A stretch of 64,000 bases of DNA from an uncultured Pseudomonadota bacterium (GTDB lineage: Bacteria > Pseudomonadota > Alphaproteobacteria > JACZXZ01): contig CAVVLJ010000004.1 in assembly GCA_963749075.1 (NCBI GenBank), positions 384,001 to 448,000 on the forward strand. The letters are read 5' to 3'. Positions 1 through 64,000 of this stretch are shown in pieces; within the stretch, counting starts at the first letter, position 1, and each line of letters opens with the position of its first letter. Under the pieces are notes generated by a model. The model ran no database searches. It worked only from the letters and a program-made list of their open reading frames with translations, and was not told where the DNA came from. A program made the translations under genes and the position numbers.

Positions 1-71
1 GCTTTTGCGGCCCTGACGCGGAGCTTCGCGCGAACCTCGTCGGGAAGCTTGCGGATGTTCAGCGTTGCCAT
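1..71 (-). CDS. FitA/StbC-like ribbon-helix-helix antitoxin, 5' part (runs off window)
   Basis: Not in ORF track. Manual translation from ATG at 71 gives MATLNIRKLPDEVRAKLRVRAAK, a typical FitA-like RHH N-terminus. Confidence 0.8.
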   Translation of the reverse strand, partial: MATLNIRKLPDEVRAKLRVRAAK

Positions 72-96
72 GCGGTCAATGATAGCATTGCAAGCG
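71..96. promoter_or_regulatory. Putative FitA-type autoregulatory operator
   Basis: TGATAGCA at 80-87 inside the palindrome CAATG-ATAG-CATTG, with degenerate neighbours TGCGGTCA (71-78) and TGCAAGCG (89-96). TGCTATCA/TGATAGCA is the known FitA half-site. Confidence 0.55.
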
Positions 97-182
97 TTGG
101 CGTCAAATGGCGCGCCGGGCACTGCCAACGGTCCGCACGCCGTTCTGGCCCCTCGGAGCACGGCCATCGTTCGACGGGACGC

Positions 183-635
183 CTAGAAAGTGATCGTCGC
201 CGTGATCGTATCGGAATAGCTGCCCGACGGAACGTTCTGCAGCGCCGGAATGCTGCCATAGACCGTCACCGTGACGGTGCCCGTCCCAGGTGCGCTGTTG
301 CTGTAGGTCGAGCTTCCGCCCGTGCCGTCGCCCCAGATGGTCGTCAAGGCCGCATTGAGATAGAGATTATAGTCGAGGACGTTGGTGGTGAGCTTCATCG
401 TGCGGGGATTGAAGCTGCTCGAGCTGCCCTTGTTGAGCTGGATCGTTATGGCGGCCGAAACTGTGCATTTGAAGCTGACGGAGCCGTTCACGAGCGTAGC
501 GCTGGTCTTGAAGACGTTGTAATTGCCGAAGGTGACCGCGGTCGCGGAGAGCGTGCAGGAGTTCGCCGCCGCAGGTCCGGAAAGCAGCAGCAGCGCTCCC
601 GCGGCAAGAAGGCCCAGCCTGAATGCAGCGCCCAT
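183..635 (-). CDS. Spore coat protein U (Csu-type) pilin subunit
   Basis: Signal peptide, C..FGNY, conserved Cys pair, L-Y-N-L-Y and C-terminal G-S-Y-S-D-T-I-T-A-T-I-T-F. Confidence 0.9.
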   Translation of the reverse strand: MGAAFRLGLLAAGALLLLSGPAAANSCTLSATAVTFGNYNVFKTSATLVNGSVSFKCTVSAAITIQLNKGSSSSFNPRTMKLTTNVLDYNLYLNAALTTIWGDGTGGSSTYSNSAPGTGTVTVTVYGSIPALQNVPSGSYSDTITATITF

Positions 636-636
636 C

Positions 637-3019
637 TCAACCCTCCGTGACTTCTGTCGTGCATACCAGCTCGCCCAAGTTCACCGAGCGCTCGGCGGAG
701 GCTGGCGCCTTGAGCGTGAAGCGGCACTCGCGGCCCCTGTAGCGGATGACCGCGGGCAGGCTGCCCGCCGGCAACTCCTCGAAATAGAACTGCCCCTTGT
801 CGCCGATGGGCGAGACATAGTTGCCCCCCTCCGCGGAGATGTCGATCTCGCCGTAGGCGGGAACGATCGTCTCGGTCCCGCTGCGGATCTTGAGGGTGCC
901 GATGAAGACCTCGAGGCGATGCACGGAGAATTCCACGACCGCGCCGCCGCGGTAGGAGGTCGCCACCGTCCGCTCGTTGCTCTGGACGGCATAATCCATC
1001 GAGATGTCCTGGTCGTTGATGCCGATGCGATTGCCCGAATAGCTCAGCAGATTCGGCACCAGCAAGTTGCCGTCGCTGTCGGTGCGGCCGAACGGCTGGT
1101 TCTCGAGATATCCGGTGACGCCTTCCACGCCCGGCACGCGGATCAAGGCATAGCCGTCGTTGAGCGGGCGGGTGGCGAAGACGTGGCCGTCGATGATGCC
1201 TATGGCGCCGCTGGCGCTCACGGTCGCGCTGTTCTGGCCGAGCTGACGGTCGACGTCGGCCTCGTAGAGCCCGAACGGCCCCTGATAGACGAGGTTGGCG
1301 AGCTCACCGCGGTCGCTGCCGGTCTGGGTCTGCACCAGGTAGCCGTAGCCCTCGCCCAGCGGCGGGGATTTCTGGATTTGGGCGACGCCCGTGACGCCGT
1401 CATGGCCGCGGCTTGCCGAAAAGGTGGCGCTGGTATCGCTGTCGATTGCCACGGCGAGGGACAGCAGGACCCGATTGTCCGTGGGTTGCCCCGATTGAAT
1501 GGCATGGCTGAGCGTGAGCGAAAGGTTCGCCCAGCTGTTGAGCTGCCTCGTCGCGGCGATGCTGGCTTGGTCGGTTCGCCCGGCATCCCGGAACGCGCTG
1601 CGCGACAGCTGTCCCGTCAAATCGCAGAAGTCCAAGGGAAACGCGAGATAGCCGTCCAACTGGCGGAGCGCGCGGTCGGTTTGCGGGCTCAAGCTCATGG
1701 TGGCGTAGCGGCGGCTGTTGCCGGTGAAGTCGCCGCCTATGGTAAAGAGCCTCGAGGTGTAGCTGTAGGTCGTCGAGCCGGCCCAGCCGTCGAGCCCGCG
1801 GTCGCGGCTGGCAGCGCCGAAGAAGCCGAACTGACCGAAGGACGTAGTGACGGCCAGCTCCGGCCCGCCCGCCTGCAAGCGCTCGTCGGCCTCGAGAAAG
1901 GCGCCCGGCGTGAAGGTATCGTCCAAGCCAAAGCGATGGTGCGCGAGAAACCCTGCATGGCGATAGTCGCCGAAAGCGTCGGTCGTCGCCATGTTGCGCT
2001 CGAGACCGAGATTGTAGGTGAACTCATGGAGCCCGGGCGCCAGCGACTGATCGCTGAGATAGTAGGGTGCGCCCAGCTCCTGCTGCTGGCCGAGGGCGTT
2101 GCGGATCACGATGCGGGTATTTCCGCTGCCCGTGAGCGCCGGGATGTTCTCCAGCGTGAACGGTCCGGGCGGCAGCGCCACGCTGCGCACGAGCACGCCG
2201 TTCACGTACACGTCGGCCGTCGAGGGCGTGTTCACGATGCCCGAGTAGCGCTGGGCGGGAAAGGGCGTGAAATAGGGATCGATGGAGTACTCCTTCGAGA
2301 AGCCGATGCCGCCGAGCGGGCTGAGGCCGCCGAGATTGCCGCCGTTGGCAAGCGTGTCCCCCAGCTGAAGCCGCGTCATCTCATCGCGATCGTCGAGGTT
2401 GAGCGTCGTGTTGGTGCGCGAGATCTGCCCCATGTTATTGCGCGAGACGATGTTGTCGAAGAACGCGCTGTCGAAGGGGCCCAATTGGCCGAGACTGGCG
2501 CCTTGTTCGCTGAACGCGCTGAAGCGGTTGAAGTCCTGTGCCGTGACAGCGTAGTTGAGGAAGGCGCTCGGTACGCTCATATAGACCATGTCCTTCGGCC
2601 GGTTCCGCCCCAGGTTGACGGTCGAGCCGGAGAGCAGCGACGGATCCACGGTGAGGCGCAACGCCACCTCCGCCTCGTCGAACACGTAAGTCACCTTCGG
2701 CGCAAGCGCGCCCAGGCTGACATAGGACACGCCGTCGATGGTCTCGGCGCGTCCGGGGACCGACACGAAGCCGGCCTTGCGCAGCTCGTCGATGCGCAAA
2801 AGGAAATCCTTGCCCCGCACGAGCGCGTTGACCTCGTCCTTGTCCTCGCCGTTGACCGACAGTGCGAGAACGGCGTGCCGAACCTTGTCCTCGGGCGCCG
2901 CCGCGATCTCGACCGGGCCGAGGAGCACCTCGATGTCCGGCCCGGCCGCGATCGCCGCCGGACCGGACGTTCGAGGCGAGCAGAGAAACCATGCCGAGAA
3001 GCGCGAGCCGGAGTTTCAT
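637..3019 (-). CDS. Fimbrial outer-membrane usher (CsuD/PapC-like); apparent +1 frameshift near 2960 separates the signal peptide
   Basis: 763-aa usher ORF (VYVNG..PGPF, GRTDSDG). Signal peptide MKLRLALLGMVSLLAS starts at 3019 in another frame. Confidence 0.88.
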
Positions 3020-3046
3020 TCGACTGCCCGCGCCGTGTCGCGCGCC

Positions 3047-3883
3047 TCACGGCGTCCCGGACTGCGCCGCGCCAGGCGATTTCAGGAACTCGGTTCGCGC
3101 CGCCGAGCCGCCGGGGCTGCACGCGAGCGGGAATTCCGCACGGACCGGCGCCGGGTCGGTCTCGGCCTCGAGGACGATGCGGCTCGCGCGGCGGCAATCC
3201 GCTTCGGCGAGGGCCAGGCGATAATCGCGAGTGCCGCCGGCGAGCACGTACCAACCTGGGACCGCCAAGTCGAAAACGCTCTTTCCGGCGGAATCCACGC
3301 CGACCGCGCGCAGACGCCGCACCATCAGGTGCGCGGTGCCGTTGTTGAGGATGGCGAACGATACGACGTTCCCGGCGAGCGACGGCGGCCCGATGCGCGG
3401 GTCGGGGCGCGCATCTCTCGGCGCAACGAAGATGGGAAGGCTGATCTTGGCGAGGAACCTGATGGACATGGCGCTGCTCGCCACCGTCTCGTTCGGCAGC
3501 TCCTGCAAGATCAGGCGATAGGTTTTTTCGCTCTTGTCGAAGGGCACCTGCACGCCGACGCGGATCCGCTTGGTCTCGCGGGGGCCGAGCGTCATGAGAA
3601 GGGGAAACGCCACCACGTCCTCGGTGCGCTCGAGGACCATGCCGCCGTCGGCGCTCTGCCGCCAGGCGAAGGTGCTGAGCTCGTAGCGGAGCGTGTCGTC
3701 GCCTTCGTTGATCAGACTGAGGAGCTCGGTCGGCTTCCCCGGAGTGATCGCCACCTCGGTCGGGGAAACCTGCACCTCTCCCGCCCGTGCGGGCAGTGCT
3801 ACGGCGCACGCGAGCGTGAGCGCGCCGGCACCCAGCAAGACCACATTGCGCATGACGCTCAAGCTTGGAACCATGACATCCAT
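3047..3883 (-). CDS. Periplasmic pilus chaperone (CsuC/PapD-like)
   Basis: Signal peptide, VSPT, IRVG, EKTYRLILQELP, ISLPIFV and NNGTAH motifs; located between the pilins and the usher. Confidence 0.9.
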   Translation of the reverse strand: MDVMVPSLSVMRNVVLLGAGALTLACAVALPARAGEVQVSPTEVAITPGKPTELLSLINEGDDTLRYELSTFAWRQSADGGMVLERTEDVVAFPLLMTLGPRETKRIRVGVQVPFDKSEKTYRLILQELPNETVASSAMSIRFLAKISLPIFVAPRDARPDPRIGPPSLAGNVVSFAILNNGTAHLMVRRLRAVGVDSAGKSVFDLAVPGWYVLAGGTRDYRLALAEADCRRASRIVLEAETDPAPVRAEFPLACSPGGSAARTEFLKSPGAAQSGTP

Positions 3884-4117
3884 CCTCCCTGGCGACGCGT
3901 GCTACACGCGCTCAAGCTCCCCAAGGGCGCTCATCGCTGATCGACGCAGCGCTGCTTCGTTGTATGATCGGTGCGGCCTAGGGTCCCCGCGTGCCGCGCC
4001 ACATGGCTGCGAGGCCGAGAGGCAGCCGGCCGGCCGTTGTTGCAGTCGCGGAAATAGCCGTGGCGCCGCCGCGCGGCCGCAGAGGGCCGTGGCACTGCCG
4101 CCGGCCGGCGATGGGCT

Positions 4118-4621
4118 CTAGAAGGTCGCGGTGACGATCACGATGTTGGGCGAGACCGCGAATGGCGTCGGCGGGTTGGCCGCCGCGCTGCCATAGGAGA
4201 ACAGGACGAGGCTGGCGCCGGTGGCACTGACCGGGAGGCTCCGCACGGTCCTTTCGGGGGCGCCGTGCGTCACCACTCTCCCCGCGGCGGCAAGCGCACG
4301 ATCGGCCACCTGCTGCCAGCCGGGCGGAACCGCGCCGAGGCTGTTGGGGAAACTGAAGAGGACCGCGGGCGCCGCCCCGCTGCTGCAATGCAGGGCGACC
4401 GGAGCGGGCGCCGCAGGATCGACCAGGTCGAGCATGCCGCTCCCGACAACGGTCGCGGCAGTCGATATATTGCAGACCCTTACGACCCTCGCCGACACGA
4501 CCATCTTGGCCGTGACGGCGGCTGCCAGCACCTCCGGCACATTCATTGCCAAGACCAGGATAAAGAGCGCGGCCGGCAACCCGCCAATTCGCACCAGCGC
4601 GCGCCGCATCGCTTGGATCAT
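4118..4621 (-). CDS. Divergent Csu-type minor pilin-like protein
   Basis: Hydrophobic leader, A-M-V-S-A-V---C motif with second Cys, and C-terminal VTATF as in the neighbouring pilin. Start placed at MIQAM after a purine-rich RBS. Confidence 0.6.
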   Translation of the reverse strand: MIQAMRRALVRIGGLPAALFILVLAMNVPEVLAAAVTAKMVVSARVVRVCNISTAATVVGSGMLDLVDPAAPAPVALHCSSGAAPAVLFSFPNSLGAVPPGWQQVADRALAAAGRVVTHGAPERTVRSLPVSATGASLVLFSYGSAAANPPTPFAVSPNIVIVTATF

Positions 4622-4999
4622 CGTTCCCGCTCTCCTGCCGCGAGGACCGCCGCCAATTGACGATCCGGACGAGGTGCTGGACGGCCGCCACGATGCGGCT
4701 CGTAGCGCGCAGGCGAAGCCTGCTGCGGCTCGTTCCGCGTGGCAGCGCCGCGACGCCTCGATCCTCCGCCATAGTAGTGCTTGACGGGGCGCGACGGAAG
4801 GTGCTTGCACGGCGACCGACGGAGGGCGCAAGGCAAGTCATGTGACATGTCATCATGCGAGCGATCCTGACGCGCGTGTCATGGGGCTCGGCTCCGCGAG
4901 GAGAGAGAAGCCTCGTCGTCTCGTCATCGCTTTTTCGCTTGACTGCGCGCGGCCGGTTCGGCGCTTTCCGGCAAATTCGCGCCGGTCCCACGCGCAGCG

Positions 5000-5512
5000 T
5001 TAGAACGTCGCCGTGACGACGACCGTGTCGCTATAGGTGGTGGCGGACGGCACGTTCTGGCCGGTTCCGATCGTGCCGTACGCCGTCAGGTTCGCGGCGG
5101 TGCCGGAGCCCGTCACCGTCTCCGTGCCGGTGGTGTTCCACACGGTGGTATTGCCGACGTTCTGATAGATCTCGTAACCCAGATAGTCGCCCGAGCCGTC
5201 CGCCATCGCGCGCGTGCCGAAAGTCCCCTTGCCGGCGTTGTTGCCCAAGCTCAAGGAAATCGTCCCCACGGTATTCTTGTTGCAATTGACGGTGACCGTC
5301 GCGGTGGTCGTGAGAGCGGCGGTAAAGCTGTAACTGCCGAAGCCCAGTGCGGTCGTCGACAAAGTGCAGGCATTCACGACCGTCGCGGAGACCGCCATGT
5401 TCGCGGTCGCGGTGCCCGCCGCGAGCGGCGACGTATGCATGCCGACGGCTCCGAGGACGGCAAGACAGGCCGCCGCCCGCAGCAAGGTGCTGACTCTCAA
5501 TATCCGCATCAT
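5000..5512 (-). CDS. Spore coat U domain major pilin (CsuA/B-like)
   Basis: Signal peptide, VSATVVNAC..LGFGSY, L-Y-I-Y and YSDTVVVTATF; first gene of the cluster with a GGAG RBS. Confidence 0.9.
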   Translation of the reverse strand: MMRILRVSTLLRAAACLAVLGAVGMHTSPLAAGTATANMAVSATVVNACTLSTTALGFGSYSFTAALTTTATVTVNCNKNTVGTISLSLGNNAGKGTFGTRAMADGSGDYLGYEIYQNVGNTTVWNTTGTETVTGSGTAANLTAYGTIGTGQNVPSATTYSDTVVVTATF

Positions 5513-5689
5513 CTCCTGGGTCCCCCTCTATCCGCTGCTTTTAAGCTTGCCGTGCCTGCCTCTCGCCGAGCCGGATGCATGCCGAGGGCGCTCGGCACGG
5601 CAAGGGAAGCGGCTGTCTTCGGCAAGGCTCGGCAGCCAGACGCAATATTCATCTCGCGCTTTCCTTTGGGTTTCGACGTGTGGAACTTA

Positions 5690-5805
5690 TGATTCTCAAT
5701 GCGCGGCTTAAGGCAGGGTGCGGAAGTTACTTGGCAAAATTAAAGAAAATGTTATTAAAATTGCTGCTCCCCTTCATTCCGTAACAATTTCTTTACAAAG
5801 TCCTT
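5690..5805. promoter_or_regulatory. AT-rich upstream regulatory region of the pilus cluster
   Basis: Markedly AT-rich tract (e.g. AAAATTAAAGAAAATGTTATTAAAATT) in a very GC-rich background, upstream of the first pilin. No specific site assigned. Confidence 0.45.
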
Positions 5806-6073
5806 TGGTGGGCACCGCGGATCGGCCGCTTCCCTCGGAGTCCGCTCGGAGAATTTTGCCTTATGAAGCGACGCAAGCGAGCGTGCGCTCGGCGATCCGG
5901 CGCTTGGGCAGGAGCATGAGGCCGGCCGAATCGGGACGATCGACCACGACGGGCTGCAAGCCCGCCTTGGCCCGGCCCGCGAAGGCGGGCGTACTATTAG
6001 AATGGATCAAAACCGCGGGCGGCGGTCTCGCTCGACCGGCACGGTGCCCGCATGCCGGGCGCTTGGCGCGCCC

Positions 6074-7081
6074 TCAGAGCCTTCCCATCAGCGCCGCCAC
6101 GTCGGCCATGCGGTTGGCAAAGCCCCATTCGTTGTCGTACCAGGCGAGCACGCGCACGAGCGCGCCGTCGATCACCTGGGTCTGGGTGAGATCGAAGGTC
6201 GAGCTCGCCGGGTTGTGATTGAAGTCGCTCGAGACGAGCTCCTCGTCGGTCGTCTCGAGGATGCCGCTCAAGCGGTTGCTCTTGGAAGCCTCGATCATGG
6301 CCGCATTGACCGCCTCCACGCTCGCCGGCTTCTTCGGCACGAACTTGAAATCGATGAGCGAGACGTTGGGCGTCGGCACGCGGATGGCGGTGCCGTCGAG
6401 CTTGCCCTTGAGCTCGGGCAGCACGAGGCCGACCGCGCGCGCGGCACCCGTCGTGGTGGGGATCATCGAGAGGGCCGCCGCGCGCGCGCGGCGCGCGTCC
6501 TTGTGGAGGGTGTCGACGAGGCGCTGGTCGCCCGTATAGGAATGGATTGTCGTCATATAGCCGTGCTCGATGCCGAAGGCGTTGTGCAGCACGAAGGCGA
6601 CGGGCGCCAGGCAGTTCGTCGTGCAGGAGGCGTTCGAGACGACCTGGTGCTTGGCCTCGAGCTTGTCGTCGTTGACGCCGCGCACCACGGTCAAGTCGGC
6701 GCCGCTCGCCGGGGCCGAGACCAGCACCTTCCGCGCCCCCGCCTGGATGTGCTTGAGTGCCGCCTCCTTGCTCGTGAAGTGGCCGGTGCATTCGAGCACC
6801 ACGTCGACCGCGAGCTCCTTCCACGGCAGCTTGGCCGGATCGCGCTCGGCGAGCACCTTGATCGGGCCGTGGCCCACATCGATGCCGCCGTCGGTCACCT
6901 TGACCTCGCCGGGGAAGCGCCCGTGCACCGAATCGTGCCTGAGCATCTTGGCGTTCATCTCGACCGAGCCCAGGTCGTTGACCGCCACGAACTCGAGATC
7001 CTTGCGCCCGGCCTCGTGGGCCGCGCGCACCACGTGCCGGCCGATGCGGCCGAAGCCGTTGATGGCTATTCTGAGGGCCAT
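6074..7081 (-). CDS. gap: Type I glyceraldehyde-3-phosphate dehydrogenase
   Basis: INGFGRIGR, NASCTTNCLAP, WYDNEWG. Confidence 0.97.
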   Translation of the reverse strand: MALRIAINGFGRIGRHVVRAAHEAGRKDLEFVAVNDLGSVEMNAKMLRHDSVHGRFPGEVKVTDGGIDVGHGPIKVLAERDPAKLPWKELAVDVVLECTGHFTSKEAALKHIQAGARKVLVSAPASGADLTVVRGVNDDKLEAKHQVVSNASCTTNCLAPVAFVLHNAFGIEHGYMTTIHSYTGDQRLVDTLHKDARRARAAALSMIPTTTGAARAVGLVLPELKGKLDGTAIRVPTPNVSLIDFKFVPKKPASVEAVNAAMIEASKSNRLSGILETTDEELVSSDFNHNPASSTFDLTQTQVIDGALVRVLAWYDNEWGFANRMADVAALMGRL

Positions 7082-7113
7082 GTCTTCGTCTCCTCCGATA
7101 GACCGCCCGCGCG

Positions 7114-9135
7114 CTAGAGCCGTGCCTTGGCGGCGGCCACCACCGCGTCCGGGGTGATGCCGAAATGCTTGTAGAGTGCGGCATAGGGTGCCGAGGCGCC
7201 GAAGCCGTGCATGCCGATGAAGATGCCGTCCGGCCCGAGATGGCGCTCCCAGCCGAAGCCGATAGCGGCCTCGATGCCGATGCGCAGCGTGCCCGGTGCC
7301 AGGAGCTCCTCGCGGTAGGCGGCAGGTGCCTCAGCGAAGAGCGCCTCGCAGGGCATCGAGACGACGGCAGCACCGATCCCTTCGCCCGCCAGCGCCGCGC
7401 GCGCCGCGAGGGCGATCTCGACCTCCGAGCCGGTGGCGATGAGCGTCACGCGCCTGGTACCCTCCGCCGCCGCGAGGAGATAGGCGCCCTTGGCCGAGAG
7501 GTTCTCCTCCGCGTGCGCGAGGCGCACGGGCTCGACCGACTGGCGCGTGAGCGAGAGCACGGAGGGCGAACGTTCGGCCGCTAGTGCCAGCGCCCAGCAC
7601 TCGGCGGTCTCGACGCCGTCCGCCGGGCGGAAGACGAGGAGGTTGGGGATCGCGCGCAAGGCCGCGAGCTGCTCGACCGGCTGGTGGGTCGGGCCGTCCT
7701 CGCCGAGGCCGATCGAATCATGGGTCATCACGAAGATGACGCGCTGGCCCATCATCGCAGCCAGGCGGATGGCGGGCCGGCAATAGTCGGTGAAGACGAG
7801 GAAGCTGCCGCCGTAGGGGATGACGCCCCCATGCAGCGCGAGGCCGTTCATGGCGGCGGCCATGGCGTGCTCGCGCACGCCGTAATGGATGTAGCGCCCG
7901 GCGAACTTGCCGCGCTGAACCGGCGCCATGTCGCGGCCCTGGCTCGCGTTCGAGCCCGTCAAGTCGGCCGAGCCGCCGACGAGTTCCGGGATCGCCGCCG
8001 CCAGATGGTCGATGACGAGCTTGGAGGCCTGGCGCGTGGCGAGCTTCGGCTGCTTCTCCGCGAACTCACGCTTGGCGGCGAGCACCGCCTGCTGCCAGCC
8101 CGCGGGCAGCCGTTTGGCATGCACGCGCTCGTATTCGGCGCGCGTCTTGTCCTCGAGCCTGGCCACGGCCTCGCTCCAGCGCCGGTAAGGCACGGCGCCG
8201 CGCCCGCCCGCCTTGCGCCAGGCGGCTGCCACCTCGGGCGGAATCTCGAAGGGGGCCGCGTGCCAGCCGAGTGCCGCGCGCGCCCCCTCGATCTCCTTGG
8301 CGCCGAGCGGAGCACCATGGGCGGCGGCCGTGCCCGCCTTGGTGGGCGCACCCTTGGCGATCGTGGTGCGGCAGGCGATGAGGGAGGGCGTTCCAGTCGC
8401 GTGCGCGCTCGCGAGCGCCCCCTGGATCTCGCCCGGCTGGTGGCCGTCGACCGCCTGCACGTCCCAGCCCGAGGCGCGGAAGCGCGCGAGCTGGTCGTCG
8501 GAGACGGCGAGCTCGGTCGGGCCGTCGATCGAGATGCGGTTGTCGTCCCAGAGGAGGATGAGCTTGCCGAGCTGGAGATGGCCGGCGAGCGAGATCGCCT
8601 CGTGGCTGATGCCCTCCATGAGACAGCCGTCGCCGGCGATCACGTAAGTGTAGTGGTCGACCACGGCATTGCCGAAGCGGGCATTGAGCAGGCGCTCAGC
8701 CAACGCCATGCCGACGGCGTTGGCGATGCCCTGGCCGAGCGGCCCGGTCGTCGTCTCGATGCCGGCGGCAGCACCATATTCGGGATGGCCGGGCGTGCGG
8801 CTGCCGAGCTGGCGGAAGCGCTTGATCTCCTCCATCGTCATGTCGGCGTAGCCGGTCAGGTGGAGGAGGGCATAGAGCAGCATCGAGCCGTGCCCGGCCG
8901 AGAGCACGAAGCGGTCGCGGTCCGGCCACTCGGGGTGAGTGGGATCGTATTTGAGGAAGTCCGAGAACAGCACCGTCGCCACGTCGGCCATGCCCATCGG
9001 CATGCCGGGGTGGCCCGCGCCGGCCTTCTCGACGGCGTCCATGGCAAGGGCGCGGATGGCATTCGCCATGTCCCTGTGGCGCGCCAGGGGAGAGTGTAGC
9101 GTTGCGCTGTCGTCCATCGTCCTGGAGCGAGCCAT
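7114..9135 (-). CDS. tkt: Transketolase (start may be 9117)
   Basis: [31 protein letters not shown]. Confidence 0.97.
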
Positions 9136-9271
9136 CTCGGCCGGAAGGGTGAGGCGATCGGGCGCCCCGGCAAAGGGCCGCGATGCCGGGGCAACATGCC
9201 GCTCCCCCTATGCGGCGTCAATCGGCTTCTCTCGCTCGCTTCGCTCGCGCAGCATCAGAGCCGGCCGCCGA

Positions 9272-9301
9272 TTGACGCTCGGCTTCCTCGCGGCGTATGC
9301 T
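9272..9301 (+). promoter_or_regulatory. Putative sigma70 promoter of the DUF4164-zapA operon
   Basis: TTGACG-N18-TATGCT about 50 bp upstream of ATG 9352. Confidence 0.5.
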
Positions 9302-9351
9302 CGCGGCCCCGGAGCAAGGCGCTAAGCCTTTCTTGGAGCGCGGAATTTCCC

Positions 9352-9573
9352 ATGTCTCGGCTCGAGCAGGCGCGGCGGCGGTTGGAGCTTGCGGTAAGCC
9401 GCCTGGAGCGCACCGCGCAACGAAGCCATGCGCGTCTTGCCGAGCGCGCCGAGCTCGCCAATGCACTCGAGGCGGCGCGGGCCGAGGGCAAGGACCTGCG
9501 CGATCTCGGCGCCGCCCTCTCGACGCGGCTCGATGCCGTGATCGGGCGCTTGAAGTCGACGCTTCAGGCGTGA
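9352..9573 (+). CDS. Small coiled-coil protein (DUF4164-like) upstream of zapA
   Basis: MSRLEQARRRLELAVSRLE...RLDAVIGRLK coiled coil in the conserved alphaproteobacterial tkt-zapA position. Confidence 0.75.
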   Translation: MSRLEQARRRLELAVSRLERTAQRSHARLAERAELANALEAARAEGKDLRDLGAALSTRLDAVIGRLKSTLQA

Positions 9574-9577
9574 CGCC

Positions 9578-9907
9578 ATGGCCCAGCTCACCGTCACCAT
9601 CAACGGCCGCGGCTACCAGATCGCCTGCGACGACGGGCAGGAGGAGCATCTCGCCAAGCTCGCGGCCTATGTCGACAAGCGCGTCTCCGAGCTCATAGCA
9701 TCCATGGGCCAGATCGGCGACACGCGGCTTCTCGTCATGGCGAGCCTCTTGATCGCCGACGAGCTCTCGGACTCCTACAAGGCGCTCCAGGCCGAGCGCG
9801 GCAAGCCCGTCGGCTTGACGCCCGAGGCGGAGGCCGCGATGGCGCAGGGCATCGAGGCCCTTGCCGCGCACATCGAGGCGATTGCGGCGCGCCTGGAAGC
9901 CGCCTAG
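9578..9907 (+). CDS. zapA: Cell division protein ZapA
   Basis: VTINGRGYQIACDDGQEEHL, RLLVMASL. Confidence 0.93.
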   Translation: MAQLTVTINGRGYQIACDDGQEEHLAKLAAYVDKRVSELIASMGQIGDTRLLVMASLLIADELSDSYKALQAERGKPVGLTPEAEAAMAQGIEALAAHIEAIAARLEAA

Positions 9908-9920
9908 AGTCGTGCTCGAA

Positions 9921-10076
9921 CGGGGCTGGCCGGCGCGTCAGGCCGCTTCGTGCCCTGGGGCCAATGTCTTCATCTGGGGAGCTGTCTCTACCGTGACCCT
10001 GGTCACGGCACATGGCGCCCACCTGCGTGAGCAGGCCACAGAGGACAAGTAACGGCCAACGGCTCGGGTGGCTCCG
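9921..10076 (+). ncRNA. ssrS: 6S RNA
   Basis: Canonical position between zapA and the 5-FTHF cycloligase gene. Ends pair (CGGGGC/GCTCCG), with alphaproteobacterial-type CCCTGGGGCC..GGAGCTGTC..CATGGCGCCCACCT segments. Ends approximate. Confidence 0.85.
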
Positions 10077-10126
10077 TTCGCTCTGCCTTTCTCGCGAGCC
10101 GCCATGGACGAGCCCAAGGACCAACG

Positions 10127-10735
10127 ATGACCCTTCTCGAGGCCAAAGCGGCGGCCCGGCAGGCGGCGGCGGCCCGCCGCGACGCCGCCCATGCGTTGCT
10201 CGCCGGGACGGCGCCCGGCCGCGTCGCGGCCCATTTCGCCGCGGCCTTCCGGCTCGAGGCGGGCGCTGCCGTCTCCGGCTACTGGCCGGGGCGGAGCGAG
10301 CTCGACATCCGCCCGCTCATGACGGCGCTCGAGCGGGAGGGCCACCCGATCGGCCTTCCCGTCGTCGTGGGCCGCGGCAAGCCGCTCCTCTTCCGCCGCT
10401 GGCGGCCGGGCTTGGCACTCGAGGCCAAGGCCTTCGGCTTGCGCGAGCCGCCTGCCGCCGCACCCGAGGTCGTGCCGCAGGTGCTGCTGGTGCCGTTCCT
10501 CGCTTTCGATGCCGAGGGCTATCGTATCGGCTATGGCGCCGGCTACTATGACAGGACGCTCGCGGCGCTCAGGGCCAAGGCCGACGTGCTCGCGATCGGC
10601 GTCGGCTATGCCGCCCAGCGGGTCGAGCGCCTGCCCCGCGACGGGCACGACGAGCGGCTCGACTGGGTGGTGACGGAGGAGGGGGCCCAGCACTTCGCGC
10701 GCGCCGCCATCTCCGCCGCGGGCGGCGTGCGATGA
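10127..10735 (+). CDS. 5-formyltetrahydrofolate cyclo-ligase
   Basis: LLVPFLAFDAEGYRIGYGAGYYDR, HDERLDWVVTE. Confidence 0.93.
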   Translation: MTLLEAKAAARQAAAARRDAAHALLAGTAPGRVAAHFAAAFRLEAGAAVSGYWPGRSELDIRPLMTALEREGHPIGLPVVVGRGKPLLFRRWRPGLALEAKAFGLREPPAAAPEVVPQVLLVPFLAFDAEGYRIGYGAGYYDRTLAALRAKADVLAIGVGYAAQRVERLPRDGHDERLDWVVTEEGAQHFARAAISAAGGVR

Positions 10736-11580
10736 AGCTCCTCATGTGCGGCGACGTGATGGGCCGCGCCGGGCGCAAGGCGGTGATCCGCCAGGTGCCG
10801 CTCTTGCGCAAGGCGCTCGACCTCGATTTCGTCGTGGTCAACGGCGAGAACGCGGCCGGCGGCTTCGGCATCACCGGCGACATCTGCCAGGAGTTCTATG
10901 CCGCGGGCGTCGATGCCATCACCACCGGCAACCACGTGTGGGACCAGAAGGAGACGCTCGCCTACATCCAGCGCGACACCAAGCTCCTGCGCCCGCACAA
11001 CTACCCGCTCAATACGCCGGGCCGCGGCGTCGGCGTCTTCGCCGCGCGCGGGGGAAAGCGCATCGTGGTGCTGCACATGATGACGCGGCTCTACATGGAG
11101 GCGCTCGACTGCCCCTTCGTCGGCCTCGACCAGCAGCTCGAGGTCTTCAAGCTCGGCAAGAACGCGGATTTCATCCTGGTCGACATCCACGGCGAGGCGA
11201 CGAGCGAGAAGATGTCCGTCGGCCACCATTGCGACGGCCGCGTCTCGGCCGTCATCGGCACCCATTCCCACGTGCCGACCGCGGACGCGCAGATTCTCCC
11301 GGGCGGTACCGCCTACCAGACCGATCTCGGCATGTGCGGCGACTACGACTCGGTGATCGGCATGAAGAAGGAGCCGGCGGTCGCCCGCTTCGTGACCAAG
11401 CTCAAGGGCGAGCGGCTCACCCCCGCCGAAGGCGAGGCGACGCTCTGTGCCGCCTATGTCGAGAGCGACGACGCGACGGGATTGGCCAGGCACATCGCGC
11501 CCGTGCGGCTCGGCGGGCGCCTCCAGCCGCACTGGCCGCTCCCGGCACCCGCGGGTGCCCTCAAGGTGCCGCCGGTCTGA
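10732..11580 (+). CDS. ymdB: YmdB-like (TIGR00282) metallophosphoesterase
   Basis: GDVMG, NGENAAGG, GNHVWD, DIHGEATSEK, GTHSHVPTAD, GMCGDYDSVIG. Confidence 0.92.
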   Translation: MKLLMCGDVMGRAGRKAVIRQVPLLRKALDLDFVVVNGENAAGGFGITGDICQEFYAAGVDAITTGNHVWDQKETLAYIQRDTKLLRPHNYPLNTPGRGVGVFAARGGKRIVVLHMMTRLYMEALDCPFVGLDQQLEVFKLGKNADFILVDIHGEATSEKMSVGHHCDGRVSAVIGTHSHVPTADAQILPGGTAYQTDLGMCGDYDSVIGMKKEPAVARFVTKLKGERLTPAEGEATLCAAYVESDDATGLARHIAPVRLGGRLQPHWPLPAPAGALKVPPV

Positions 11581-11582
11581 GC
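11423..11582 (+). repeat. Direct repeat copy 1: functional 3' end of ymdB
   Basis: 160 bp matching 12977-13136 (offset 1554), 9 mismatches by eye; 11518-11582 identical. Confidence 0.95.
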
Positions 11583-11630
11583 CGATCACAGCACGCGCCC
11601 GTCTGTGCGAGCTCTCGCGATATGCCGGCT

Positions 11631-12855
11631 TCAGCCCCAGAGGCAGGGCAATGGTGCTGCGAACTGCCGATCGCCGAAGGGAATGACCTCCTCGCCGTCA
11701 TAGAGCACGACGCCAAGCTTGAAGGCGCTCCCCACCGCGCTCGATAACCTTTCAAGGCCGCGAAAATCCGAGGTCTTCACGCTCGCCGCAGCCTTGACCT
11801 CGATGCCGACGATGTCGCCTGCGTCGTTTTCGAGGACGATGTCGACCTCGCGCTGGTCCTTGTCCCGGTAATGGAAGAACGAGATACGCTCCTCCGCCCA
11901 CGAAGCCTGTTTCAAGAGTTCCGCGTAGGTAAAGCTCTCGAGAAATGGCCCGAGCGCGCCGTGGTCTGCCCGCAATTTGGCAAGCGATTGGCCACGGACG
12001 GCAGCGAGCAGCCCGGCATCGAGAAAGTGCAGCTTTGGAGACTTGGTGAGCCGTTTCAACTCGTTGCGGAACCAGGGACGAATATGTTGCACCAGAAATA
12101 GCTGCTTCAGGATGCCGATGTAGCGATCGGCGGTTTTGTGATCGAGTTCGGACTCTTGCCCCGATTTCGGAGAGATTGACGAGCCGGCCGGAGAATTGCG
12201 CCACGAGTTCTACCAAGTGCCGCAGCTGTCCGAGCTTCTCGACGGCCGCGATTTCGCGAATGTCGCGGGCGATGATCGCTTCGATGTAGGCCCGGCACCA
12301 ATCCCGCCGTCGCCGCTCGCTCGGTCTTGCCAGGACCTCAGGGTATCCTCCAGCCAGGATGGTGGAGATCAGATCATCACCGATCAGCCGCTCGGCCGGC
12401 GCGGGCAGTTCTCCTGCGAAGACTCGTGCAAGAAAGCTAGGCTTGCGGCGGCTGAGCACCTCGGCGCGCGAAAGCGGATAGAGGGGCACGACCTCCATAC
12501 GGCCGGCGAGGGACTCCTTGACCTTGGGGATCGTCAGAACGTGGGCTGAGCCCGTCAGCAAGAAGCGGCCGGGGCGGCGATCGTCGTCGACGGATCGCTT
12601 GATCGCGAGCAGCAACTCCGGTGCGCGTTGGACCTCGTCGATGACGGCCCGCTCAAGGCCGCGAATGAAGCCGACCGCATCGCGGCGCGCGGCTTCCAGC
12701 GTGGTGGCGTCATCGAGCGTGACGTAGCGGCGCTCCCGGCCCGCGAATTTCTGCGCCAAGGTGGTCTTGCCCGACTGCCGCGGGCCGTTCAAGGCGACCA
12801 CTGGCGTATCGGCCAGCGCCTCGCGGAGTCTGTGCTCGACGAAACGCGGATACAC
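11631..12855 (-). CDS. AAA+ ATPase (AAA_14) with C-terminal DUF4143 / PD-(D/E)xK nuclease domain; apparent +1 frameshift near 12150
   Basis: Walker A GPRQSGKT, Walker B VIDEVQ, LTGS, ESLAGR, GGYP, then KSPKLHFLD, ES and EVDIVLE..GIEVK. Two ORFs join if one base is removed near 12150. Confidence 0.88.
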
Positions 12856-12896
12856 GGGTCCAGCTCATCCCGCTTGCTGCGGCGGCGCTAGAGTAT

Positions 12897-12967
12897 CGAC
12901 AAATTGGGATTTCTGCAACGTCCGTTTGGGAAAATCAGACCGTCCAATTGGGAAGTAAAAGCCGTGC
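12897..12967. promoter_or_regulatory. Three 22-bp-phased direct repeats upstream of the AAA-DUF4143 gene
   Basis: TTGGGA at 12904, 12926 and 12948; CGTCC/CGTCC/CGTGC at 12919, 12941 and 12963. Confidence 0.75.
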
Positions 12968-12976
12968 GCCCAAGCG

Positions 12977-13136
12977 CCGCCGAGGGCGAGGCGACGCTCT
13001 GCGCCGCCTATGTGGAGAGCGACGATGCGACGGGATTGGCCAAGCACATTGCACCCGTGCGCCTCGGCGGACGCCTCCAGCCGCACTGGCCGCTCCCGGC
13101 ACCCGCGGGTGCCCTCAAGGTGCCGCCGGTCTGAGC
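12977..13136 (+). repeat. Direct repeat copy 2: detached duplicate of the ymdB 3' end (gene fragment)
   Basis: Encodes AEGEATLCAAYVESDDATGLAKHIAPVRLGGRLQPHWPLPAPAGALKVPPV*, the same as the YmdB C-terminus apart from R>K. Confidence 0.95.
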
Positions 13137-13150
13137 AGGTGCTGCGCGCT

Positions 13151-13360
13151 TCAGCTATGCTGGGCCCCGGGGCGCTCTTTCGCGTAATAGAGCACGGCGG
13201 AGACGACGACCCAGGCGCCTGCTACGATGTACCAGGGGAAGATGCCGCTCAGCGCGATGATCACCGACAGGGCCAGCGCATAGAAATAAAGGAGAGCAAC
13301 GGCAAAGGTGCTGACGCCCACGAAAACGTTCCGCACCCGCCCCTCGGTCCCTGCCGTCAT
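13151..13360 (-). CDS. Small membrane protein, two predicted TM helices
   Basis: ATG at 13360 after a GAGGG RBS; two long hydrophobic stretches. Confidence 0.6.
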   Translation of the reverse strand: MTAGTEGRVRNVFVGVSTFAVALLYFYALALSVIIALSGIFPWYIVAGAWVVVSAVLYYAKERPGAQHS

Positions 13361-13553
13361 TGTTTCTTCCCTCTCGGTTAAGGTTCGCTCGGCTGCCGCA
13401 ATTGGGCTACCCCTCCCGAGGCCGCGACGCGCCGCTCGGCGCGCAGCCTGCGAGCATTGCCAGCGTAGCACGAATCGCTCGCCGCCTCGTCTCTAATATA
13501 TCCGCCGGCCTTGCGCGCGGCGAGGGAGAACGCCGCGGCTCGCCTCGCGATTG

Positions 13554-13916
13554 CTAGCCCTTGCGCTCGAGATGCATGAGCCGTCTGCATCCGGCCCCCA
13601 TGGTCCCGCCGCCGGAGCTGGTATAAGTGGCTTCGAACGTCTTGCCCTCGAACTTACCCGAGAACATCTCGCCCCCGATCGTGCCGCGGAAGGTGCCGTC
13701 GGCGCCGACCTTGCCCTTCACGGCAACGCCGGCGCTGCCCCAGGCGCTCGTCCCGCTCACGATGCCATCGGCGACGGTGAGGGTGACCGAGGTCTGCGGC
13801 ATGCGGCACGTCGGCCCGGCGCCTCCTTGATAGGTGCCGTCGAAGGGACCGGCGGAGAACGCCGTGCCCGCGAAGAGCGTCAGGCCGGTAACGCTGACGA
13901 TGAGCAGCTTGCGCAT
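13554..13916 (-). CDS. Small secreted protein of unknown function
   Basis: Signal peptide [31 protein letters not shown], two Cys, beta-rich Gly pattern; AGGGGG RBS. Confidence 0.7.
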
Positions 13917-14087
13917 CGGATGCCCCCCTTGCATTCGTGCCGCCATTGTCATGGCGTGGCTGCGCTGCTGTCAATCGCGTCGCGGCCGCCGGGCCCGCGG
14001 GGCGGAGCCAATGCGCTTTTCCGGCGGCACCCGGAGTGTTAGAACCACGCGCGTTGCAGCACTCCTTCCCGGGCAGGCGTCCTCACG

Positions 14088-14852
14088 ATGAAGCGTTCCG
14101 AGCGGCCCACCGGACTGGACTACCTCGGCAATCCCGCCATCACGGAGCCTTTCGGCGTGGACCGGCCGGCGGCTCGCCTCCTCTTCGACTTCGCGGTGAT
14201 GGCGGCGTGCATCAATCCTCTCCTCGCCGAGCAGGCGTTCCTCGACTTCGGCGCCGGCTCGGGGTGGATGACCGAGCTGCTCGCGCGCATGGGCCGGCGC
14301 GTCGCGGCATTCGACCTCCACGGCAATCTCGAGAGCTGCCTGCAGCACCGCGTCGACGCGGACCTCCGCACGCGGCCCGAGCTCATCTCGTGGCGGCAGG
14401 GCGACGGGCACGCCATGCCCTTCGCCGATCGCTCCTTCGGCCACATCTTCTGCTACGACACCCTGCATCACATGCACGACTATCGGCGCGTCTTTGCCGA
14501 GTTCGCACGCGTGCTCGAGCCCGGCGGCCGCGCCATCTTCTCGGAGCCGGGTGCCCGCCACAGCACCATGCCGGCGACGATCGCCTTCCTTCAGGAGCAG
14601 AAGGCGCACGATCCGGCGTGGATCGAGCGCGACGTGGTCCTCGAGGAGATCGACGGCATCGCCCGCGCCGCCGGCTTCACGGGCCTCGCGGTGGTCCCCA
14701 CGCTGCCGCCCGACAGCCTCATTTCCTTCACCCTCTCCGATTGGCGGGCCTTCCGCGCCGGCAAGCGCTCGCTGCGGCGCGCCTTCGCGGACCGTCTCTC
14801 CGAGGTCAACTACGACTTCCATGTCGCCTTCTATTGCGATCTTGCGCGCTGA
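14088..14852 (+). CDS. Class I SAM-dependent methyltransferase
   Basis: [10 protein letters not shown] motif [25 protein letters not shown]. Confidence 0.85.
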
Positions 14853-15055
14853 GCGCCGCCGAGGGAGGGACGCGATCCCGTGCCTCCGCGATCGCCGCCA
14901 CTGAGAGGGCGGCCGAGATCAGCACCCCGGCCGAGACGCCCCAATCCTGCCATATTGCTCTGTTAGCTCGGGCGCCAGTCGCCGTGCGCCTGCCCACAAG
15001 ATATGGTATGATGGAAACTCGCAGCTCGCCTGCGCTAGCTCAATTCGCGGACTTT

Positions 15056-15808
15056 ATGGCCGGCCATTCGCAATTCAAGAACATCATGTACCGGAAGGGC
15101 GTGCAGGATGCCAAGCGCGCGCGCCTCTTTGCCAAGCTCATCCGCGAGATCATGGTGTCGGCGCGCTCAGGCCTGCCCGATCCCGCCGCCAACCCGCGCC
15201 TGCGCGCGGCGATCGCGGCGGCGCGCGATGCCAACATGCCGCGCGACACCATCGAGCGGGCGATCAAGCGGGCGACCGGCGGCGAGGAGGGGGCGATCTA
15301 CGACGAGGTGCGCTACGAGGGCTACGGACCGGGCGGCGTCGCCATCATCGTCGATGCGCTCACCGACAACCGCAAGCGCACCGCCTCCGACGTGCGCACC
15401 GCCTTCTCCAAGCACGGCGGCACGCTCGGCGAGACGAACAGCGTGAGCTTCCAGTTCAAGCGCATGGGCCAGATCGTCTACGGCGCCGCCACGGCCGGCG
15501 CCGACGCCATGTTCGAGGCCGCCCTCGAGGCGGGTGCCGACAACGTCGAATCGAGTGCTGCCGGGCACGAGGTGACGTGCCTTCCCGAGGACTTCGCCCA
15601 GGTGCGCGAGGCGCTCGAGAAGCGCTTCGGGCGGCCCGAGCGCGCCGGGCTCATGTGGAAGCCCCAGGCCGCGGTCGCGATGGCCAACGAGGAGGCGGCG
15701 CGCACCCTCCTCAAGCTCCTCGACCAGCTCGAGGACAACGACAACGTCCAGTCGGTCGCGGCCAACTTCGAGATTCCCGACGATCTCATGGCGAAGCTCG
15801 TCGGCTGA
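15056..15808 (+). CDS. yebC: YebC/PmpR family protein
   Basis: [25 protein letters not shown]; directly upstream of ruvC. Confidence 0.95.
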
Positions 15809-15848
15809 GCGGCGTGCCGGTCACGGAAGGGCTGAGGAGCCGCAGCAC

Positions 15849-16367
15849 ATGCGCGTATTGGGGCTGGATCCGGGTCTGAGGCGGACGGGCTGGGGCATCA
15901 TCGAGGCCGCGGACGGCCGGCTCAGCCACGTGGCCAACGGCTCATTCGGCTCCGACGCCGCGCTCGGGGTGGCCATGCGGCTCGTCCAGCTCTACGACGG
16001 CTTACACGCGGTGATCGCGCGCTATGCCCCGCTCGAGGCGGCGGTCGAGGAGACCTTCGTCAACAAGAACCCGAGCTCGACCCTGAAGCTCGGCCTGGCG
16101 CGCGCCATCGCCCTCTTGGCCCCGGCGCGCGCCGGCCTCGTGGTCACCGAATATCCCACCAATCTCGTCAAGAAAAGCGTGGTCGGCGCGGGCCACGCCG
16201 GCAAGGAGCAGATCCAGGTCATGGTGCGGCACCTGCTTCCCGCCGCCGAGATCGCGGACGCGGATGCGGCGGACGCGCTCGCGGTCGCCATCTGCCACGC
16301 CCATCACGCCGCCACCTTGAGCCGTTGGCACGCCTTCGCCGGCGCTGCCGGCAGGCGCCGCGCATGA
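15849..16367 (+). CDS. ruvC: Holliday junction resolvase RuvC
   Basis: [27 protein letters not shown]. Confidence 0.96.
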
Positions 16368-16975
16368 TCGCCAAGCTCGCCGGTCTCGTCGATCAGGCAG
16401 GCGACGGCTCGGTCGTCATCGACGTGGGCGGCGTCGGCTATCTCGTGTTCTGCTCGAGCCGCACGCTCGGCCGCCTGCCGCCGCGCGGCGAGAGCGCTGC
16501 CCTCCTCGTCGAGACGCAGGTGAGCCAGGACCACATCCATCTCTACGGTTTCGCCGACCAGGCCGAGCGCAGCTGGTTCCGCCTCCTCAATACGGTGCAG
16601 GGGGTGGGTGCCAAGGTGGCGCTCGCCATCCTCTCGGCCCTCGACCCGGGCCAGCTCGTGCAGGCGATCGCCGCCCAGGACAAGACGGCGCTTGCGCGCG
16701 CGCAAGGGGTGGGACCCAAGCTCGCCGGGCGCATCGTCTCCGAGCTCAAGGACAAGGCGGGCAACATCGCCCTCGGACCCGCCGCGGCGCTGGGTGCCGC
16801 CGCCTCGGCCGCCGCCCTCGGCAATGCCGGCGCCGACGCCGTCTCCGCCCTCGTCAACTTGGGCTATCGCCGCATGGAGGCCTTTGGCGTGATCGCCGAC
16901 GCCCGGCGCCGCCTCGGCGCCGAGGCGAGCTTCGACGCCCTCGTCAAGGCAGGTCTCAGGGAGCTCAGCCAATGA
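16364..16975 (+). CDS. ruvA: Holliday junction branch migration protein RuvA
   Basis: [34 protein letters not shown]. Confidence 0.96.
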
Positions 16976-18033
16976 CGGGCGAGGCGCCGGCCGAGACGCG
17001 CATCGTAGAGGGCGGCTTCGCCGGTGAGGACGTGCCGGAGGCCTCGCTCCGCCCGCAGACCCTCGACGAGTTCGTCGGCCAGGCCGCGGTCAGGGCCAAT
17101 CTGCGCGTCTTCGTGGCGGCGGCGCGCGCGCGGCGCGAGGCGCTCGACCACGTGCTGCTCTCAGGCCCCCCCGGCCTCGGCAAGACCACGCTCGCCCAGA
17201 TCATCGCGCGCGAGCTCGGCGTCGGCTTCCGCGCCACCTCGGGACCGGTCATCGCGCGCGCCGGCGACCTGGCGGCGCTCCTCACCAATCTCCAGGTGCG
17301 CGACGTGCTCTTCATCGACGAGATCCACCGCCTCAATCCCGCGGTCGAGGAAATCCTCTATCCCGCCATGGAGGACTTCCAGCTCGACCTCATCATCGGC
17401 GAGGGGCCGGCCGCGCGCTCCGTGCGGATCGACCTGCCGCCCTTCACCCTCGTCGGCGCCACCACGCGCTCGGGCCGCATCACCACTCCCTTGCGCGAGC
17501 GCTTCGGCATTCCGCTGCGCCTCGCCTTTTACACGGAGGGCGAGCTCGTGCAGATCGTGCGCCGCGGCGCGCGCGTGCTCGGCATCACGCTCTCGGCGGA
17601 GGGTGCCGCCGAGATCGCCCGGCGGGCGCGCGGCACGCCGCGCATCGCGGGCCGCCTCCTGCGCCGGGTGCGCGATTTCGCCGCCATCGACGGCTTGGCC
17701 GAGATCGACCGCGCGGCGGCGGACGCGGCGCTCACGCGGCTCGAGGTCGATCAGGCCGGGCTCGACGCCATGGATCGGCGCTACCTCGGCTGCCTCGCCG
17801 ACAATTACGCGGGCGGACCCGCGGGAATCGAGACCCTCTCGGCAGCGCTCGGCGAGCAGCGCGACGTGCTCGAGGAGGTCATCGAGCCCTACCTCATCCA
17901 GCAGGGCCTGGTGCAGCGCACGCCGCGCGGCCGCATGCTCGCCGCCCAGGGTTACCGCTACCTCGGCTTGACGCCGGCAGCGCCGCCGCAGCTCAGCCTC
18001 GAGATCGAGGGCGGGGAGGACGCGGATGGCTGA
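16972..18033 (+). CDS. ruvB: Holliday junction DNA helicase RuvB
   Basis: [36 protein letters not shown]. Confidence 0.97.
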
Positions 18034-18511
18034 GGCGGCCGCGCGCGGCGCTGCGCCGGAGGGTGTCGGAGCGGGCGTGGCAGAGTGCCTCCCGGAGGGA
18101 GTTCACGTCTTCCCCGTGCGCGTCTATTACGAGGATACGGACGCCGCCGGCATCGTCTACCATGCCAACTACCTGCGTTTCGCCGAGCGCGCGCGCACCG
18201 AGATGATGCGCGCCTTCGGCATCGAGAGCTCGAGGCTCCTGGGCGGCCAAGGGCTCGGCTTCGCGGTCGTGCGCTGCACCGTCGATTTTCTCAGGCCCGC
18301 GCGCCTCGACGACGCGCTCGAAGTGCGCACGCGCGTGCTCGAGGTGGGGCGCGCGAGCCTGGCCGCCGAGCAGAGCGTCGAGCGCTCAGGCGTCGTCCTC
18401 GCGCGCATTTTCCTCCGCCTCGCCATGCTCGACCGCAGCGGCCGGGCCGTCCGCCTGCCGCCTTCCATCCGCAACACGCTCATAAATTTGTCGCAATCTG
18501 GGGAGAGATAG
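18026..18511 (+). CDS. ybgC: Tol-Pal-associated acyl-CoA thioesterase
   Basis: [26 protein letters not shown]. Confidence 0.93.
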
Positions 18512-18519
18512 TTGGTGCC

Positions 18520-19248
18520 ATGCAACAGACCGCAGTCGACGTCCTCAACCTAGGCGGCTCGATGCCGTCGTCAGACCTCTCGATGTGGGGTCTCTTTTTT
18601 CGCGCCGACGTGATCGTCAAGACGGTGCTCCTCCTGCTCCTCTTCGCCTCGTTCTGGAGCTGGTCGATCATCTTCGAGAAGATACTGCGGCTGCGCAAGC
18701 TGAGGCGCCACACCGGCGCCTTCGAGGACGCCTTCTGGTCGGGCGGCTCCCTCGAGGAGCTTTACGACCGCATCGAGGGCAAGCCCCAGGACCCCATGGC
18801 GGCCATGTTCTCGGCCGCCATGCGGGAATGGCGCCGCTCGGTGAGCAAGGGCGTCAACATGAAGGAGGTGCGCGGCGGCCTGCAGGACCGCATCGAGCGC
18901 GTCATGCAGGTGACGCTCGGCCGCGAGATGGACCGGCTCGAGCGCTATCTCTCCTTCCTCGCCTCGGTCGGCTCGGTGGCGCCCTTCATCGGCCTCTTCG
19001 GCACGGTCTGGGGCATCATGGACAGCTTCCAGTCGATCGCCCTTACGCGCAACACCACGCTCGCCGTGGTGGCGCCGGGCATCGCCGAGGCGCTGTTTGC
19101 TACGGCGCTCGGCCTCGTCGCCGCCATCCCGGCGGTGGTCGCCTACAACAAGATCAACAACGACCTCCTGCGCTACTCGAGCCGCCTCGAGGCCTTCGCC
19201 GCCGAGTTCTCGGCCATCCTCTCGCGCCAGCTCGAGGAGAGGGCCTGA
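18520..19248 (+). CDS. tolQ: TolQ
   Basis: APFIGLFGTVWGIM, VAPGIAEALFATALGL. Confidence 0.95.
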   Translation: MQQTAVDVLNLGGSMPSSDLSMWGLFFRADVIVKTVLLLLLFASFWSWSIIFEKILRLRKLRRHTGAFEDAFWSGGSLEELYDRIEGKPQDPMAAMFSAAMREWRRSVSKGVNMKEVRGGLQDRIERVMQVTLGREMDRLERYLSFLASVGSVAPFIGLFGTVWGIMDSFQSIALTRNTTLAVVAPGIAEALFATALGLVAAIPAVVAYNKINNDLLRYSSRLEAFAAEFSAILSRQLEERA

Positions 19249-19250
19249 GG

Positions 19251-19760
19251 ATGGCGATCACGTTCAAGATGGCGAAGGCCGGCCGCAGCGGACGCGTGCG
19301 CCGCCCGGCCATGAGCGACATCAACGTGACGCCGATGGTCGACGTCATGCTCGTGCTGCTCGTCATCTTCATGGTGACGGCGCCGCTCCTCAATGTGGGC
19401 GTGCCCGTCGACCTGCCGAAGACGACGGCAGCCCCCATCACCGGCCAGGACGAGCCCCTCGTCGTCTCGATCAACGCAGAGGGCAAGGTCTATCTGCAGG
19501 AGACCGAGATCCCCATCGACAACTTGACGGCGCGCCTGCAGGCGGTCACCCAGAACAAGCCCGACACGCGCATCTTCGTGCGCGGCGACCGCAGCATCAA
19601 TTACGGCCGCGTCATGGAGGTGATGGGCATCATCAACCAGGCCGGCTTCAAGCACGTGGCCCTCGTCGCCGAGCTGCCGGCGATCCCGCCGGCGGGCGGG
19701 GCGGCACCCGCCGCAACACCGGCCGGCGGCGCCAACAAGGAGCAGAAAGGGGCGCACTGA
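19251..19760 (+). CDS. tolR: TolR
   Basis: SDINVTPMVDVMLVLLVIFMVTAP, RGDRSINYGRV. Confidence 0.95.
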   Translation: MAITFKMAKAGRSGRVRRPAMSDINVTPMVDVMLVLLVIFMVTAPLLNVGVPVDLPKTTAAPITGQDEPLVVSINAEGKVYLQETEIPIDNLTARLQAVTQNKPDTRIFVRGDRSINYGRVMEVMGIINQAGFKHVALVAELPAIPPAGGAAPAATPAGGANKEQKGAH

Positions 19761-19764
19761 GGCC

Positions 19765-20673
19765 ATGCGGCGAGGGATGATCTTCTCGAGCGTGCTGCAT
19801 ACGGCGGTCATCCTTCTCGCCGTCTTCGGCTTGCCGCACCTCACCAACCCGCCGCCCGTGATCGAGGAGCCCATCCCGGTCGAGCTGGCGACGCTCGCCG
19901 ACAAGACCAACGTGCCCGAGCCCGAGCACAAGCCGAAGCCGCAGCCGCAGAAGGCGGCGCTCCCGCTGCCGCCGGCACCGCCCTTGCCCGAGCCGCCCAA
20001 GGCCGAGCCGCCGCCGCCCAAGCCCGAGCCGCCCAAGGCCGAGACGCCGCCGCCGCCGCCCAAGCCCGAGCCGCCACAGGTGGCTCAGCTCCAGCCGCCG
20101 CCGGAGCCGGCGCCCGAGCCGCTGCCCAAGCCCAAGTCGGAGGTCAAGCCGGAGCCCAAGCCGCCGCAGCCGCAGCAGGTGCAGGCGCCGCAGCCGCCCA
20201 TCCCCGAGCCGCCCAAGGCCAAGCCCAAGCCGCCGCCCGACACCACGGTCGAGAAGATCCTCAAGAGCATCGAGCAGTCGAAGCCGCGCCCGCAGCCCGA
20301 TCAGGCGCAGAAGGTGATCAAGGAGGTGGCGCAGGCGACGCCGCACCCCCCGGCCTCGCTCGACAACAGGATGACGATGAGCGAGATCGACGCGGTGCGC
20401 GAGCAGATCGAGCGCTGCTGGAACGTGCCCGCGGGCGCCAAGGACGCCAAGGATCTCGTGGTCGACATCCATCTGACGATGAATCCGGACGGCACTGTGA
20501 GCAAGGCGCAGATCATCGACCAGGCACGCATGCAGACCGACACCTTCTTCCGCGCCGCGGCCGAGAGCGCCTACCGCGCCATCTTCCTGTGCCAGCCGCT
20601 GCACCTGCCGCCCGAGAAGTTCACGCTCTGGCAGGACATGACCTTGAGCTTCAATCCCAGCGAAATCCTCTAA
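19765..20673 (+). CDS. tolA: TolA-like energy transducer with proline-rich linker
   Basis: N-terminal TM with SxxxH, PEPPK repeats, C-terminal IERCWNVP domain; between tolR and tolB. Confidence 0.88.
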
Positions 20674-20680
20674 TAGGTGT

Positions 20681-22072
20681 GTGATGAGAGATCGGTGCGT
20701 GACGACAAGAGAGACAAAGGCGGGCTCCCGCCGCCGCCCGGCCGCGGCGGCGCCGCTTCTGTTCCTGGCAGCGCTACTCCTTGCCTCGGGCCCGGCGCGC
20801 GCCGAGCTTCATATCGACATCACGCGCGGCCAGATGCAGCCGATCCCGATCGCCATCACCCCCTTCTTCGGCCAGGCTCCCGACGACGCGCAGATGGGGC
20901 AGAGCATCACCGGCGTCGCCTCGGCCGACCTCGAGCGCTCGGGCCTCTTCAAGCCCATCGACCCCAAGGCCTTCATCCAGACGCCCGAGTCGCTGCGCGT
21001 CGCGCCGCACTTCAACGAGTGGCGCACGATCAACGCCCAGGCGCTGGTGAGCGGTGCGGTGGACAAGCAGCCCGACGGGCGCTTACGCGTCGAGTTCCGT
21101 CTGTGGGACGTCTATGCCGAGCAGCAGATGATCGGGCTCGCCTATTTCACCACGCCGCAGAACTGGCGGCGCATCGCCCACATCATCGCCGACGCCATCT
21201 ACAAGCGGCTCACCGGCGAGGAGGGCTATTTCGACAGCCGCATCGTCTACATCTCGGAGACCGGGCCGCTGCAGAACCGCATCAAGCGCCTCGCCATCAT
21301 GGACCAGGACGGCGCCAACCACAAATTCCTCACCAATCCCGGCACGCTCGTGCTGACCCCGCGCTTCTCGCCGACCCAGCAGGAGATCACCTATCTCTCC
21401 TATTATCAGAACCGCCCGCGGGTCTATCTCTACAACATCGACACCGGCCAGCAGGAGGTGGTGGGCGACTTCCCCGGCATGACCTTCGCCCCGCGCTTCT
21501 CGCCCGACGGCAATACGCTCATCCTGAGCCTCGCGCGCGAGGGCACCTCGAGCATCTACACCTTCGACGTGCGCACGCGCCGGCAGGCCAAGATCACCAG
21601 CTCGCCCTCGATCGACACCTCGCCCTGCTACGCGCCCGACGGCAAGCACATCGCCTTCGCCTCCGACCGCGGCGGCACCCAGCAGCTCTATGTGATGAAT
21701 GCGGACGGCACCAACATCCATCGCATCAGCTTCGGCCCCGGCCGCTACGGCACGCCCGTCTGGTCGCCGCGCGGCGACCTCATCGCCTTCACGCACTATG
21801 CTGCGCCGGATCAGGGCAATACCTTCAACATCGGCGTGATGGCGCCCGACGGCACGAGCGAGCGCGAGCTCACCCAGGGCTTCCTCGTCGAGGGTCCGAC
21901 CTGGGCGCCCAACGGGCGCGTGCTGATGTTCTTCCGCCAGACCCCGTCCGGACCCCACGGCGAGGGCTTCACGAGCCGGCTTTACACGATAGACCTGACC
22001 GGCTATAACGAGCGCGAGGTCGTGACCCCGCTGGATGCCTCGGATCCGGCATGGTCGCCCTTGAATCCATGA
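20681..22072 (+). CDS. tolB: TolB beta-propeller
   Basis: [29 protein letters not shown] repeats. Start uncertain. Confidence 0.95.
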
Positions 22073-22216
22073 GCCCGCAGGCCCATCATTCGGCGAATTT
22101 GCACGATTTTGACTTCGGGCCCCTCTTGCAATTCGATGCATTCCGGCACAGAAGGGACATGGCGTTTGCCTCACGCCCCCCTGCAACCCCGTCACCCGCT
22201 GAAGGGAACTTAAGAA

Positions 22217-22717
22217 ATGCGCGTAACCCCGGTTCTGACCCTCATCGCCGCGGTCCTGATGCTCGCCGCGTGCTCGTCCGAAACGCCAACCCCGAAGGCA
22301 ACACCCAGCCCGGGCATGCAGGCGCCGCCCGCAGCGGCGCCGGTCGGGACGCAGATCGTGCCCGGCAGCCAGGCGGACCTGGTGGCCAATGTCGGCGACC
22401 GCGTGTTCTTCGATTACGACAAGTCGGATCTAAGGTCCGACGCGCGCGCGCAGGTCGAGAAGTGGGCGGCGTGGCTTAAGAAATATCCGCAGAACAACGT
22501 GACCATCGAGGGGAACTGCGACGAGCGCGGCACCCGCGAGTACAACCTGGCGCTCGGCGAGCGCCGCGCGTCGGCGGCCAAGAAGTATCTCACCGCCCTC
22601 GGCATCGAGGCGAGGCGCATCAACACCATCAGCTACGGCAAGGAGCGTCCGGCCGTGGTCGGCTCCAACGAGGCGGCGTGGGCGCAGAACCGGCGCGACG
22701 TGATGGTGGTCAACTAG
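22217..22717 (+). CDS. pal: Peptidoglycan-associated lipoprotein
   Basis: Lipobox LAAC, DERGTREYNLALGERRA, SYGKERP. Confidence 0.96.
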   Translation: MRVTPVLTLIAAVLMLAACSSETPTPKATPSPGMQAPPAAAPVGTQIVPGSQADLVANVGDRVFFDYDKSDLRSDARAQVEKWAAWLKKYPQNNVTIEGNCDERGTREYNLALGERRASAAKKYLTALGIEARRINTISYGKERPAVVGSNEAAWAQNRRDVMVVN

Positions 22718-22725
22718 CCCTCTTC

Positions 22726-22750
22726 GGGGAGCAAAAAGCGGGCTCCCCTT
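22726..22750 (+). terminator. Possible hairpin terminator after pal
   Basis: GGGGAGC-N9-GCTCCCC followed by TT; weak U-tract. Confidence 0.35.
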
Positions 22751-22975
22751 GTCATCGGCGCCTGCCTGTCTCGCGGCGAGAGCCGCGGCCGATGGGCAGG
22801 CGCCATTATTTTGCCCAGAATTCCGGGCATTGTCCGGCGAGGGCGGGCGGGCGCCGGGCCGCCGGCTGCGCGCCAGCGCCCCAAGGTGCCGGCCGCTGCC
22901 TGCGAACCGGGCAAATGGTGCCGGGCGTCAGCGAAGAGCCGAGCGACCAACCAGAAAACAGCCGAGAGTTGCAAA

Positions 22976-23936
22976 ATGCCGCGCACGCCGATCACCTTGG
23001 AGGCACTCTCCCGCAAGGGCCGGACGAGCGCCGCTCCGGCCCTCCTCTTAGCCCTCCTCCTGGCCCTCCTCGCCGCCCCGGCGGCGGCGCAGCAGCTCGA
23101 CAATCGAGTGCTCCAGCAGCGCATCGAGCGCCTGGAGAGCGATCTCGCCATCCTGCAGCGCCAGGTCTACGTCGGCGGCGGCGCTGCGCCCTCCGGCTCG
23201 GCCGGCGCGAGCGGGGGACAGATGGCGCCGACGGTCGCCGCCAGCCTCGAGCTCAGGGTCTCCCAGCTCGAGACCCAGATGCAGGGCATGACCGGCCGCC
23301 TCGAGGAGTTCGGCCACAGCATCGACCAGCTGAAGGCCGAGATGGACAAGCTCGCGAAGGACGTGGATTTCCGCCTCTCGGCCCTCGACCGCGGCGGCGC
23401 CGGGGCGGCTCAGCCGGCAGGGGAATCTGTTGACGGCCCCGGCCCCGGCGGCCGGGCGGCCGGTCGCGGCCGCGGTGCCTGCGGCACCGGCGCCGGCCGC
23501 TCCCGCACCGGCGCAGCGCAGCTCGCTCGGTGCCGGCCAGGTCCTCCCGGTGGGCACGCCGAAGCAGCAGTACGACTTCGCGCAGGCCTTGCTGCTGCAG
23601 CAGAATTACGTGGATGCCGAGAAGGCCTTCGGCGCCTTCGTCAACACCCATCCCGACGACCCGCTCGCCGGCGCCGCCCAGTACTGGCTCGGGGAGACCT
23701 TCTATATGCGCACCAATTTCGATCAGGCCGCCAAGATCTTCGCCGAGGGATACCAGAAGTATCCGAAGAGCTCCAAGGCGCCCGAGACGCTCCTCAAGCT
23801 CGCCATGTCGCTTACCCAATTGAACCGCAAGAAGGACGCCTGCGTCATCCTCAGCGAGCTCGATCAACGCTACCCGAATGCGACGAACGTGAGGCACCTC
23901 GCCCAGAATGAGCGTCAGCGCGACGGCTGCGGGTGA
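22976..23936 (+). CDS. cpoB: Tol-Pal protein CpoB/YbgF; apparent +1 frameshift near 23430-23460
   Basis: Signal peptide and coiled coil in one frame; TPR part (AQYWLGE, PKSSKAPETLLKL, C..C) in the next frame. Confidence 0.88.
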
Positions 23937-25312
23937 CGGCGCCGCGGCGGCCGCGGGCGGCGTCCTCGGCGCCGATCGGAGCCGCCGAGTTCGCGCGCCT
24001 CATGAGCGGCCTCGGCCCGTTCGAGGACGGGCCGAGGATCGCGGTTGCCCTCTCGGGCGGCAGCGACAGCCTGGCACTCGCCTTGCTGGCGGCGCGCTGG
24101 GCGGTGCGGCAAGGCGGCGGAGCGATCGGGCTTACGGTCGATCATGGGCTGCGGCCGGAGGCGGCTCTTGAGGCGCGCCGCGTCGGCGCCTGGCTTGCCG
24201 CGCGCGGCGTCCCCCATCGCATTCTCGTCTGGCGCGGGGCGAAGCCCGCGGCCAATCTGCAGGCGGCCGCACGGGCCGCGCGCTACCGCCTGCTCGAGGC
24301 CTGGTGCCGGCAGAACGCCGTGCTCCACCTGCTCATCGCACACCAGCGCGAGGATCAGGCCGAGACCTTGCTCCTGAGGCTCGCGCGGGGCAGCGGGCTC
24401 GACGGCCTTGCCGCCATGGCGCCCGTGAGCGGGACGCGGGAGGTGCGCATCCTGCGCCCCCTTCTCGCCGTGCCGCGCGCGCGCCTCGCTGCCACCCTCG
24501 CGGCCCTGCGGCAGGACTGGATCGAGGACCCGAGCAACCAGGACCGCCACCACGCGCGGGTGCGCGTGCGGGCGCTCATGCCGGCGCTCGCCGATGAAGG
24601 GCTGACCGCCGAGCGGCTGGCCGCCACCGCGGCGCTGCTCGGCCGCGCCCGCCGGGCGCTCGAGGGCGACGTGGCACGCCTCCTCGCGGAGAGCGTGGCG
24701 GTGGATCCGGCCGGCTATGCGCTCGTGGCACCGGCAGCGCTCGCCGCTGCGGCCGAGGAGGTGGCGTTGCGCGCCCTCGCGCGCGTCATCCAGACGATCG
24801 GCGGCGCTGTCTATCCCCCGCGGCTCGACCGCCTCGAGCGGCTCTACCGCGAGCTCGTGCGCGAGGGTGCCTTTGCCGCGCGCACGCTCGGCGGCTGCCG
24901 CATCCTGCAGGCCTCGGGGCGCCAGCGCGCGGGCGGGCTCCTCGTTTGCCGCGAGCCGGCTCTCGTCGAGGCCGCGCGCCCGGTCGAGGCGCGCGAGCGC
25001 CTGAGCTGGGACGGCCGCTACGAGCTGGTCCTCACCGCGGCGCTGTCCTCGGCCGTGGGCGCGGTCAGCCTCGGGGCCTTAGGCGAGGCGGGCTGGGCGG
25101 CGCTCGTGGCAGCTTCGCCACGCCTCAGCGACAATCCGCTCCCGGCGCCGGTCCGCCCCTCCCTTCCGGCCTTGCGCGACCTTGAAGGCCTCCTCGCGGT
25201 ACCCCACTTGGACTATGGACGGGGGCAGGCGGAAACTGGTACCGTTTACGTTCGCAGTCTACTCTTTCGCCCGCTGCGTCCGCTTGCGATCGGGCCTGCA
25301 CCGGTTGCCTAG
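23933..25312 (+). CDS. tilS: tRNA(Ile)-lysidine synthetase
   Basis: SGGSDS PP-loop, VDHGLR, DQAET, EDPSN; upstream of ftsH. Confidence 0.94.
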   Translation: MTAPRRPRAASSAPIGAAEFARLMSGLGPFEDGPRIAVALSGGSDSLALALLAARWAVRQGGGAIGLTVDHGLRPEAALEARRVGAWLAARGVPHRILVWRGAKPAANLQAAARAARYRLLEAWCRQNAVLHLLIAHQREDQAETLLLRLARGSGLDGLAAMAPVSGTREVRILRPLLAVPRARLAATLAALRQDWIEDPSNQDRHHARVRVRALMPALADEGLTAERLAATAALLGRARRALEGDVARLLAESVAVDPAGYALVAPAALAAAAEEVALRALARVIQTIGGAVYPPRLDRLERLYRELVREGAFAARTLGGCRILQASGRQRAGGLLVCREPALVEAARPVEARERLSWDGRYELVLTAALSSAVGAVSLGALGEAGWAALVAASPRLSDNPLPAPVRPSLPALRDLEGLLAVPHLDYGRGQAETGTVYVRSLLFRPLRPLAIGPAPVA

Positions 25313-25420
25313 CGGACGATATGTATTATTTACTCGTGAGAGGGTGCGCCGACCGGACCGGCAGGCGGGACGGGTGATCGCGGAGAGAGCACTCGAGGCG
25401 GGATTCGGAAGGCGCAGGCG

Positions 25421-27350
<1,930 letters not shown>

Positions 27351-27358
<8 letters not shown>

Positions 27359-28511
27359 CGCCAAGGGAGAGGCGGCGCTCGCGAGAAGCCCCGACCTCGG
27401 CCGGGGCTTTGCCTTGTCGGGGCCGCCCGAGGGCCGGCTCTACGTGCGGCCCGTCAGCCCCATCCACGGCGCCGAGGCGCGCGCCGCACTCGAGGTCGGG
27501 GCGGCGCTGCCGCTTGCCGGCGGCCCGCTCGCCTTCACGCGCTGCGAGGTGCTGCAGCGCGGAGAGAAGGGCGTCGAATGCGCCTTCGTCACCGTCTTTG
27601 CCCTGCGGGAGTGGGCGCGGAAGGCGGGCAGCGCCATCGAGCATCACGTCTCGAGCCTGCTCGCGGCACTTGCCGCGCCGCGCGCCGATTTCGCCGGCCT
27701 CTCGCTCGACCGGCCGCGGCTCATGGGCATCGTGAACGCGACCCCCGACAGCTTCTCGGACGGCGGCGACCATAGGACGGCCGAGAGCGCCGTCGCCCTC
27801 GGGCTGGCGCTCGCCGAGGCCGGAGCCGACATCCTCGACGTGGGCGGCGAATCGACGCGGCCAGGCGCGCAACCTGTCGCCGCCGAGGAGGAGCTCAGCC
27901 GCGTGGCGCCGGTGCTCGACGGCCTCGCGGCGGCAGCGCCCGGCACCCTCCTCTCGATCGACACGCGCCATGCCTCGGTGATGCGCGCCGCCCTCGATGC
28001 GCGCGCGCGCATCGTCAACGACGTGACCGCGCTCGCGGGCGATCCGCTGAGCCTGGCGCTCGTTGCCGAGCGGCGGGCGGCGGTCGTGCTGGTGCACATG
28101 CAGGGCAATCCTGCGACCATGAACGCAGCACCGCACTACGCCTTCGCGCCACTCGATATCTACGATGCGCTCGCTACGCGGGTCGAGGCCTGCCTCGCGG
28201 CGGGCATCCCGCGCGGACGCATCGCCGTCGACCCCGGGCTCGGCTTCGGCAAGCGCACCTCGCACAACCTCGAGATCCTCGAGCGCCTCTCGCTCTTCCA
28301 CGGGCTCGGCTGCGCGGTGATGATCGGCGCCTCGCGCAAGCTCCTGATCGGCGCCTCGCCCAAGTCCGTACCGCCCAAGGCGCGCATCGGCGCCTCGCTC
28401 GCCGCGGCCTTTGCCGCCCTCGAGGAGGGAGCAGCACTCCTCCGCGTCCACGACGTGGCCGAGACGCTCCAGGCCGTCAACCTGTGGCGCGCCCTGCGGG
28501 GGAATTATTAG
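27351..28511 (+). CDS. folP: Dihydropteroate synthase with N-terminal extension
   Basis: [39 protein letters not shown]. Confidence 0.94.
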
Positions 28512-29059
28512 GGCCGCCGCTCGGGCGCCGAGAAATCGCCGCCCTGGCCCCTGACCAAGCCGATGCCCGTCTCTCTCTGGAACATCAAGAGGTCGAAGGA
28601 CGGCGCCTCGTCCTCGAGCCTGGTGAGGATCGCGTGCGCCTGGCCGCGGTGGTGGGTCTGGTGATTGAAGAAATGCAGGAGCAACGGCGTGAGCCCCTGC
28701 TCGATCTCGGCCGGGCTGCGCGTCGAGCGGTAGCGGATCGTGCCGGCGAGCGCTGCCTCCGTGAGCGCTCCGGCATAGGCGATGATGCGCGCGTCCTCGG
28801 CGCGCCGGGCAGCCTCCAGCTCGGCAAACTCGCCGTAGAGGATGCCATCGAGCGCCGCCGGGATCTCGCCCTCGCCGGTGAAGCGCTGCATCCAGATGCG
28901 GTCGCCGACGAGAAGATGGTTGAGGGTGCCGTGGAGCGAATGGAAGAAGACGCCGTGGTCGGCCCGGTATTGGGCGTCCGGAATCCGCCCGGCGGCCGCG
29001 AAGAGGCGGCGGTTGACCCAGTCGTTGTAGGCGGCGAGCATCGCGAAATGTTGCTTCAT
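28508..29059 (-). CDS. DinB family protein
   Basis: YNDWVN, SLHGTLNHL, FNHQTHHRGQ. Confidence 0.9.
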   Translation of the reverse strand: MKQHFAMLAAYNDWVNRRLFAAAGRIPDAQYRADHGVFFHSLHGTLNHLLVGDRIWMQRFTGEGEIPAALDGILYGEFAELEAARRAEDARIIAYAGALTEAALAGTIRYRSTRSPAEIEQGLTPLLLHFFNHQTHHRGQAHAILTRLEDEAPSFDLLMFQRETGIGLVRGQGGDFSAPERRP

Positions 29060-29132
29060 TGAGGCACCCTTGCTCGTCATGCGGAGCGACGTGGAGTGAC
29101 TACAGGAGGACGCGAGTCGATGCAAGGCAGGC

Positions 29133-29296
29133 CAGGGGAATCGCATATAGTCGCCTCACCCTTCGAGACGCGCGCGTTGCGCGCTCCTCAGGGTGAGGCG
29201 ATCCCGATGTGTGGCGGATTTCCTCATCCTGAGGAGGGCCGAAGGCCCGTCTCGAAGGATGAGGAAATCCGAGCGGCACCATATGCGATTGCTCTG
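29133..29296. mobile_element. 164-bp MITE containing two REP-like palindromes
   Basis: TIRs CAGGGGAATCGCATAT / ATATGCGATTGCTCTG (14/16), flanked by the 10-bp duplication CAAGGCAGGC (29123-29132, 29297-29306). Internal hairpins at 29151-29201 and 29215-29271. Confidence 0.8.
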
Positions 29297-29367
29297 CAAG
29301 GCAGGCGCCATGCTGCAACCGGGCGGGGCTTCTGCTATAAGGTGGCCGGCATTGCGGAGGAAACCGC

Positions 29368-30714
29368 GTGACGCGCAAGCTCTTCGGCACCGACGGCATC
29401 CGCGGCACGGCGAACGCCGAGCCCATGACGGCGGAGACCGCCCTCAGGGTCGCGATGGCGGCCGGCGCCCATTTCACGCGCGGCAACCACCGCCATCGCG
29501 TGGTCGTGGGCAAGGACACGCGGCTCTCGGGCTATCTCCTCGAGCCGGCGCTCACCGCCGGCTTCGTCTCGGTGGGCATGGACGTGGTGCTACTGGGCCC
29601 GCTGCCCACGCCGGCCGTCGCCATGCTCACGCGCTCGCTGCGCGCCGATCTCGGCGTGGTCATCTCCGCCTCGCACAACCCCTACCAGGACAACGGCATC
29701 AAGCTCTTCGGCCCCGACGGCTACAAGCTCTCGGACGAGGTGGAGCGCGAGATCGAGGCGCGCATGGGCAATGGTGCCGGTGCCGCGCGCGTGGCGAGCG
29801 ACAAGCTCGGCCGCGCCATGCGGCTCGACGACGCGCTCGGCCGCTACATCGAGTTCGTCAAGGGCAGCTTTCCGCGCAGGCTGCGGCTCGACGGGCTCAA
29901 GATCGTCATCGACTGCGCCCATGGTGCCGCCTACAAGGCGGCACCCACGGTGCTCTACGAGCTCGGCGCCGAGGTGGTGGCGATCGGCGTCGAGCCCGAC
30001 GGCTTCAACATCAACCGGGGCTGCGGCGCCACCGATACCGCGGCACTCGAGGAGCGCGTGCTGGCCGAGAAGGCGGACGTCGGCATCGCCCTCGACGGCG
30101 ATGCCGACCGCGTGGTCATGGTGGACGAGCGCGGGGTGCGGCTCGACGGCGACCAGCTCATGGCCCTCGTGGCGCGCACCTGGCACGCGGGCGGCCGGCT
30201 GCGCGGCGGCGGCATCGTGGCGACCGTGATGTCGAACCTCGGCCTCGAGCGCTATCTCGCCGGCCTCGGCCTCACGCTCATGCGCACGCAGGTGGGCGAC
30301 CGCTACGTGCTCGAGGCCATGCGCGAGGGCGGCTACAACGTGGGCGGCGAGCAGTCGGGGCACATCGTGCTGCCCGACTACACGACGACGGGCGACGGCC
30401 TCATCTCGGCGCTCCAGGTGCTGGCCGCACTCGTCGAGGAGGGCAAGCCGGCGAGCAAGGCGGTCCGTCTCTTCGAGCCGCTGCCGCAGCTCCTCAAGAA
30501 CGTGCGCTTCAACGGCGGGGCACCGCTCGAGCGCCCGGGCGTCAAGGCGGCGATCCGCGAGGCCGAGGCCATGCTCGGCGGCGGCGGGCGGCTCCTCATC
30601 CGCAAGTCCGGCACCGAGCCCCTCATCCGCGTCATGGCCGAGGGCGCCGACGAGGCGGTCGTCGGCCGCGCCGTCGACGAGGTGGTGCGCGCGATCGAGC
30701 GGGCTGCGGGATAG
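29368..30714 (+). CDS. glmM: Phosphoglucosamine mutase
   Basis: [34 protein letters not shown]. Confidence 0.97.
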
Positions 30715-30755
30715 CGGCGAGATATCGCCTATGTGCAGCGCAGCTGGCGTGGACC

Positions 30756-30856
30756 ACCCCCCTCCCTACCCTCCCCCTCAAGGGGGGAGGGGAAATGTCG
30801 GAGGCCGCCATAAGCTACCCCCTCCCCCCTTGAGGGGGAGGGATGGGGTGGGGGGT
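30756..30856. repeat. Inverted pair of REP-like palindromes (REPIN-like), family A
   Basis: CCCTCCCCCTCAAGGGGGGAGGG unit and its inverted copy about 30 bp apart; same element at 55484-55583. Confidence 0.85.
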
Positions 30857-30876
30857 AGAGCCGGCACCTCTACGAC

Positions 30877-31680
30877 ATGAAGGGCCGCGTTCTCATCGTC
30901 GCTGGCTCGGATTCCGGCGGCGGCGCCGGCATCGAGGCCAACATCAAGACGGTGACGGCGCTCGGCGGCTATGCCATGACCGCGGTGACGGCGCTCACCG
31001 CCCAAGATACAAGCGGCGTCCATGCCGTGCTGCCGACCGATCCCGCCTTCACGGCCCGCCAGATGGCGCTGGTGCTCGACGACATCGGCGCCGATGCGGT
31101 CAAGACCGGCATGCTGGTCGATGCCGCGATGATCGCGGCGGTGGCCGGCGTGCTGCAGGCGAAAGCGCCGGAGGTGCCTCTCGTCGTCGATCCGGTGATG
31201 GTGGCCAAGGGCGGCCGCCGGCTCCTCGACGCTGCCGCGGTCGCGGCACTCAAAGAGCTGCTTTGCGCGCGCGCGGCACTGGTGACGCCCAATATCCCGG
31301 AAGCGGAGGCGCTCTGCGGCCGGGCGATCACGGACGGCGCCGCGATGCGCGAGGCGGCGGTGCTGCTCCGCTCGCTCGGCTGCCGCGCGGTGCTGCTCAA
31401 GGGCGGCCATCTCGAAGGCCCGCGCGTCGTCGACCTCCTGGCGACCGCCGACGGCGTCGAGGCCATCGAGTATCCGCGCCTTGCGACACGGCACACCCAC
31501 GGCACCGGCTGCACGCTCGCCTCGGCGATCGCCACGGGCTTGGCCCAGGAGCTGCCGCTCGCCGCCGCAGTCGCCCGCGGACGCGCCTATCTCCAGGAGG
31601 CGATCCGCACCGCGCCCGGCTTCGGCCACGGCCAGGGGCCGCTCAACCACGGCCATACCGTGCGGGACTTTACGAGGTAA
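30877..31680 (+). CDS. thiD: Hydroxymethylpyrimidine/phosphomethylpyrimidine kinase
   Basis: AGSDSGGGAG, KTGML, VDPVM, TPNIPEA, KGGH, HTHGTGCT. Confidence 0.93.
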   Translation: MKGRVLIVAGSDSGGGAGIEANIKTVTALGGYAMTAVTALTAQDTSGVHAVLPTDPAFTARQMALVLDDIGADAVKTGMLVDAAMIAAVAGVLQAKAPEVPLVVDPVMVAKGGRRLLDAAAVAALKELLCARAALVTPNIPEAEALCGRAITDGAAMREAAVLLRSLGCRAVLLKGGHLEGPRVVDLLATADGVEAIEYPRLATRHTHGTGCTLASAIATGLAQELPLAAAVARGRAYLQEAIRTAPGFGHGQGPLNHGHTVRDFTR

Positions 31681-31695
31681 GGAGCTTCGCGAGGG

Positions 31696-33079
31696 TTACA
31701 CCACGGCGAGGCGGGGCTCCGGAGCCGCGGCGAGGAGAGCCGCCAGGCGCTCGAGCGCCGTCTCGAGGTGCGCCTCGCTCTCGACCGCGGCGAGGCAGAG
31801 CCGCACCGCGTGGGGTGCGGTGGCCCGACCGGTGACGAAGAGGTCCGGCGGCGTCACGCGCACGCCGCGAAGCTCGGCGGCGGCCGCGAAATCGCTCCAG
31901 CGCCACGGCTCCGGCAGATGCAGCCAGAGATGGAAGCTCGCCGGATGGCTCTCCATCGCGAAGCCCGCGAGATGACGCGCCGCGAGCGTCTGGCGCCGCT
32001 CGGCGTCGCGCCGCCGCGCCTCGGCGAGGCGCCTCCCGGTGCCGTCGCGGATCCAGCGCGCGGCGATCTCGCCCATGAGCGGGGGTGCCATCCACAGCGT
32101 CGCACGCACGGCCGCGGCCAAGCGTGGCACGAGCGCCTCCGGGCTCGCGACATATCCCACGCGCAAGCCCGCCGCCATGCATTTCGAGAGGCTCGTCACG
32201 TAGATGACGCGCTCGGGAGCAAGTGCCGCCAGCGGCTCGGGCGCGTCTCCGACGAGAAAGCCGTAGATGTCGTCCTCGATGATGGTGAGATCGTGGCGCC
32301 GTGCGATCTCGACGACCGCGCGCCGGCGCTCGGCGGGCAACGTCGCCGTCGTCGGATTGTGCAAGGTCGGCATGGTGAAGAGCGCCTTCGGCCGCCCGTC
32401 GCGGCAGAGGGCGGCAAGCGCCTCGGGCAACAGCCCGTCGCGGTCGCACGCCACCGCCTGGAGGGCGACGCCGAGGCGCGCCGCGATCGGCTTGATGCCG
32501 GGGAAGGTCAGCGCCTCGACGAGCAGCGTGTCGCCCGGCCGCGTCGCCGCCGCGAGCGACACGAGGAGCCCGTGCTGCGCCCCGCAAGTGATGGCGATGC
32601 GCTCAGGCGCCGCCGCGACGCGGGCGGCGCCGAGCCACTCGGCCGCGGCCTCGCGCTGGGAGAGGAGGCCCATGTCGCTCTGATAGGCGAGGAGGGCGCC
32701 GAGATCGTTCTGCCGCGAGAGATGGGCGAGGGTCGCGGCGAGCTCGCTCGCCGTGCCCCCGAGCGGCGGCCGGTTGAGCGAGAGATCGATGACGCCCGCG
32801 CCGGCGGTAGGGGCGGCGAAGCCGTCCTCGGCCGTGCGCGCGCGCACGAAGGTGCCGCGTCCGACCTCGCCGCGCACGAGCCCGCGGCGCTCGGCCTCGA
32901 GATAGGCGCGTGAAACCGTGCCGAGCGTGACGCCGAGCCGGAAGGCAAGGGTGCGCTGGGGCGGCAGCCGCGTGCCGGGCTTGAGCAGGCCCGCCTCGAA
33001 CGTCCCGCCCGAGGGCATCGGCAATCGCCAGGTAGCGCGGGCCGGCGCTGCCTTCGAGGCTGGGAAGCCAAATTGTCAT
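31696..33079 (-). CDS. MocR/GntR-family regulator (wHTH + PLP aminotransferase-like); apparent +1 frameshift near 33000
   Basis: RYLAIAD..PGTRLPPQRTLA..VSRAY..GRGTFV, then IIEDDIY and SLSK..GLRVGY. Confidence 0.9.
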
Positions 33080-33140
33080 GGTGACAATATAGCCATTGAC
33101 CGGCCCATTCTGTCAAATATTGTGAGACAATCATAACAAT
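33072..33140. promoter_or_regulatory. Inverted-repeat operator cluster between mocR and eamA
   Basis: ATTGTC-N5-GACAAT (33072-33088), TTGAC-N11-GTCAA (33096-33116), ATTGT-N3-ACAAT (33119-33131) and a further ACAAT; typical of MocR divergons. Confidence 0.65.
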
Positions 33141-33201
33141 GTCCCGCGGCCTCATGGCCCGGCACGGACGATGACGGCTATTCCGCCATGATGGGCCCGG
33201 C

Positions 33202-34134
33202 ATGATGGAAGAACGCGCCAGCGCGATCGATCCAGGAGCGGCAACGCTGAAGGCCGCGGCGGCATCGCCGCTCCTCGGCGTTTACGCGGCGGCGGCGTTC
33301 TCGACCCTCGTGTGGAGCGCCACGCCGATCTTCACCAAGATCGCGGTGGAGGGCTTCGATCCGCTCCTCGTCGGCGTGCTGCGCAGCGTGCTCTCGGGGC
33401 TCGCCATCCTGCCCGTGGCGCTCGTCGTCCGCTTGCCGCTGCCGCGCACCCGGCAGGACGCTCTCCTCCTCCTCTATACGGCGCTCGGCGGCTTCGTCGT
33501 CCTGCCGATCCTCTTTGCCTTCGGGCTGCGCTACACGACCGCGAGCCACATGGCGCTCATCCTGGTGGTGCAGCCGGTCTTTACGGGCGCCATCGCGGCG
33601 GTCGTCGAGCGGCGCTTCCCCGGCCGGCGCTGGGCGCTCGGCTGCGCCGTGGCGCTGGCGGGCGAGGTGGCGCTCATCGACCTTCGCCTCGGCCTCGATA
33701 CGGCGGGCAGCACCTGGGGCGATTGCCTCATTCTCGCCGGCAGCGTCTCGGCGTCGGCGGGCTATGTCGCGGGCGGGCGGCTCGCGCGCCGCATCGGCAC
33801 CTGGGCCACGACGGTGTGGGGCAATCTTTTGGGCGGCGTCATCATGCTGGTGCCGCTCGCGATCTTCGGCCCCGCCGCGGCGTGGCAGCAGGCGACGCTT
33901 CCCGTGTGGTCCTCGCTCGCCTATCTCGCCGTCTGCTCCTCCATCATCGGCTACAGTGCCTGGTACTGGGCGCTGGGCAAGGGCGGCATCGCGCGCATAG
34001 GTGCCGCACAGTTCGCCATGCCGGTCTTGACCGTGGCCCTCGCGATCCTCTTTCTCGGCGAGCGGCTCACGCTGCCGCTCGTCCTTGCGGCCCTCGTCGT
34101 CCTCGCCGGCGTGTGGCTCGCGCAGCATCGTTGA
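33202..34134 (+). CDS. DMT/EamA family transporter
   Basis: About 10 hydrophobic segments in two repeats, GD.L.L, LFLGERL. Confidence 0.9.
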   Translation: MMEERASAIDPGAATLKAAAASPLLGVYAAAAFSTLVWSATPIFTKIAVEGFDPLLVGVLRSVLSGLAILPVALVVRLPLPRTRQDALLLLYTALGGFVVLPILFAFGLRYTTASHMALILVVQPVFTGAIAAVVERRFPGRRWALGCAVALAGEVALIDLRLGLDTAGSTWGDCLILAGSVSASAGYVAGGRLARRIGTWATTVWGNLLGGVIMLVPLAIFGPAAAWQQATLPVWSSLAYLAVCSSIIGYSAWYWALGKGGIARIGAAQFAMPVLTVALAILFLGERLTLPLVLAALVVLAGVWLAQHR

Positions 34135-34147
34135 CGGAGGGAGAGCC

Positions 34148-35131
34148 TTGTTCACGCTCGATCAGCTGGAAACCGCCGCAGCCCTCGTCCATGAGGTGAT
34201 CCCGCCCACGCCGCAGATCTGCTGGCCGCTCCTCTCCGAGCGCGCGGGCGCCGAGGTATGGGTCAAGCACGAGAACCACACGCCGATCGGCGCCTTCAAG
34301 CTGCGCGGCGGCCTCGTCTACATGGCTGGGCTCAAGCGGGAAGAGCCCGGCCTCGCGGGCGTCGTCACGGCGACGCGCGGCAATCACGGCCAGAGCGTCG
34401 CCTTCGCGGCCCGCCGTCACGGCATCAAGGCGGTGATCGTGGTGCCGCATGGCAACAGCGTCGAGAAGAACCGCGCCATGCGGGCGTTCGGCGCCGAGCT
34501 CGTCGAGCACGGCCACGACTTCCAGGCCGCTTACGAACACGCCGTCTCGCTCGCCGAGGCGGAGAGGCTCCACTTGCTGCGCTCGTATCATCCGCGGCTC
34601 GTGCTCGGCGTCGCCACCTACAGCCTCGAGTTCCTCAGGACGGCAGCCGGGCTCGACACGGTCTATGTCCCGATCGGCCTCGGCTCGGGCATCAGCGGCA
34701 TGATCGCGGCGCGCGGCGCGCTCGGCCTCAAGACCAAGATCGTGGGCGTGGTCGCCGAGGCGGCGCCCGCCTACGCGCTCTCCTTCGCGGCGGGAAAGCC
34801 GGTCTCGACCAACTCTGCCGACACCATCGCCGACGGTGTGGCCTGCCGCGTGCCAGTGGCGGAGGCGGTCGCCGTCATCAACCGCGGCGCGGAGCGCATC
34901 GTGCGCGTGAGCGAGGTGGAGATCGCCGCCGCAATGCGGCATTATTTCACCGACACCCACAACGTCGCCGAGGGTGCGGGTGCTGTGCCGCTCGCCGCGC
35001 TCCTCAAGGAGCGCCGGGCGATGGCAGGCAAACGCGTCGGCCTCGTGCTCTCCGGCGGCAACGTCGACCGCGCGCTCTTCGCCCCCATCATCGCGCGCGA
35101 GGACGACGGCGAGGAAGGAGGACGACCGTGA
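34148..35131 (+). CDS. PLP-dependent serine/threonine dehydratase-like enzyme without ACT domain (TTG start)
   Basis: KHENHTPIGAFKLRGG, TRGNHGQ, PIGLGSG, LSGGNVD. Confidence 0.9.
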   Translation: MFTLDQLETAAALVHEVIPPTPQICWPLLSERAGAEVWVKHENHTPIGAFKLRGGLVYMAGLKREEPGLAGVVTATRGNHGQSVAFAARRHGIKAVIVVPHGNSVEKNRAMRAFGAELVEHGHDFQAAYEHAVSLAEAERLHLLRSYHPRLVLGVATYSLEFLRTAAGLDTVYVPIGLGSGISGMIAARGALGLKTKIVGVVAEAAPAYALSFAAGKPVSTNSADTIADGVACRVPVAEAVAVINRGAERIVRVSEVEIAAAMRHYFTDTHNVAEGAGAVPLAALLKERRAMAGKRVGLVLSGGNVDRALFAPIIAREDDGEEGGRP

Positions 35132-35844
35132 CCGAGGAGCTCTTCCGCCACGACCATTATCTCAAGCGCTGCGAGGCCACGGTCACCGAGGCCGATGCCT
35201 TCGGCATCCGCCTCGACCGCACGGTTTTCTATCCGACGGGCGGCGGCCAGCCGGGCGACAGCGGCACGCTCACGCTCGCCGACGGCCGCGCGCTACGCAT
35301 CGCCGATACGCGCAAGGGGACGGCACCCGGCGAGATCCTGCACAACCCGGAGCCCGGACAGCCGCTGCCTCAGGTGGGCGACAAGGTGACGGCCGAGATC
35401 GATTGGCAGCGCCGCTACCGCCACATGCGGATCCACACCTCGCTGCACCTTCTCTCCGCCGTCATCCCGGCTGGCGTCACCGGCGGGCAGATCGGCGACG
35501 GCAAGGGCCGCCTCGACTTCGACACCCAGGAGGCGCTGGACAAAGACGTGATCGCCGAGAAGATCAACAGGCTCATCGCCGAGGACCATAAGGTCGGCAC
35601 GCGCTGGATCACCGACGAGGAGCTCGCGGCCAATCCCGAGCTCGTGCGCACCATGTCGGTCAAGCCGCCGGTGGGCCAGGGCCGCGTGCGTCTCCTCGAC
35701 ATCGAGGGCGTCGACCTGCAGCCCTGCGGCGGCACCCACGTGGCGCGCACCGGCGAGATCGGCGCCATCGCCGTCACCAAGATCGAGAGCAAGGGCAAGC
35801 ACAACCGCCGCGTCATCGTCGCCTTTGCCGACGAGGCGGGCTGA
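35128..35844 (+). CDS. Free-standing alanyl-tRNA editing protein (AlaX)
   Basis: FYPTGGGQPGD, HTSLH and CGGTH zinc motifs; GTG start overlaps the upstream stop. Confidence 0.92.
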   Translation: MTEELFRHDHYLKRCEATVTEADAFGIRLDRTVFYPTGGGQPGDSGTLTLADGRALRIADTRKGTAPGEILHNPEPGQPLPQVGDKVTAEIDWQRRYRHMRIHTSLHLLSAVIPAGVTGGQIGDGKGRLDFDTQEALDKDVIAEKINRLIAEDHKVGTRWITDEELAANPELVRTMSVKPPVGQGRVRLLDIEGVDLQPCGGTHVARTGEIGAIAVTKIESKGKHNRRVIVAFADEAG

Positions 35845-35852
35845 GAGGCGCC

Positions 35853-36639
35853 ATGCGCATCCCGCTCTACCAGATCGACGCCTTCGCCTCTCGCCCCTTT
35901 GCGGGCAATCCGGCGGCGGTGTGCCCGCTCGAGCGCTGGCTCGACGACACGACCATGCAGTCGATCGCGACCGAGAACAATCTCTCCGAGACCGCCTTTT
36001 TCGTGAGGCGCGGCGAGGACTTCGATATCCGCTGGTTCACGCCCGTGGCCGAGGTCGACCTCGCCGGCCACCCGACGCTGGCCACGGCCTATGTCATCCT
36101 CGAGATCCTCGAGCCCAGGCGCGAGGGCGTGCGCTTCCATACGCAAAAGTCGGGCGCGCTTTCCGTGACGCGCGCGGGCGACAGGCTCGCGATGGATTTC
36201 CCCGCGCGTCCGCCGGGCAGCCAAGCCCGGCCTTGGCGACGTGGCGGCGGCGCTCGGCGCCGAGCCGCGGGAGGTGCTCGCCGCGCGCGACGGCTTCGCC
36301 GTCTTCGCGAGCGAGGCCGAGGTCGAGGCGCTCAAGCCCGATTTCGCCAAGGTGGCGGGGCTCGACTGCATGGGCCTCATCGCGACGGCGCCGGGCGACG
36401 GCGGCGTCGATTTCGTCTCGCGCTTCTTCGCACCCAAGCACGACATCAACGAGGACCCGGTCACCGGCTCGGCCCACTCGACGCTCATCCCTTATTGGGC
36501 GGCCAAGCTCGGCAAGCGCCGGCTCTTCGCGCGCCAGCTCTCCAAGCGCGGCGGCGAGATCTGGTGCGAGCACCGCGGCGAGCGCGTCGAGATCGCCGGC
36601 CAGTGCGCCCGTTTCATGGAGGGGACGATTACCCTGTGA
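35853..36639 (+). CDS. PhzF family isomerase; apparent +1 frameshift near 36215
   Basis: DAF..GNPAAV, NLSETAF, RWFTP.EVDLAGHPTLA, SRFFAP, EDPVTGSAH. Confidence 0.88.
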
Positions 36640-37123
36640 GCGCCGTCGGCGACCGTCGTCATCACGGACGCGGAGGGTGCCGCCGAGTCTCGAGCTGGTG
36701 CGCGCGCTCTTCGGCGAATATGCCGACTGGCTCGGCTTCAGCCTCGAGTACCAGGGCTTCGCCGCGGAGCTCGCGGGCCTGCCCGGCAAATACGCGCGGC
36801 CCGCCGGGCGGCTCCTCCTCGCCCGCGTTGCGGACCAGCCCGCCGGCATCGTGGCGCTGCGCCCGCTCGAGCCCGGCATCGCGGAGTTGAAACGCCTCTT
36901 CGTGCGGCCGGCCTTCCGCGGGCAGCGGCTCGGCGAGGCGCTCGTCGAGCGTACGATCGCGGAAGCGCGCGCGGTCGGCTACCAAGCGCTGCGCCTCGAC
37001 ACCATCCGCGGCAAGATGGACGCGGCGATGGCGCTCTATCGGCGCTACGGCTTCGTCGAGGTGCCCGCCTATTACGCGAGCCCGATTGCGGGGACGGCGT
37101 ATCTCGAGCTAAAGCTTGCGTGA
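36636..37123 (+). CDS. GNAT family N-acetyltransferase; 5' end disrupted by apparent indels
   Basis: ELAGLPGKY, ELKRLFVRPAFRGQRLG, LRLDT..AMALYRRYGF. Confidence 0.85.
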
Positions 37124-37127
37124 GCAT

Positions 37128-37283
37128 ATCCCCTCTCCTCCTTCAGGAGGAGAGGGTCGGGGTGAGGAGGCGGCTTTGCCAGGCACATCGTTGGCCGCAG
37201 AGTTGCCCAAGCGCTCGGCCTCCTCACCTTCCCATCGCTTTGCGATGGGCCCCTTCCTCTCCTCCTGAAGGAGGAGAGGAATA
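37128..37283. repeat. Inverted pair of REP-like palindromes, family A variant
   Basis: CCCTCTCCTCCTTCAGGAGGAGAGGG..GGTGAGGAGGC and an inverted copy carrying an extra CCCATCGC-TTT-GCGATGGG hairpin. Confidence 0.8.
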
Positions 37284-37399
37284 AGTCCTTCATCTTCGAT
37301 TGCCGAAATTCAACCTGAGACACGGCCCCGCAGTCGAGCCCGTGCGCCGAACCCGTTTTGCTGCTATCATCGCCGCGGTCGGCGCGCGGGAGTGGGCAT

Positions 37400-37663
37400 A
37401 TGTCCGAAGTGATTGAGCCACTGATCCTCGATCTCCTCGAGTGGATCGCGGGACGGCCGCGTACCTACGCCGAGGTCATGGAGGCGTGGCGCACCTCCTG
37501 CCCGCGGCTCACGGTGTGGGAAGAGGCCGCCGAGCGCGGCCTGCTCGTCCGCGAGCATGCCGGGGGCAACGGCCGGATCATCCGCCTGACGGCGAATGGT
37601 GAGCGCCTTCTCCGCGAGCAGGGTCGTCTTCCGGCGCAATCGGACGCCTTGCGGGTGTCGTAG
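37400..37663 (+). CDS. Small hypothetical protein (possible winged helix)
   Basis: LILDLLEWI..TYAEVMEAWRTSCPRLTVWE; GGGAG RBS; host-like codon use. Confidence 0.7.
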   Translation: MSEVIEPLILDLLEWIAGRPRTYAEVMEAWRTSCPRLTVWEEAAERGLLVREHAGGNGRIIRLTANGERLLREQGRLPAQSDALRVS

Positions 37664-38470
37664 CTACGACTTCCCGCCGCCGCAGTCGGCGTAGCTCGCG
37701 CAGAAATGGTCGAAGCGGACGACGAGCGGCAGGAAGACCACGGAGACGCTGAGCGAGAGGGGTACCAAGCGGCCGTCGCCGGAGAAGGTCGCCTCGGCGG
37801 GGCGGGGTGAATCGTCCGGGTCGCCGTCCTCGCCGCTCGCTCCCTTGAAGCCGGCGATGGGGCGCAACACGAGCTTCAAGCGGACGTCCTTCTTCCCATC
37901 CTCGGCCGGCTCGACCTCGACGGCCACGTCGAAGCGCCTGGCACCGTCATAGACCGGCACCGAGAAGCGGCTGCCCGGAGCCGGCAGCCCGGCGCGCAGC
38001 CTCTCGCGGATGGCGACCACCGCGGAAATGGGATCGAGCACGTTCTGCCGGTAGCGTTCCGCGAGCGGCGGCTTCCTCCGGTTCTCCTCGGCGCTGCGCT
38101 CGGCGACCGTGGCGCCGTCGCGCGCGACGAAGCTCATGCTGACGCGCACGTCGTGCCATTTGCGCAAATCGTAGCGCGCCTCGTAGTGCGAGGGTGCCGC
38201 GGCACCGCCCGTGGCGAAGCGTCCTTCGCTCGCGGCATCGCCGCGGAAGCGCGTGATCCAGCGCGAGAGCCCCTTGGTCTCGATGTGGACCTCGTCGTGG
38301 TAGTGCTCCCCGCTTTGGCTGAACTTGAGCCGCACCTCGGCGGCCGGCAGGCCGGCCCAGCTCGCCCGGTAGAACGCGATGATCTCATCGGCGCGGCCGG
38401 CGCCTGCCCCGGCGGCGCTCGTCGCAGCGAGGGCCAAGGCCGCGAATGCTGTGACTACGGCGCGGCGCAT
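37664..38470 (-). CDS. DUF3108-like secreted protein
   Basis: Signal peptide, YRASWAGLPA, LDPISA, PVYDGARRFD. Confidence 0.75.
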   Translation of the reverse strand: MRRAVVTAFAALALAATSAAGAGAGRADEIIAFYRASWAGLPAAEVRLKFSQSGEHYHDEVHIETKGLSRWITRFRGDAASEGRFATGGAAAPSHYEARYDLRKWHDVRVSMSFVARDGATVAERSAEENRRKPPLAERYRQNVLDPISAVVAIRERLRAGLPAPGSRFSVPVYDGARRFDVAVEVEPAEDGKKDVRLKLVLRPIAGFKGASGEDGDPDDSPRPAEATFSGDGRLVPLSLSVSVVFLPLVVRFDHFCASYADCGGGKS

Positions 38471-38581
38471 GAGGCATTATGACTCCGATTGCGCGGCGAC
38501 GCGAAATCGCTTCGCCCGGCAGCAGGCTGAGCTATCATGCCGCCCACGCACGCTGTTCGCGAAGGAAATCCGGAGGACGCC

Positions 38582-39641
38582 TTGAGCAAATACAAGATCG
38601 CCGTCATCGCCGGCGACGGCATCGGCAACGAGGTGGTGCCCGAGGGCATCAAGGTGCTCGAGGCCGCCGGGCGCCGCTTCGGCGTCGACTTCGCCTGGCA
38701 GCATTTCCCCTGGAGCTGTGAGTGGTACAAGAAGACCGGGCGCATGATGCCCGAGGACGGCCTCCAGCAGCTCGCGGCGTTCGACGCCATCTATTTGGGC
38801 GCCATCGGCTTCCCGGGCGTGCCCGACCACGTCTCGCTGTGGGAGCTCCTCATCCCCATCCGCCGCGGCTTCCGCCAATACGTCAACCTGCGCCCGGTGC
38901 GGCTTTTGAAGGGCGTCGAGAGTCCCTTGCGCGGGCGTCAGCCCGGCGACATCGATTTCTACATCGTGCGCGAGAACAACGAGGGCGAATATTCCGATGT
39001 GGGCGGGCGCATCTATCCCGGGACGGACGCCGAGATGTGCGTGCAGGAGACCGTCTTCACCCGCAAGGGCGTCGACCGCGTCATGCGCTACGCCTTCGAG
39101 CTTGCGAGCTCGCGCGCCAAGAAGCACCTCACGTCCGCCACCAAGTCGAACGGCATCAAGCACACCATGCCCTATTGGGACGAGCGCTTCAAAGCACTCG
39201 CCGCGGACTATCCCCAAGTGCGCACCGACCAGTTCCACATCGACATCCTCTGCGCGCACTTCGTGCTGCATCCGGACTGGTTCGACGTGGTGGTCGGCAG
39301 CAATCTCTTCGGCGACATCCTCTCCGATCTCGGCCCCGCCGTGACCGGCACCATCGCCATCGCACCCGGCGCCAACATCAACCCGGAGCGCGAGTTCCCC
39401 TCCTGCTTCGAGCCGGTGCACGGCTCCGCACCCGACATTGCCGGGCGCGGCATCGCCAACCCGATCGGCCAGAATCTGGTCGGGCGCCATGATGCTCGAC
39501 CACCTGGGCGAGAAGGCGGCAGGGGCCGCGATCGAGGGCGCCATCGCCAAGGTGCTCGCCGAGAGCGACGTGCGCACCCGCGACATGGGCGGGCAGGCCA
39601 CCACCGCGGAGATGGGCAAGGCCATAGCCTCGGCGCTGTGA
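38582..39641 (+). CDS. Tartrate dehydrogenase/D-malate dehydrogenase (decarboxylating); apparent +1 frameshift near 39473
   Basis: GDGIGNEV, VPDHVSLW, RENNEGEY, SATKSNG, FEPVHGSAPDIAG; continues QIWSGAMMLDHLG after removing one A. Confidence 0.9.
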
Positions 39642-39767
39642 GCCGCAGGGCCGCTTGACTTGCCGCAATTTTAGGCCGGCGAGTGGCGCATGACTGTGCA
39701 GCGAGCCATGCTATTTCATCAATGGAGTCATCCGCTTAGCGCGCTTGTTGATTGCAAGATAGGCCTT

Positions 39768-39783
39768 ATGTTGCAATGCAATA
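39768..39783. promoter_or_regulatory. Palindromic TTGCA-n-TGCAA site upstream of the DUF1127 gene
   Basis: ATGTTGCAATGCAATA contains TGC-N3-GCA, resembling alphaproteobacterial PhaR/LysR-type sites. Regulator not determinable. Confidence 0.4.
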
Positions 39784-39843
39784 TAAAAGTCGTCGGAACG
39801 AGGGGGGCAGGCGTCCGGTCGAGAGTGATTGAGGAGACCGACC

Positions 39844-40230
39844 ATGTCGACCCGTAGAGTGCAGTTGAACGAGAGCGACTCGCCCGTGGAGTCCCTGGGC
39901 AGCTTCGAGCGTCTGACGCCTCCCTCGATGTTCGACGGCGAGCTGCTCATGAGGGCGGCGCGCCTGGAGCGCGACAGGGCCGTTGCCGGCTTGCTCGTCA
40001 AGCTCGGCCGCCACGTTGCCTGGCTGTGGCGGAAGGCGGTCGCCGAGCCCTTCAAGCGCTGGCTCGAGCGCGAGCGCACGATCCGCGAGCTCTCCTCCCT
40101 GCGCGCGCGCGAGCTTGCCGAGCTCGGCATTGCCCCCGGCATGATCCCCTATGTTGCCGCCGGCAAGGTTACCAACGAGCGCGGCTCGCCGGCCGCCAAC
40201 GAGAACGCACACCCGCGCCGCGCCGCCTGA
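39844..40230 (+). CDS. DUF1127 domain protein
   Basis: RWLERERTIRELSSLRARELAELGI, C-terminal AANEN..RRAA. Confidence 0.8.
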   Translation: MSTRRVQLNESDSPVESLGSFERLTPPSMFDGELLMRAARLERDRAVAGLLVKLGRHVAWLWRKAVAEPFKRWLERERTIRELSSLRARELAELGIAPGMIPYVAAGKVTNERGSPAANENAHPRRAA

Positions 40231-40240
40231 GGGGCCTCTA

Positions 40241-40266
40241 GAGGCGGCGGCTTCCGTCGCCGCCTC
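40241..40266 (+). terminator. GC-rich hairpin after the DUF1127 gene
   Basis: GAGGCGGCGGC-TTCC-GTCGCCGCCTC; no U-tract. Confidence 0.4.
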
Positions 40267-40311
40267 CGCTGTGCCACCCTCGCCGCTCCATGGGCGATGG
40301 GGGAGGGTGGG

Positions 40312-40761
40312 GTGGCCGAGCGCTATTACGAGGACTTCGCGGTGGGCGAGCGCATGGAGAGTGCGGGCGCCACGCTGAGCGAAGCTCAGATGATCGACTT
40401 CGCACTCGCTTACGACCCCCAGCCCTTCCACATCGACGCGGTCGCGGCCAGGCAGTCGATCTTCGGCGGCCTCGTGGCGAGCGGCCTGCACACCTTGGCA
40501 CTGAGCTGCCGCCTCTTCATCCAGTCGGGCGCCCTCGGCAACGCCAATCTGGGCGGGCCGGGCTTCGACGAGGTGCGCTTCCTGAGGCCGGTGCGGCCGG
40601 GCGATACGCTCAGGGTCGTGGCCGAGGTCGAGGCCATGCGCCCCTCGCGCTCCAAGCCCGACCGCGGCACGCTCTCGCTCAGATACCGCACCTTCAACCA
40701 GCGCGGCGAGGAGGTGCTGAGCTTCGTCTGCCTTCAGATCGTCCGGCGCCGGGCCGTCTGA
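40312..40761 (+). CDS. MaoC family dehydratase
   Basis: YYEDF, YDPQPFHID, GGLVASGLHT, RFLRPVRPGD. Confidence 0.9.
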   Translation: MAERYYEDFAVGERMESAGATLSEAQMIDFALAYDPQPFHIDAVAARQSIFGGLVASGLHTLALSCRLFIQSGALGNANLGGPGFDEVRFLRPVRPGDTLRVVAEVEAMRPSRSKPDRGTLSLRYRTFNQRGEEVLSFVCLQIVRRRAV

Positions 40762-40767
40762 GATGCC

Positions 40768-41466
40768 TCACGCGGCGAGCGGATAGCCCGGAAACCGGCG
40801 CGCGGCGCCGCCGTAGAGCGCCATCATGCGCTCGCGCCAGTCGAAGATCGCATCGTCGCGCTCGAGAAGCGCATAGGGGCTGATGGCGCGCGCCCAGGCG
40901 AACATGCCGAAGACGATGTGGTCGGCGTAGGCCGGCTCCGCACCCGCCATGAAGGGGCGCTCGCGGAGCTGCGCGCGGATCGGCTCGAGTGCCGCGCGCC
41001 AGGCCGGGAGCACCTTGTCGCGGCCGGCCTGCACGTCCTCAAGCCTGGCGCCGAGGCGCTCCTCGCGCGTCTTGCGGAAATAGGGCTGATCGACGGGCTC
41101 GAGATGCGCCCAGATGTCGGCGACGAGCATGCGCACGAGCAGCGGATGGAGCGCCGTGTCGACGAAGTGATTGACGAAGCGCGCGAGCGCGCGGGCCGAG
41201 GTGCTGCCGAAGAGCGGCGGGCGCTCCGGACAGCGGTCGTCGAGATGGCAGGCGATGTTCCAAGAATCGAAAACGCTCGCTTCGCCGTCGACCATGACGG
41301 GAACGCGCCCCTGGCCGGAGAAGGCGATCTTCTCCTTGTCGGTGAAGTGCCAGGGGCGGAACTCGGCTTCCAGGCCCTTGTGGGCGAGTGCTAAGCGCGT
41401 GCGCCAGCAGTACGGGCTGAAGCGGCGGTCGTCCTTGCCCGCGAGGTCGTAGACCACGATCGCCAT
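40768..41466 (-). CDS. Glutathione S-transferase family protein (LigE/beta-etherase-like clade)
   Basis: FSPYCWRTRLALAHKGL, VPVMVDG..DSWNIA, PAYAD. Confidence 0.88.
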   Translation of the reverse strand: MAIVVYDLAGKDDRRFSPYCWRTRLALAHKGLEAEFRPWHFTDKEKIAFSGQGRVPVMVDGEASVFDSWNIACHLDDRCPERPPLFGSTSARALARFVNHFVDTALHPLLVRMLVADIWAHLEPVDQPYFRKTREERLGARLEDVQAGRDKVLPAWRAALEPIRAQLRERPFMAGAEPAYADHIVFGMFAWARAISPYALLERDDAIFDWRERMMALYGGAARRFPGYPLAA

Positions 41467-41633
41467 CGGAAGCCCCTCCGCTCGGGCGGTTCAATCGAGC
41501 CCGGCAGCGCGAGGATGGGTGATCCCCACCGGGCGGTCAAGGCGCGCCAGGTTCCGGCGAGAGCAGCACCGTCCGTCCGATTTCCCTTTGGGCATCATGG
41601 TATTACCTTTCGAGCCGTGCTCAGCACCTCGCG

Positions 41634-41662
41634 TTGACGCAGTGCAGCATAGCCCCTACACT
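41634..41662 (+). promoter_or_regulatory. Putative sigma70 promoter of serC-serA
   Basis: TTGACG-N17-TACACT, 50 bp upstream of the serC ATG. Confidence 0.65.
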
Positions 41663-41712
41663 CGCGCCGCCTTGCCAAGCGCCGCGCCACGCAACCAGCG
41701 AAGCAGCCGACC

Positions 41713-42876
41713 ATGAAGCCAGCGATCCGGCCAACTGTGGCCCACTTCTCTTCCGGCCCCTGCACCAAGCGGCCGGGCTGGACGCCCGCAGCGCTCGCCG
41801 GCGCGGCACTCGGCCGCTCGCACCGCTCGCCCGAGGGCAAGGCCAAGCTCGCGGAGGTGATCGAGCTGAGCCGGCGGCTCCTCGGCGTGCCGCACGACTA
41901 CCGCATCGCCATCGTGCCCGCCTCCGATACGGGCGCCATCGAGATGGCGCTCTGGTCGCTTCTCGGCCCGCGCGGGGTCGACGTGCTGGCGTGGGAGAGC
42001 TTCGGCAAGGGCTGGGCCGCGGACGTGACCAAGGAGCTCAAGCTCAAGGACGTGCGCGTGCTCGAGGCGCCCTACGGCAAGCTCCCCGACCTGGCGCGAG
42101 TCGATTTCAACCGCGACGTGGTGTTCACCTGGAACGGCACCACCTCGGGCGTGCGCGTGCCGGACGGCGAGTGGATCGCCGCCGGCCGCGCCGGGCTCAC
42201 CATCTGCGATGCCACCTCGGCCGCCTTCGCCATGGCGCTGCCCTTCGAGCGCCTCGACGTGGTGAGCTACTCCTGGCAGAAGGTGCTGGGCGGCGAGGCT
42301 CAGCACGGCATGCTCATCCTCTCGCCGCGCGCGGCTGCCCGTTTGCTGAGCTACAGCCCGCCCTGGCCGCTCCCCAAGATCTTCCGCCTCGCCAAGGACG
42401 GCAAGCTCATGGAAGGGGTCTTCAAGGGCGAGACCATCAACACGCCCTCCATGCTCTCAGTCGAGGACGCACTCGACGGCCTGCGCTGGGCAGAAAGCAT
42501 CGGCGGGCTCGCGGCCCTCATCGCGCGCTCGGAAGCGAACCTCGCGGCGATCGCCGAGTGGGTGGCGCGCAGCCCCTGGGTCGGTTTTCTCGCCGAGGAC
42601 GTGCGCATCCGCTCCTGCACCTCCGTGTGCCTGACGTTCGCCGATCCGGCGATAGCCCGGCTGCCGCTCGACGCGCGCGCGGCCTTCGCCAAGCGGCTCG
42701 CCCGGCTCCTCGCCGACGAGGGCGTCGCCTACGACATCGAGGCCTATCGCGAGGCGCCGCCGGGCCTGCGCATCTGGGCGGGCGCCACCGTCGAGCGCGC
42801 CGATTTGGAGGCCCTCTTCCCCTGGCTCGACTGGGCCTTTGCCGCCGTGCGCGAGGAGTTCCTCGCGGTTAGCTGA
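41713..42876 (+). CDS. serC: Phosphoserine aminotransferase
   Basis: FSSGPC.KRPG, GRSHR, NGTTSGV, DATSA, SWQK; upstream of serA. Confidence 0.95.
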
Positions 42877-42914
42877 GGGATGTCGAGAGAAAGGACGCGC
42901 TCGCGGGCGCCGCC

Positions 42915-44492
42915 ATGAGCAAGGTCTTCATCGCCGACAAGCTGAGCCCGCGCGCCGTCGAGGTCTTCGAGGCGCGCGGCATCGAAGCCGTGGTCAAGAC
43001 CGGCCTCAAGGAGCCCGAGCTGATCGCTGCCATCGACGGCTCGGAGGCACTCGCCGTGCGCTCGGCCACCAAGGTGACGGCGAGCCTCATGGCGGCAGCA
43101 CCCCTGCTCAGGGTGGTGGGGCGCGCCGGCATCGGCGTCGACAACATCGATCTCGCGGCGGCGACGGCGCGCGGCATCGTGGTGATGAACACGCCCTACG
43201 GCAATGCCGTCACCACCGCCGAGCACGCCATCGCCATGATGATGGCGCTCGCCCGCCAGATCCCCGCGGCCGACCGCTCGACCCAGGCCGGCAAGTGGGA
43301 GAAGAGCCGCTTCATGGGCGTCGAGCTCACCGGCAAGACGCTCGGCATCGTCGGCTGCGGCAACATCGGCGCCATCGTGGCCGACCGCGCGCGCGGCCTC
43401 CATATGGAGATCATCGCCTACGATCCCTTCCTTTTGCCCGAGCGCGCGGCCGCCCTCCGCCTCGAGCGCGTCGAGCTCGAGGAGCTTTGGAGGCGCGCCG
43501 ATTTCGTGACGCTCCACGTGCCGCTCACCAATGCCACGCGCAACATGGTCAACAGCGCCAGTCTCTCGCTCATGAAGCGCGGCGTGCGCCTGGTGAACTG
43601 CGCGCGCGGCGGGCTCGTCGACGAGGCGGCACTGGCGGAGGCGCTGGCGAGCGGCCAGGTCGCGGGTGCCGCCTTCGACGTCTTCGAGACCGAGCCCGCT
43701 ACCCGCTCGGTGCTCTTCGGCCGGGAGAATTTCGTGGCGACGCCGCATCTCGGCGCCTCGACCGAGGAGGCGCAGGAGAAGGTGGCGATCCAGCTGGCCG
43801 AGCAGATCGCCGACTTCCTCTTGAAGGGTGCCGTCGTCAATGCGGTCAATACGCCCTCGATCAGCCGCGAGGAGGCGCCGCGCCTCAAGCCCTACATGGA
43901 GCTTGCCGAGCTGCTCGGGAGCTTCCTGGGCCAGCTCGCCGATCGGGCGCCCAAGGTCGTGAGCGTGGAGTACGCCGGCCAGGCCGCCGAGCTCGACACC
44001 CGCCCGCTCACCGCCGTCATCCTCCAGGGCCTCTTCAAGCGCACGCTCGAGGCGGTCAACATGGTGAACGCGCCGCAGATCGCGCGCGAGCGCGGCGTCC
44101 AGGTGCGCGAGGCCAAGGACAAGGAGACGCCGGACTACCACACCCTCGTGCGCGTCACGGTCGAGAGCGAGGACCGCACGCGCACGCTCGCCGGCACGCT
44201 CTTCGGCGGCACGCGGCCGCGCATCGTGCGCATCCAGGAGGTGCCGATCGAGGCCGAGCTCGGGCGCCACATGCTCTACGTGCGCAACCACGACAAGCCG
44301 GGCTTCATCGGCCAGCTCGGCAAGACGCTCGGCGACGCCGGTGTCAATATCGCGACCTTCCATCTCGGCCGCACGGCACCTGGAGGGAACGCCATCGCCC
44401 TCGTCCAGGTCGACGAGGCGATCCCGCCCGAGCTCCTCGCGCGCATCCAAGCGCTCCCCGGCACGATCCGGGCGAGGGCGCTCGGGTTCTGA
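42915..44492 (+). CDS. serA: D-3-phosphoglycerate dehydrogenase with ASB/ACT domains
   Basis: RAGIGVDN, GCGNIG, NCARGG, TPHLGAST, DKPGFIG. Confidence 0.96.
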   Translation: MSKVFIADKLSPRAVEVFEARGIEAVVKTGLKEPELIAAIDGSEALAVRSATKVTASLMAAAPLLRVVGRAGIGVDNIDLAAATARGIVVMNTPYGNAVTTAEHAIAMMMALARQIPAADRSTQAGKWEKSRFMGVELTGKTLGIVGCGNIGAIVADRARGLHMEIIAYDPFLLPERAAALRLERVELEELWRRADFVTLHVPLTNATRNMVNSASLSLMKRGVRLVNCARGGLVDEAALAEALASGQVAGAAFDVFETEPATRSVLFGRENFVATPHLGASTEEAQEKVAIQLAEQIADFLLKGAVVNAVNTPSISREEAPRLKPYMELAELLGSFLGQLADRAPKVVSVEYAGQAAELDTRPLTAVILQGLFKRTLEAVNMVNAPQIARERGVQVREAKDKETPDYHTLVRVTVESEDRTRTLAGTLFGGTRPRIVRIQEVPIEAELGRHMLYVRNHDKPGFIGQLGKTLGDAGVNIATFHLGRTAPGGNAIALVQVDEAIPPELLARIQALPGTIRARALGF

Positions 44493-44821
<329 letters not shown>

Positions 44822-44822
<1 letters not shown>

Positions 44823-45262
44823 TGCTCTATTTCGATACGAGCTTTCTTGCCCCGCTCATCCTTCCGGAGCCGACGAGCGGCAGGGTCGAGCGGCTCGTGC
44901 GGCGGCTTCCGGCCGGCGAGTTCGCCATCAGCCAGTGGACGCGCGTCGAGTTCTCCTCGCTCCTCGCCCGCGAGGTCCGCATGGGCGGCCTCGCGGCCGA
45001 GGCGGCGCACGCCGCCGACGCCGAATTCGAGGCTGTCGTCGCGGAGTCGTTCGACGTGCTTGTGCCGGATGCGGCGGACTTCTCCCTCGCGAAGCATTAT
45101 CTCGCGCGGTACGAGACTGGATTGCGCGCGGGCGACGCGCTCCATCTCGCTATCGCCGCCAACCGGCGGGCCGGGATGATCTACAGCCTGGGCAAGGCGA
45201 TGGTGAGGGCCGGCAAGCGCCTCGGCCTGCCGATCGGCGCGGGACTCCGGCTCCGCGGCTGA
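44822..45262 (+). CDS. vapC: PIN-domain (VapC) toxin
   Basis: YFDTS, E, LRAGDALHLA; TGATG coupling to the antitoxin. Confidence 0.88.
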
Positions 45263-45283
45263 CCGCGGCTGCGGTGTCCGCCG

Positions 45284-46225
45284 TCAGCTGCCGTAAGTTC
45301 CGCCCCTCGGCGCGTCCTCTGCGGGCGGGGCCGCAACGTCCTCCTCGGTGACGCTCACGTCCACCGCCATGCCGAGACAGTCGGAGCGCGTGCCGAAGAA
45401 TGTGCCCCAGAGCGGCAGGGCTTGGCGAGGATCCCAGGCCACGGCGACGCGGACGAGATTGCGGTTGCCCACGATGCAGTTGGTCGGGTCGAAATCGACC
45501 CAGCCGGCGCCCGGCAGATAGGCCTGCATCCAGGCGTGGGTGGCGCCGCCTCCGACGGTGGCATAATCGCCCTGCGGCACGAAGATGTAGCCGCTCACGA
45601 AGCGCGCGGCGAGGCCGAGCGAGCGCACGGCTTCCATCATCAGAAGGGCGAAATCCCGGCAGCTGCCGCGGCCGAGGCGGAGCGTCTCGTGCGGGCTCTG
45701 GACGCCCTTCTCGCCGCGGTGCACGTAATCGAATTGCTCCTTGATGCCGCGCGTCATGGCGTGAAGGAGCGCCATGGTGTCGCGCGATCCGTGCGTGGCC
45801 AGAAACTGCGCCACCCAGCGGTCGACGTCATCGGCCGCATAGCGGCGCTGGACGGCGCTCGCGAGATCGGGCCACTCCTCGTCCGAATAGCGGAAGGGAT
45901 AGGACTGCGCGCCGAGCTCGAGCGCATAATCGGGCAGCACCGTCTCGAAATGCTCGAGCGTCACCGTGCTGTCGAACGAGAGCTCCGTCGTCGTGCCGCG
46001 GAAGCTCGCGATGGCGACCGAATTGTCGAATACGTCGTGCAGCCAGCGCAGCTCGGCGGGGCGAGGCCGGATGTCCAGCCCGGTCTTGACCAGGCGGAGA
46101 TCGTGGCTCGCGCGCGGGCGGAACATCATGCGATGCTCGCCCAGGCTGACCGGCTCGCGGTAGCGGTAGGTCGTGACATGGCGGACGGTGAGCAGGCGCA
46201 TGCCGGTGGTCGTCCTCTCGCTCAT
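45284..46225 (-). CDS. Transglutaminase family protein (N-terminal Bact_transglu_N-like domain)
   Basis: VRHVTTYRY, GSCRDFA, ARFVSGY, THAW, DFDPTN. Confidence 0.9.
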   Translation of the reverse strand: MSERTTTGMRLLTVRHVTTYRYREPVSLGEHRMMFRPRASHDLRLVKTGLDIRPRPAELRWLHDVFDNSVAIASFRGTTTELSFDSTVTLEHFETVLPDYALELGAQSYPFRYSDEEWPDLASAVQRRYAADDVDRWVAQFLATHGSRDTMALLHAMTRGIKEQFDYVHRGEKGVQSPHETLRLGRGSCRDFALLMMEAVRSLGLAARFVSGYIFVPQGDYATVGGGATHAWMQAYLPGAGWVDFDPTNCIVGNRNLVRVAVAWDPRQALPLWGTFFGTRSDCLGMAVDVSVTEEDVAAPPAEDAPRGGTYGS

Positions 46226-47040
46226 GAGGGCGGAGCGCGCAGCTCGTCGACCCACACCTTGAAGCTCGACAGCGTGTTCGCACCGAAGGTGTTGCTGAGC
46301 GCCACGTCCGTCGCATCGCGCCCGCGCGCCATCAGGATGCGGCCGATGCGCGGCATGTTGTTGCGCGGGTCGAAGGTGTGCCAGCGGCCGCCCAGGTAGA
46401 CCTCGATCCAGGCGGCGAAATCCATCGGGCCATAGGGCGGCGCCATGCCGATGTCGCCCAGGTAGCCGGTGCAGTAGCGCGCCGGTATGTTCATGCAGCG
46501 GCAGAAGGCGATGGCGAGATGCGCGTAGTCGCGGCAGACGCCCCGCCTCTCATGGAAGGCCTCCGACGCGGTCCGCGTCGGGCGGGCATGCTCGTAGCCG
46601 AAGGCGATGTGGCGATGGACGTAATCGCAAATGGCCTGCACGCGTCTGCCGCCGGCGGGCGCCTTGGCGAAGAGCTCCCAGGCCGCCTCGGAGAGCCGGT
46701 CGGTATCGCAATAGCGGCTGCCGAGAAGGAAGAGCAGGCTCTCCGCGGGAAGGTCCTGCACCGCATGCTGCGGCGCCCAGATCGCCAGCATTTCGGGCTC
46801 GCCCGTGTCGTTCACCACCGCATCGGCGGCGAGGCGGAGGCGGCCCGCCGGCGCCACGATGCGGCTGCACCAGTTGCCGAAGCTGTCGCGGTAGGGTGCG
46901 ACGGGGATGGCCGGGTCGGTGATCAGGCGGTCGGGAACGGCCATGTCGCCGGCGCGCGTATAGTGGATGTTCAGCATCAGGATCATGGGAGTCGGCTGCG
47001 GGCAGTCGTAGATCAGTTCATAGCCGACCCTTATCTGCAT
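46222..47040 (-). CDS. Transglutaminase family protein
   Basis: SRYCDTD, GVCRDYAH, PARYCTGY, MDFAAW, FDPRN, GRDATDV. Confidence 0.9.
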   Translation of the reverse strand: MQIRVGYELIYDCPQPTPMILMLNIHYTRAGDMAVPDRLITDPAIPVAPYRDSFGNWCSRIVAPAGRLRLAADAVVNDTGEPEMLAIWAPQHAVQDLPAESLLFLLGSRYCDTDRLSEAAWELFAKAPAGGRRVQAICDYVHRHIAFGYEHARPTRTASEAFHERRGVCRDYAHLAIAFCRCMNIPARYCTGYLGDIGMAPPYGPMDFAAWIEVYLGGRWHTFDPRNNMPRIGRILMARGRDATDVALSNTFGANTLSSFKVWVDELRAPPS

Positions 47041-47319
47041 GAATGACCCTTCCCTCCGGCCGAGGGAGGTGCTCTGTCGTTGCTCCGGGGCTCACGGAGT
47101 AGCCGGTGGGCGAGCCGGCGCCGGGGCTCGCCGCGGGGCGCCGTCCATTCGCCGGAAAGCTGGGCACGCCGGAAATATATGGGGCCGATGTCGGCGAAGT
47201 GCAACCGACATGGACGGCGAGGAGGGTGCAAGGCCTGCCACGGATTTCCGTTTGCGCTTCCGCGGCAATGCCGCTAGTGCTGTCGCCCGGGGCTCGAACT
47301 TGCGAGAGTGCGGCACGGC

Positions 47320-48459
47320 ATGAGCGAGGACGCCAAGAGGGCGCTATTGCCCGCGGGACTGCGCGATCTCCTGCCGCCCGAGGCGGCGCGGGAGGCCGAG
47401 CTGCGCGAGAGCCTCCTGGCCGTGCTCGCGGGCTACGGCTACGAGCGCGTCGACCCGCCGCTCGTCGAGTTCGAGGACGGGCTCCTCTCCGGCCTCGGGG
47501 CCGCGACCGCCGCCGAGACCTTCCGCCTCATGGATCCCGTGAGCCAGCGCATGATGGGCGTGCGCGCCGACATGACGCCGCAGGTGGCACGCTTGGCGAC
47601 GACGCGCCTCGCCAAGGCGCCGCGGCCCTTGCGGCTCTCCTATGCCGGCGAGGTGCTGCGCGTCAAAGGCAGCCAGCTCAGGCCCGAGCGGCAGTTCGTG
47701 CAGGTGGGCGCCGAGCTCATCGGCACGGCCTCGGCGGCGGCCGATGCCGAGGCGGTGCTGCTCGCCGCCGAGTCGCTCATGGCCGTGGGCGTGGCACGGC
47801 TCTCGGTCGACCTCAATTCCCCGACCCTCGTCTCGGCCCTCTGCCGCGGCCTTGCCGGCGCCGAGGCAGCACAGCTCAAGGCAGCGCTCGACCGCAAGGA
47901 CGCGGCAGCTGTGGCGGCGGTCGGCGGGCCGGCGGCGGAGCTCGCGACAGCACTCCTCGCCGCGGCCGGCAGTGCCGCGCGCGCGCTCGAGGCGCTTGCC
48001 AAGCTGAAGCTGCCGCCCGAGCCGGCGGCCGAGGCGGCGCGCTTGGCCGAGGTGGCCGAGCTCGTGCGCCAGGCGCAGCCGGAGCTCGTGCTCACCATCG
48101 ATCCCGTCGAGTACCGCGGCTTCGAGTACCAGACCGGCGTGAGCTTCACGCTCTTCGCGCGCGGCGTGCGCGGCGAGCTCGGGCGCGGCGGGCGCTACCT
48201 CGCGGGGAGCGCGGCGGGCGAGCCGGCGACCGGCTTCACCCTCTTCCTCGACTCCGTGATCCGCGCGGTGCCCGCGGCCGAGGCGGCGCAGAAGCTCTTC
48301 CTCCCCTACGGCACGGCGGCGGCGGCGGCACGCGCGGTCCGCGCCCAAGGATGGCTGGCGCTCGCCGGCCTCGAGCCCGCGGCCAACGCGCGCGCCGAGG
48401 CCGCCCGGCTCGGCTGCAGCCACCTCTGGCTCGGCGGCAAGATCGTGGCGGTGGAGTAG
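47320..48459 (+). CDS. hisZ: ATP phosphoribosyltransferase regulatory subunit
   Basis: LPAGLRDLLP, RADMTPQVAR, RQFVQVGAELIG, GRGGRY; upstream of purA. Confidence 0.93.
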   Translation: MSEDAKRALLPAGLRDLLPPEAAREAELRESLLAVLAGYGYERVDPPLVEFEDGLLSGLGAATAAETFRLMDPVSQRMMGVRADMTPQVARLATTRLAKAPRPLRLSYAGEVLRVKGSQLRPERQFVQVGAELIGTASAAADAEAVLLAAESLMAVGVARLSVDLNSPTLVSALCRGLAGAEAAQLKAALDRKDAAAVAAVGGPAAELATALLAAAGSAARALEALAKLKLPPEPAAEAARLAEVAELVRQAQPELVLTIDPVEYRGFEYQTGVSFTLFARGVRGELGRGGRYLAGSAAGEPATGFTLFLDSVIRAVPAAEAAQKLFLPYGTAAAAARAVRAQGWLALAGLEPAANARAEAARLGCSHLWLGGKIVAVE

Positions 48460-48503
48460 TATGGCGTCATCATGGTGATCGGCCTAGGCTATTAAAAGTC
48501 TCT

Positions 48504-48681
48504 ACCGCGGAGAACACGGAGGACACGGAGAAGGAAGAGAGCAAGCAAACCACAAAGACACCAAGGCACAAAGAATCATTCTGCCCCCCGGGACGAAGTG
48601 CCCGGGGGTCGCGCGAAGCGCATTTTTTGCCTTCGTGTCTTTGTGGTTCCCTCTTTTTTCCTTCTCCGTGCCCTCCGTGGT
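48504..48681. repeat. Nested inverted-repeat element with 9-bp periodic units
   Basis: Outer IR 48515-48535/48659-48679, inner IR 48548-48568/48628-48648 (one mismatch each), central hairpins 48585-48621. Confidence 0.8.
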
Positions 48682-48728
48682 AAATCCTTTTTGGCCGGCG
48701 CAACGATATTTGCAGCAGGAGTGACGCC

Positions 48729-50019
<1,291 letters not shown>

Positions 50020-50173
50020 GGGCGAGAGTAGCGGCAGGCTTCGCGCTCCGGCGTCGCGGCCAAGGAGCCGAGGCAGAGCCCGCCCGCAATGGAAGCCGTC
50101 CGCGGCCATCCGATAAGGCCGCGCCCTCGGCTTGCGTCCTGGCTGCCCTTCCGTTCGACCTGGCGTTCTAGGA

Positions 50174-50365
50174 TCAGCTCGGGCTGTTTCCGAGGTGGCC
50201 GGCAATCGCGTCGAAGGTCGCGGTCAGGTCCGTGCCGAGCAGCGTCACGGCGGCGATGATCGCAACCGCAATCAACGCCGCGATGAGGCCGTATTCGATC
50301 GCGGTGACGCCCCGCTTCGAGCGAAGCGCCAGCGCGGATTTGAGGACTCTTTTGAGCCTCCGCAT
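50174..50365 (-). CDS. Flp family type IVb pilin (no tad genes in window)
   Basis: G/VTAIEYGLIAALIAVAII Flp motif; GGAGG RBS. Confidence 0.88.
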   Translation of the reverse strand: MRRLKRVLKSALALRSKRGVTAIEYGLIAALIAVAIIAAVTLLGTDLTATFDAIAGHLGNSPS

Positions 50366-50500
50366 CGCCAATACCCCCTCCGGTTTCGGCTGCATGGCTC
50401 TCGATTATACGCCATTTTTGGGAATAACCGACGCTCCGTTCGCGCGCAGCGACCATCGGACGTGCTGGCCGCCGCGCGCCCATACCGCCGCCGCCCTCGC

Positions 50501-51394
50501 TCAGCCGTTGAGGCGCTGCTCGATGGCGAGGTTCTTCATGGTCTTCTGCAGCTTCTCGAAGGCGCGCACCTCGATCTGGCGCACCCGCTCGCGCGAGATG
50601 CCGTAGCTCTGGCTCAAGTCCTCGAGCGTGGTCGGCTCGTCCTTGAGGCGGCGCTCGACGAGGATGCGGCGCTCGCGCGGGTTGAGCGACTTGAGCGCGG
50701 TCTCGAGCAGGCGCTGGCGGTTCGAGAGCTCCTCGTGCTCGGCGAGCTGGGTCTCCTGGCTCGGCGTCTCGTCCTCGAGCCAGTCCTGCCACTCGCCGTC
50801 GCCCTCCTCGCGCACCGGCGCATTGAGCGAATGGTCGGGGCTCGCCAGGCGGCGGTTCATCTGCACCACGTCGGTCTCGGGCACGTTGAGCTCGGTCGCG
50901 ATCTTCTTGACGTTCTCGGGCGAGAGATCGCCCTCGTCGATCGCCTGGAGCCGGCCCTTGATGCGGCGCAGGTTGAAGAAGAGCTTCTTCTGCGCCGCAG
51001 TGGTGCCGATCTTCACGAGCGACCAGGAATGCAGGATGTATTCCTGGATGGCGGCGCGGATCCACCACATGGCGTAGGTCGCGAGGCGGAAGCCGCGGTC
51101 GGGCTCGAAGCGCTTGACCGCCTGCATGAGGCCGACGTTGCCCTCCGAGATGAGCTCGGCGAGCGGCAGCCCGTAGCCGCGGTAGCCCATGGCGATCTTG
51201 GCCACCAGGCGCAGGTGGCTCGTCACCAGCTTCTGCGCCGCCTCGAGGTCGTCGTGCTCGCGCCAGCGCTTGGCCAGCATGTACTCCTCCTCGGGCGCCA
51301 GCATGGGAAAGCGCCGCACCTCCTGGAGGTAGCGCGAGAGGTTGCCCTCGGGGTGCAATGCGTGGACGCTCGGTAACGTGCTGCTCGCTGCCAT
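50501..51394 (-). CDS. rpoH: Heat-shock sigma factor RpoH
   Basis: HLRLVAKIA, RpoH box QKKLFFNLR, SRERVRQIE. Confidence 0.96.
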   Translation of the reverse strand: MAASSTLPSVHALHPEGNLSRYLQEVRRFPMLAPEEEYMLAKRWREHDDLEAAQKLVTSHLRLVAKIAMGYRGYGLPLAELISEGNVGLMQAVKRFEPDRGFRLATYAMWWIRAAIQEYILHSWSLVKIGTTAAQKKLFFNLRRIKGRLQAIDEGDLSPENVKKIATELNVPETDVVQMNRRLASPDHSLNAPVREEGDGEWQDWLEDETPSQETQLAEHEELSNRQRLLETALKSLNPRERRILVERRLKDEPTTLEDLSQSYGISRERVRQIEVRAFEKLQKTMKNLAIEQRLNG

Positions 51395-51558
51395 GCTGGC
51401 CCTTTCCAGTCTTCCGTTCGCTCGCCTCTACCGGCCGCCCCTCGCGGCCGAGGGCACGCTTCCGCCCGCGCCCTGCCTCGCGTCGCGCGTGCCAGCTGTA
51501 GCCGATCCTGCTGAACGATTGACGCAGTTTAGCATGGCTTTGTGAGAATTTCCTGGAA

Positions 51559-52542
51559 TTATTCCAATGAGGACTTCAATAAATTGATATCGTTTGGTAG
51601 TTTTTTCTCGAAGCGGAGCCTTTCCCGGCTCGCGGGATGCTCGAAGCCGAGCAGATAGGCATCGAGCGCCTGGCGGCCCAAGGCATCGAGCGCCGCGCGC
51701 GCCGCCGGGGGCAGCGCCGCGCGCCGCTCGCGGCCGACGCGGCCATAGAGCGGGTCGCCCATCACCGGATGGCCGCGCGCCGCGAGATGCACGCGGATCT
51801 GGTGGGTGCGGCCGGTCATGAGGCGGCATTCGATGAGGCTGGCGGCGCTGCCGTAGGCGGCGAGCACGCGGTAGCGCGTGAGCGCCGGCCGGCCGCCGCG
51901 GCGGAGCACCGCCATCTTCTTGCGGTTCTGCGGGCTGCGGCCGATGTTGCCGGCGATCTCGCCCTCGGGCGGCCGCGGCACGCCCCAGACGAGGGCACTG
52001 TAGGCGCGCTCGACGCTGTGCGCCGCGAACTGGGCAGCTAACCCGGCATGCGCCGCATCGGTCTTCGCCGCCACCATGAGTCCGCTCGTGTCCTTGTCGA
52101 GACGATGCACGATGCCCGGCCGCTTGACGCCGCCGATGCCCGAGAGGCTGCCGTGGCAATGGGCGAGGAGGGCGTTCACCAGCGTGCGCTCCGGGTTGCC
52201 GGCTCCAGGGTGGACCACCAGTCCCGCCGGCTTGTCGATGACGATCAGGTGCTGATCCTCGTAGATGACCGCGAGCGGCAGGGCTTGCGCCGCCGGGCGA
52301 GCCTCGACACTTTCGGGGACGAGTATGGCGAAATTTTGACCGGCCCTGACCTTGGCGGCGGGCGCCAGCGCCGCGCGCCCGGCCGTCTCGACGGCGCCCG
52401 CCGCGATGAGGCGCTTGAGCCGCGAGCGCGAGAATGCGGGGAGCGCCTCGGCGAGGAAGGCGTCGAGGCGCATGCCCGCGTGCTCGGCTCCCGCCGCGAC
52501 TTCGAGTTTGACCTCGTTCGCTCGCACCGCTATGCCGGACAT
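51559..52542 (-). CDS. rluD: RluA-family pseudouridine synthase (RluD-like); start uncertain
   Basis: S4-like RLD..SRS, KPAGLVVHP, HRLDKDTSG, GRTHQIRVH; upstream of rpoH. Confidence 0.9.
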   Translation of the reverse strand: MSGIAVRANEVKLEVAAGAEHAGMRLDAFLAEALPAFSRSRLKRLIAAGAVETAGRAALAPAAKVRAGQNFAILVPESVEARPAAQALPLAVIYEDQHLIVIDKPAGLVVHPGAGNPERTLVNALLAHCHGSLSGIGGVKRPGIVHRLDKDTSGLMVAAKTDAAHAGLAAQFAAHSVERAYSALVWGVPRPPEGEIAGNIGRSPQNRKKMAVLRRGGRPALTRYRVLAAYGSAASLIECRLMTGRTHQIRVHLAARGHPVMGDPLYGRVGRERRAALPPAARAALDALGRQALDAYLLGFEHPASRERLRFEKKLPNDINLLKSSLE

Positions 52543-52589
52543 GGCTTCTCGCGCGATCGCCGCCGCCGCGGCATTACTGGGCATATTTC

Positions 52590-52934
52590 ATGCAGGCACT
52601 CAAGACCCTGGTCATCGTCATGGGCGTCCTCATCGTGGCGGGCATGGCGCTCGTCGGCTATACCCTCGTCAAGCGGGCGACGGCACCGGAGGCGTCCCGC
52701 CATGCGACCGCCGCCGTCTCAGCACCGGCAGCACCCGGCGCCGAGGCCGCCGAGACGCCCTACGGCCCGGTCGAGATCGCACTCCCCGCGGGTGCCCGCA
52801 TCCTGCGCACGCGCGCAGTCGGCCGCCGCCTCATCGTCGAGCTCGAGCTCGCGGGCGGCGGCGAGCGCGTCCTCGTGGTCGAGCTCTCGACCGGAGCACT
52901 CCTCGGCACCATCGATCTCAAGGCCCAGCCCTGA
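52590..52934 (+). CDS. Membrane-anchored hypothetical protein (DUF6476-like)
   Basis: N-terminal TM, IALPAGARI..GALLGTI; divergent from rluD. Confidence 0.75.
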   Translation: MQALKTLVIVMGVLIVAGMALVGYTLVKRATAPEASRHATAAVSAPAAPGAEAAETPYGPVEIALPAGARILRTRAVGRRLIVELELAGGGERVLVVELSTGALLGTIDLKAQP

Positions 52935-52956
52935 GGCGGCGCCGCCTTCAGCCTGT

Positions 52957-53107
52957 CGCGGAGACACGGAGAGGAAGTTTTCAGCGCAGAGGGCGCTGAG
53001 GTCTCGCGGTGGCCGCAGTGGGCATTGATATACCTCCGCGCACTCCGCGAAACCTCTGCGTCCCCTGCGTTAATTCTTTCTTCTCCTCGTCGCGTTCTCC
53101 GTGGTGA
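52957..53107. repeat. Degenerate nested inverted repeats with roughly 9-bp periodic CRCRGAG units
   Basis: CGCGGAGACACGGAGA..CGCAGAGGGCGCTGAGG versus CTCCGCG/CTCTGCG/CCCTGCG..TCTCCGTGGTG; same style as 48504-48681. Confidence 0.6.
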
Positions 53108-53116
53108 ATTCCAGCT

Positions 53117-53719
53117 TCAGGGGTGTGCCGCGTGCGGCGGCCTGCGGCGGAAGCGCGAGGGCGGGCGCTTGTAGGTGCGCAGGAAAGCCGCATTGAAGCG
53201 GCGCACGCTGCCGAAGCCGGCGGCAAAGGCGATCTCCGCGAGCGCCAGGTCCGTCTCGTCGATCAGGCGCTTCGCGGCCTGCACGCGGCGCGTCGAGGCG
53301 ACGGCTCGGGGGCTGGCACCGACGTGGCGCACGAAGAGGCGGGAGAGGTGCCGGCTGCCGACGCCGAGCGTCTCGGCGAGCTCGGCGACCGAGGCGCCGT
53401 CGAGAAAGCCCGCCTCGATGAGGCGCATGCCGCGCGTGACCGTGGCCTCGGTGCCGCGCCAGGCGGGGCTGCCGGGTGCCGTCTCGGGCCGGCAGCGCAA
53501 GCATGGCCTGAAGCCGGCCTGCTCCGCTTCCGCCGCCGTGCGGAAGAAGACGACGTTCTTCGAGCGCGCCGGGTGCACCGGGCAGATAGGGCGGCAATAG
53601 ATGCGCGTCGTGCGCACGCCCACGAAGAAACGCCCGTCATAGTGCCGGTCCCGGGCAAGCCGCGCGCGGTCGCACGTCGGCCAGTCGAGCGGCGGCGATG
53701 CTTCGAGCTTCATCAACAT
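53117..53719 (-). CDS. Ada-type zinc-binding / AraC HTH protein (AdaA-like methylphosphotriester methyltransferase regulator)
   Basis: C..DGRFFVGV.TT.IYCRPIC, FRPCLRC, GFGSVRRFN. Confidence 0.9.
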   Translation of the reverse strand: MLMKLEASPPLDWPTCDRARLARDRHYDGRFFVGVRTTRIYCRPICPVHPARSKNVVFFRTAAEAEQAGFRPCLRCRPETAPGSPAWRGTEATVTRGMRLIEAGFLDGASVAELAETLGVGSRHLSRLFVRHVGASPRAVASTRRVQAAKRLIDETDLALAEIAFAAGFGSVRRFNAAFLRTYKRPPSRFRRRPPHAAHP

Positions 53720-54052
53720 CGGGCCATCCTAGCCTGCCCGGTCGGCGCGCCGCTAGCCGCTTTCGGACTCGGTCGGCTGGGTGCTGGGCACCGCGTCCGA
53801 TCGCGGCCAGACAGCGCGGGCCGGCGAGGGCTTCTATGGCGCTCCGGAGTGCGGCAAGAGGTTTTGCGCAATGCCCCCGGCCTCGGCCGTGAGCGGCGTG
53901 TGGGCGGCGTACCGGCGCCCCACCACACACTTCGATGGGGATCGAACCGTTCGTGCTCGACAAGCCGGTCCGGCTTGCCCACATTCGCCATAGCGAAGGC
54001 TCGCGGCAGCGTTTCGTCGTTGCGAGATTCGCATAGCAGGAGAGATGTCGTG

Positions 54053-55473
54053 ATGACGAACATGCGCGATGCCGACGTCCTGAGACGCGCCCAAGAGCAC
54101 GCGGTCGCGTTCCTCGACGGCCTTGACGAGCGGCCGATCTGCGCCACGGTCGGCGGGGCCGAGCTCCGGCGGAGACTGGGCGGCGCGCTGCCCGAGCGGC
54201 CGAGCGATCCGCTCACGGTCATCGACGATCTCGTGCGCGGCGTGGAGGGCGGCATCCTCGCCTCCACGGGCGGGCGTTTCTTCGGCTGGGTCATCGGCGG
54301 CGCGCTCCCCGTGGCCCTCGCGGCCGATTGGCTGACCGCGACCTGGGACCAGAACGCGGCCTCCCATGCCTGCAGCCCGGCCGAGGCGGTGATCGAGGAG
54401 GTGTGCGGCGCCTGGCTCAAGGAGCTCTTGGGCCTGCCCGCCGCGGCGTCCTTCGCCTTCGTGACCGGCTGCCAGATGGCGCATACGACGGCCCTCGGCG
54501 CGGCGCGCCACAAGCTGCTTATGGCGCGCGGCTTCGACGTGGAGCGCCGCGGCCTCGCTGGCACGCCCGCCATGCGCGTGCTTGCGAGCGAGAGCCGCCA
54601 CGAATCGATCCTGCGCTCGGTGCGCCTCCTCGGTATCGGCAGCGATGCCGTCGAACTGCTCCCTACGGACGATGCGGGCAACCTCCGGCTCGAGGCGCTC
54701 GCCGCAGCGCTCGCCCAAGACAGGGCCCGGCCGACGGTGGTCTGCCTGCAGGCGGGCGATATCCACACCGGGGCCTTCGATCCCTTCGCCGAAGCCTGCG
54801 CGCTGGCCCATGGGGCCGGATCTGGGTCCACGTCGACGGCGCCTTCGGCCTCTGGGCGGCGACGAGCGGGCGCTACCGCCACCTCCTCGCCGGCGTCGAG
54901 GCGGCCAATTCCTGGGCGACCGACGGCCACAAATGGCTCAACCTGCCCTTCGACAGCGGCTTCGTGTTCGTGGCCGACCCGGCAGCGCACAGCGCCGTCT
55001 TCTCGCAGCCGACGAGCTACGCAGTCCCGGTCGAGGGCATGCGCGAGGAGAAGGACTGGAACCCCGAATGGTCGCGGCGCGGCCGCGCCGTCGCCGCCTA
55101 TGCCGCCATCCGGGCGCTCGGCCGCGCGGGCATCGCCGAGATCGTCGAGCGCTGCTGCGATTTCGCCGCCAAGCTCGTCGACGGCCTGGCGGCACTCCCC
55201 GGCGTCGAGGTCCTGGCACGGCCGCGCATCAACCAGGCGCTCGTGCGCTTCCGCGACGAGGGCGGCGACCACGACCGGCGCACCGATCAGGTCATCGCGC
55301 GCATCCAGGCCTCGGGCGAGGCCTGGTTCGGCGGCGCCACCTGGCGTGGGATGCGGGCCATGCGCATCTCCGTGTGCAACTGGCGGACGGGCGAGGACGA
55401 CCTCGAGCCGGTGCTCGCGGCCGTCCGCCGCAGCCTCGGCAACACGTCGGGCGTTGGTGCCTCCAGTCATTGA
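54053..55473 (+). CDS. Group II PLP-dependent amino-acid decarboxylase; apparent 1-base deletion near 54820
   Basis: RFFGWVIGG, WDQN, HESI, WVHVDGAFG, TDGHKW, RISVCNW. Confidence 0.88.
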
Positions 55474-55483
55474 TGCGTGGTGC

Positions 55484-55583
55484 ACCCCCCACCCCAGCCC
55501 TCCCCCTCAAGGGGGGAGGGGGAATTTTGCGAGCCCGCCACTATTTTCCCTCCCCCCTTGAGGGGGAGGGCAGGGTGGGGGGT
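55484..55583. repeat. Inverted pair of REP-like palindromes, family A
   Basis: Arms near-identical to 30756-30856; spacer shares CCGCCA and both copies end GGTAGA. Confidence 0.85.
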
Positions 55584-55689
55584 AGACCATGCGCCTATGA
55601 GTCGAGTTCGCGCCCCGATCGACCCTCGCGGTCTTGGCGCAAGGCTTCCCGGATGCTAGGGTCGGCGCCTCACGGAAAGGCAGGGGCCG

Positions 55690-56745
55690 ATGAACTTCGC
55701 GAGCGACAATGTGACCGGTGCGGCGCCGGAGATCCTCGCGGCACTCGCCGCGGCGAACGAGGGCGCCATGATGCCCTACGGCAGCGACCCCATCACCAGG
55801 CGCCTCGAGGCCGCCTTCGACGCCCTCTTCGAGCGGGAGGTCGCGGCCTTCCCGGTGGCGACGGGGAGTGCCGCCAACGTGCTGGCGCTCGCTTGCATGA
55901 CGCCGCCCTACGGCGCCATCTATTGCCATCCGGACTCCCACATCAACACGGACGAGTGCGGCGCACCCGAGCTCTTCACCGGCGGCGCCAAGCTGGTGCC
56001 CATCCCGGGTGCCGCGGGCAAGATCGCCGCCGCCGATTTCGCGGCCGTGCTCGCGCATGCGGGGAAGGGCGTCGTGCACCACGTGCAGCCCGCCGCCATC
56101 AGCCTCACCAACGAGACGGAGGCGGGGACGCTCTACCGGCCCGAGGAAATCCGCGCCATTGCCGAGATCGCCCATGCCAATGGGCTCTTCGTGCATATGG
56201 ACGGCGCCCGCTTCGCCAATGCCGTAGCAGCCATGGGCGCCACGCCGGCCGAGCTCACCTGGCGCGCGGGCGTCGACGCGCTCTCCTTCGGCGCCACCAA
56301 GAACGGAGCGCTGGGCGCCGAGGCGGTCGTCTTCTTCGAGCCCAAGCTCGCCGAGAGCTTCGGCTACCGCCGCAAGCGGGGCGGCCATCTCTTCTCCAAG
56401 ATGCGCTTCGTCTCGGCCCAGCTCGAGGCCTATCTCAAGGACGGCCTCTGGCTCAAATGCGCGCGCCACGCCAACGCCATGGCCGAGCGCCTCGCCGAGG
56501 GTCTCAAGTCGGTGCCGGGGGCAGCGCTCCTCTACCCCGTCGAGGGCAACGAGATCTTCGCGCGCATCCCCGACGCCGCCATCAAGGGCGCCTTCGCCGA
56601 CGGCTACGTCTTCTACCGCTGGGAGGGCGAGGGGGGCGAGAAATGCCGCCTCGTCTGCGCCTTCGACACGCGTGCCGAGGACGTCGACGGCCTCATCGCC
56701 TCGCTCGCGCGGCACGCGGGCGCGGGCCTGCTGAGGCGCGCTTGA
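55690..56745 (+). CDS. ltaE: Low-specificity L-threonine aldolase
   Basis: NFASDN, TGSAAN, HINTDECGAPE, HMDGARFAN, GATKNG. Confidence 0.92.
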   Translation: MNFASDNVTGAAPEILAALAAANEGAMMPYGSDPITRRLEAAFDALFEREVAAFPVATGSAANVLALACMTPPYGAIYCHPDSHINTDECGAPELFTGGAKLVPIPGAAGKIAAADFAAVLAHAGKGVVHHVQPAAISLTNETEAGTLYRPEEIRAIAEIAHANGLFVHMDGARFANAVAAMGATPAELTWRAGVDALSFGATKNGALGAEAVVFFEPKLAESFGYRRKRGGHLFSKMRFVSAQLEAYLKDGLWLKCARHANAMAERLAEGLKSVPGAALLYPVEGNEIFARIPDAAIKGAFADGYVFYRWEGEGGEKCRLVCAFDTRAEDVDGLIASLARHAGAGLLRRA

Positions 56746-56783
56746 GCCGAGGCGCGATCGCGCATCATCCCGGGAGCCAGGCC

Positions 56784-57374
56784 ATGAGCAAGGCCGCGAG
56801 CAAGGCCACGAGCAAGGACCGCATGCCGCCGCTCGCGGCGGAGGCGCTCGATGCGGCGCAGAGGAAGGCGGTCGAGGCCTTCACGGCCGCGCGCGGCACG
56901 GCGCCCTTCGGCCCCTTCGTGCCGCTCCTGCGCAGCCCCGAGGTCATGCTGCGCGCCTCGGCACTCGGCGAGTACCTGCGCTACAAGAACGCGCTGCCGA
57001 GGAAGCTCGGCGAGCTCGCGATCCTCGTGACCGCGCGGCTGTGGAGCCAGCAGTTCGAGTGGCATCATCACCGGGCGTTTGCCCTCGAGGCGGGGCTCGC
57101 GGCGGAGACCATCTCGGCGCTGGCCGAGGGGCGCCGGCCCGACGGGCTCGCCGAAGAGGAGGCCGCGGTCTACGACTTCCTCTCGGAGCTCAACGCCAAC
57201 CGCTCGGTGAGCGACGCGAGCTACGCCCGGGTGCTCGCGAGCTTCGGCGAGCGCGGCATCATCGACCTCGTGGGCATCGCCGGCTACTACGGCCTCCTTG
57301 CCATGGCAATGAACGTGGCGCGCACGCCGCTCCCCGCGGGCACAGCGCCGCCGCTCTCCAAGATGCCGGATTGA
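56784..57374 (+). CDS. Carboxymuconolactone decarboxylase family protein
   Basis: GPFVPLLRSP, ELAILVTAR, FEWHHH, DLVGIAGYY. Confidence 0.87.
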   Translation: MSKAASKATSKDRMPPLAAEALDAAQRKAVEAFTAARGTAPFGPFVPLLRSPEVMLRASALGEYLRYKNALPRKLGELAILVTARLWSQQFEWHHHRAFALEAGLAAETISALAEGRRPDGLAEEEAAVYDFLSELNANRSVSDASYARVLASFGERGIIDLVGIAGYYGLLAMAMNVARTPLPAGTAPPLSKMPD

Positions 57375-57396
57375 GCGCGCCGGCCGCCGGCCGCGG

Positions 57397-57498
57397 TCAA
57401 TCGAGGATCCAGCTCAGAAGCGCCATCAGCATGAGGACGGCGCCGAGAAAGCCGATCACCACGATGCCCCACGAATCGATCTTCAGGCGGCGCTTCAT
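57397..57498 (-). CDS. Putative 33-aa single-TM peptide
   Basis: MKRRLKIDSWGIVVIGFLGAVLMLMALLSWILD; basic N-terminus plus TM, host-like codons, no clear RBS. Confidence 0.45.
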   Translation of the reverse strand: MKRRLKIDSWGIVVIGFLGAVLMLMALLSWILD

Positions 57499-57619
57499 GG
57501 CCGGATATGCGGCGCGCTTGCCATGGGATGTCACTTGCCCCCCTCCCGCTCCCCGCACCATATACGCGCGAGCGGCCGTTGCCCGGCTCGCCAGGACTGC
57601 CGCTTCGACCGCAGCGGGG

Positions 57620-57648
57620 TTGCCAGGGCGGACGGGGCGGTGTATGTA
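57620..57648 (+). promoter_or_regulatory. Putative tRNA promoter
   Basis: TTGCCA-N17-TATGTA followed by a GC-rich discriminator. Confidence 0.45.
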
Positions 57649-57663
57649 GGCCGCCCGGCCGCG

Positions 57664-57739
57664 GTCCCCATCGTCTAGAGGCCCAGGACGGAGCCCTCTC
57701 ACGGCTCAAACCGGGGTTCGAATCCCCGTGGGGACGCCA
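57664..57739 (+). tRNA. tRNA-Glu(CTC)
   Basis: Acceptor GTCCCCA/TGGGGAC, anticodon arm GAGCC-CTCTCAC-GGCTC, GTTCGAATC T-loop, encoded CCA. Confidence 0.96.
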
Positions 57740-58005
57740 AAATACGCTCATCCAAGACGTCATACCCCTGCCGGCGCGGCGCCTGCACCGGCCGGTCCTT
57801 GCCGCTCCAAGGGGTTTGGGGTCGGCGTGGATTTCTCCAATTCCTTTGCCATCGGCGGTGATCTTTATCCGACACACGGGCGGACTCTGATTTGAGAGGG
57901 ATTCCCACGCACCAGGGTCCGCCTACTTACGCCGCCGCCGCGGTCAATGACACATTGTCCCCCGGAAATCAGATAAATCGCGATCTCTCCTGCGAGTTGG
58001 CTCGC

Positions 58006-58326
58006 TCATGCCGCCTTGCCTGTCCGCCGGCGCGCAGGTGCCTTTTTCACTGGACGCGCCGCCAGGTCCAGCCCGAGCGCGCGCATCACGCCGAGCATGG
58101 TCGAGAACTCCGGATTGCCCGCTTCGCCGAGCGCCTTGTAGAGACTTTCGCGGTTCAGGCCCGCCGCACGCGCAACTTCCGACATGCCGCGAGCACGGGC
58201 GACGATGCCGACCGCATCGCGAACAAGGCCTGGGTCGCCAGTCTCCAGCGCCGCGGAAATGTATTCCGCCTGCCGCTCGATGGTGTCGAGATATTCCGCC
58301 GCGTCAAACTTCGTGGTCTTGACCAT
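58006..58326 (-). CDS. Addiction module antidote protein (HI1420-like HTH)
   Basis: FDAAEYL, ARARGMSEVA..GLNRESLYKAL..GNPEFST. Confidence 0.9.
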   Translation of the reverse strand: MVKTTKFDAAEYLDTIERQAEYISAALETGDPGLVRDAVGIVARARGMSEVARAAGLNRESLYKALGEAGNPEFSTMLGVMRALGLDLAARPVKKAPARRRTGKAA

Positions 58327-58332
58327 GTCGCT

Positions 58333-58398
58333 TTACTCCCGAAACTCCTTGGCCAAGGCTTTCGCAAGCCTGACGTCACGCGGTTGTGCGCCGCCGCA
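58333..58398 (-). pseudogene. C-terminal remnant of an HI1419-like (RelE-fold) addiction module killer gene
   Basis: Manual translation CGGAQPRDVRLAKALAKEFRE*, resembling the CGGDKxxQxRDIxxAK family tail; ends 6 bp before the antidote ATG. Confidence 0.7.
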
Positions 58399-58407
58399 CT
58401 CCTGCCG

Positions 58408-58803
58408 TCAGCTTTGCCAATCCTCGATCCGCAGTCCCGGCACACGCGCGTACTCGCTCCTGTTGTGCGTGACGAGGATCATGTTGCGCGCCATGGCCTG
58501 CCCGGCGATCAGCACGTCGTAAGGGCCGATGGGCGTTCCCTTGCCGGCGAGATACGCCCGCACCTTGCCGGCTTGCCGTGCGTCTTCCCTGTCGAAATCG
58601 AGCACGGCAAACTGGAGAGCATCCACGAGGGCGACGTTATGGGCCGCGCGCCGGCTCTTGAAGGCGCCGTAGAAGAGCTCGTGCGCCACGATGGCGGACA
58701 TGGCCACGTCGCCGGGCCTCTCCCGCCGCGCGCGTTGCGCAGCTCTCGACGCGGTGTCGTTCAGCAGGGCAATGACCGCGTTGGCGTCGAGGAGATAACG
58801 CAT
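58408..58803 (-). CDS. vapC: VapC PIN-domain toxin
   Basis: YLLDAN, ELFYG, PIGPYDVLIAG, LVTHN..E. Confidence 0.92.
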   Translation of the reverse strand: MRYLLDANAVIALLNDTASRAAQRARRERPGDVAMSAIVAHELFYGAFKSRRAAHNVALVDALQFAVLDFDREDARQAGKVRAYLAGKGTPIGPYDVLIAGQAMARNMILVTHNRSEYARVPGLRIEDWQS

Positions 58804-59048
58804 CAGCGGAACAATTCGTCGAGCGCAGGACGCTCCTGCGGCTCCGGCTCCTCTTCGGCGGCGCGAATGAAATCCTCATCGAGCTGGCCTGCGATCGCGT
58901 CCAGCCAACTCCAGTCCTCGGCCATGGGCTCGAGGATGACGGCGCTGCCGTGGCGCCGGATGCGCACCGCCTCGCCCTCGAAGCGAAACTCCTTCGGCAA
59001 CCGCACCGCCTGCGATCGCCCGGACCAGAAAATCTTCGCCGTTTCCAT
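58803..59048 (-). CDS. vapB: VapB (AbrB/SpoVT-type) antitoxin
   Basis: AKIFWSGRSQAVRLPKEFRF, QERP. Confidence 0.93.
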   Translation of the reverse strand: METAKIFWSGRSQAVRLPKEFRFEGEAVRIRRHGSAVILEPMAEDWSWLDAIAGQLDEDFIRAAEEEPEPQERPALDELFR

Positions 59049-59062
59049 GGCCGCACCTCGAT

Positions 59063-59085
59063 GCCATATATCAATGATATATAGC
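59063..59085. promoter_or_regulatory. vapBC operator palindrome
   Basis: Perfect IR ATATATCA-A-TGATATAT (59066-59082) just upstream of vapB. Confidence 0.75.
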
Positions 59086-59170
59086 AGCGCGCCCATGCCA
59101 GTGCAAGTCTCCTCTTCGCGCAGAAGTTTCCGCTAGTCCGATTGGCCGCGATCGCAGTCGAGGCCTGCGC

Positions 59171-59617
59171 TCACGAGAGCGCTCGGAGTTCGGCGCGCAG
59201 GTCGTCGGGGTCGCAGCGCTTGAGGAGACGCTCGATTGCCGCGTGGGTGCGCTTCCAGACGGGCACGGTCGCGATGAGAAGCGCCCGGCCGGCCGGGCTC
59301 AGCGTCAAGCGGCGGCTCCGCCTGTCCGCGGCGTCGGCCGTCACCCTGACAAGGCCGCGGCGCTCGAGCGGCTTCAGATTGGCGGTGAGCGTGGTGCGGT
59401 CCATGCCCAAGAGGGCCGATACGCCGCCGATGCTCGGCGGCTCCTGGCGGTTGAGCGACATGAGGAGCGAGAACTGGCCGCTCGTTAGCCCGAGCGGCCG
59501 CAGCGCCGCGTCGAAGCGCCGGGCCACGCCGCGCGCCGCCCGCTGCAGATGGAGGCAGAGGCAGGCATCGCGGACCTCGAGCGTGATTGCGAAGGGCGGC
59601 GCTTTACGGTTTGACAC
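59171..59617 (-). CDS. MarR family regulator with N-terminal CxC
   Basis: CLCLHLQRAAR, QFSLL, MDRTTLTANLKPLERRG, DRRSR. Confidence 0.9.
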   Translation of the reverse strand: MSNRKAPPFAITLEVRDACLCLHLQRAARGVARRFDAALRPLGLTSGQFSLLMSLNRQEPPSIGGVSALLGMDRTTLTANLKPLERRGLVRVTADAADRRSRRLTLSPAGRALLIATVPVWKRTHAAIERLLKRCDPDDLRAELRALS

Positions 59618-59628
59618 CCCCTAAATAT

Positions 59629-59640
59629 GTTGATATCAAC
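59629..59640. promoter_or_regulatory. Putative MarR operator
   Basis: Perfect palindrome GTTGATATCAAC in the 42-bp gap between the divergent genes. Confidence 0.7.
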
Positions 59641-59659
59641 CTAAAAGGTCAAGGCGGGA

Positions 59660-59935
59660 ATGAGCATGCCGACGGTGTCGTTCACGAGCGCGCTGCAGCG
59701 CTTTCTGCCGGTGCCGTCCGCGGAAGTACCGGGCGCCACGGTGGGCGACGCGCTCGGCGCCGTGTTCGCTGGGCAGCCGGCGCTGCGCGGCTACCTGCTC
59801 GACGACCAGGGCGCCTTGCGCCGCCACGTCGCCGTCTACATAAACGGCCGGCCGGTGAGCGACCGCCAGCACTTGAGCGACCCGATCGGGCGGCACGACG
59901 AAATCTATGTTTTCCAGGCACTGACCGGCGGCTGA
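59660..59935 (+). CDS. MoaD/ThiS-like ubiquitin-fold protein
   Basis: GATV, LRRHVAVYING, C-terminal ALTGG diglycine. Confidence 0.88.
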   Translation: MSMPTVSFTSALQRFLPVPSAEVPGATVGDALGAVFAGQPALRGYLLDDQGALRRHVAVYINGRPVSDRQHLSDPIGRHDEIYVFQALTGG

Positions 59936-59946
59936 CGGAGGCGAGC

Positions 59947-61035
59947 ATGGCAGACCGGCTCCATGTCGGGACCCGCAAAGGGCTCTTCGAGCTCGCGCGC
60001 CGCAACAGCGGCTGGGAGATCGTGGACGCGCATTTCCTCGGCGATCCGGTCTCGGCGGTGCTGGCGGAGGGCGAGGGGGCGCTCACCGCGGCGCTCGATC
60101 TTGGCCATTTCGGCACCAAGCTGTGGCGCCGCGAGGGTGCCGGCGCCTGGCGCGAGCTCGCGGCCCCGGCGTTCCCGCCAAAGCCGGACGATGCCGCCGA
60201 CGATCCGCATCCCTGGTCGCTCGGCAAGATCTGGGCGCTCGAGCCGGGCGGCGTCGAGGGGCGCCTCTGGGCCGGCACCATGCCGGGCGGGCTCTTCCGC
60301 TCCGACGACCATGGCGCCTCCTGGTCGCTCGTCGAGACGCTCTGGCGCATGCCCGAGCGCCGGCAGTGGCTGGGCGTCGCCGGCGGCGAGCAGCCGGGCA
60401 TCAACTCCGTGCTCGTCGACCCGCGCGATCCCTCCGACATCCGCATCGGCGTGTCGACCGCAGGCGTGTGGGCGACGAGCGACGCCGGCGCCTCGTGGCG
60501 CATCATCAACCGCGGCATGTACAACGAGTACATGCCGCCGGAGCGGCGCGAGGACCCGATCGCCCAGGACGTCCATCGCCTCGCGCGCTGCGCAGCGCAC
60601 CCCGAGGTCGTGTGGTGCCAGCACCACAACGGCGTCTTCCGCTCGGAGGACGCGGGTGCGAGCTGGCGCGAGGTGACGGCGATCCGCCCCTCGAAGTTCG
60701 GCTTTGCCGTGGCCGCCCATCCGCGCGACCCTGGGACCGCGTGGTTCGTCCCCGCCGTCAAGGACGAGCGGCGCATCCCCTTGGGCGGCCGGCTCGTGGT
60801 CGCGCGCACCCGCGACGGCGGGGAAAGCTTCGAGCTGCTGAGCCAAGGCCTGCCGCAGCGCCACGCCTACGATCTCGTGTGGCGCCATGCCCTCGCCGTC
60901 GACGCGGGCGGCGAGCGGCTCGCCTTCGGCTCGACCAGCGGCGGCCTGTGGCTCTCCGAGGACGGCGGCCAATCCTGGACCATGCCCGAGGCGCGGCTGC
61001 CGCCGATCGCGGTGGTGCGCTTTGCCTCCGATTGA
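59947..61035 (+). CDS. Cytoplasmic BNR/Asp-box beta-propeller protein
   Basis: VGTRKGLF and five Asp-boxes (SDDHGASW, SDAGASW, SEDAGASW, TRDGGESF, SEDGGQSW); no signal peptide. Confidence 0.85.
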   Translation: MADRLHVGTRKGLFELARRNSGWEIVDAHFLGDPVSAVLAEGEGALTAALDLGHFGTKLWRREGAGAWRELAAPAFPPKPDDAADDPHPWSLGKIWALEPGGVEGRLWAGTMPGGLFRSDDHGASWSLVETLWRMPERRQWLGVAGGEQPGINSVLVDPRDPSDIRIGVSTAGVWATSDAGASWRIINRGMYNEYMPPERREDPIAQDVHRLARCAAHPEVVWCQHHNGVFRSEDAGASWREVTAIRPSKFGFAVAAHPRDPGTAWFVPAVKDERRIPLGGRLVVARTRDGGESFELLSQGLPQRHAYDLVWRHALAVDAGGERLAFGSTSGGLWLSEDGGQSWTMPEARLPPIAVVRFASD

Positions 61036-61099
61036 GCGCAGGCGGAAGCGGAGACCCAGTCACTATATCGTTCACCCCCAACCGAGAGACGGAGCAGCC

Positions 61100-61513
61100 A
61101 TGCAAATCCAACCTTACCTCTTCTTCGACGGGCGCTGCGAGGAGGCGCTCGAGTTCTATCGCAAAGCGGTCGGCGCCGAAGTGACGATGCTCATGCGCTA
61201 CAAGGACAATCCCGAGCGCAACGCGGGCTGCAACCTGCCGGCCGGCAACGACGACAAGGTGATGCATGCGAGCTTGCGCATCGGCGATGCGACGGTGCTG
61301 GCGTCCGACGGCCGCTGCCAGGGGCGGCCGAGCTTCCAGGGCTTTGCACTCTCGCTCACGGTCGCCGACGATGCCGAGGCCGTGCGGCGCTTCGCCGCTC
61401 TCGCGGAGGGCGGGCAAGTGCAGATGGCCTTGGGCAAGACCTTCTTCTCCTCGAGCTTCGGCATGGTCGCCGACCGCTTCGGCGTCTTCTGGATGGTCTA
61501 CGTGGCACCTTGA
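61100..61513 (+). CDS. VOC/PhnB-like (glyoxalase-fold) protein
   Basis: PYLFFDGRCEEALEFY, VMHA, FGMVADRFGVFW. Confidence 0.9.
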   Translation: MQIQPYLFFDGRCEEALEFYRKAVGAEVTMLMRYKDNPERNAGCNLPAGNDDKVMHASLRIGDATVLASDGRCQGRPSFQGFALSLTVADDAEAVRRFAALAEGGQVQMALGKTFFSSSFGMVADRFGVFWMVYVAP

Positions 61514-61544
61514 GGCACTGGCCGCAGCGCCGGGCTGGCCGCGA

Positions 61545-61844
61545 TCAGAGCACGGCCGAGGCGATCGCTGCGGCGCCGAAGCCGGCCCCCAACGCGGCCC
61601 ATTCCCGCTTCGTGGCGGCCATGGTGGCGACGGCGCCGATGCAGCCGAGGAGACTCGGCCAGCCGCCTTGCAGGATGCCGGCGGCGGCAAAGGCGGCGAA
61701 GAGATTGCCGGGCGCCAGGCGCAACAGCCGCGGCAGCAGGCCGCGCTCCGGCATCGCGCCTGCAGCGAGGAAGCCGCCTGCGCGCATCGCGTAGCTCGCG
61801 GCGCCGACCGCGAGAATGACGGCGAGGACCTGCATCTCAGGCAT
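61545..61844 (-). CDS. azlD: AzlD-like branched-chain amino acid exporter small subunit
   Basis: Hydrophobic 99 aa, ASYAMRAGG; overlaps azlC. Confidence 0.75.
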   Translation of the reverse strand: MPEMQVLAVILAVGAASYAMRAGGFLAAGAMPERGLLPRLLRLAPGNLFAAFAAAGILQGGWPSLLGCIGAVATMAATKREWAALGAGFGAAAIASAVL

Positions 61845-62559
61845 CGTCGCCGCGCACCGCGCTCAACAGGGTGCCCGTGCCGCCGCCGAGGAGCATGGCC
61901 CAGCTTGCGCCGAGCGTGCCCGCCACCAGCAACCCCACTGCCGCGGAAAGAGCCCAGGGCAGCAGGCTGCGCCGGCCGCGCCATTGGGTCGGCAGGAGTA
62001 CCACGACAAAGGCCAGCGGCAGGAACAGGGCGGCGAAGGCCAGCGGTCCGTGGGGCTCGAGCGGCAAGGCATGGCCGAGCGCCGTGCCGCCGATCCAGCC
62101 GATCGCCATCGGCAGGCTGCTGCCCAGGAGATAACCCGCGTCGCGCCGGCCGCGCCCGGCCTCGGCCGCCGTCATCAGCCACGACGCGTCGGCCAGGAGC
62201 GCCAGCATCGGCAGCATCACGCGCCGCGGCACGTCGGCGAAGAGCTGGCGGAGGTGTGCTCCCATGACCAGGTAGCGGGCGTTCGTCACCGCGCAAGCGA
62301 CCACCATCGCCGCGATCGGCGGCGGGGTCGCCCAGAGGCCGAGCGTGACGGCCTGCGCCGTGGCGGAATAGACTGCGGTGCTGAAGAGCGCCGCGCTTGC
62401 GAGGTCCAGCCCCAAGCCGCGATAGGCGACGCCCATGACGATGCCGCCCACCCCGTTGCTGACGATGAAGGGCAGGGCAGCCACGAAGCCGCGGCGGAAG
62501 CCGGCCGCCGTGCAAGGCGAGGCGGAGGAGGGGGCTGGCGTTCTCATGGTCATGGGCAT
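61837..62559 (-). CDS. azlC: AzlC family exporter
   Basis: VYSATAQ, NARYLVMG, LADASW, WIGGT; start may be 62553. Confidence 0.85.
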   Translation of the reverse strand: MPMTMRTPAPSSASPCTAAGFRRGFVAALPFIVSNGVGGIVMGVAYRGLGLDLASAALFSTAVYSATAQAVTLGLWATPPPIAAMVVACAVTNARYLVMGAHLRQLFADVPRRVMLPMLALLADASWLMTAAEAGRGRRDAGYLLGSSLPMAIGWIGGTALGHALPLEPHGPLAFAALFLPLAFVVVLLPTQWRGRRSLLPWALSAAVGLLVAGTLGASWAMLLGGGTGTLLSAVRGDDA

Positions 62560-62568
62560 TAGAATAGG

Positions 62569-63198
62569 GTGATGGCTTCGATGTCAAGGGATGCCGCGCG
62601 CGCGGCGGCGCAATTCTTCGGCGGCCGCGTCTGCCTGGACTTCGCCAACACGATGGACTGGCGCACGTCGGACGCACCGCAGGAGATGATCCCCGATTAC
62701 GCAGCACTCCTCGCCTGGAGCAAGGCGCGCGGCATTCTGCCGGCACAGGCCTCAGCACGTTTGCGAAGAGAGGGCGCGCGGCAGCCGGCAGCCGCGGCCG
62801 CCGTCCTGCGGGAAGCGCACGCGCTGCGGAGCGAGATCTGGAAGGCGGCGGACGCCTTGCGCCGCCACGGCCGCGTGCCTCTCGAGCCGTTCAACCGCAG
62901 GCTCGCTGCCCTGCCGGCCCAGCCGCCGCTCTTAAGGGGCGGGGCGGGTTACGTCCACGACTTGCCGGGCAAGGCGCTCGAGGAGCCCCTGTGGCCCGTG
63001 CTGTGGTCTCTCTCGGCGCTCTTCTCCTCCGAGGATGCGGCCCGCGTGGGCTGCTGCCAGGCGCAAGGCTGCGGCTGGTTCTTCGTCGACGAGAGCCCGA
63101 ACCGCACCCGCTTGTGGTGCTCCAGCGAGGTCTGCGGCAACCGGGAGCGCGCCCGGCGGGCCTATGCGAAACGCCGGTCGGGACCCGCACGCGATTAA
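62569..63198 (+). CDS. CGNR zinc finger (ABATE) domain protein
   Basis: LDFANT, C....CGWFFVD.S..R.WCS..CGNR. Confidence 0.92.
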   Translation: MMASMSRDAARAAAQFFGGRVCLDFANTMDWRTSDAPQEMIPDYAALLAWSKARGILPAQASARLRREGARQPAAAAAVLREAHALRSEIWKAADALRRHGRVPLEPFNRRLAALPAQPPLLRGGAGYVHDLPGKALEEPLWPVLWSLSALFSSEDAARVGCCQAQGCGWFFVDESPNRTRLWCSSEVCGNRERARRAYAKRRSGPARD

Positions 63199-64000
63199 GC
63201 CCGCTGGAGAAAGGCGCCGAGGAGCGCCATGAACTCCTCGAACCGGTCGTGGTGGACCCAGTGGCCGGCGCCTTCGACCGCGACCGCCCGCGCGTTGCGG
63301 AAGCGCTGCAGCTTGCCGTCCTCGAGCGGGCTCGGCTGCCGGCTCAGCTTGCCGTGGACGAGGAGCGTCGGGCAGGCGATGGCGGCCCAGAGCTGCTCGA
63401 CCTCGGCGTCGGCCATGTCGTAGGGCGGCCAGACGCGCACGTAATTGTCGAACTTCCAGCTGAAGCTGCCGTCCTCGTTCTGCTTGACGCCGCGAAGGGT
63501 GAGGTGCCAGGCCTGCTCGGCCGAGAGGCGCGGGAACTGCTCCCGCATGCGCGCGGCGGCCTCGTCGACGGAACCGTAGCGGCGCGGCGTGCGCGAGGCG
63601 AGCGCCCGCTTGGCCTCGATCCAGCTCCGCATGCGTTCCGCCATCATCTTGTTCCGATCGTGTCCGCCGGCCATGGGCGGCGGGCCCAGCCCCAGCCCCT
63701 CGATGACGACGAGCTTCTGCACCGCGTCTGGATGGATGCCAGCGTAGCGCAGCGAGATGCGGCCGCCGAGCGAGTGGGCGACGATGGTGACGGGAGCGAG
63801 GCGCTGCTGTGCCACGAGCTCGGCGAGATCGAAGACGTAGCCCGCCATGGTGTAGGTGCCGTCGCTCACCCACTGGCTGTCGCCGTGCCCGCGCAGGTCT
63901 GGTGCGATGACATGCCAAGCGTGGCGCAGCCGCTCGGCCACCCAGTCCCAGCTCGAGCAGTGATCGCGCCCGCCATGAACGAGGAGAAGCGGCGGCGCTT
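63195..64000 (-). CDS. Alpha/beta hydrolase, 5' end outside window
   Basis: LLLVHGG..W upstream in frame, DLRGHGDS, AHSLGG, AGHWVHHD. Confidence 0.9.
   Translation of the reverse strand, partial: APPLLLVHGGRDHCSSWDWVAERLRHAWHVIAPDLRGHGDSQWVSDGTYTMAGYVFDLAELVAQQRLAPVTIVAHSLGGRISLRYAGIHPDAVQKLVVIEGLGLGPPPMAGGHDRNKMMAERMRSWIEAKRALASRTPRRYGSVDEAAARMREQFPRLSAEQAWHLTLRGVKQNEDGSFSWKFDNYVRVWPPYDMADAEVEQLWAAIACPTLLVHGKLSRQPSPLEDGKLQRFRNARAVAVEGAGHWVHHDRFEEFMALLGAFLQRA

Follow-up and report, generated by a model that had tools for sequence, protein, structure and literature searches.

An ATPase-nuclease gene between two alleles of the ymdB 3' end: a candidate scar of site-specific integration

A single ATPase-nuclease gene, belonging to a family regarded as a defence candidate, lies between two copies of the 3' end of ymdB in the DNA analysed here, a stretch of 64 kb to which we refer as the window. 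The two copies are alleles of one gene end, and the host gene beside the insert is complete. We tentatively read the unit as a scar left by site-specific integration at the 3' end of ymdB, or as an integrase-less (CIME-like) remnant of it, and give this reading a probability of about 45%, somewhat less than even.

A repeat search of the window paired positions 11404-11582 with 12958-13136 as direct repeats 1554 nt apart and 91% identical; apart from a proline-rich coding array, the 64 kb contain no other long direct repeat. Alignment of the core of the pair, 11423-11582 and 12977-13136, also spaced by 1554 nt, gave exactly nine mismatches (at 11430, 11448, 11460, 11472, 11489, 11496, 11499, 11508 and 11517). 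Eight are synonymous third-position changes (GAA/GAG, TGT/TGC, GTC/GTG, GAC/GAT, ATC/ATT, GCG/GCA, CGG/CGC and GGG/GGA) and the sole non-synonymous one is AGG/AAG (R/K). All nine fall within the first 95 nt, and the last 65 nt (11518-11582 and 13072-13136, forward strand) are identical, so that the alignment confirms the 160-bp repeats of the original prediction. The left copy, on the forward strand, takes in the final 158 nt of ymdB and 2 nt more, so that the repeat ends 2 nt past the stop codon; the right copy, in the same orientation, is a partial ymdB 3' end outside any full gene. Judging from the alignment, similarity probably extends another 19 nt leftward, from 11404 in the left copy and as a degenerate edge at 12958-12976 in the right one, with 11 of 19 positions matching (chance about 0.006-0.010). 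Read 5' to 3', divergence between the copies thus shows three tiers, 8/19 (42%), 9/95 (9.5%) and 0/65 (0%), and outside the 65-nt block the longest identical run is 17 nt. The block codes for the tail RLQPHWPLPAPAGALKVPPV and carries a 16-nt perfect palindrome, GGCACCCGCGGGTGCC, at 11544-11559, which occurs only in the two repeat copies; given 11 perfect palindromes of that length across the window, we attach little weight to it.

The excess of synonymous differences is significant. At least eight synonymous changes among nine have a probability of 2e-4 to 5e-4 under random substitutions, and of 6e-3 to 1.1e-2 under selection on one copy and free decay of the other. The two copies are therefore ymdB alleles that separated under coding constraint, as had been proposed; the claim that they diverged while both were coding is supported both by this excess (P 2e-4 to 1e-2) and by the occurrence of the variants in natural relatives, where YmdB has R or K at residue 253 and T-P-A or S-A-A at 234-236. 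The confinement of all eight synonymous changes to the first part of the repeat has a probability of 0.016, and identity of the last 65 nt would arise by chance with P of about 0.01-0.02. The displaced partial copy has S234, A235 and K253, as do the nearest relatives P0124 and P0125, where the intact gene has T, P and R. P0124 is 94% identical to YmdB overall, and their alignment shows 5 differences among the 32 residues of the repeat segment and 11 among the 230 upstream; the tail past RLQPHWPLP differs between the nearest relatives and varies more than any other part of the protein. At the nine mismatch sites, the relative closest at the DNA level (L001, 79% amino acid identity) agrees with the left copy at two, with the right copy at four and with neither at three; as these sites are saturated, the split says nothing about the polarity of the two alleles.

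The host gene itself (10732..11580, forward strand) encodes an intact YmdB-family metallophosphoesterase of 282 aa with a complete Pfam YmdB domain (PF13277, E 7.4e-98, aa 4-257), in agreement with the earlier claim that it was left whole; its score against TIGR00282, 242 bits, lies under the cut-off of 254. The neighbourhood, zapA-6S RNA-cycloligase-ymdB-yebC-ruvC, is conserved. Rfam models applied to 9000-16000 identified the 6S RNA (9920-10078) and nothing else, and ARAGORN located a single tRNA in the window, tRNA-Glu at 57664. Between the unit and yebC, the rest of the lineage-specific gap (13137..14936) holds a small membrane-protein ORF, a 132-aa ORF and a methyltransferase, all outside the unit. 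The ymdB-yebC gap is a variable spot: it is enlarged, with unrelated content, in 16 of the 53 relatives that have ruvC in range, and Pfam found no recombinase among the 43 ORFs from these 16 gaps. At 80 ymdB loci of relatives, all distant (the best at 79% amino acid identity, the others at no more than 67%; 63 of the 80 with at least 2 kb downstream of ymdB), neither the ATPase gene nor a second gene-end copy was present, and every ymdB end was unoccupied.

The insert-specific DNA (11583..12976, 1394 nt) comprises 48 nt, the ATPase gene and an upstream region of about 120 nt, and has no counterpart in L001. With a GC content of 0.628 against 0.695 for the window, and a GC3 of 0.75-0.79 against 0.94 for ymdB, it is compositionally foreign. 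Its ends are tight, 48 nt past the ATPase stop codon on one side and about 20 nt past an operator-like array on the other, leaving space for one gene only. This gene (11631..12855, reverse strand) encodes an AAA_14 ATPase joined to a DUF4143 nuclease domain of the PD-(D/E)xK type and is classed by PADLOC as PDC-S01. The AAA_14 domain (PF13173, E 6.6e-25) covers aa 17-134, and the translation contains a Walker A motif (GPRQSGKT), a Walker B motif (VIDE) and the nuclease signature D...ExK as EVDIV...GIEVK.

The single AAA_14-DUF4143 gene of the original prediction is thus correct as to domains and as the sole gene of the unit, but its reading frame is broken in the assembly by one extra base at 12148-12149. 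ORF 12855..11752 holds AAA_14 and profile positions 2-46 of DUF4143 (PF13635), and ORF 12092..11631 holds positions 61-159; likewise, PADLOC model PDLC04790 matches the two parts along its whole length, with 308 bits for the N-terminal part (11-246) and 204 bits for the C-terminal part (268-418) of 422 profile positions. The closest relatives of the protein, P0001-P0010, are 70-100% identical to it. Among them P0001, an intact homologue of 407 aa, is 100% identical over aa 1-235 and, the frameshift apart, matches the protein of the window exactly. Two further genes in the 64 kb are split as well, the essential purA and a PhzF gene, and two of the three splits are caused by an extra A in the context CGA[A]C. 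Given the intact homologue and these other split genes, the frameshift is probably an assembly error, and annotation of the ATPase in pieces through this indel a probable mis-annotation.

PDC-S01 (COG1373), an ATPase fused to a PD-(D/E)xK domain, is described in the available part of the source as among the most common defence candidates in prokaryotes, its candidate status resting there on association (PMC12988326). That the gene defends against phages is accordingly a candidate function, which we infer from its class. The family is widespread and patchy: 7964 of 8000 scored candidates matched at E <= 0.001, and 211 plasmid records contain a homologue. Solved structures gave no sequence match to the ATPase, and NCBIfam has no model for it. 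In the accessible portions of the literature consulted, we found no description of mobility of the PDC-S01 family or of ymdB as an attachment site.

Upstream of the ATPase gene, on the reverse strand at 12898..12953, stand three 12-nt direct repeats, TCCCAATTGGAC, TCCCAAACGGAC and TCCCAATTTGTC, spaced 22 + 22 nt and located at -98, -76 and -54 from the ATPase start. They are presumed to form an operator/promoter array of the ATPase gene. Upstream of every one of the 16 plasmid homologues examined, the array with the best score has this 22 + 22 spacing too, and a promoter/terminator scan of 11300-13600 gave nothing better than shuffled sequences.

The model that we prefer for the unit takes its form from E. 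coli icd, in which e14 and phage 21 integrate to give icd - prophage - icdC, according to the part of the account available (PMC13626634). In this model, an integrating element would have brought its own substitute copy of the ymdB end. On integration, the host ymdB would have been completed by one allele of its last ~160 nt, while the other allele would have ended up beyond the insert as a displaced, functionless piece; since the two alleles evolved in working genes, their differences would be nearly all synonymous. Between the copies there would remain, as cargo, one horizontally acquired ATPase-nuclease gene with its own operator and promoter, the recombinase having been deleted from the unit or acting in trans. 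Because e14 shows the same architecture, an integrase-made scar can account for the two alleles with no need of a novel mechanism. The part of an integrase in forming the joint is our inference, as is the choice of the resident copy; the resemblance of the partial copy to P0124 and P0125 at three residues is what an old resident end would be expected to show.

The likeness to e14 is quantitative. We measured the gene-end duplication at icd/icdC at 165 nt, against 160 nt in the window, with 12 mismatches in 162 nt; ten of the 12 lie in synonymous codons and two are conservative D-to-E changes, against eight synonymous and one R/K in the window, and the e14 repeat likewise stops just beyond the stop codon. 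In both cases the target gene is left functional or intact and direct repeats that include its 3' end flank the insert, and the cargo also fits, since PDC-S01 is a widespread defence candidate and e14 carries the defence genes lit and mcrA beside its att sites. The two differ in that e14 spans 15.2 kb with intE/xisE, whereas the insert occupies 1.39 kb without a recombinase, and in their targets, icd and ymdB. Elements reduced in this way form a described class, the CIMEs, which are att-flanked ICE or IME remnants without integration genes (PMC5704250, in its available part). In the unit repeats are present and an integrase is absent, the repeats being putative att sites; a difference from a CIME is that no cognate ICE or IME with ymdB specificity was found at the loci of the 80 relatives.

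Several observations count against the scar. A Pfam scan of 72 ORFs across the 64-kb window detected no integrase or transposase domain, in line with the original prediction; no att-type inverted core sites were demonstrated; and no complete related element using the same site was present at the 80 ymdB loci, whose distance from the window (no more than 79% amino acid identity) bears on that comparison. The insert is so tight that deletions producing it would have required precise trimming. Finally, the last 65 nt are identical although they encode the tail that is most variable in relatives, while the e14 mismatches reach position 144 of 165 and leave no comparable block. Other element classes were considered and rejected: an insertion sequence or transposon, as there is no transposase and no end-pairing inverted repeat and the duplication is 160 nt long and non-identical; a homing endonuclease, as homing leaves no duplication; and an integron cassette, as no integrase was found in the window and an operator array of its own precedes the gene.

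Within 4 kb on either side of homologues on plasmids, long flanking repeats of gene ends, which the original prediction had proposed looking for, occurred at 0 of 16 loci tested; the sole match, of 35 nt in L089, lies far from the gene, and the same procedure recovered the 160-nt repeat in the window as a control. On Agrobacterium and Rhizobium plasmids, the homologues are discrete, integrase-free, single-gene cassettes of 1.5 kb with fixed ends in unrelated contexts. The Agrobacterium cassette, which contains the ATPase gene only, recurs at 96-99% identity with four left and five right flanks. The Rhizobiaceae cassettes are bounded by short att-like repeats, constant in the inner copy and variable in the outer one, and the empty site has the same core. 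The cassette end has the form GTTCGATTCCCTTCAAG, which flanks the ATPase gene on both sides at 6 of 24 plasmid loci, and the recurring site, which resembles a tRNA T-arm, is GGGTCGnnGGTTCGATTCCnTTCAAG. Since ARAGORN found no tRNA in ten plasmid loci and Rfam nothing credible in three, these sites do not appear to be ends of intact tRNA genes. The end motif is absent from the window at up to 5 substitutions between -500 and +200 of the ATPase gene.

The end sites are the same in two cassette groups with differing operator motifs, and they also bound toxin-antitoxin, restriction and Fic modules. Ends shared in spite of differing operators and other cargo would not be read by a DNA-binding specificity of the cassette, which argues for movement of the Rhizobiaceae cassettes by a site-specific recombinase acting in trans, with the ATPase as cargo. 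Discrete, integrase-free cassettes with short att-like repeats on these plasmids make a mobilisable cassette a possible reading of the unit. The idea of a minimal mobile unit thus finds a counterpart in these integrase-free cassettes, while their end sites point away from autonomy. Integron cassettes are similar to the unit in being single genes without a recombinase of their own that are moved in trans, and the arrays of small Rhizobiaceae modules split by a recurring site follow a comparable logic. The differences are that neither IntI nor an attC-type structure was seen, that the ATPase cassette has its own promoter/operator, and that the Rhizobiaceae sites resemble tRNA T-arm fragments rather than attC.

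The main rival to the scar is passive capture independent of an integrase, which we regard as unlikely but to be taken seriously. A circle or fragment bearing the cassette, together with a ymdB 3' arm picked up in a previous host, would have entered either through a Campbell-type event, a RecA-mediated single crossover in the 65-nt block, or through homology-facilitated illegitimate recombination, and repeated hops, each with its own crossover point, would have built a layered arm, with 12958-12976 oldest, 12977-13071 from the previous host and 13072-13136 from the present one. The absence of an integrase from the window, the three tiers of divergence (8/19, 9/95 and 0/65), of which only the 65-nt block offers long identity, and the variability of the ymdB-yebC gap without integrases (16/53 enlarged, 0/43 ORFs a recombinase) are all consistent with it. 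There is also precedent, in the part of the source available, for acquisition by homologous or homology-facilitated illegitimate recombination that displaces orphan 3' fragments without an integrase, in T6SS effector-immunity arrays and Rhs orphan 3' ends (PMC5361080). Like the unit, such hot spots lack a recombinase and combine a conserved anchor gene with 3' fragments that have been displaced and orphaned (PMC5361080), but there the displaced pieces are the variable toxin gene's own ends, whereas ymdB, the anchor in the window, is a housekeeping gene to which the cargo bears no relation. Capture is nevertheless a rare process, especially for alleles about 9.5% apart, and requires that a piece of ymdB had already become joined to the cassette. 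At three residues the right copy looks like the resident lineage; capture would predict the opposite, except with a donor from a sister lineage, and an e14-type scar yields the same picture by a common mechanism. The Campbell-type integration originally proposed fits the arm-insert-arm geometry, but a single crossover with a foreign arm does not by itself account for the identical 65 nt. In a stronger variant, which we find improbable, PDC-S01 genes would travel as integrase-free cassettes and the window copy would use a captured housekeeping-gene end as a layered integration arm, with the crossover in the newest layer and the cassette's ATPase-nuclease helping or triggering it.

The remaining readings are less probable still. 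Mixture of two strains in the assembly, producing the duplication or only its two-allele character, seems improbable: indel errors do occur (three split genes in 64 kb, including purA), but errors of this type cannot yield eight synonymous substitutions, and the junction of insert and partial ymdB at 12976/12977 needs a real molecule. A 548-kb contig with indel errors moreover points to assembly from long reads, for which 1.5 kb would be no obstacle. A hint of strain mixture comes from the contig bearing P0001, 1451 nt long: its length agrees with a k=31 unitig solely where the allele of the right copy has a second context in that data set, arithmetic that hinges on assembler assumptions and was kept out of the main evidence. 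We think it very improbable that a perfect local duplication arose at insertion and most of ymdB was then replaced by the insert-free allele of a related strain, the replacement tract having to end before the insert, where the 65-nt block begins with conserved codons for RLQPHWPLP. Such a history accounts for the identical tail, the synonymous pattern and the ancestral look of the right copy; it also takes two events, of which the first, a 160-nt duplication at insertion, is unexplained, and the 5/32 and 11/230 differences from P0124 favour a short foreign patch, in a region that is generally more variable. We give an equally low rating to the 1554-bp unit as an autonomous minimal element whose ATPase-nuclease cuts or recruits recombination. 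The sole gene of a unit with very tight ends does encode a nuclease domain, its family is widespread and patchy (7964/8000, 211 plasmid records), and the 1.5-kb Agrobacterium cassette recurs at 96-99% identity in four left and five right flanks. PD-(D/E)xK nucleases, though, cut and do not rejoin, and with gene-end duplications at 0/16 homologue loci and occupation at 0/80 ymdB loci, the notion of the ATPase-nuclease as the engine was not upheld; the window cassette also lacks the Rhizobiaceae end motif, and that motif is common to groups with differing operators and bounds other modules too.

Should integration at the ymdB end have left this scar, the unit would be an ordinary, clean case of a defence-type gene settling beside a core gene; ymdB would join the protein genes that serve as attachment sites, and two alleles of a gene end would be a reliable signature of such a scar even where the integrase is gone. 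If instead the layered-arm reading were true, the unit would be an element that moves with no recombinase of the classical kind. The operator-like array and the Rhizobiaceae site may outweigh the scar in importance. The array with its 22-nt spacing offers a handle on the regulation of PDC-S01, a very common and uncharacterised defence candidate, and the T-arm-like site that separates defence and toxin modules, together with identical cassettes in unrelated contexts, suggests a cassette-exchange system in the Rhizobiaceae.

The ymdB gene (10732–11580) is intact in the window and encodes 282 amino acids, of which residues 4–257 are spanned by the Pfam YmdB domain. Insert-specific DNA of 1394 nt occupies 11583–12976 immediately 3' of it, and a repeated, incomplete ymdB 3' end (12977–13136) follows before the downstream sequence resumes. 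The surrounding DNA is an alphaproteobacterial chromosome segment (GC 0.695) with the housekeeping order tkt-gap, zapA, 6S RNA, 5-formyl-THF cyclo-ligase, ymdB, yebC, ruvCAB, tol-pal and ftsH. The 6S RNA (9920–10078, + strand; Rfam RF00013, 55.9 bits) is in its usual conserved arrangement, between zapA and the cyclo-ligase gene. Also in the window are a chaperone-usher cluster (183–5512, − strand), comprising two SCPU (spore coat protein U) domain genes, an usher and a PapD-like chaperone, and two PIN-domain (VapC-like) genes (44768–45262, + strand; 58408–58803, − strand), each preceded by a short ORF (44493–44822 and 58803–59096) with which it possibly forms a toxin-antitoxin pair.

A repeat search placed the two ymdB ends 1554 nt apart, and alignment reproduced exactly the mismatches originally listed by eye: nine differences, eight of them synonymous third-position changes and one AGG/AAG (R/K), all within the first 95 nt of the repeat. 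The final 65 nt, reaching 2 nt beyond the stop codon, are the same in both copies and include a perfect 16-nt palindrome, GGCACCCGCGGGTGCC (11544–11559 and 13098–13113); the whole window holds 11 perfect palindromes of this length. In the 19 nt left of the repeat, 11 positions match (chance probability about 0.6–1%). Random substitutions in the repeat codons are expected to be synonymous in 27–30% of cases, under which the probability of at least eight synonymous changes in nine is 2 × 10⁻⁴ to 5 × 10⁻⁴; under a fairer null, where a functional copy takes synonymous changes only and a dead copy decays freely, it is 6 × 10⁻³ to 1.1 × 10⁻². Synonymous divergence is also uneven, at 8 of 25.3 sites in the first block versus 0 of 17.0 in the last (P = 0.016). 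The excess and the unevenness therefore make sound the original inference that the copies diverged while both were coding.

Both protein-level variants of the ymdB end are found in nature. Relatives from the 90% cluster of the window's YmdB have K at residue 253 in P0124 (the closest, 94% identical) and P0125 and T in three others, while the more distant L001 has R. At residues 234–236 the partial copy shares S/T-A-A with every relative, against T-P-A in the intact ymdB, and the tail after RLQPHWPLP varies among these relatives yet is the same in both window copies. P0124 is a partial protein whose contig end, at ...GGRL, coincides exactly with the start of the identical block, and the intact ATPase homologue P0001 is encoded on a contig of only 1451 nt; these contig ends would fit assembly breaks at a repeat or a strain variant in other data sets.

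The insert (GC 0.628, GC3 0.75–0.79; ymdB GC3 0.94) consists of a single minus-strand gene with AAA_14 and DUF4143 domains (Pfam), matched by the PADLOC model PDLC04790 (PDC-S01) with 308 bits in its N part and 204 bits in its C part. As a measure of family size, 7964 of 8000 candidates scored had E ≤ 0.001, and PMC12988326 places PDC-S01 among the commonest candidate defence systems. One extra base at 12148–12149 splits the gene over two frames. Also split between two frames are the essential purA (~49385–49400; Pfam profile 1–223 and 219–416) and a PhzF-family gene (~36215–36240; profile 1–104 and 158–281). In purA the break is an additional A (CTCGA[A]CGTCGAC), and its context is of the type also present at the ATPase break, which suggests that the assembly carries systematic indel errors. 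Since these genes are split and P0001 is intact (407 aa, 100% identical to the window ATPase over residues 1–235), the ATPase frameshift is probably an assembly error and not decay.

Upstream of the ATPase gene are three 12-nt direct repeats, TCCCAATTGGAC, TCCCAAACGGAC and TCCCAATTTGTC (12898–12953, − strand), spaced at exactly 22 + 22 nt. In each of the 16 plasmid homologues studied (L081–L096), the best-scoring three-copy upstream array has this spacing too, with repeats of the type TTTCAATTGGTC or TCCGGATTGGAC; with 60 shuffles per locus, the observed score was reached by none in 14 of the 16 loci, by one in L088 and by 14 in L094. The triple repeat looks like a putative family-wide operator, perhaps bound by the ATPase protein itself. 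With one gene and its own upstream repeat array, the insert, which extends 48 nt past the ATPase stop and about 20 nt past the array, is therefore a complete, self-contained gene unit with trimmed ends.

A YmdB search of genome contigs matched at least 598 stretches, with a relative encoded in at least 590 of them. The 80 best-scoring ymdB loci were examined; the closest, L001, is 79% identical and the others at most 67%. Neither an ATPase homologue nor a second copy of the locus's own ymdB end was found in any of these 80 (best 80 of at least 590), 63 of which extend at least 2 kb downstream; as a control, the second-copy search recovered the window's 160-nt repeat. Where ruvC was in range (53 of the best 80), it starts less than 1.5 kb from the ymdB stop in 37 loci, and the gap is enlarged to 1.8–9.5 kb in 16 (4.27 kb in the window) by differing lineage-specific genes (kinases, P450, chemoreceptor, ParE and others), with no recombinase among the 43 ORFs of these 16 gaps. 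Colinearity between L001 and the window holds as far as 11565 and resumes at 14937, the intervening DNA being unrelated (variable interval 11583–14936 in the window, 2025–4022 in L001). The stretch from ymdB to yebC is therefore a variable spot, with the ATPase unit at its ymdB edge. No integrase or transposase had been noticed near the unit, and a Pfam scan of 72 ORFs across the 64-kb window likewise found no such domain.

Homologues had been expected to be flanked by repeats of neighbouring gene ends. A tblastn search of plasmids with P0001 gave 211 records, about 55% identical; a long direct repeat brackets the ATPase in none of the 16 plasmid loci taken for study. Their surroundings are accessory (IS elements, Qat, restriction genes, toxin-antitoxins). 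In three loci the homologue stands beside a DUF1403 gene and a ScpB-like gene (L084 2298–5227, L087 2286–5227, L088 4001–6928), and L084 and L087 have common DNA over 1.8 kb upstream of the ATPase.

DNA searches with two plasmid loci found the cassette alone to be common to other plasmids. The 1.5-kb single-gene Agrobacterium cassette, which begins 245 nt before the ATPase start and reaches 33 nt beyond its stop, recurs at 96–99% identity in L091 (3756–5257), L097 (3001–4509), L098 (3001–4508), L103 (2501–4006) and L104 (~2494–3990), whose contexts, with four left and five right flanks, otherwise have nothing in common. At the left junction a context-specific version of GGTTCGATTCCGTTCAAG precedes identical cassette DNA, and at the right a constant AAGTTCGATTCCCTTCAAG precedes the flank. 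The ends are imperfect 17–18-nt direct repeats resembling a tRNA T-arm (GTTCGATTCCCTTCAAG), of which the inner (right) is constant and the left variable. Plasmids with the same right flank and no cassette read ...CTTCTGACCTTCAAG followed directly by GCGAAG at the junction point; empty sites lie at ~2490 in L105 and ~2440 in L106. A second cassette group (Rhizobium, Ensifer; 87–93% identity) has the same end motif 87–98 nt past the stop. Of 24 loci, 6 could be seen to have both ends; neither Rhizobiaceae-type end was found at the window cassette.

The T-arm-like site is not confined to ATPase cassettes: it marks the borders of a RelE/ParE pair (L090), of a restriction-endonuclease module (L091) and of a Fic gene (L093), with sites at L090 2911 and 5294, L091 637, 3757 and 5243, L093 5284 and 6902, and L099 2994, 4625 and 5469. 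A loose motif matched 22 times in 26 plasmid loci versus 26 times in 2.45 Mb (both strands) of ymdB loci. IS110-family elements occur in the right end site of the L091 ATPase cassette (5244–6807, starting inside the site) and adjoining the left end site of the L103 cassette (933–2099). No tRNA gene was found near the plasmid cassette sites and no integrase inside the cassettes, and the whole suggests arrays of exchangeable cassettes with neither nearby. From the one end site common to two groups with different operator motifs (TCCGGATTGGAC vs TTTCAATTGGTC), we infer that the ends may be read by a shared trans-acting recombinase, not by the cassette's own protein. Homologues are thus indeed found as discrete cassettes free of an integrase, which in part bears out the proposal of a mobile unit, but they look like cargo.

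Prophage e14 of E. coli K-12, in the arrangement icd - e14 - icdC, gives figures almost equal to those of the window: the duplicated gene end measures 165 nt and has 12 mismatches over 162 nt (160 nt and nine in the window), ten in synonymous codons and two D to E (eight synonymous plus R/K). Its repeat has a sharp left border and ends just beyond the stop codon, against 2 nt past it in the window, and e14 carries the defence genes lit and mcrA beside its att sites. As PMC13626634 describes it, an integrase-mediated crossover at the left border exchanges the host's gene end for one carried by the phage, and the host end is displaced. This offers a known route by which a gene end can come to be present as two alleles. 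On this mechanism the partial, displaced copy should be the resident's own, with which its S/A/K residues weakly agree. Unlike e14, the window unit has no integrase; remnants flanked by att sites but lacking an integrase have been described as a class, the CIMEs (PMC5704250).

Our leading, still tentative reading (probability about 0.45) is that an element would have integrated site-specifically at the ymdB 3' end in e14 fashion, with the ATPase-nuclease as cargo, and that only the defence-candidate gene and both gene-end copies would have persisted, or the unit would have been mobilised in trans. The main rival, integrase-independent Campbell or HFIR-type capture via the 65-nt identical block, requires no lost gene and would read the three divergence tiers (8/19, 9/95, 0/65) as layers from successive hosts, but the process is rare and the partial copy looks resident-like, and we consider it unlikely, if a serious competitor. 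In no model does one crossover with a foreign arm account for the identical block: the arm must be a mosaic, conversion must have followed, or the identity is due to chance (P about 0.01–0.02). An assembly chimera, a duplication followed by allelic replacement and a self-mobile element are each improbable. The original observation holds, and its interpretation holds in part: the coding divergence is supported, the active part given to the ATPase is not.

Overall, the unit fits best among gene-end-replacing integration scars, or CIME-like islets, here with a PDC-S01 gene. The conserved putative triple operator and the Rhizobiaceae cassette sites add somewhat to its significance, and each merits study of its own.
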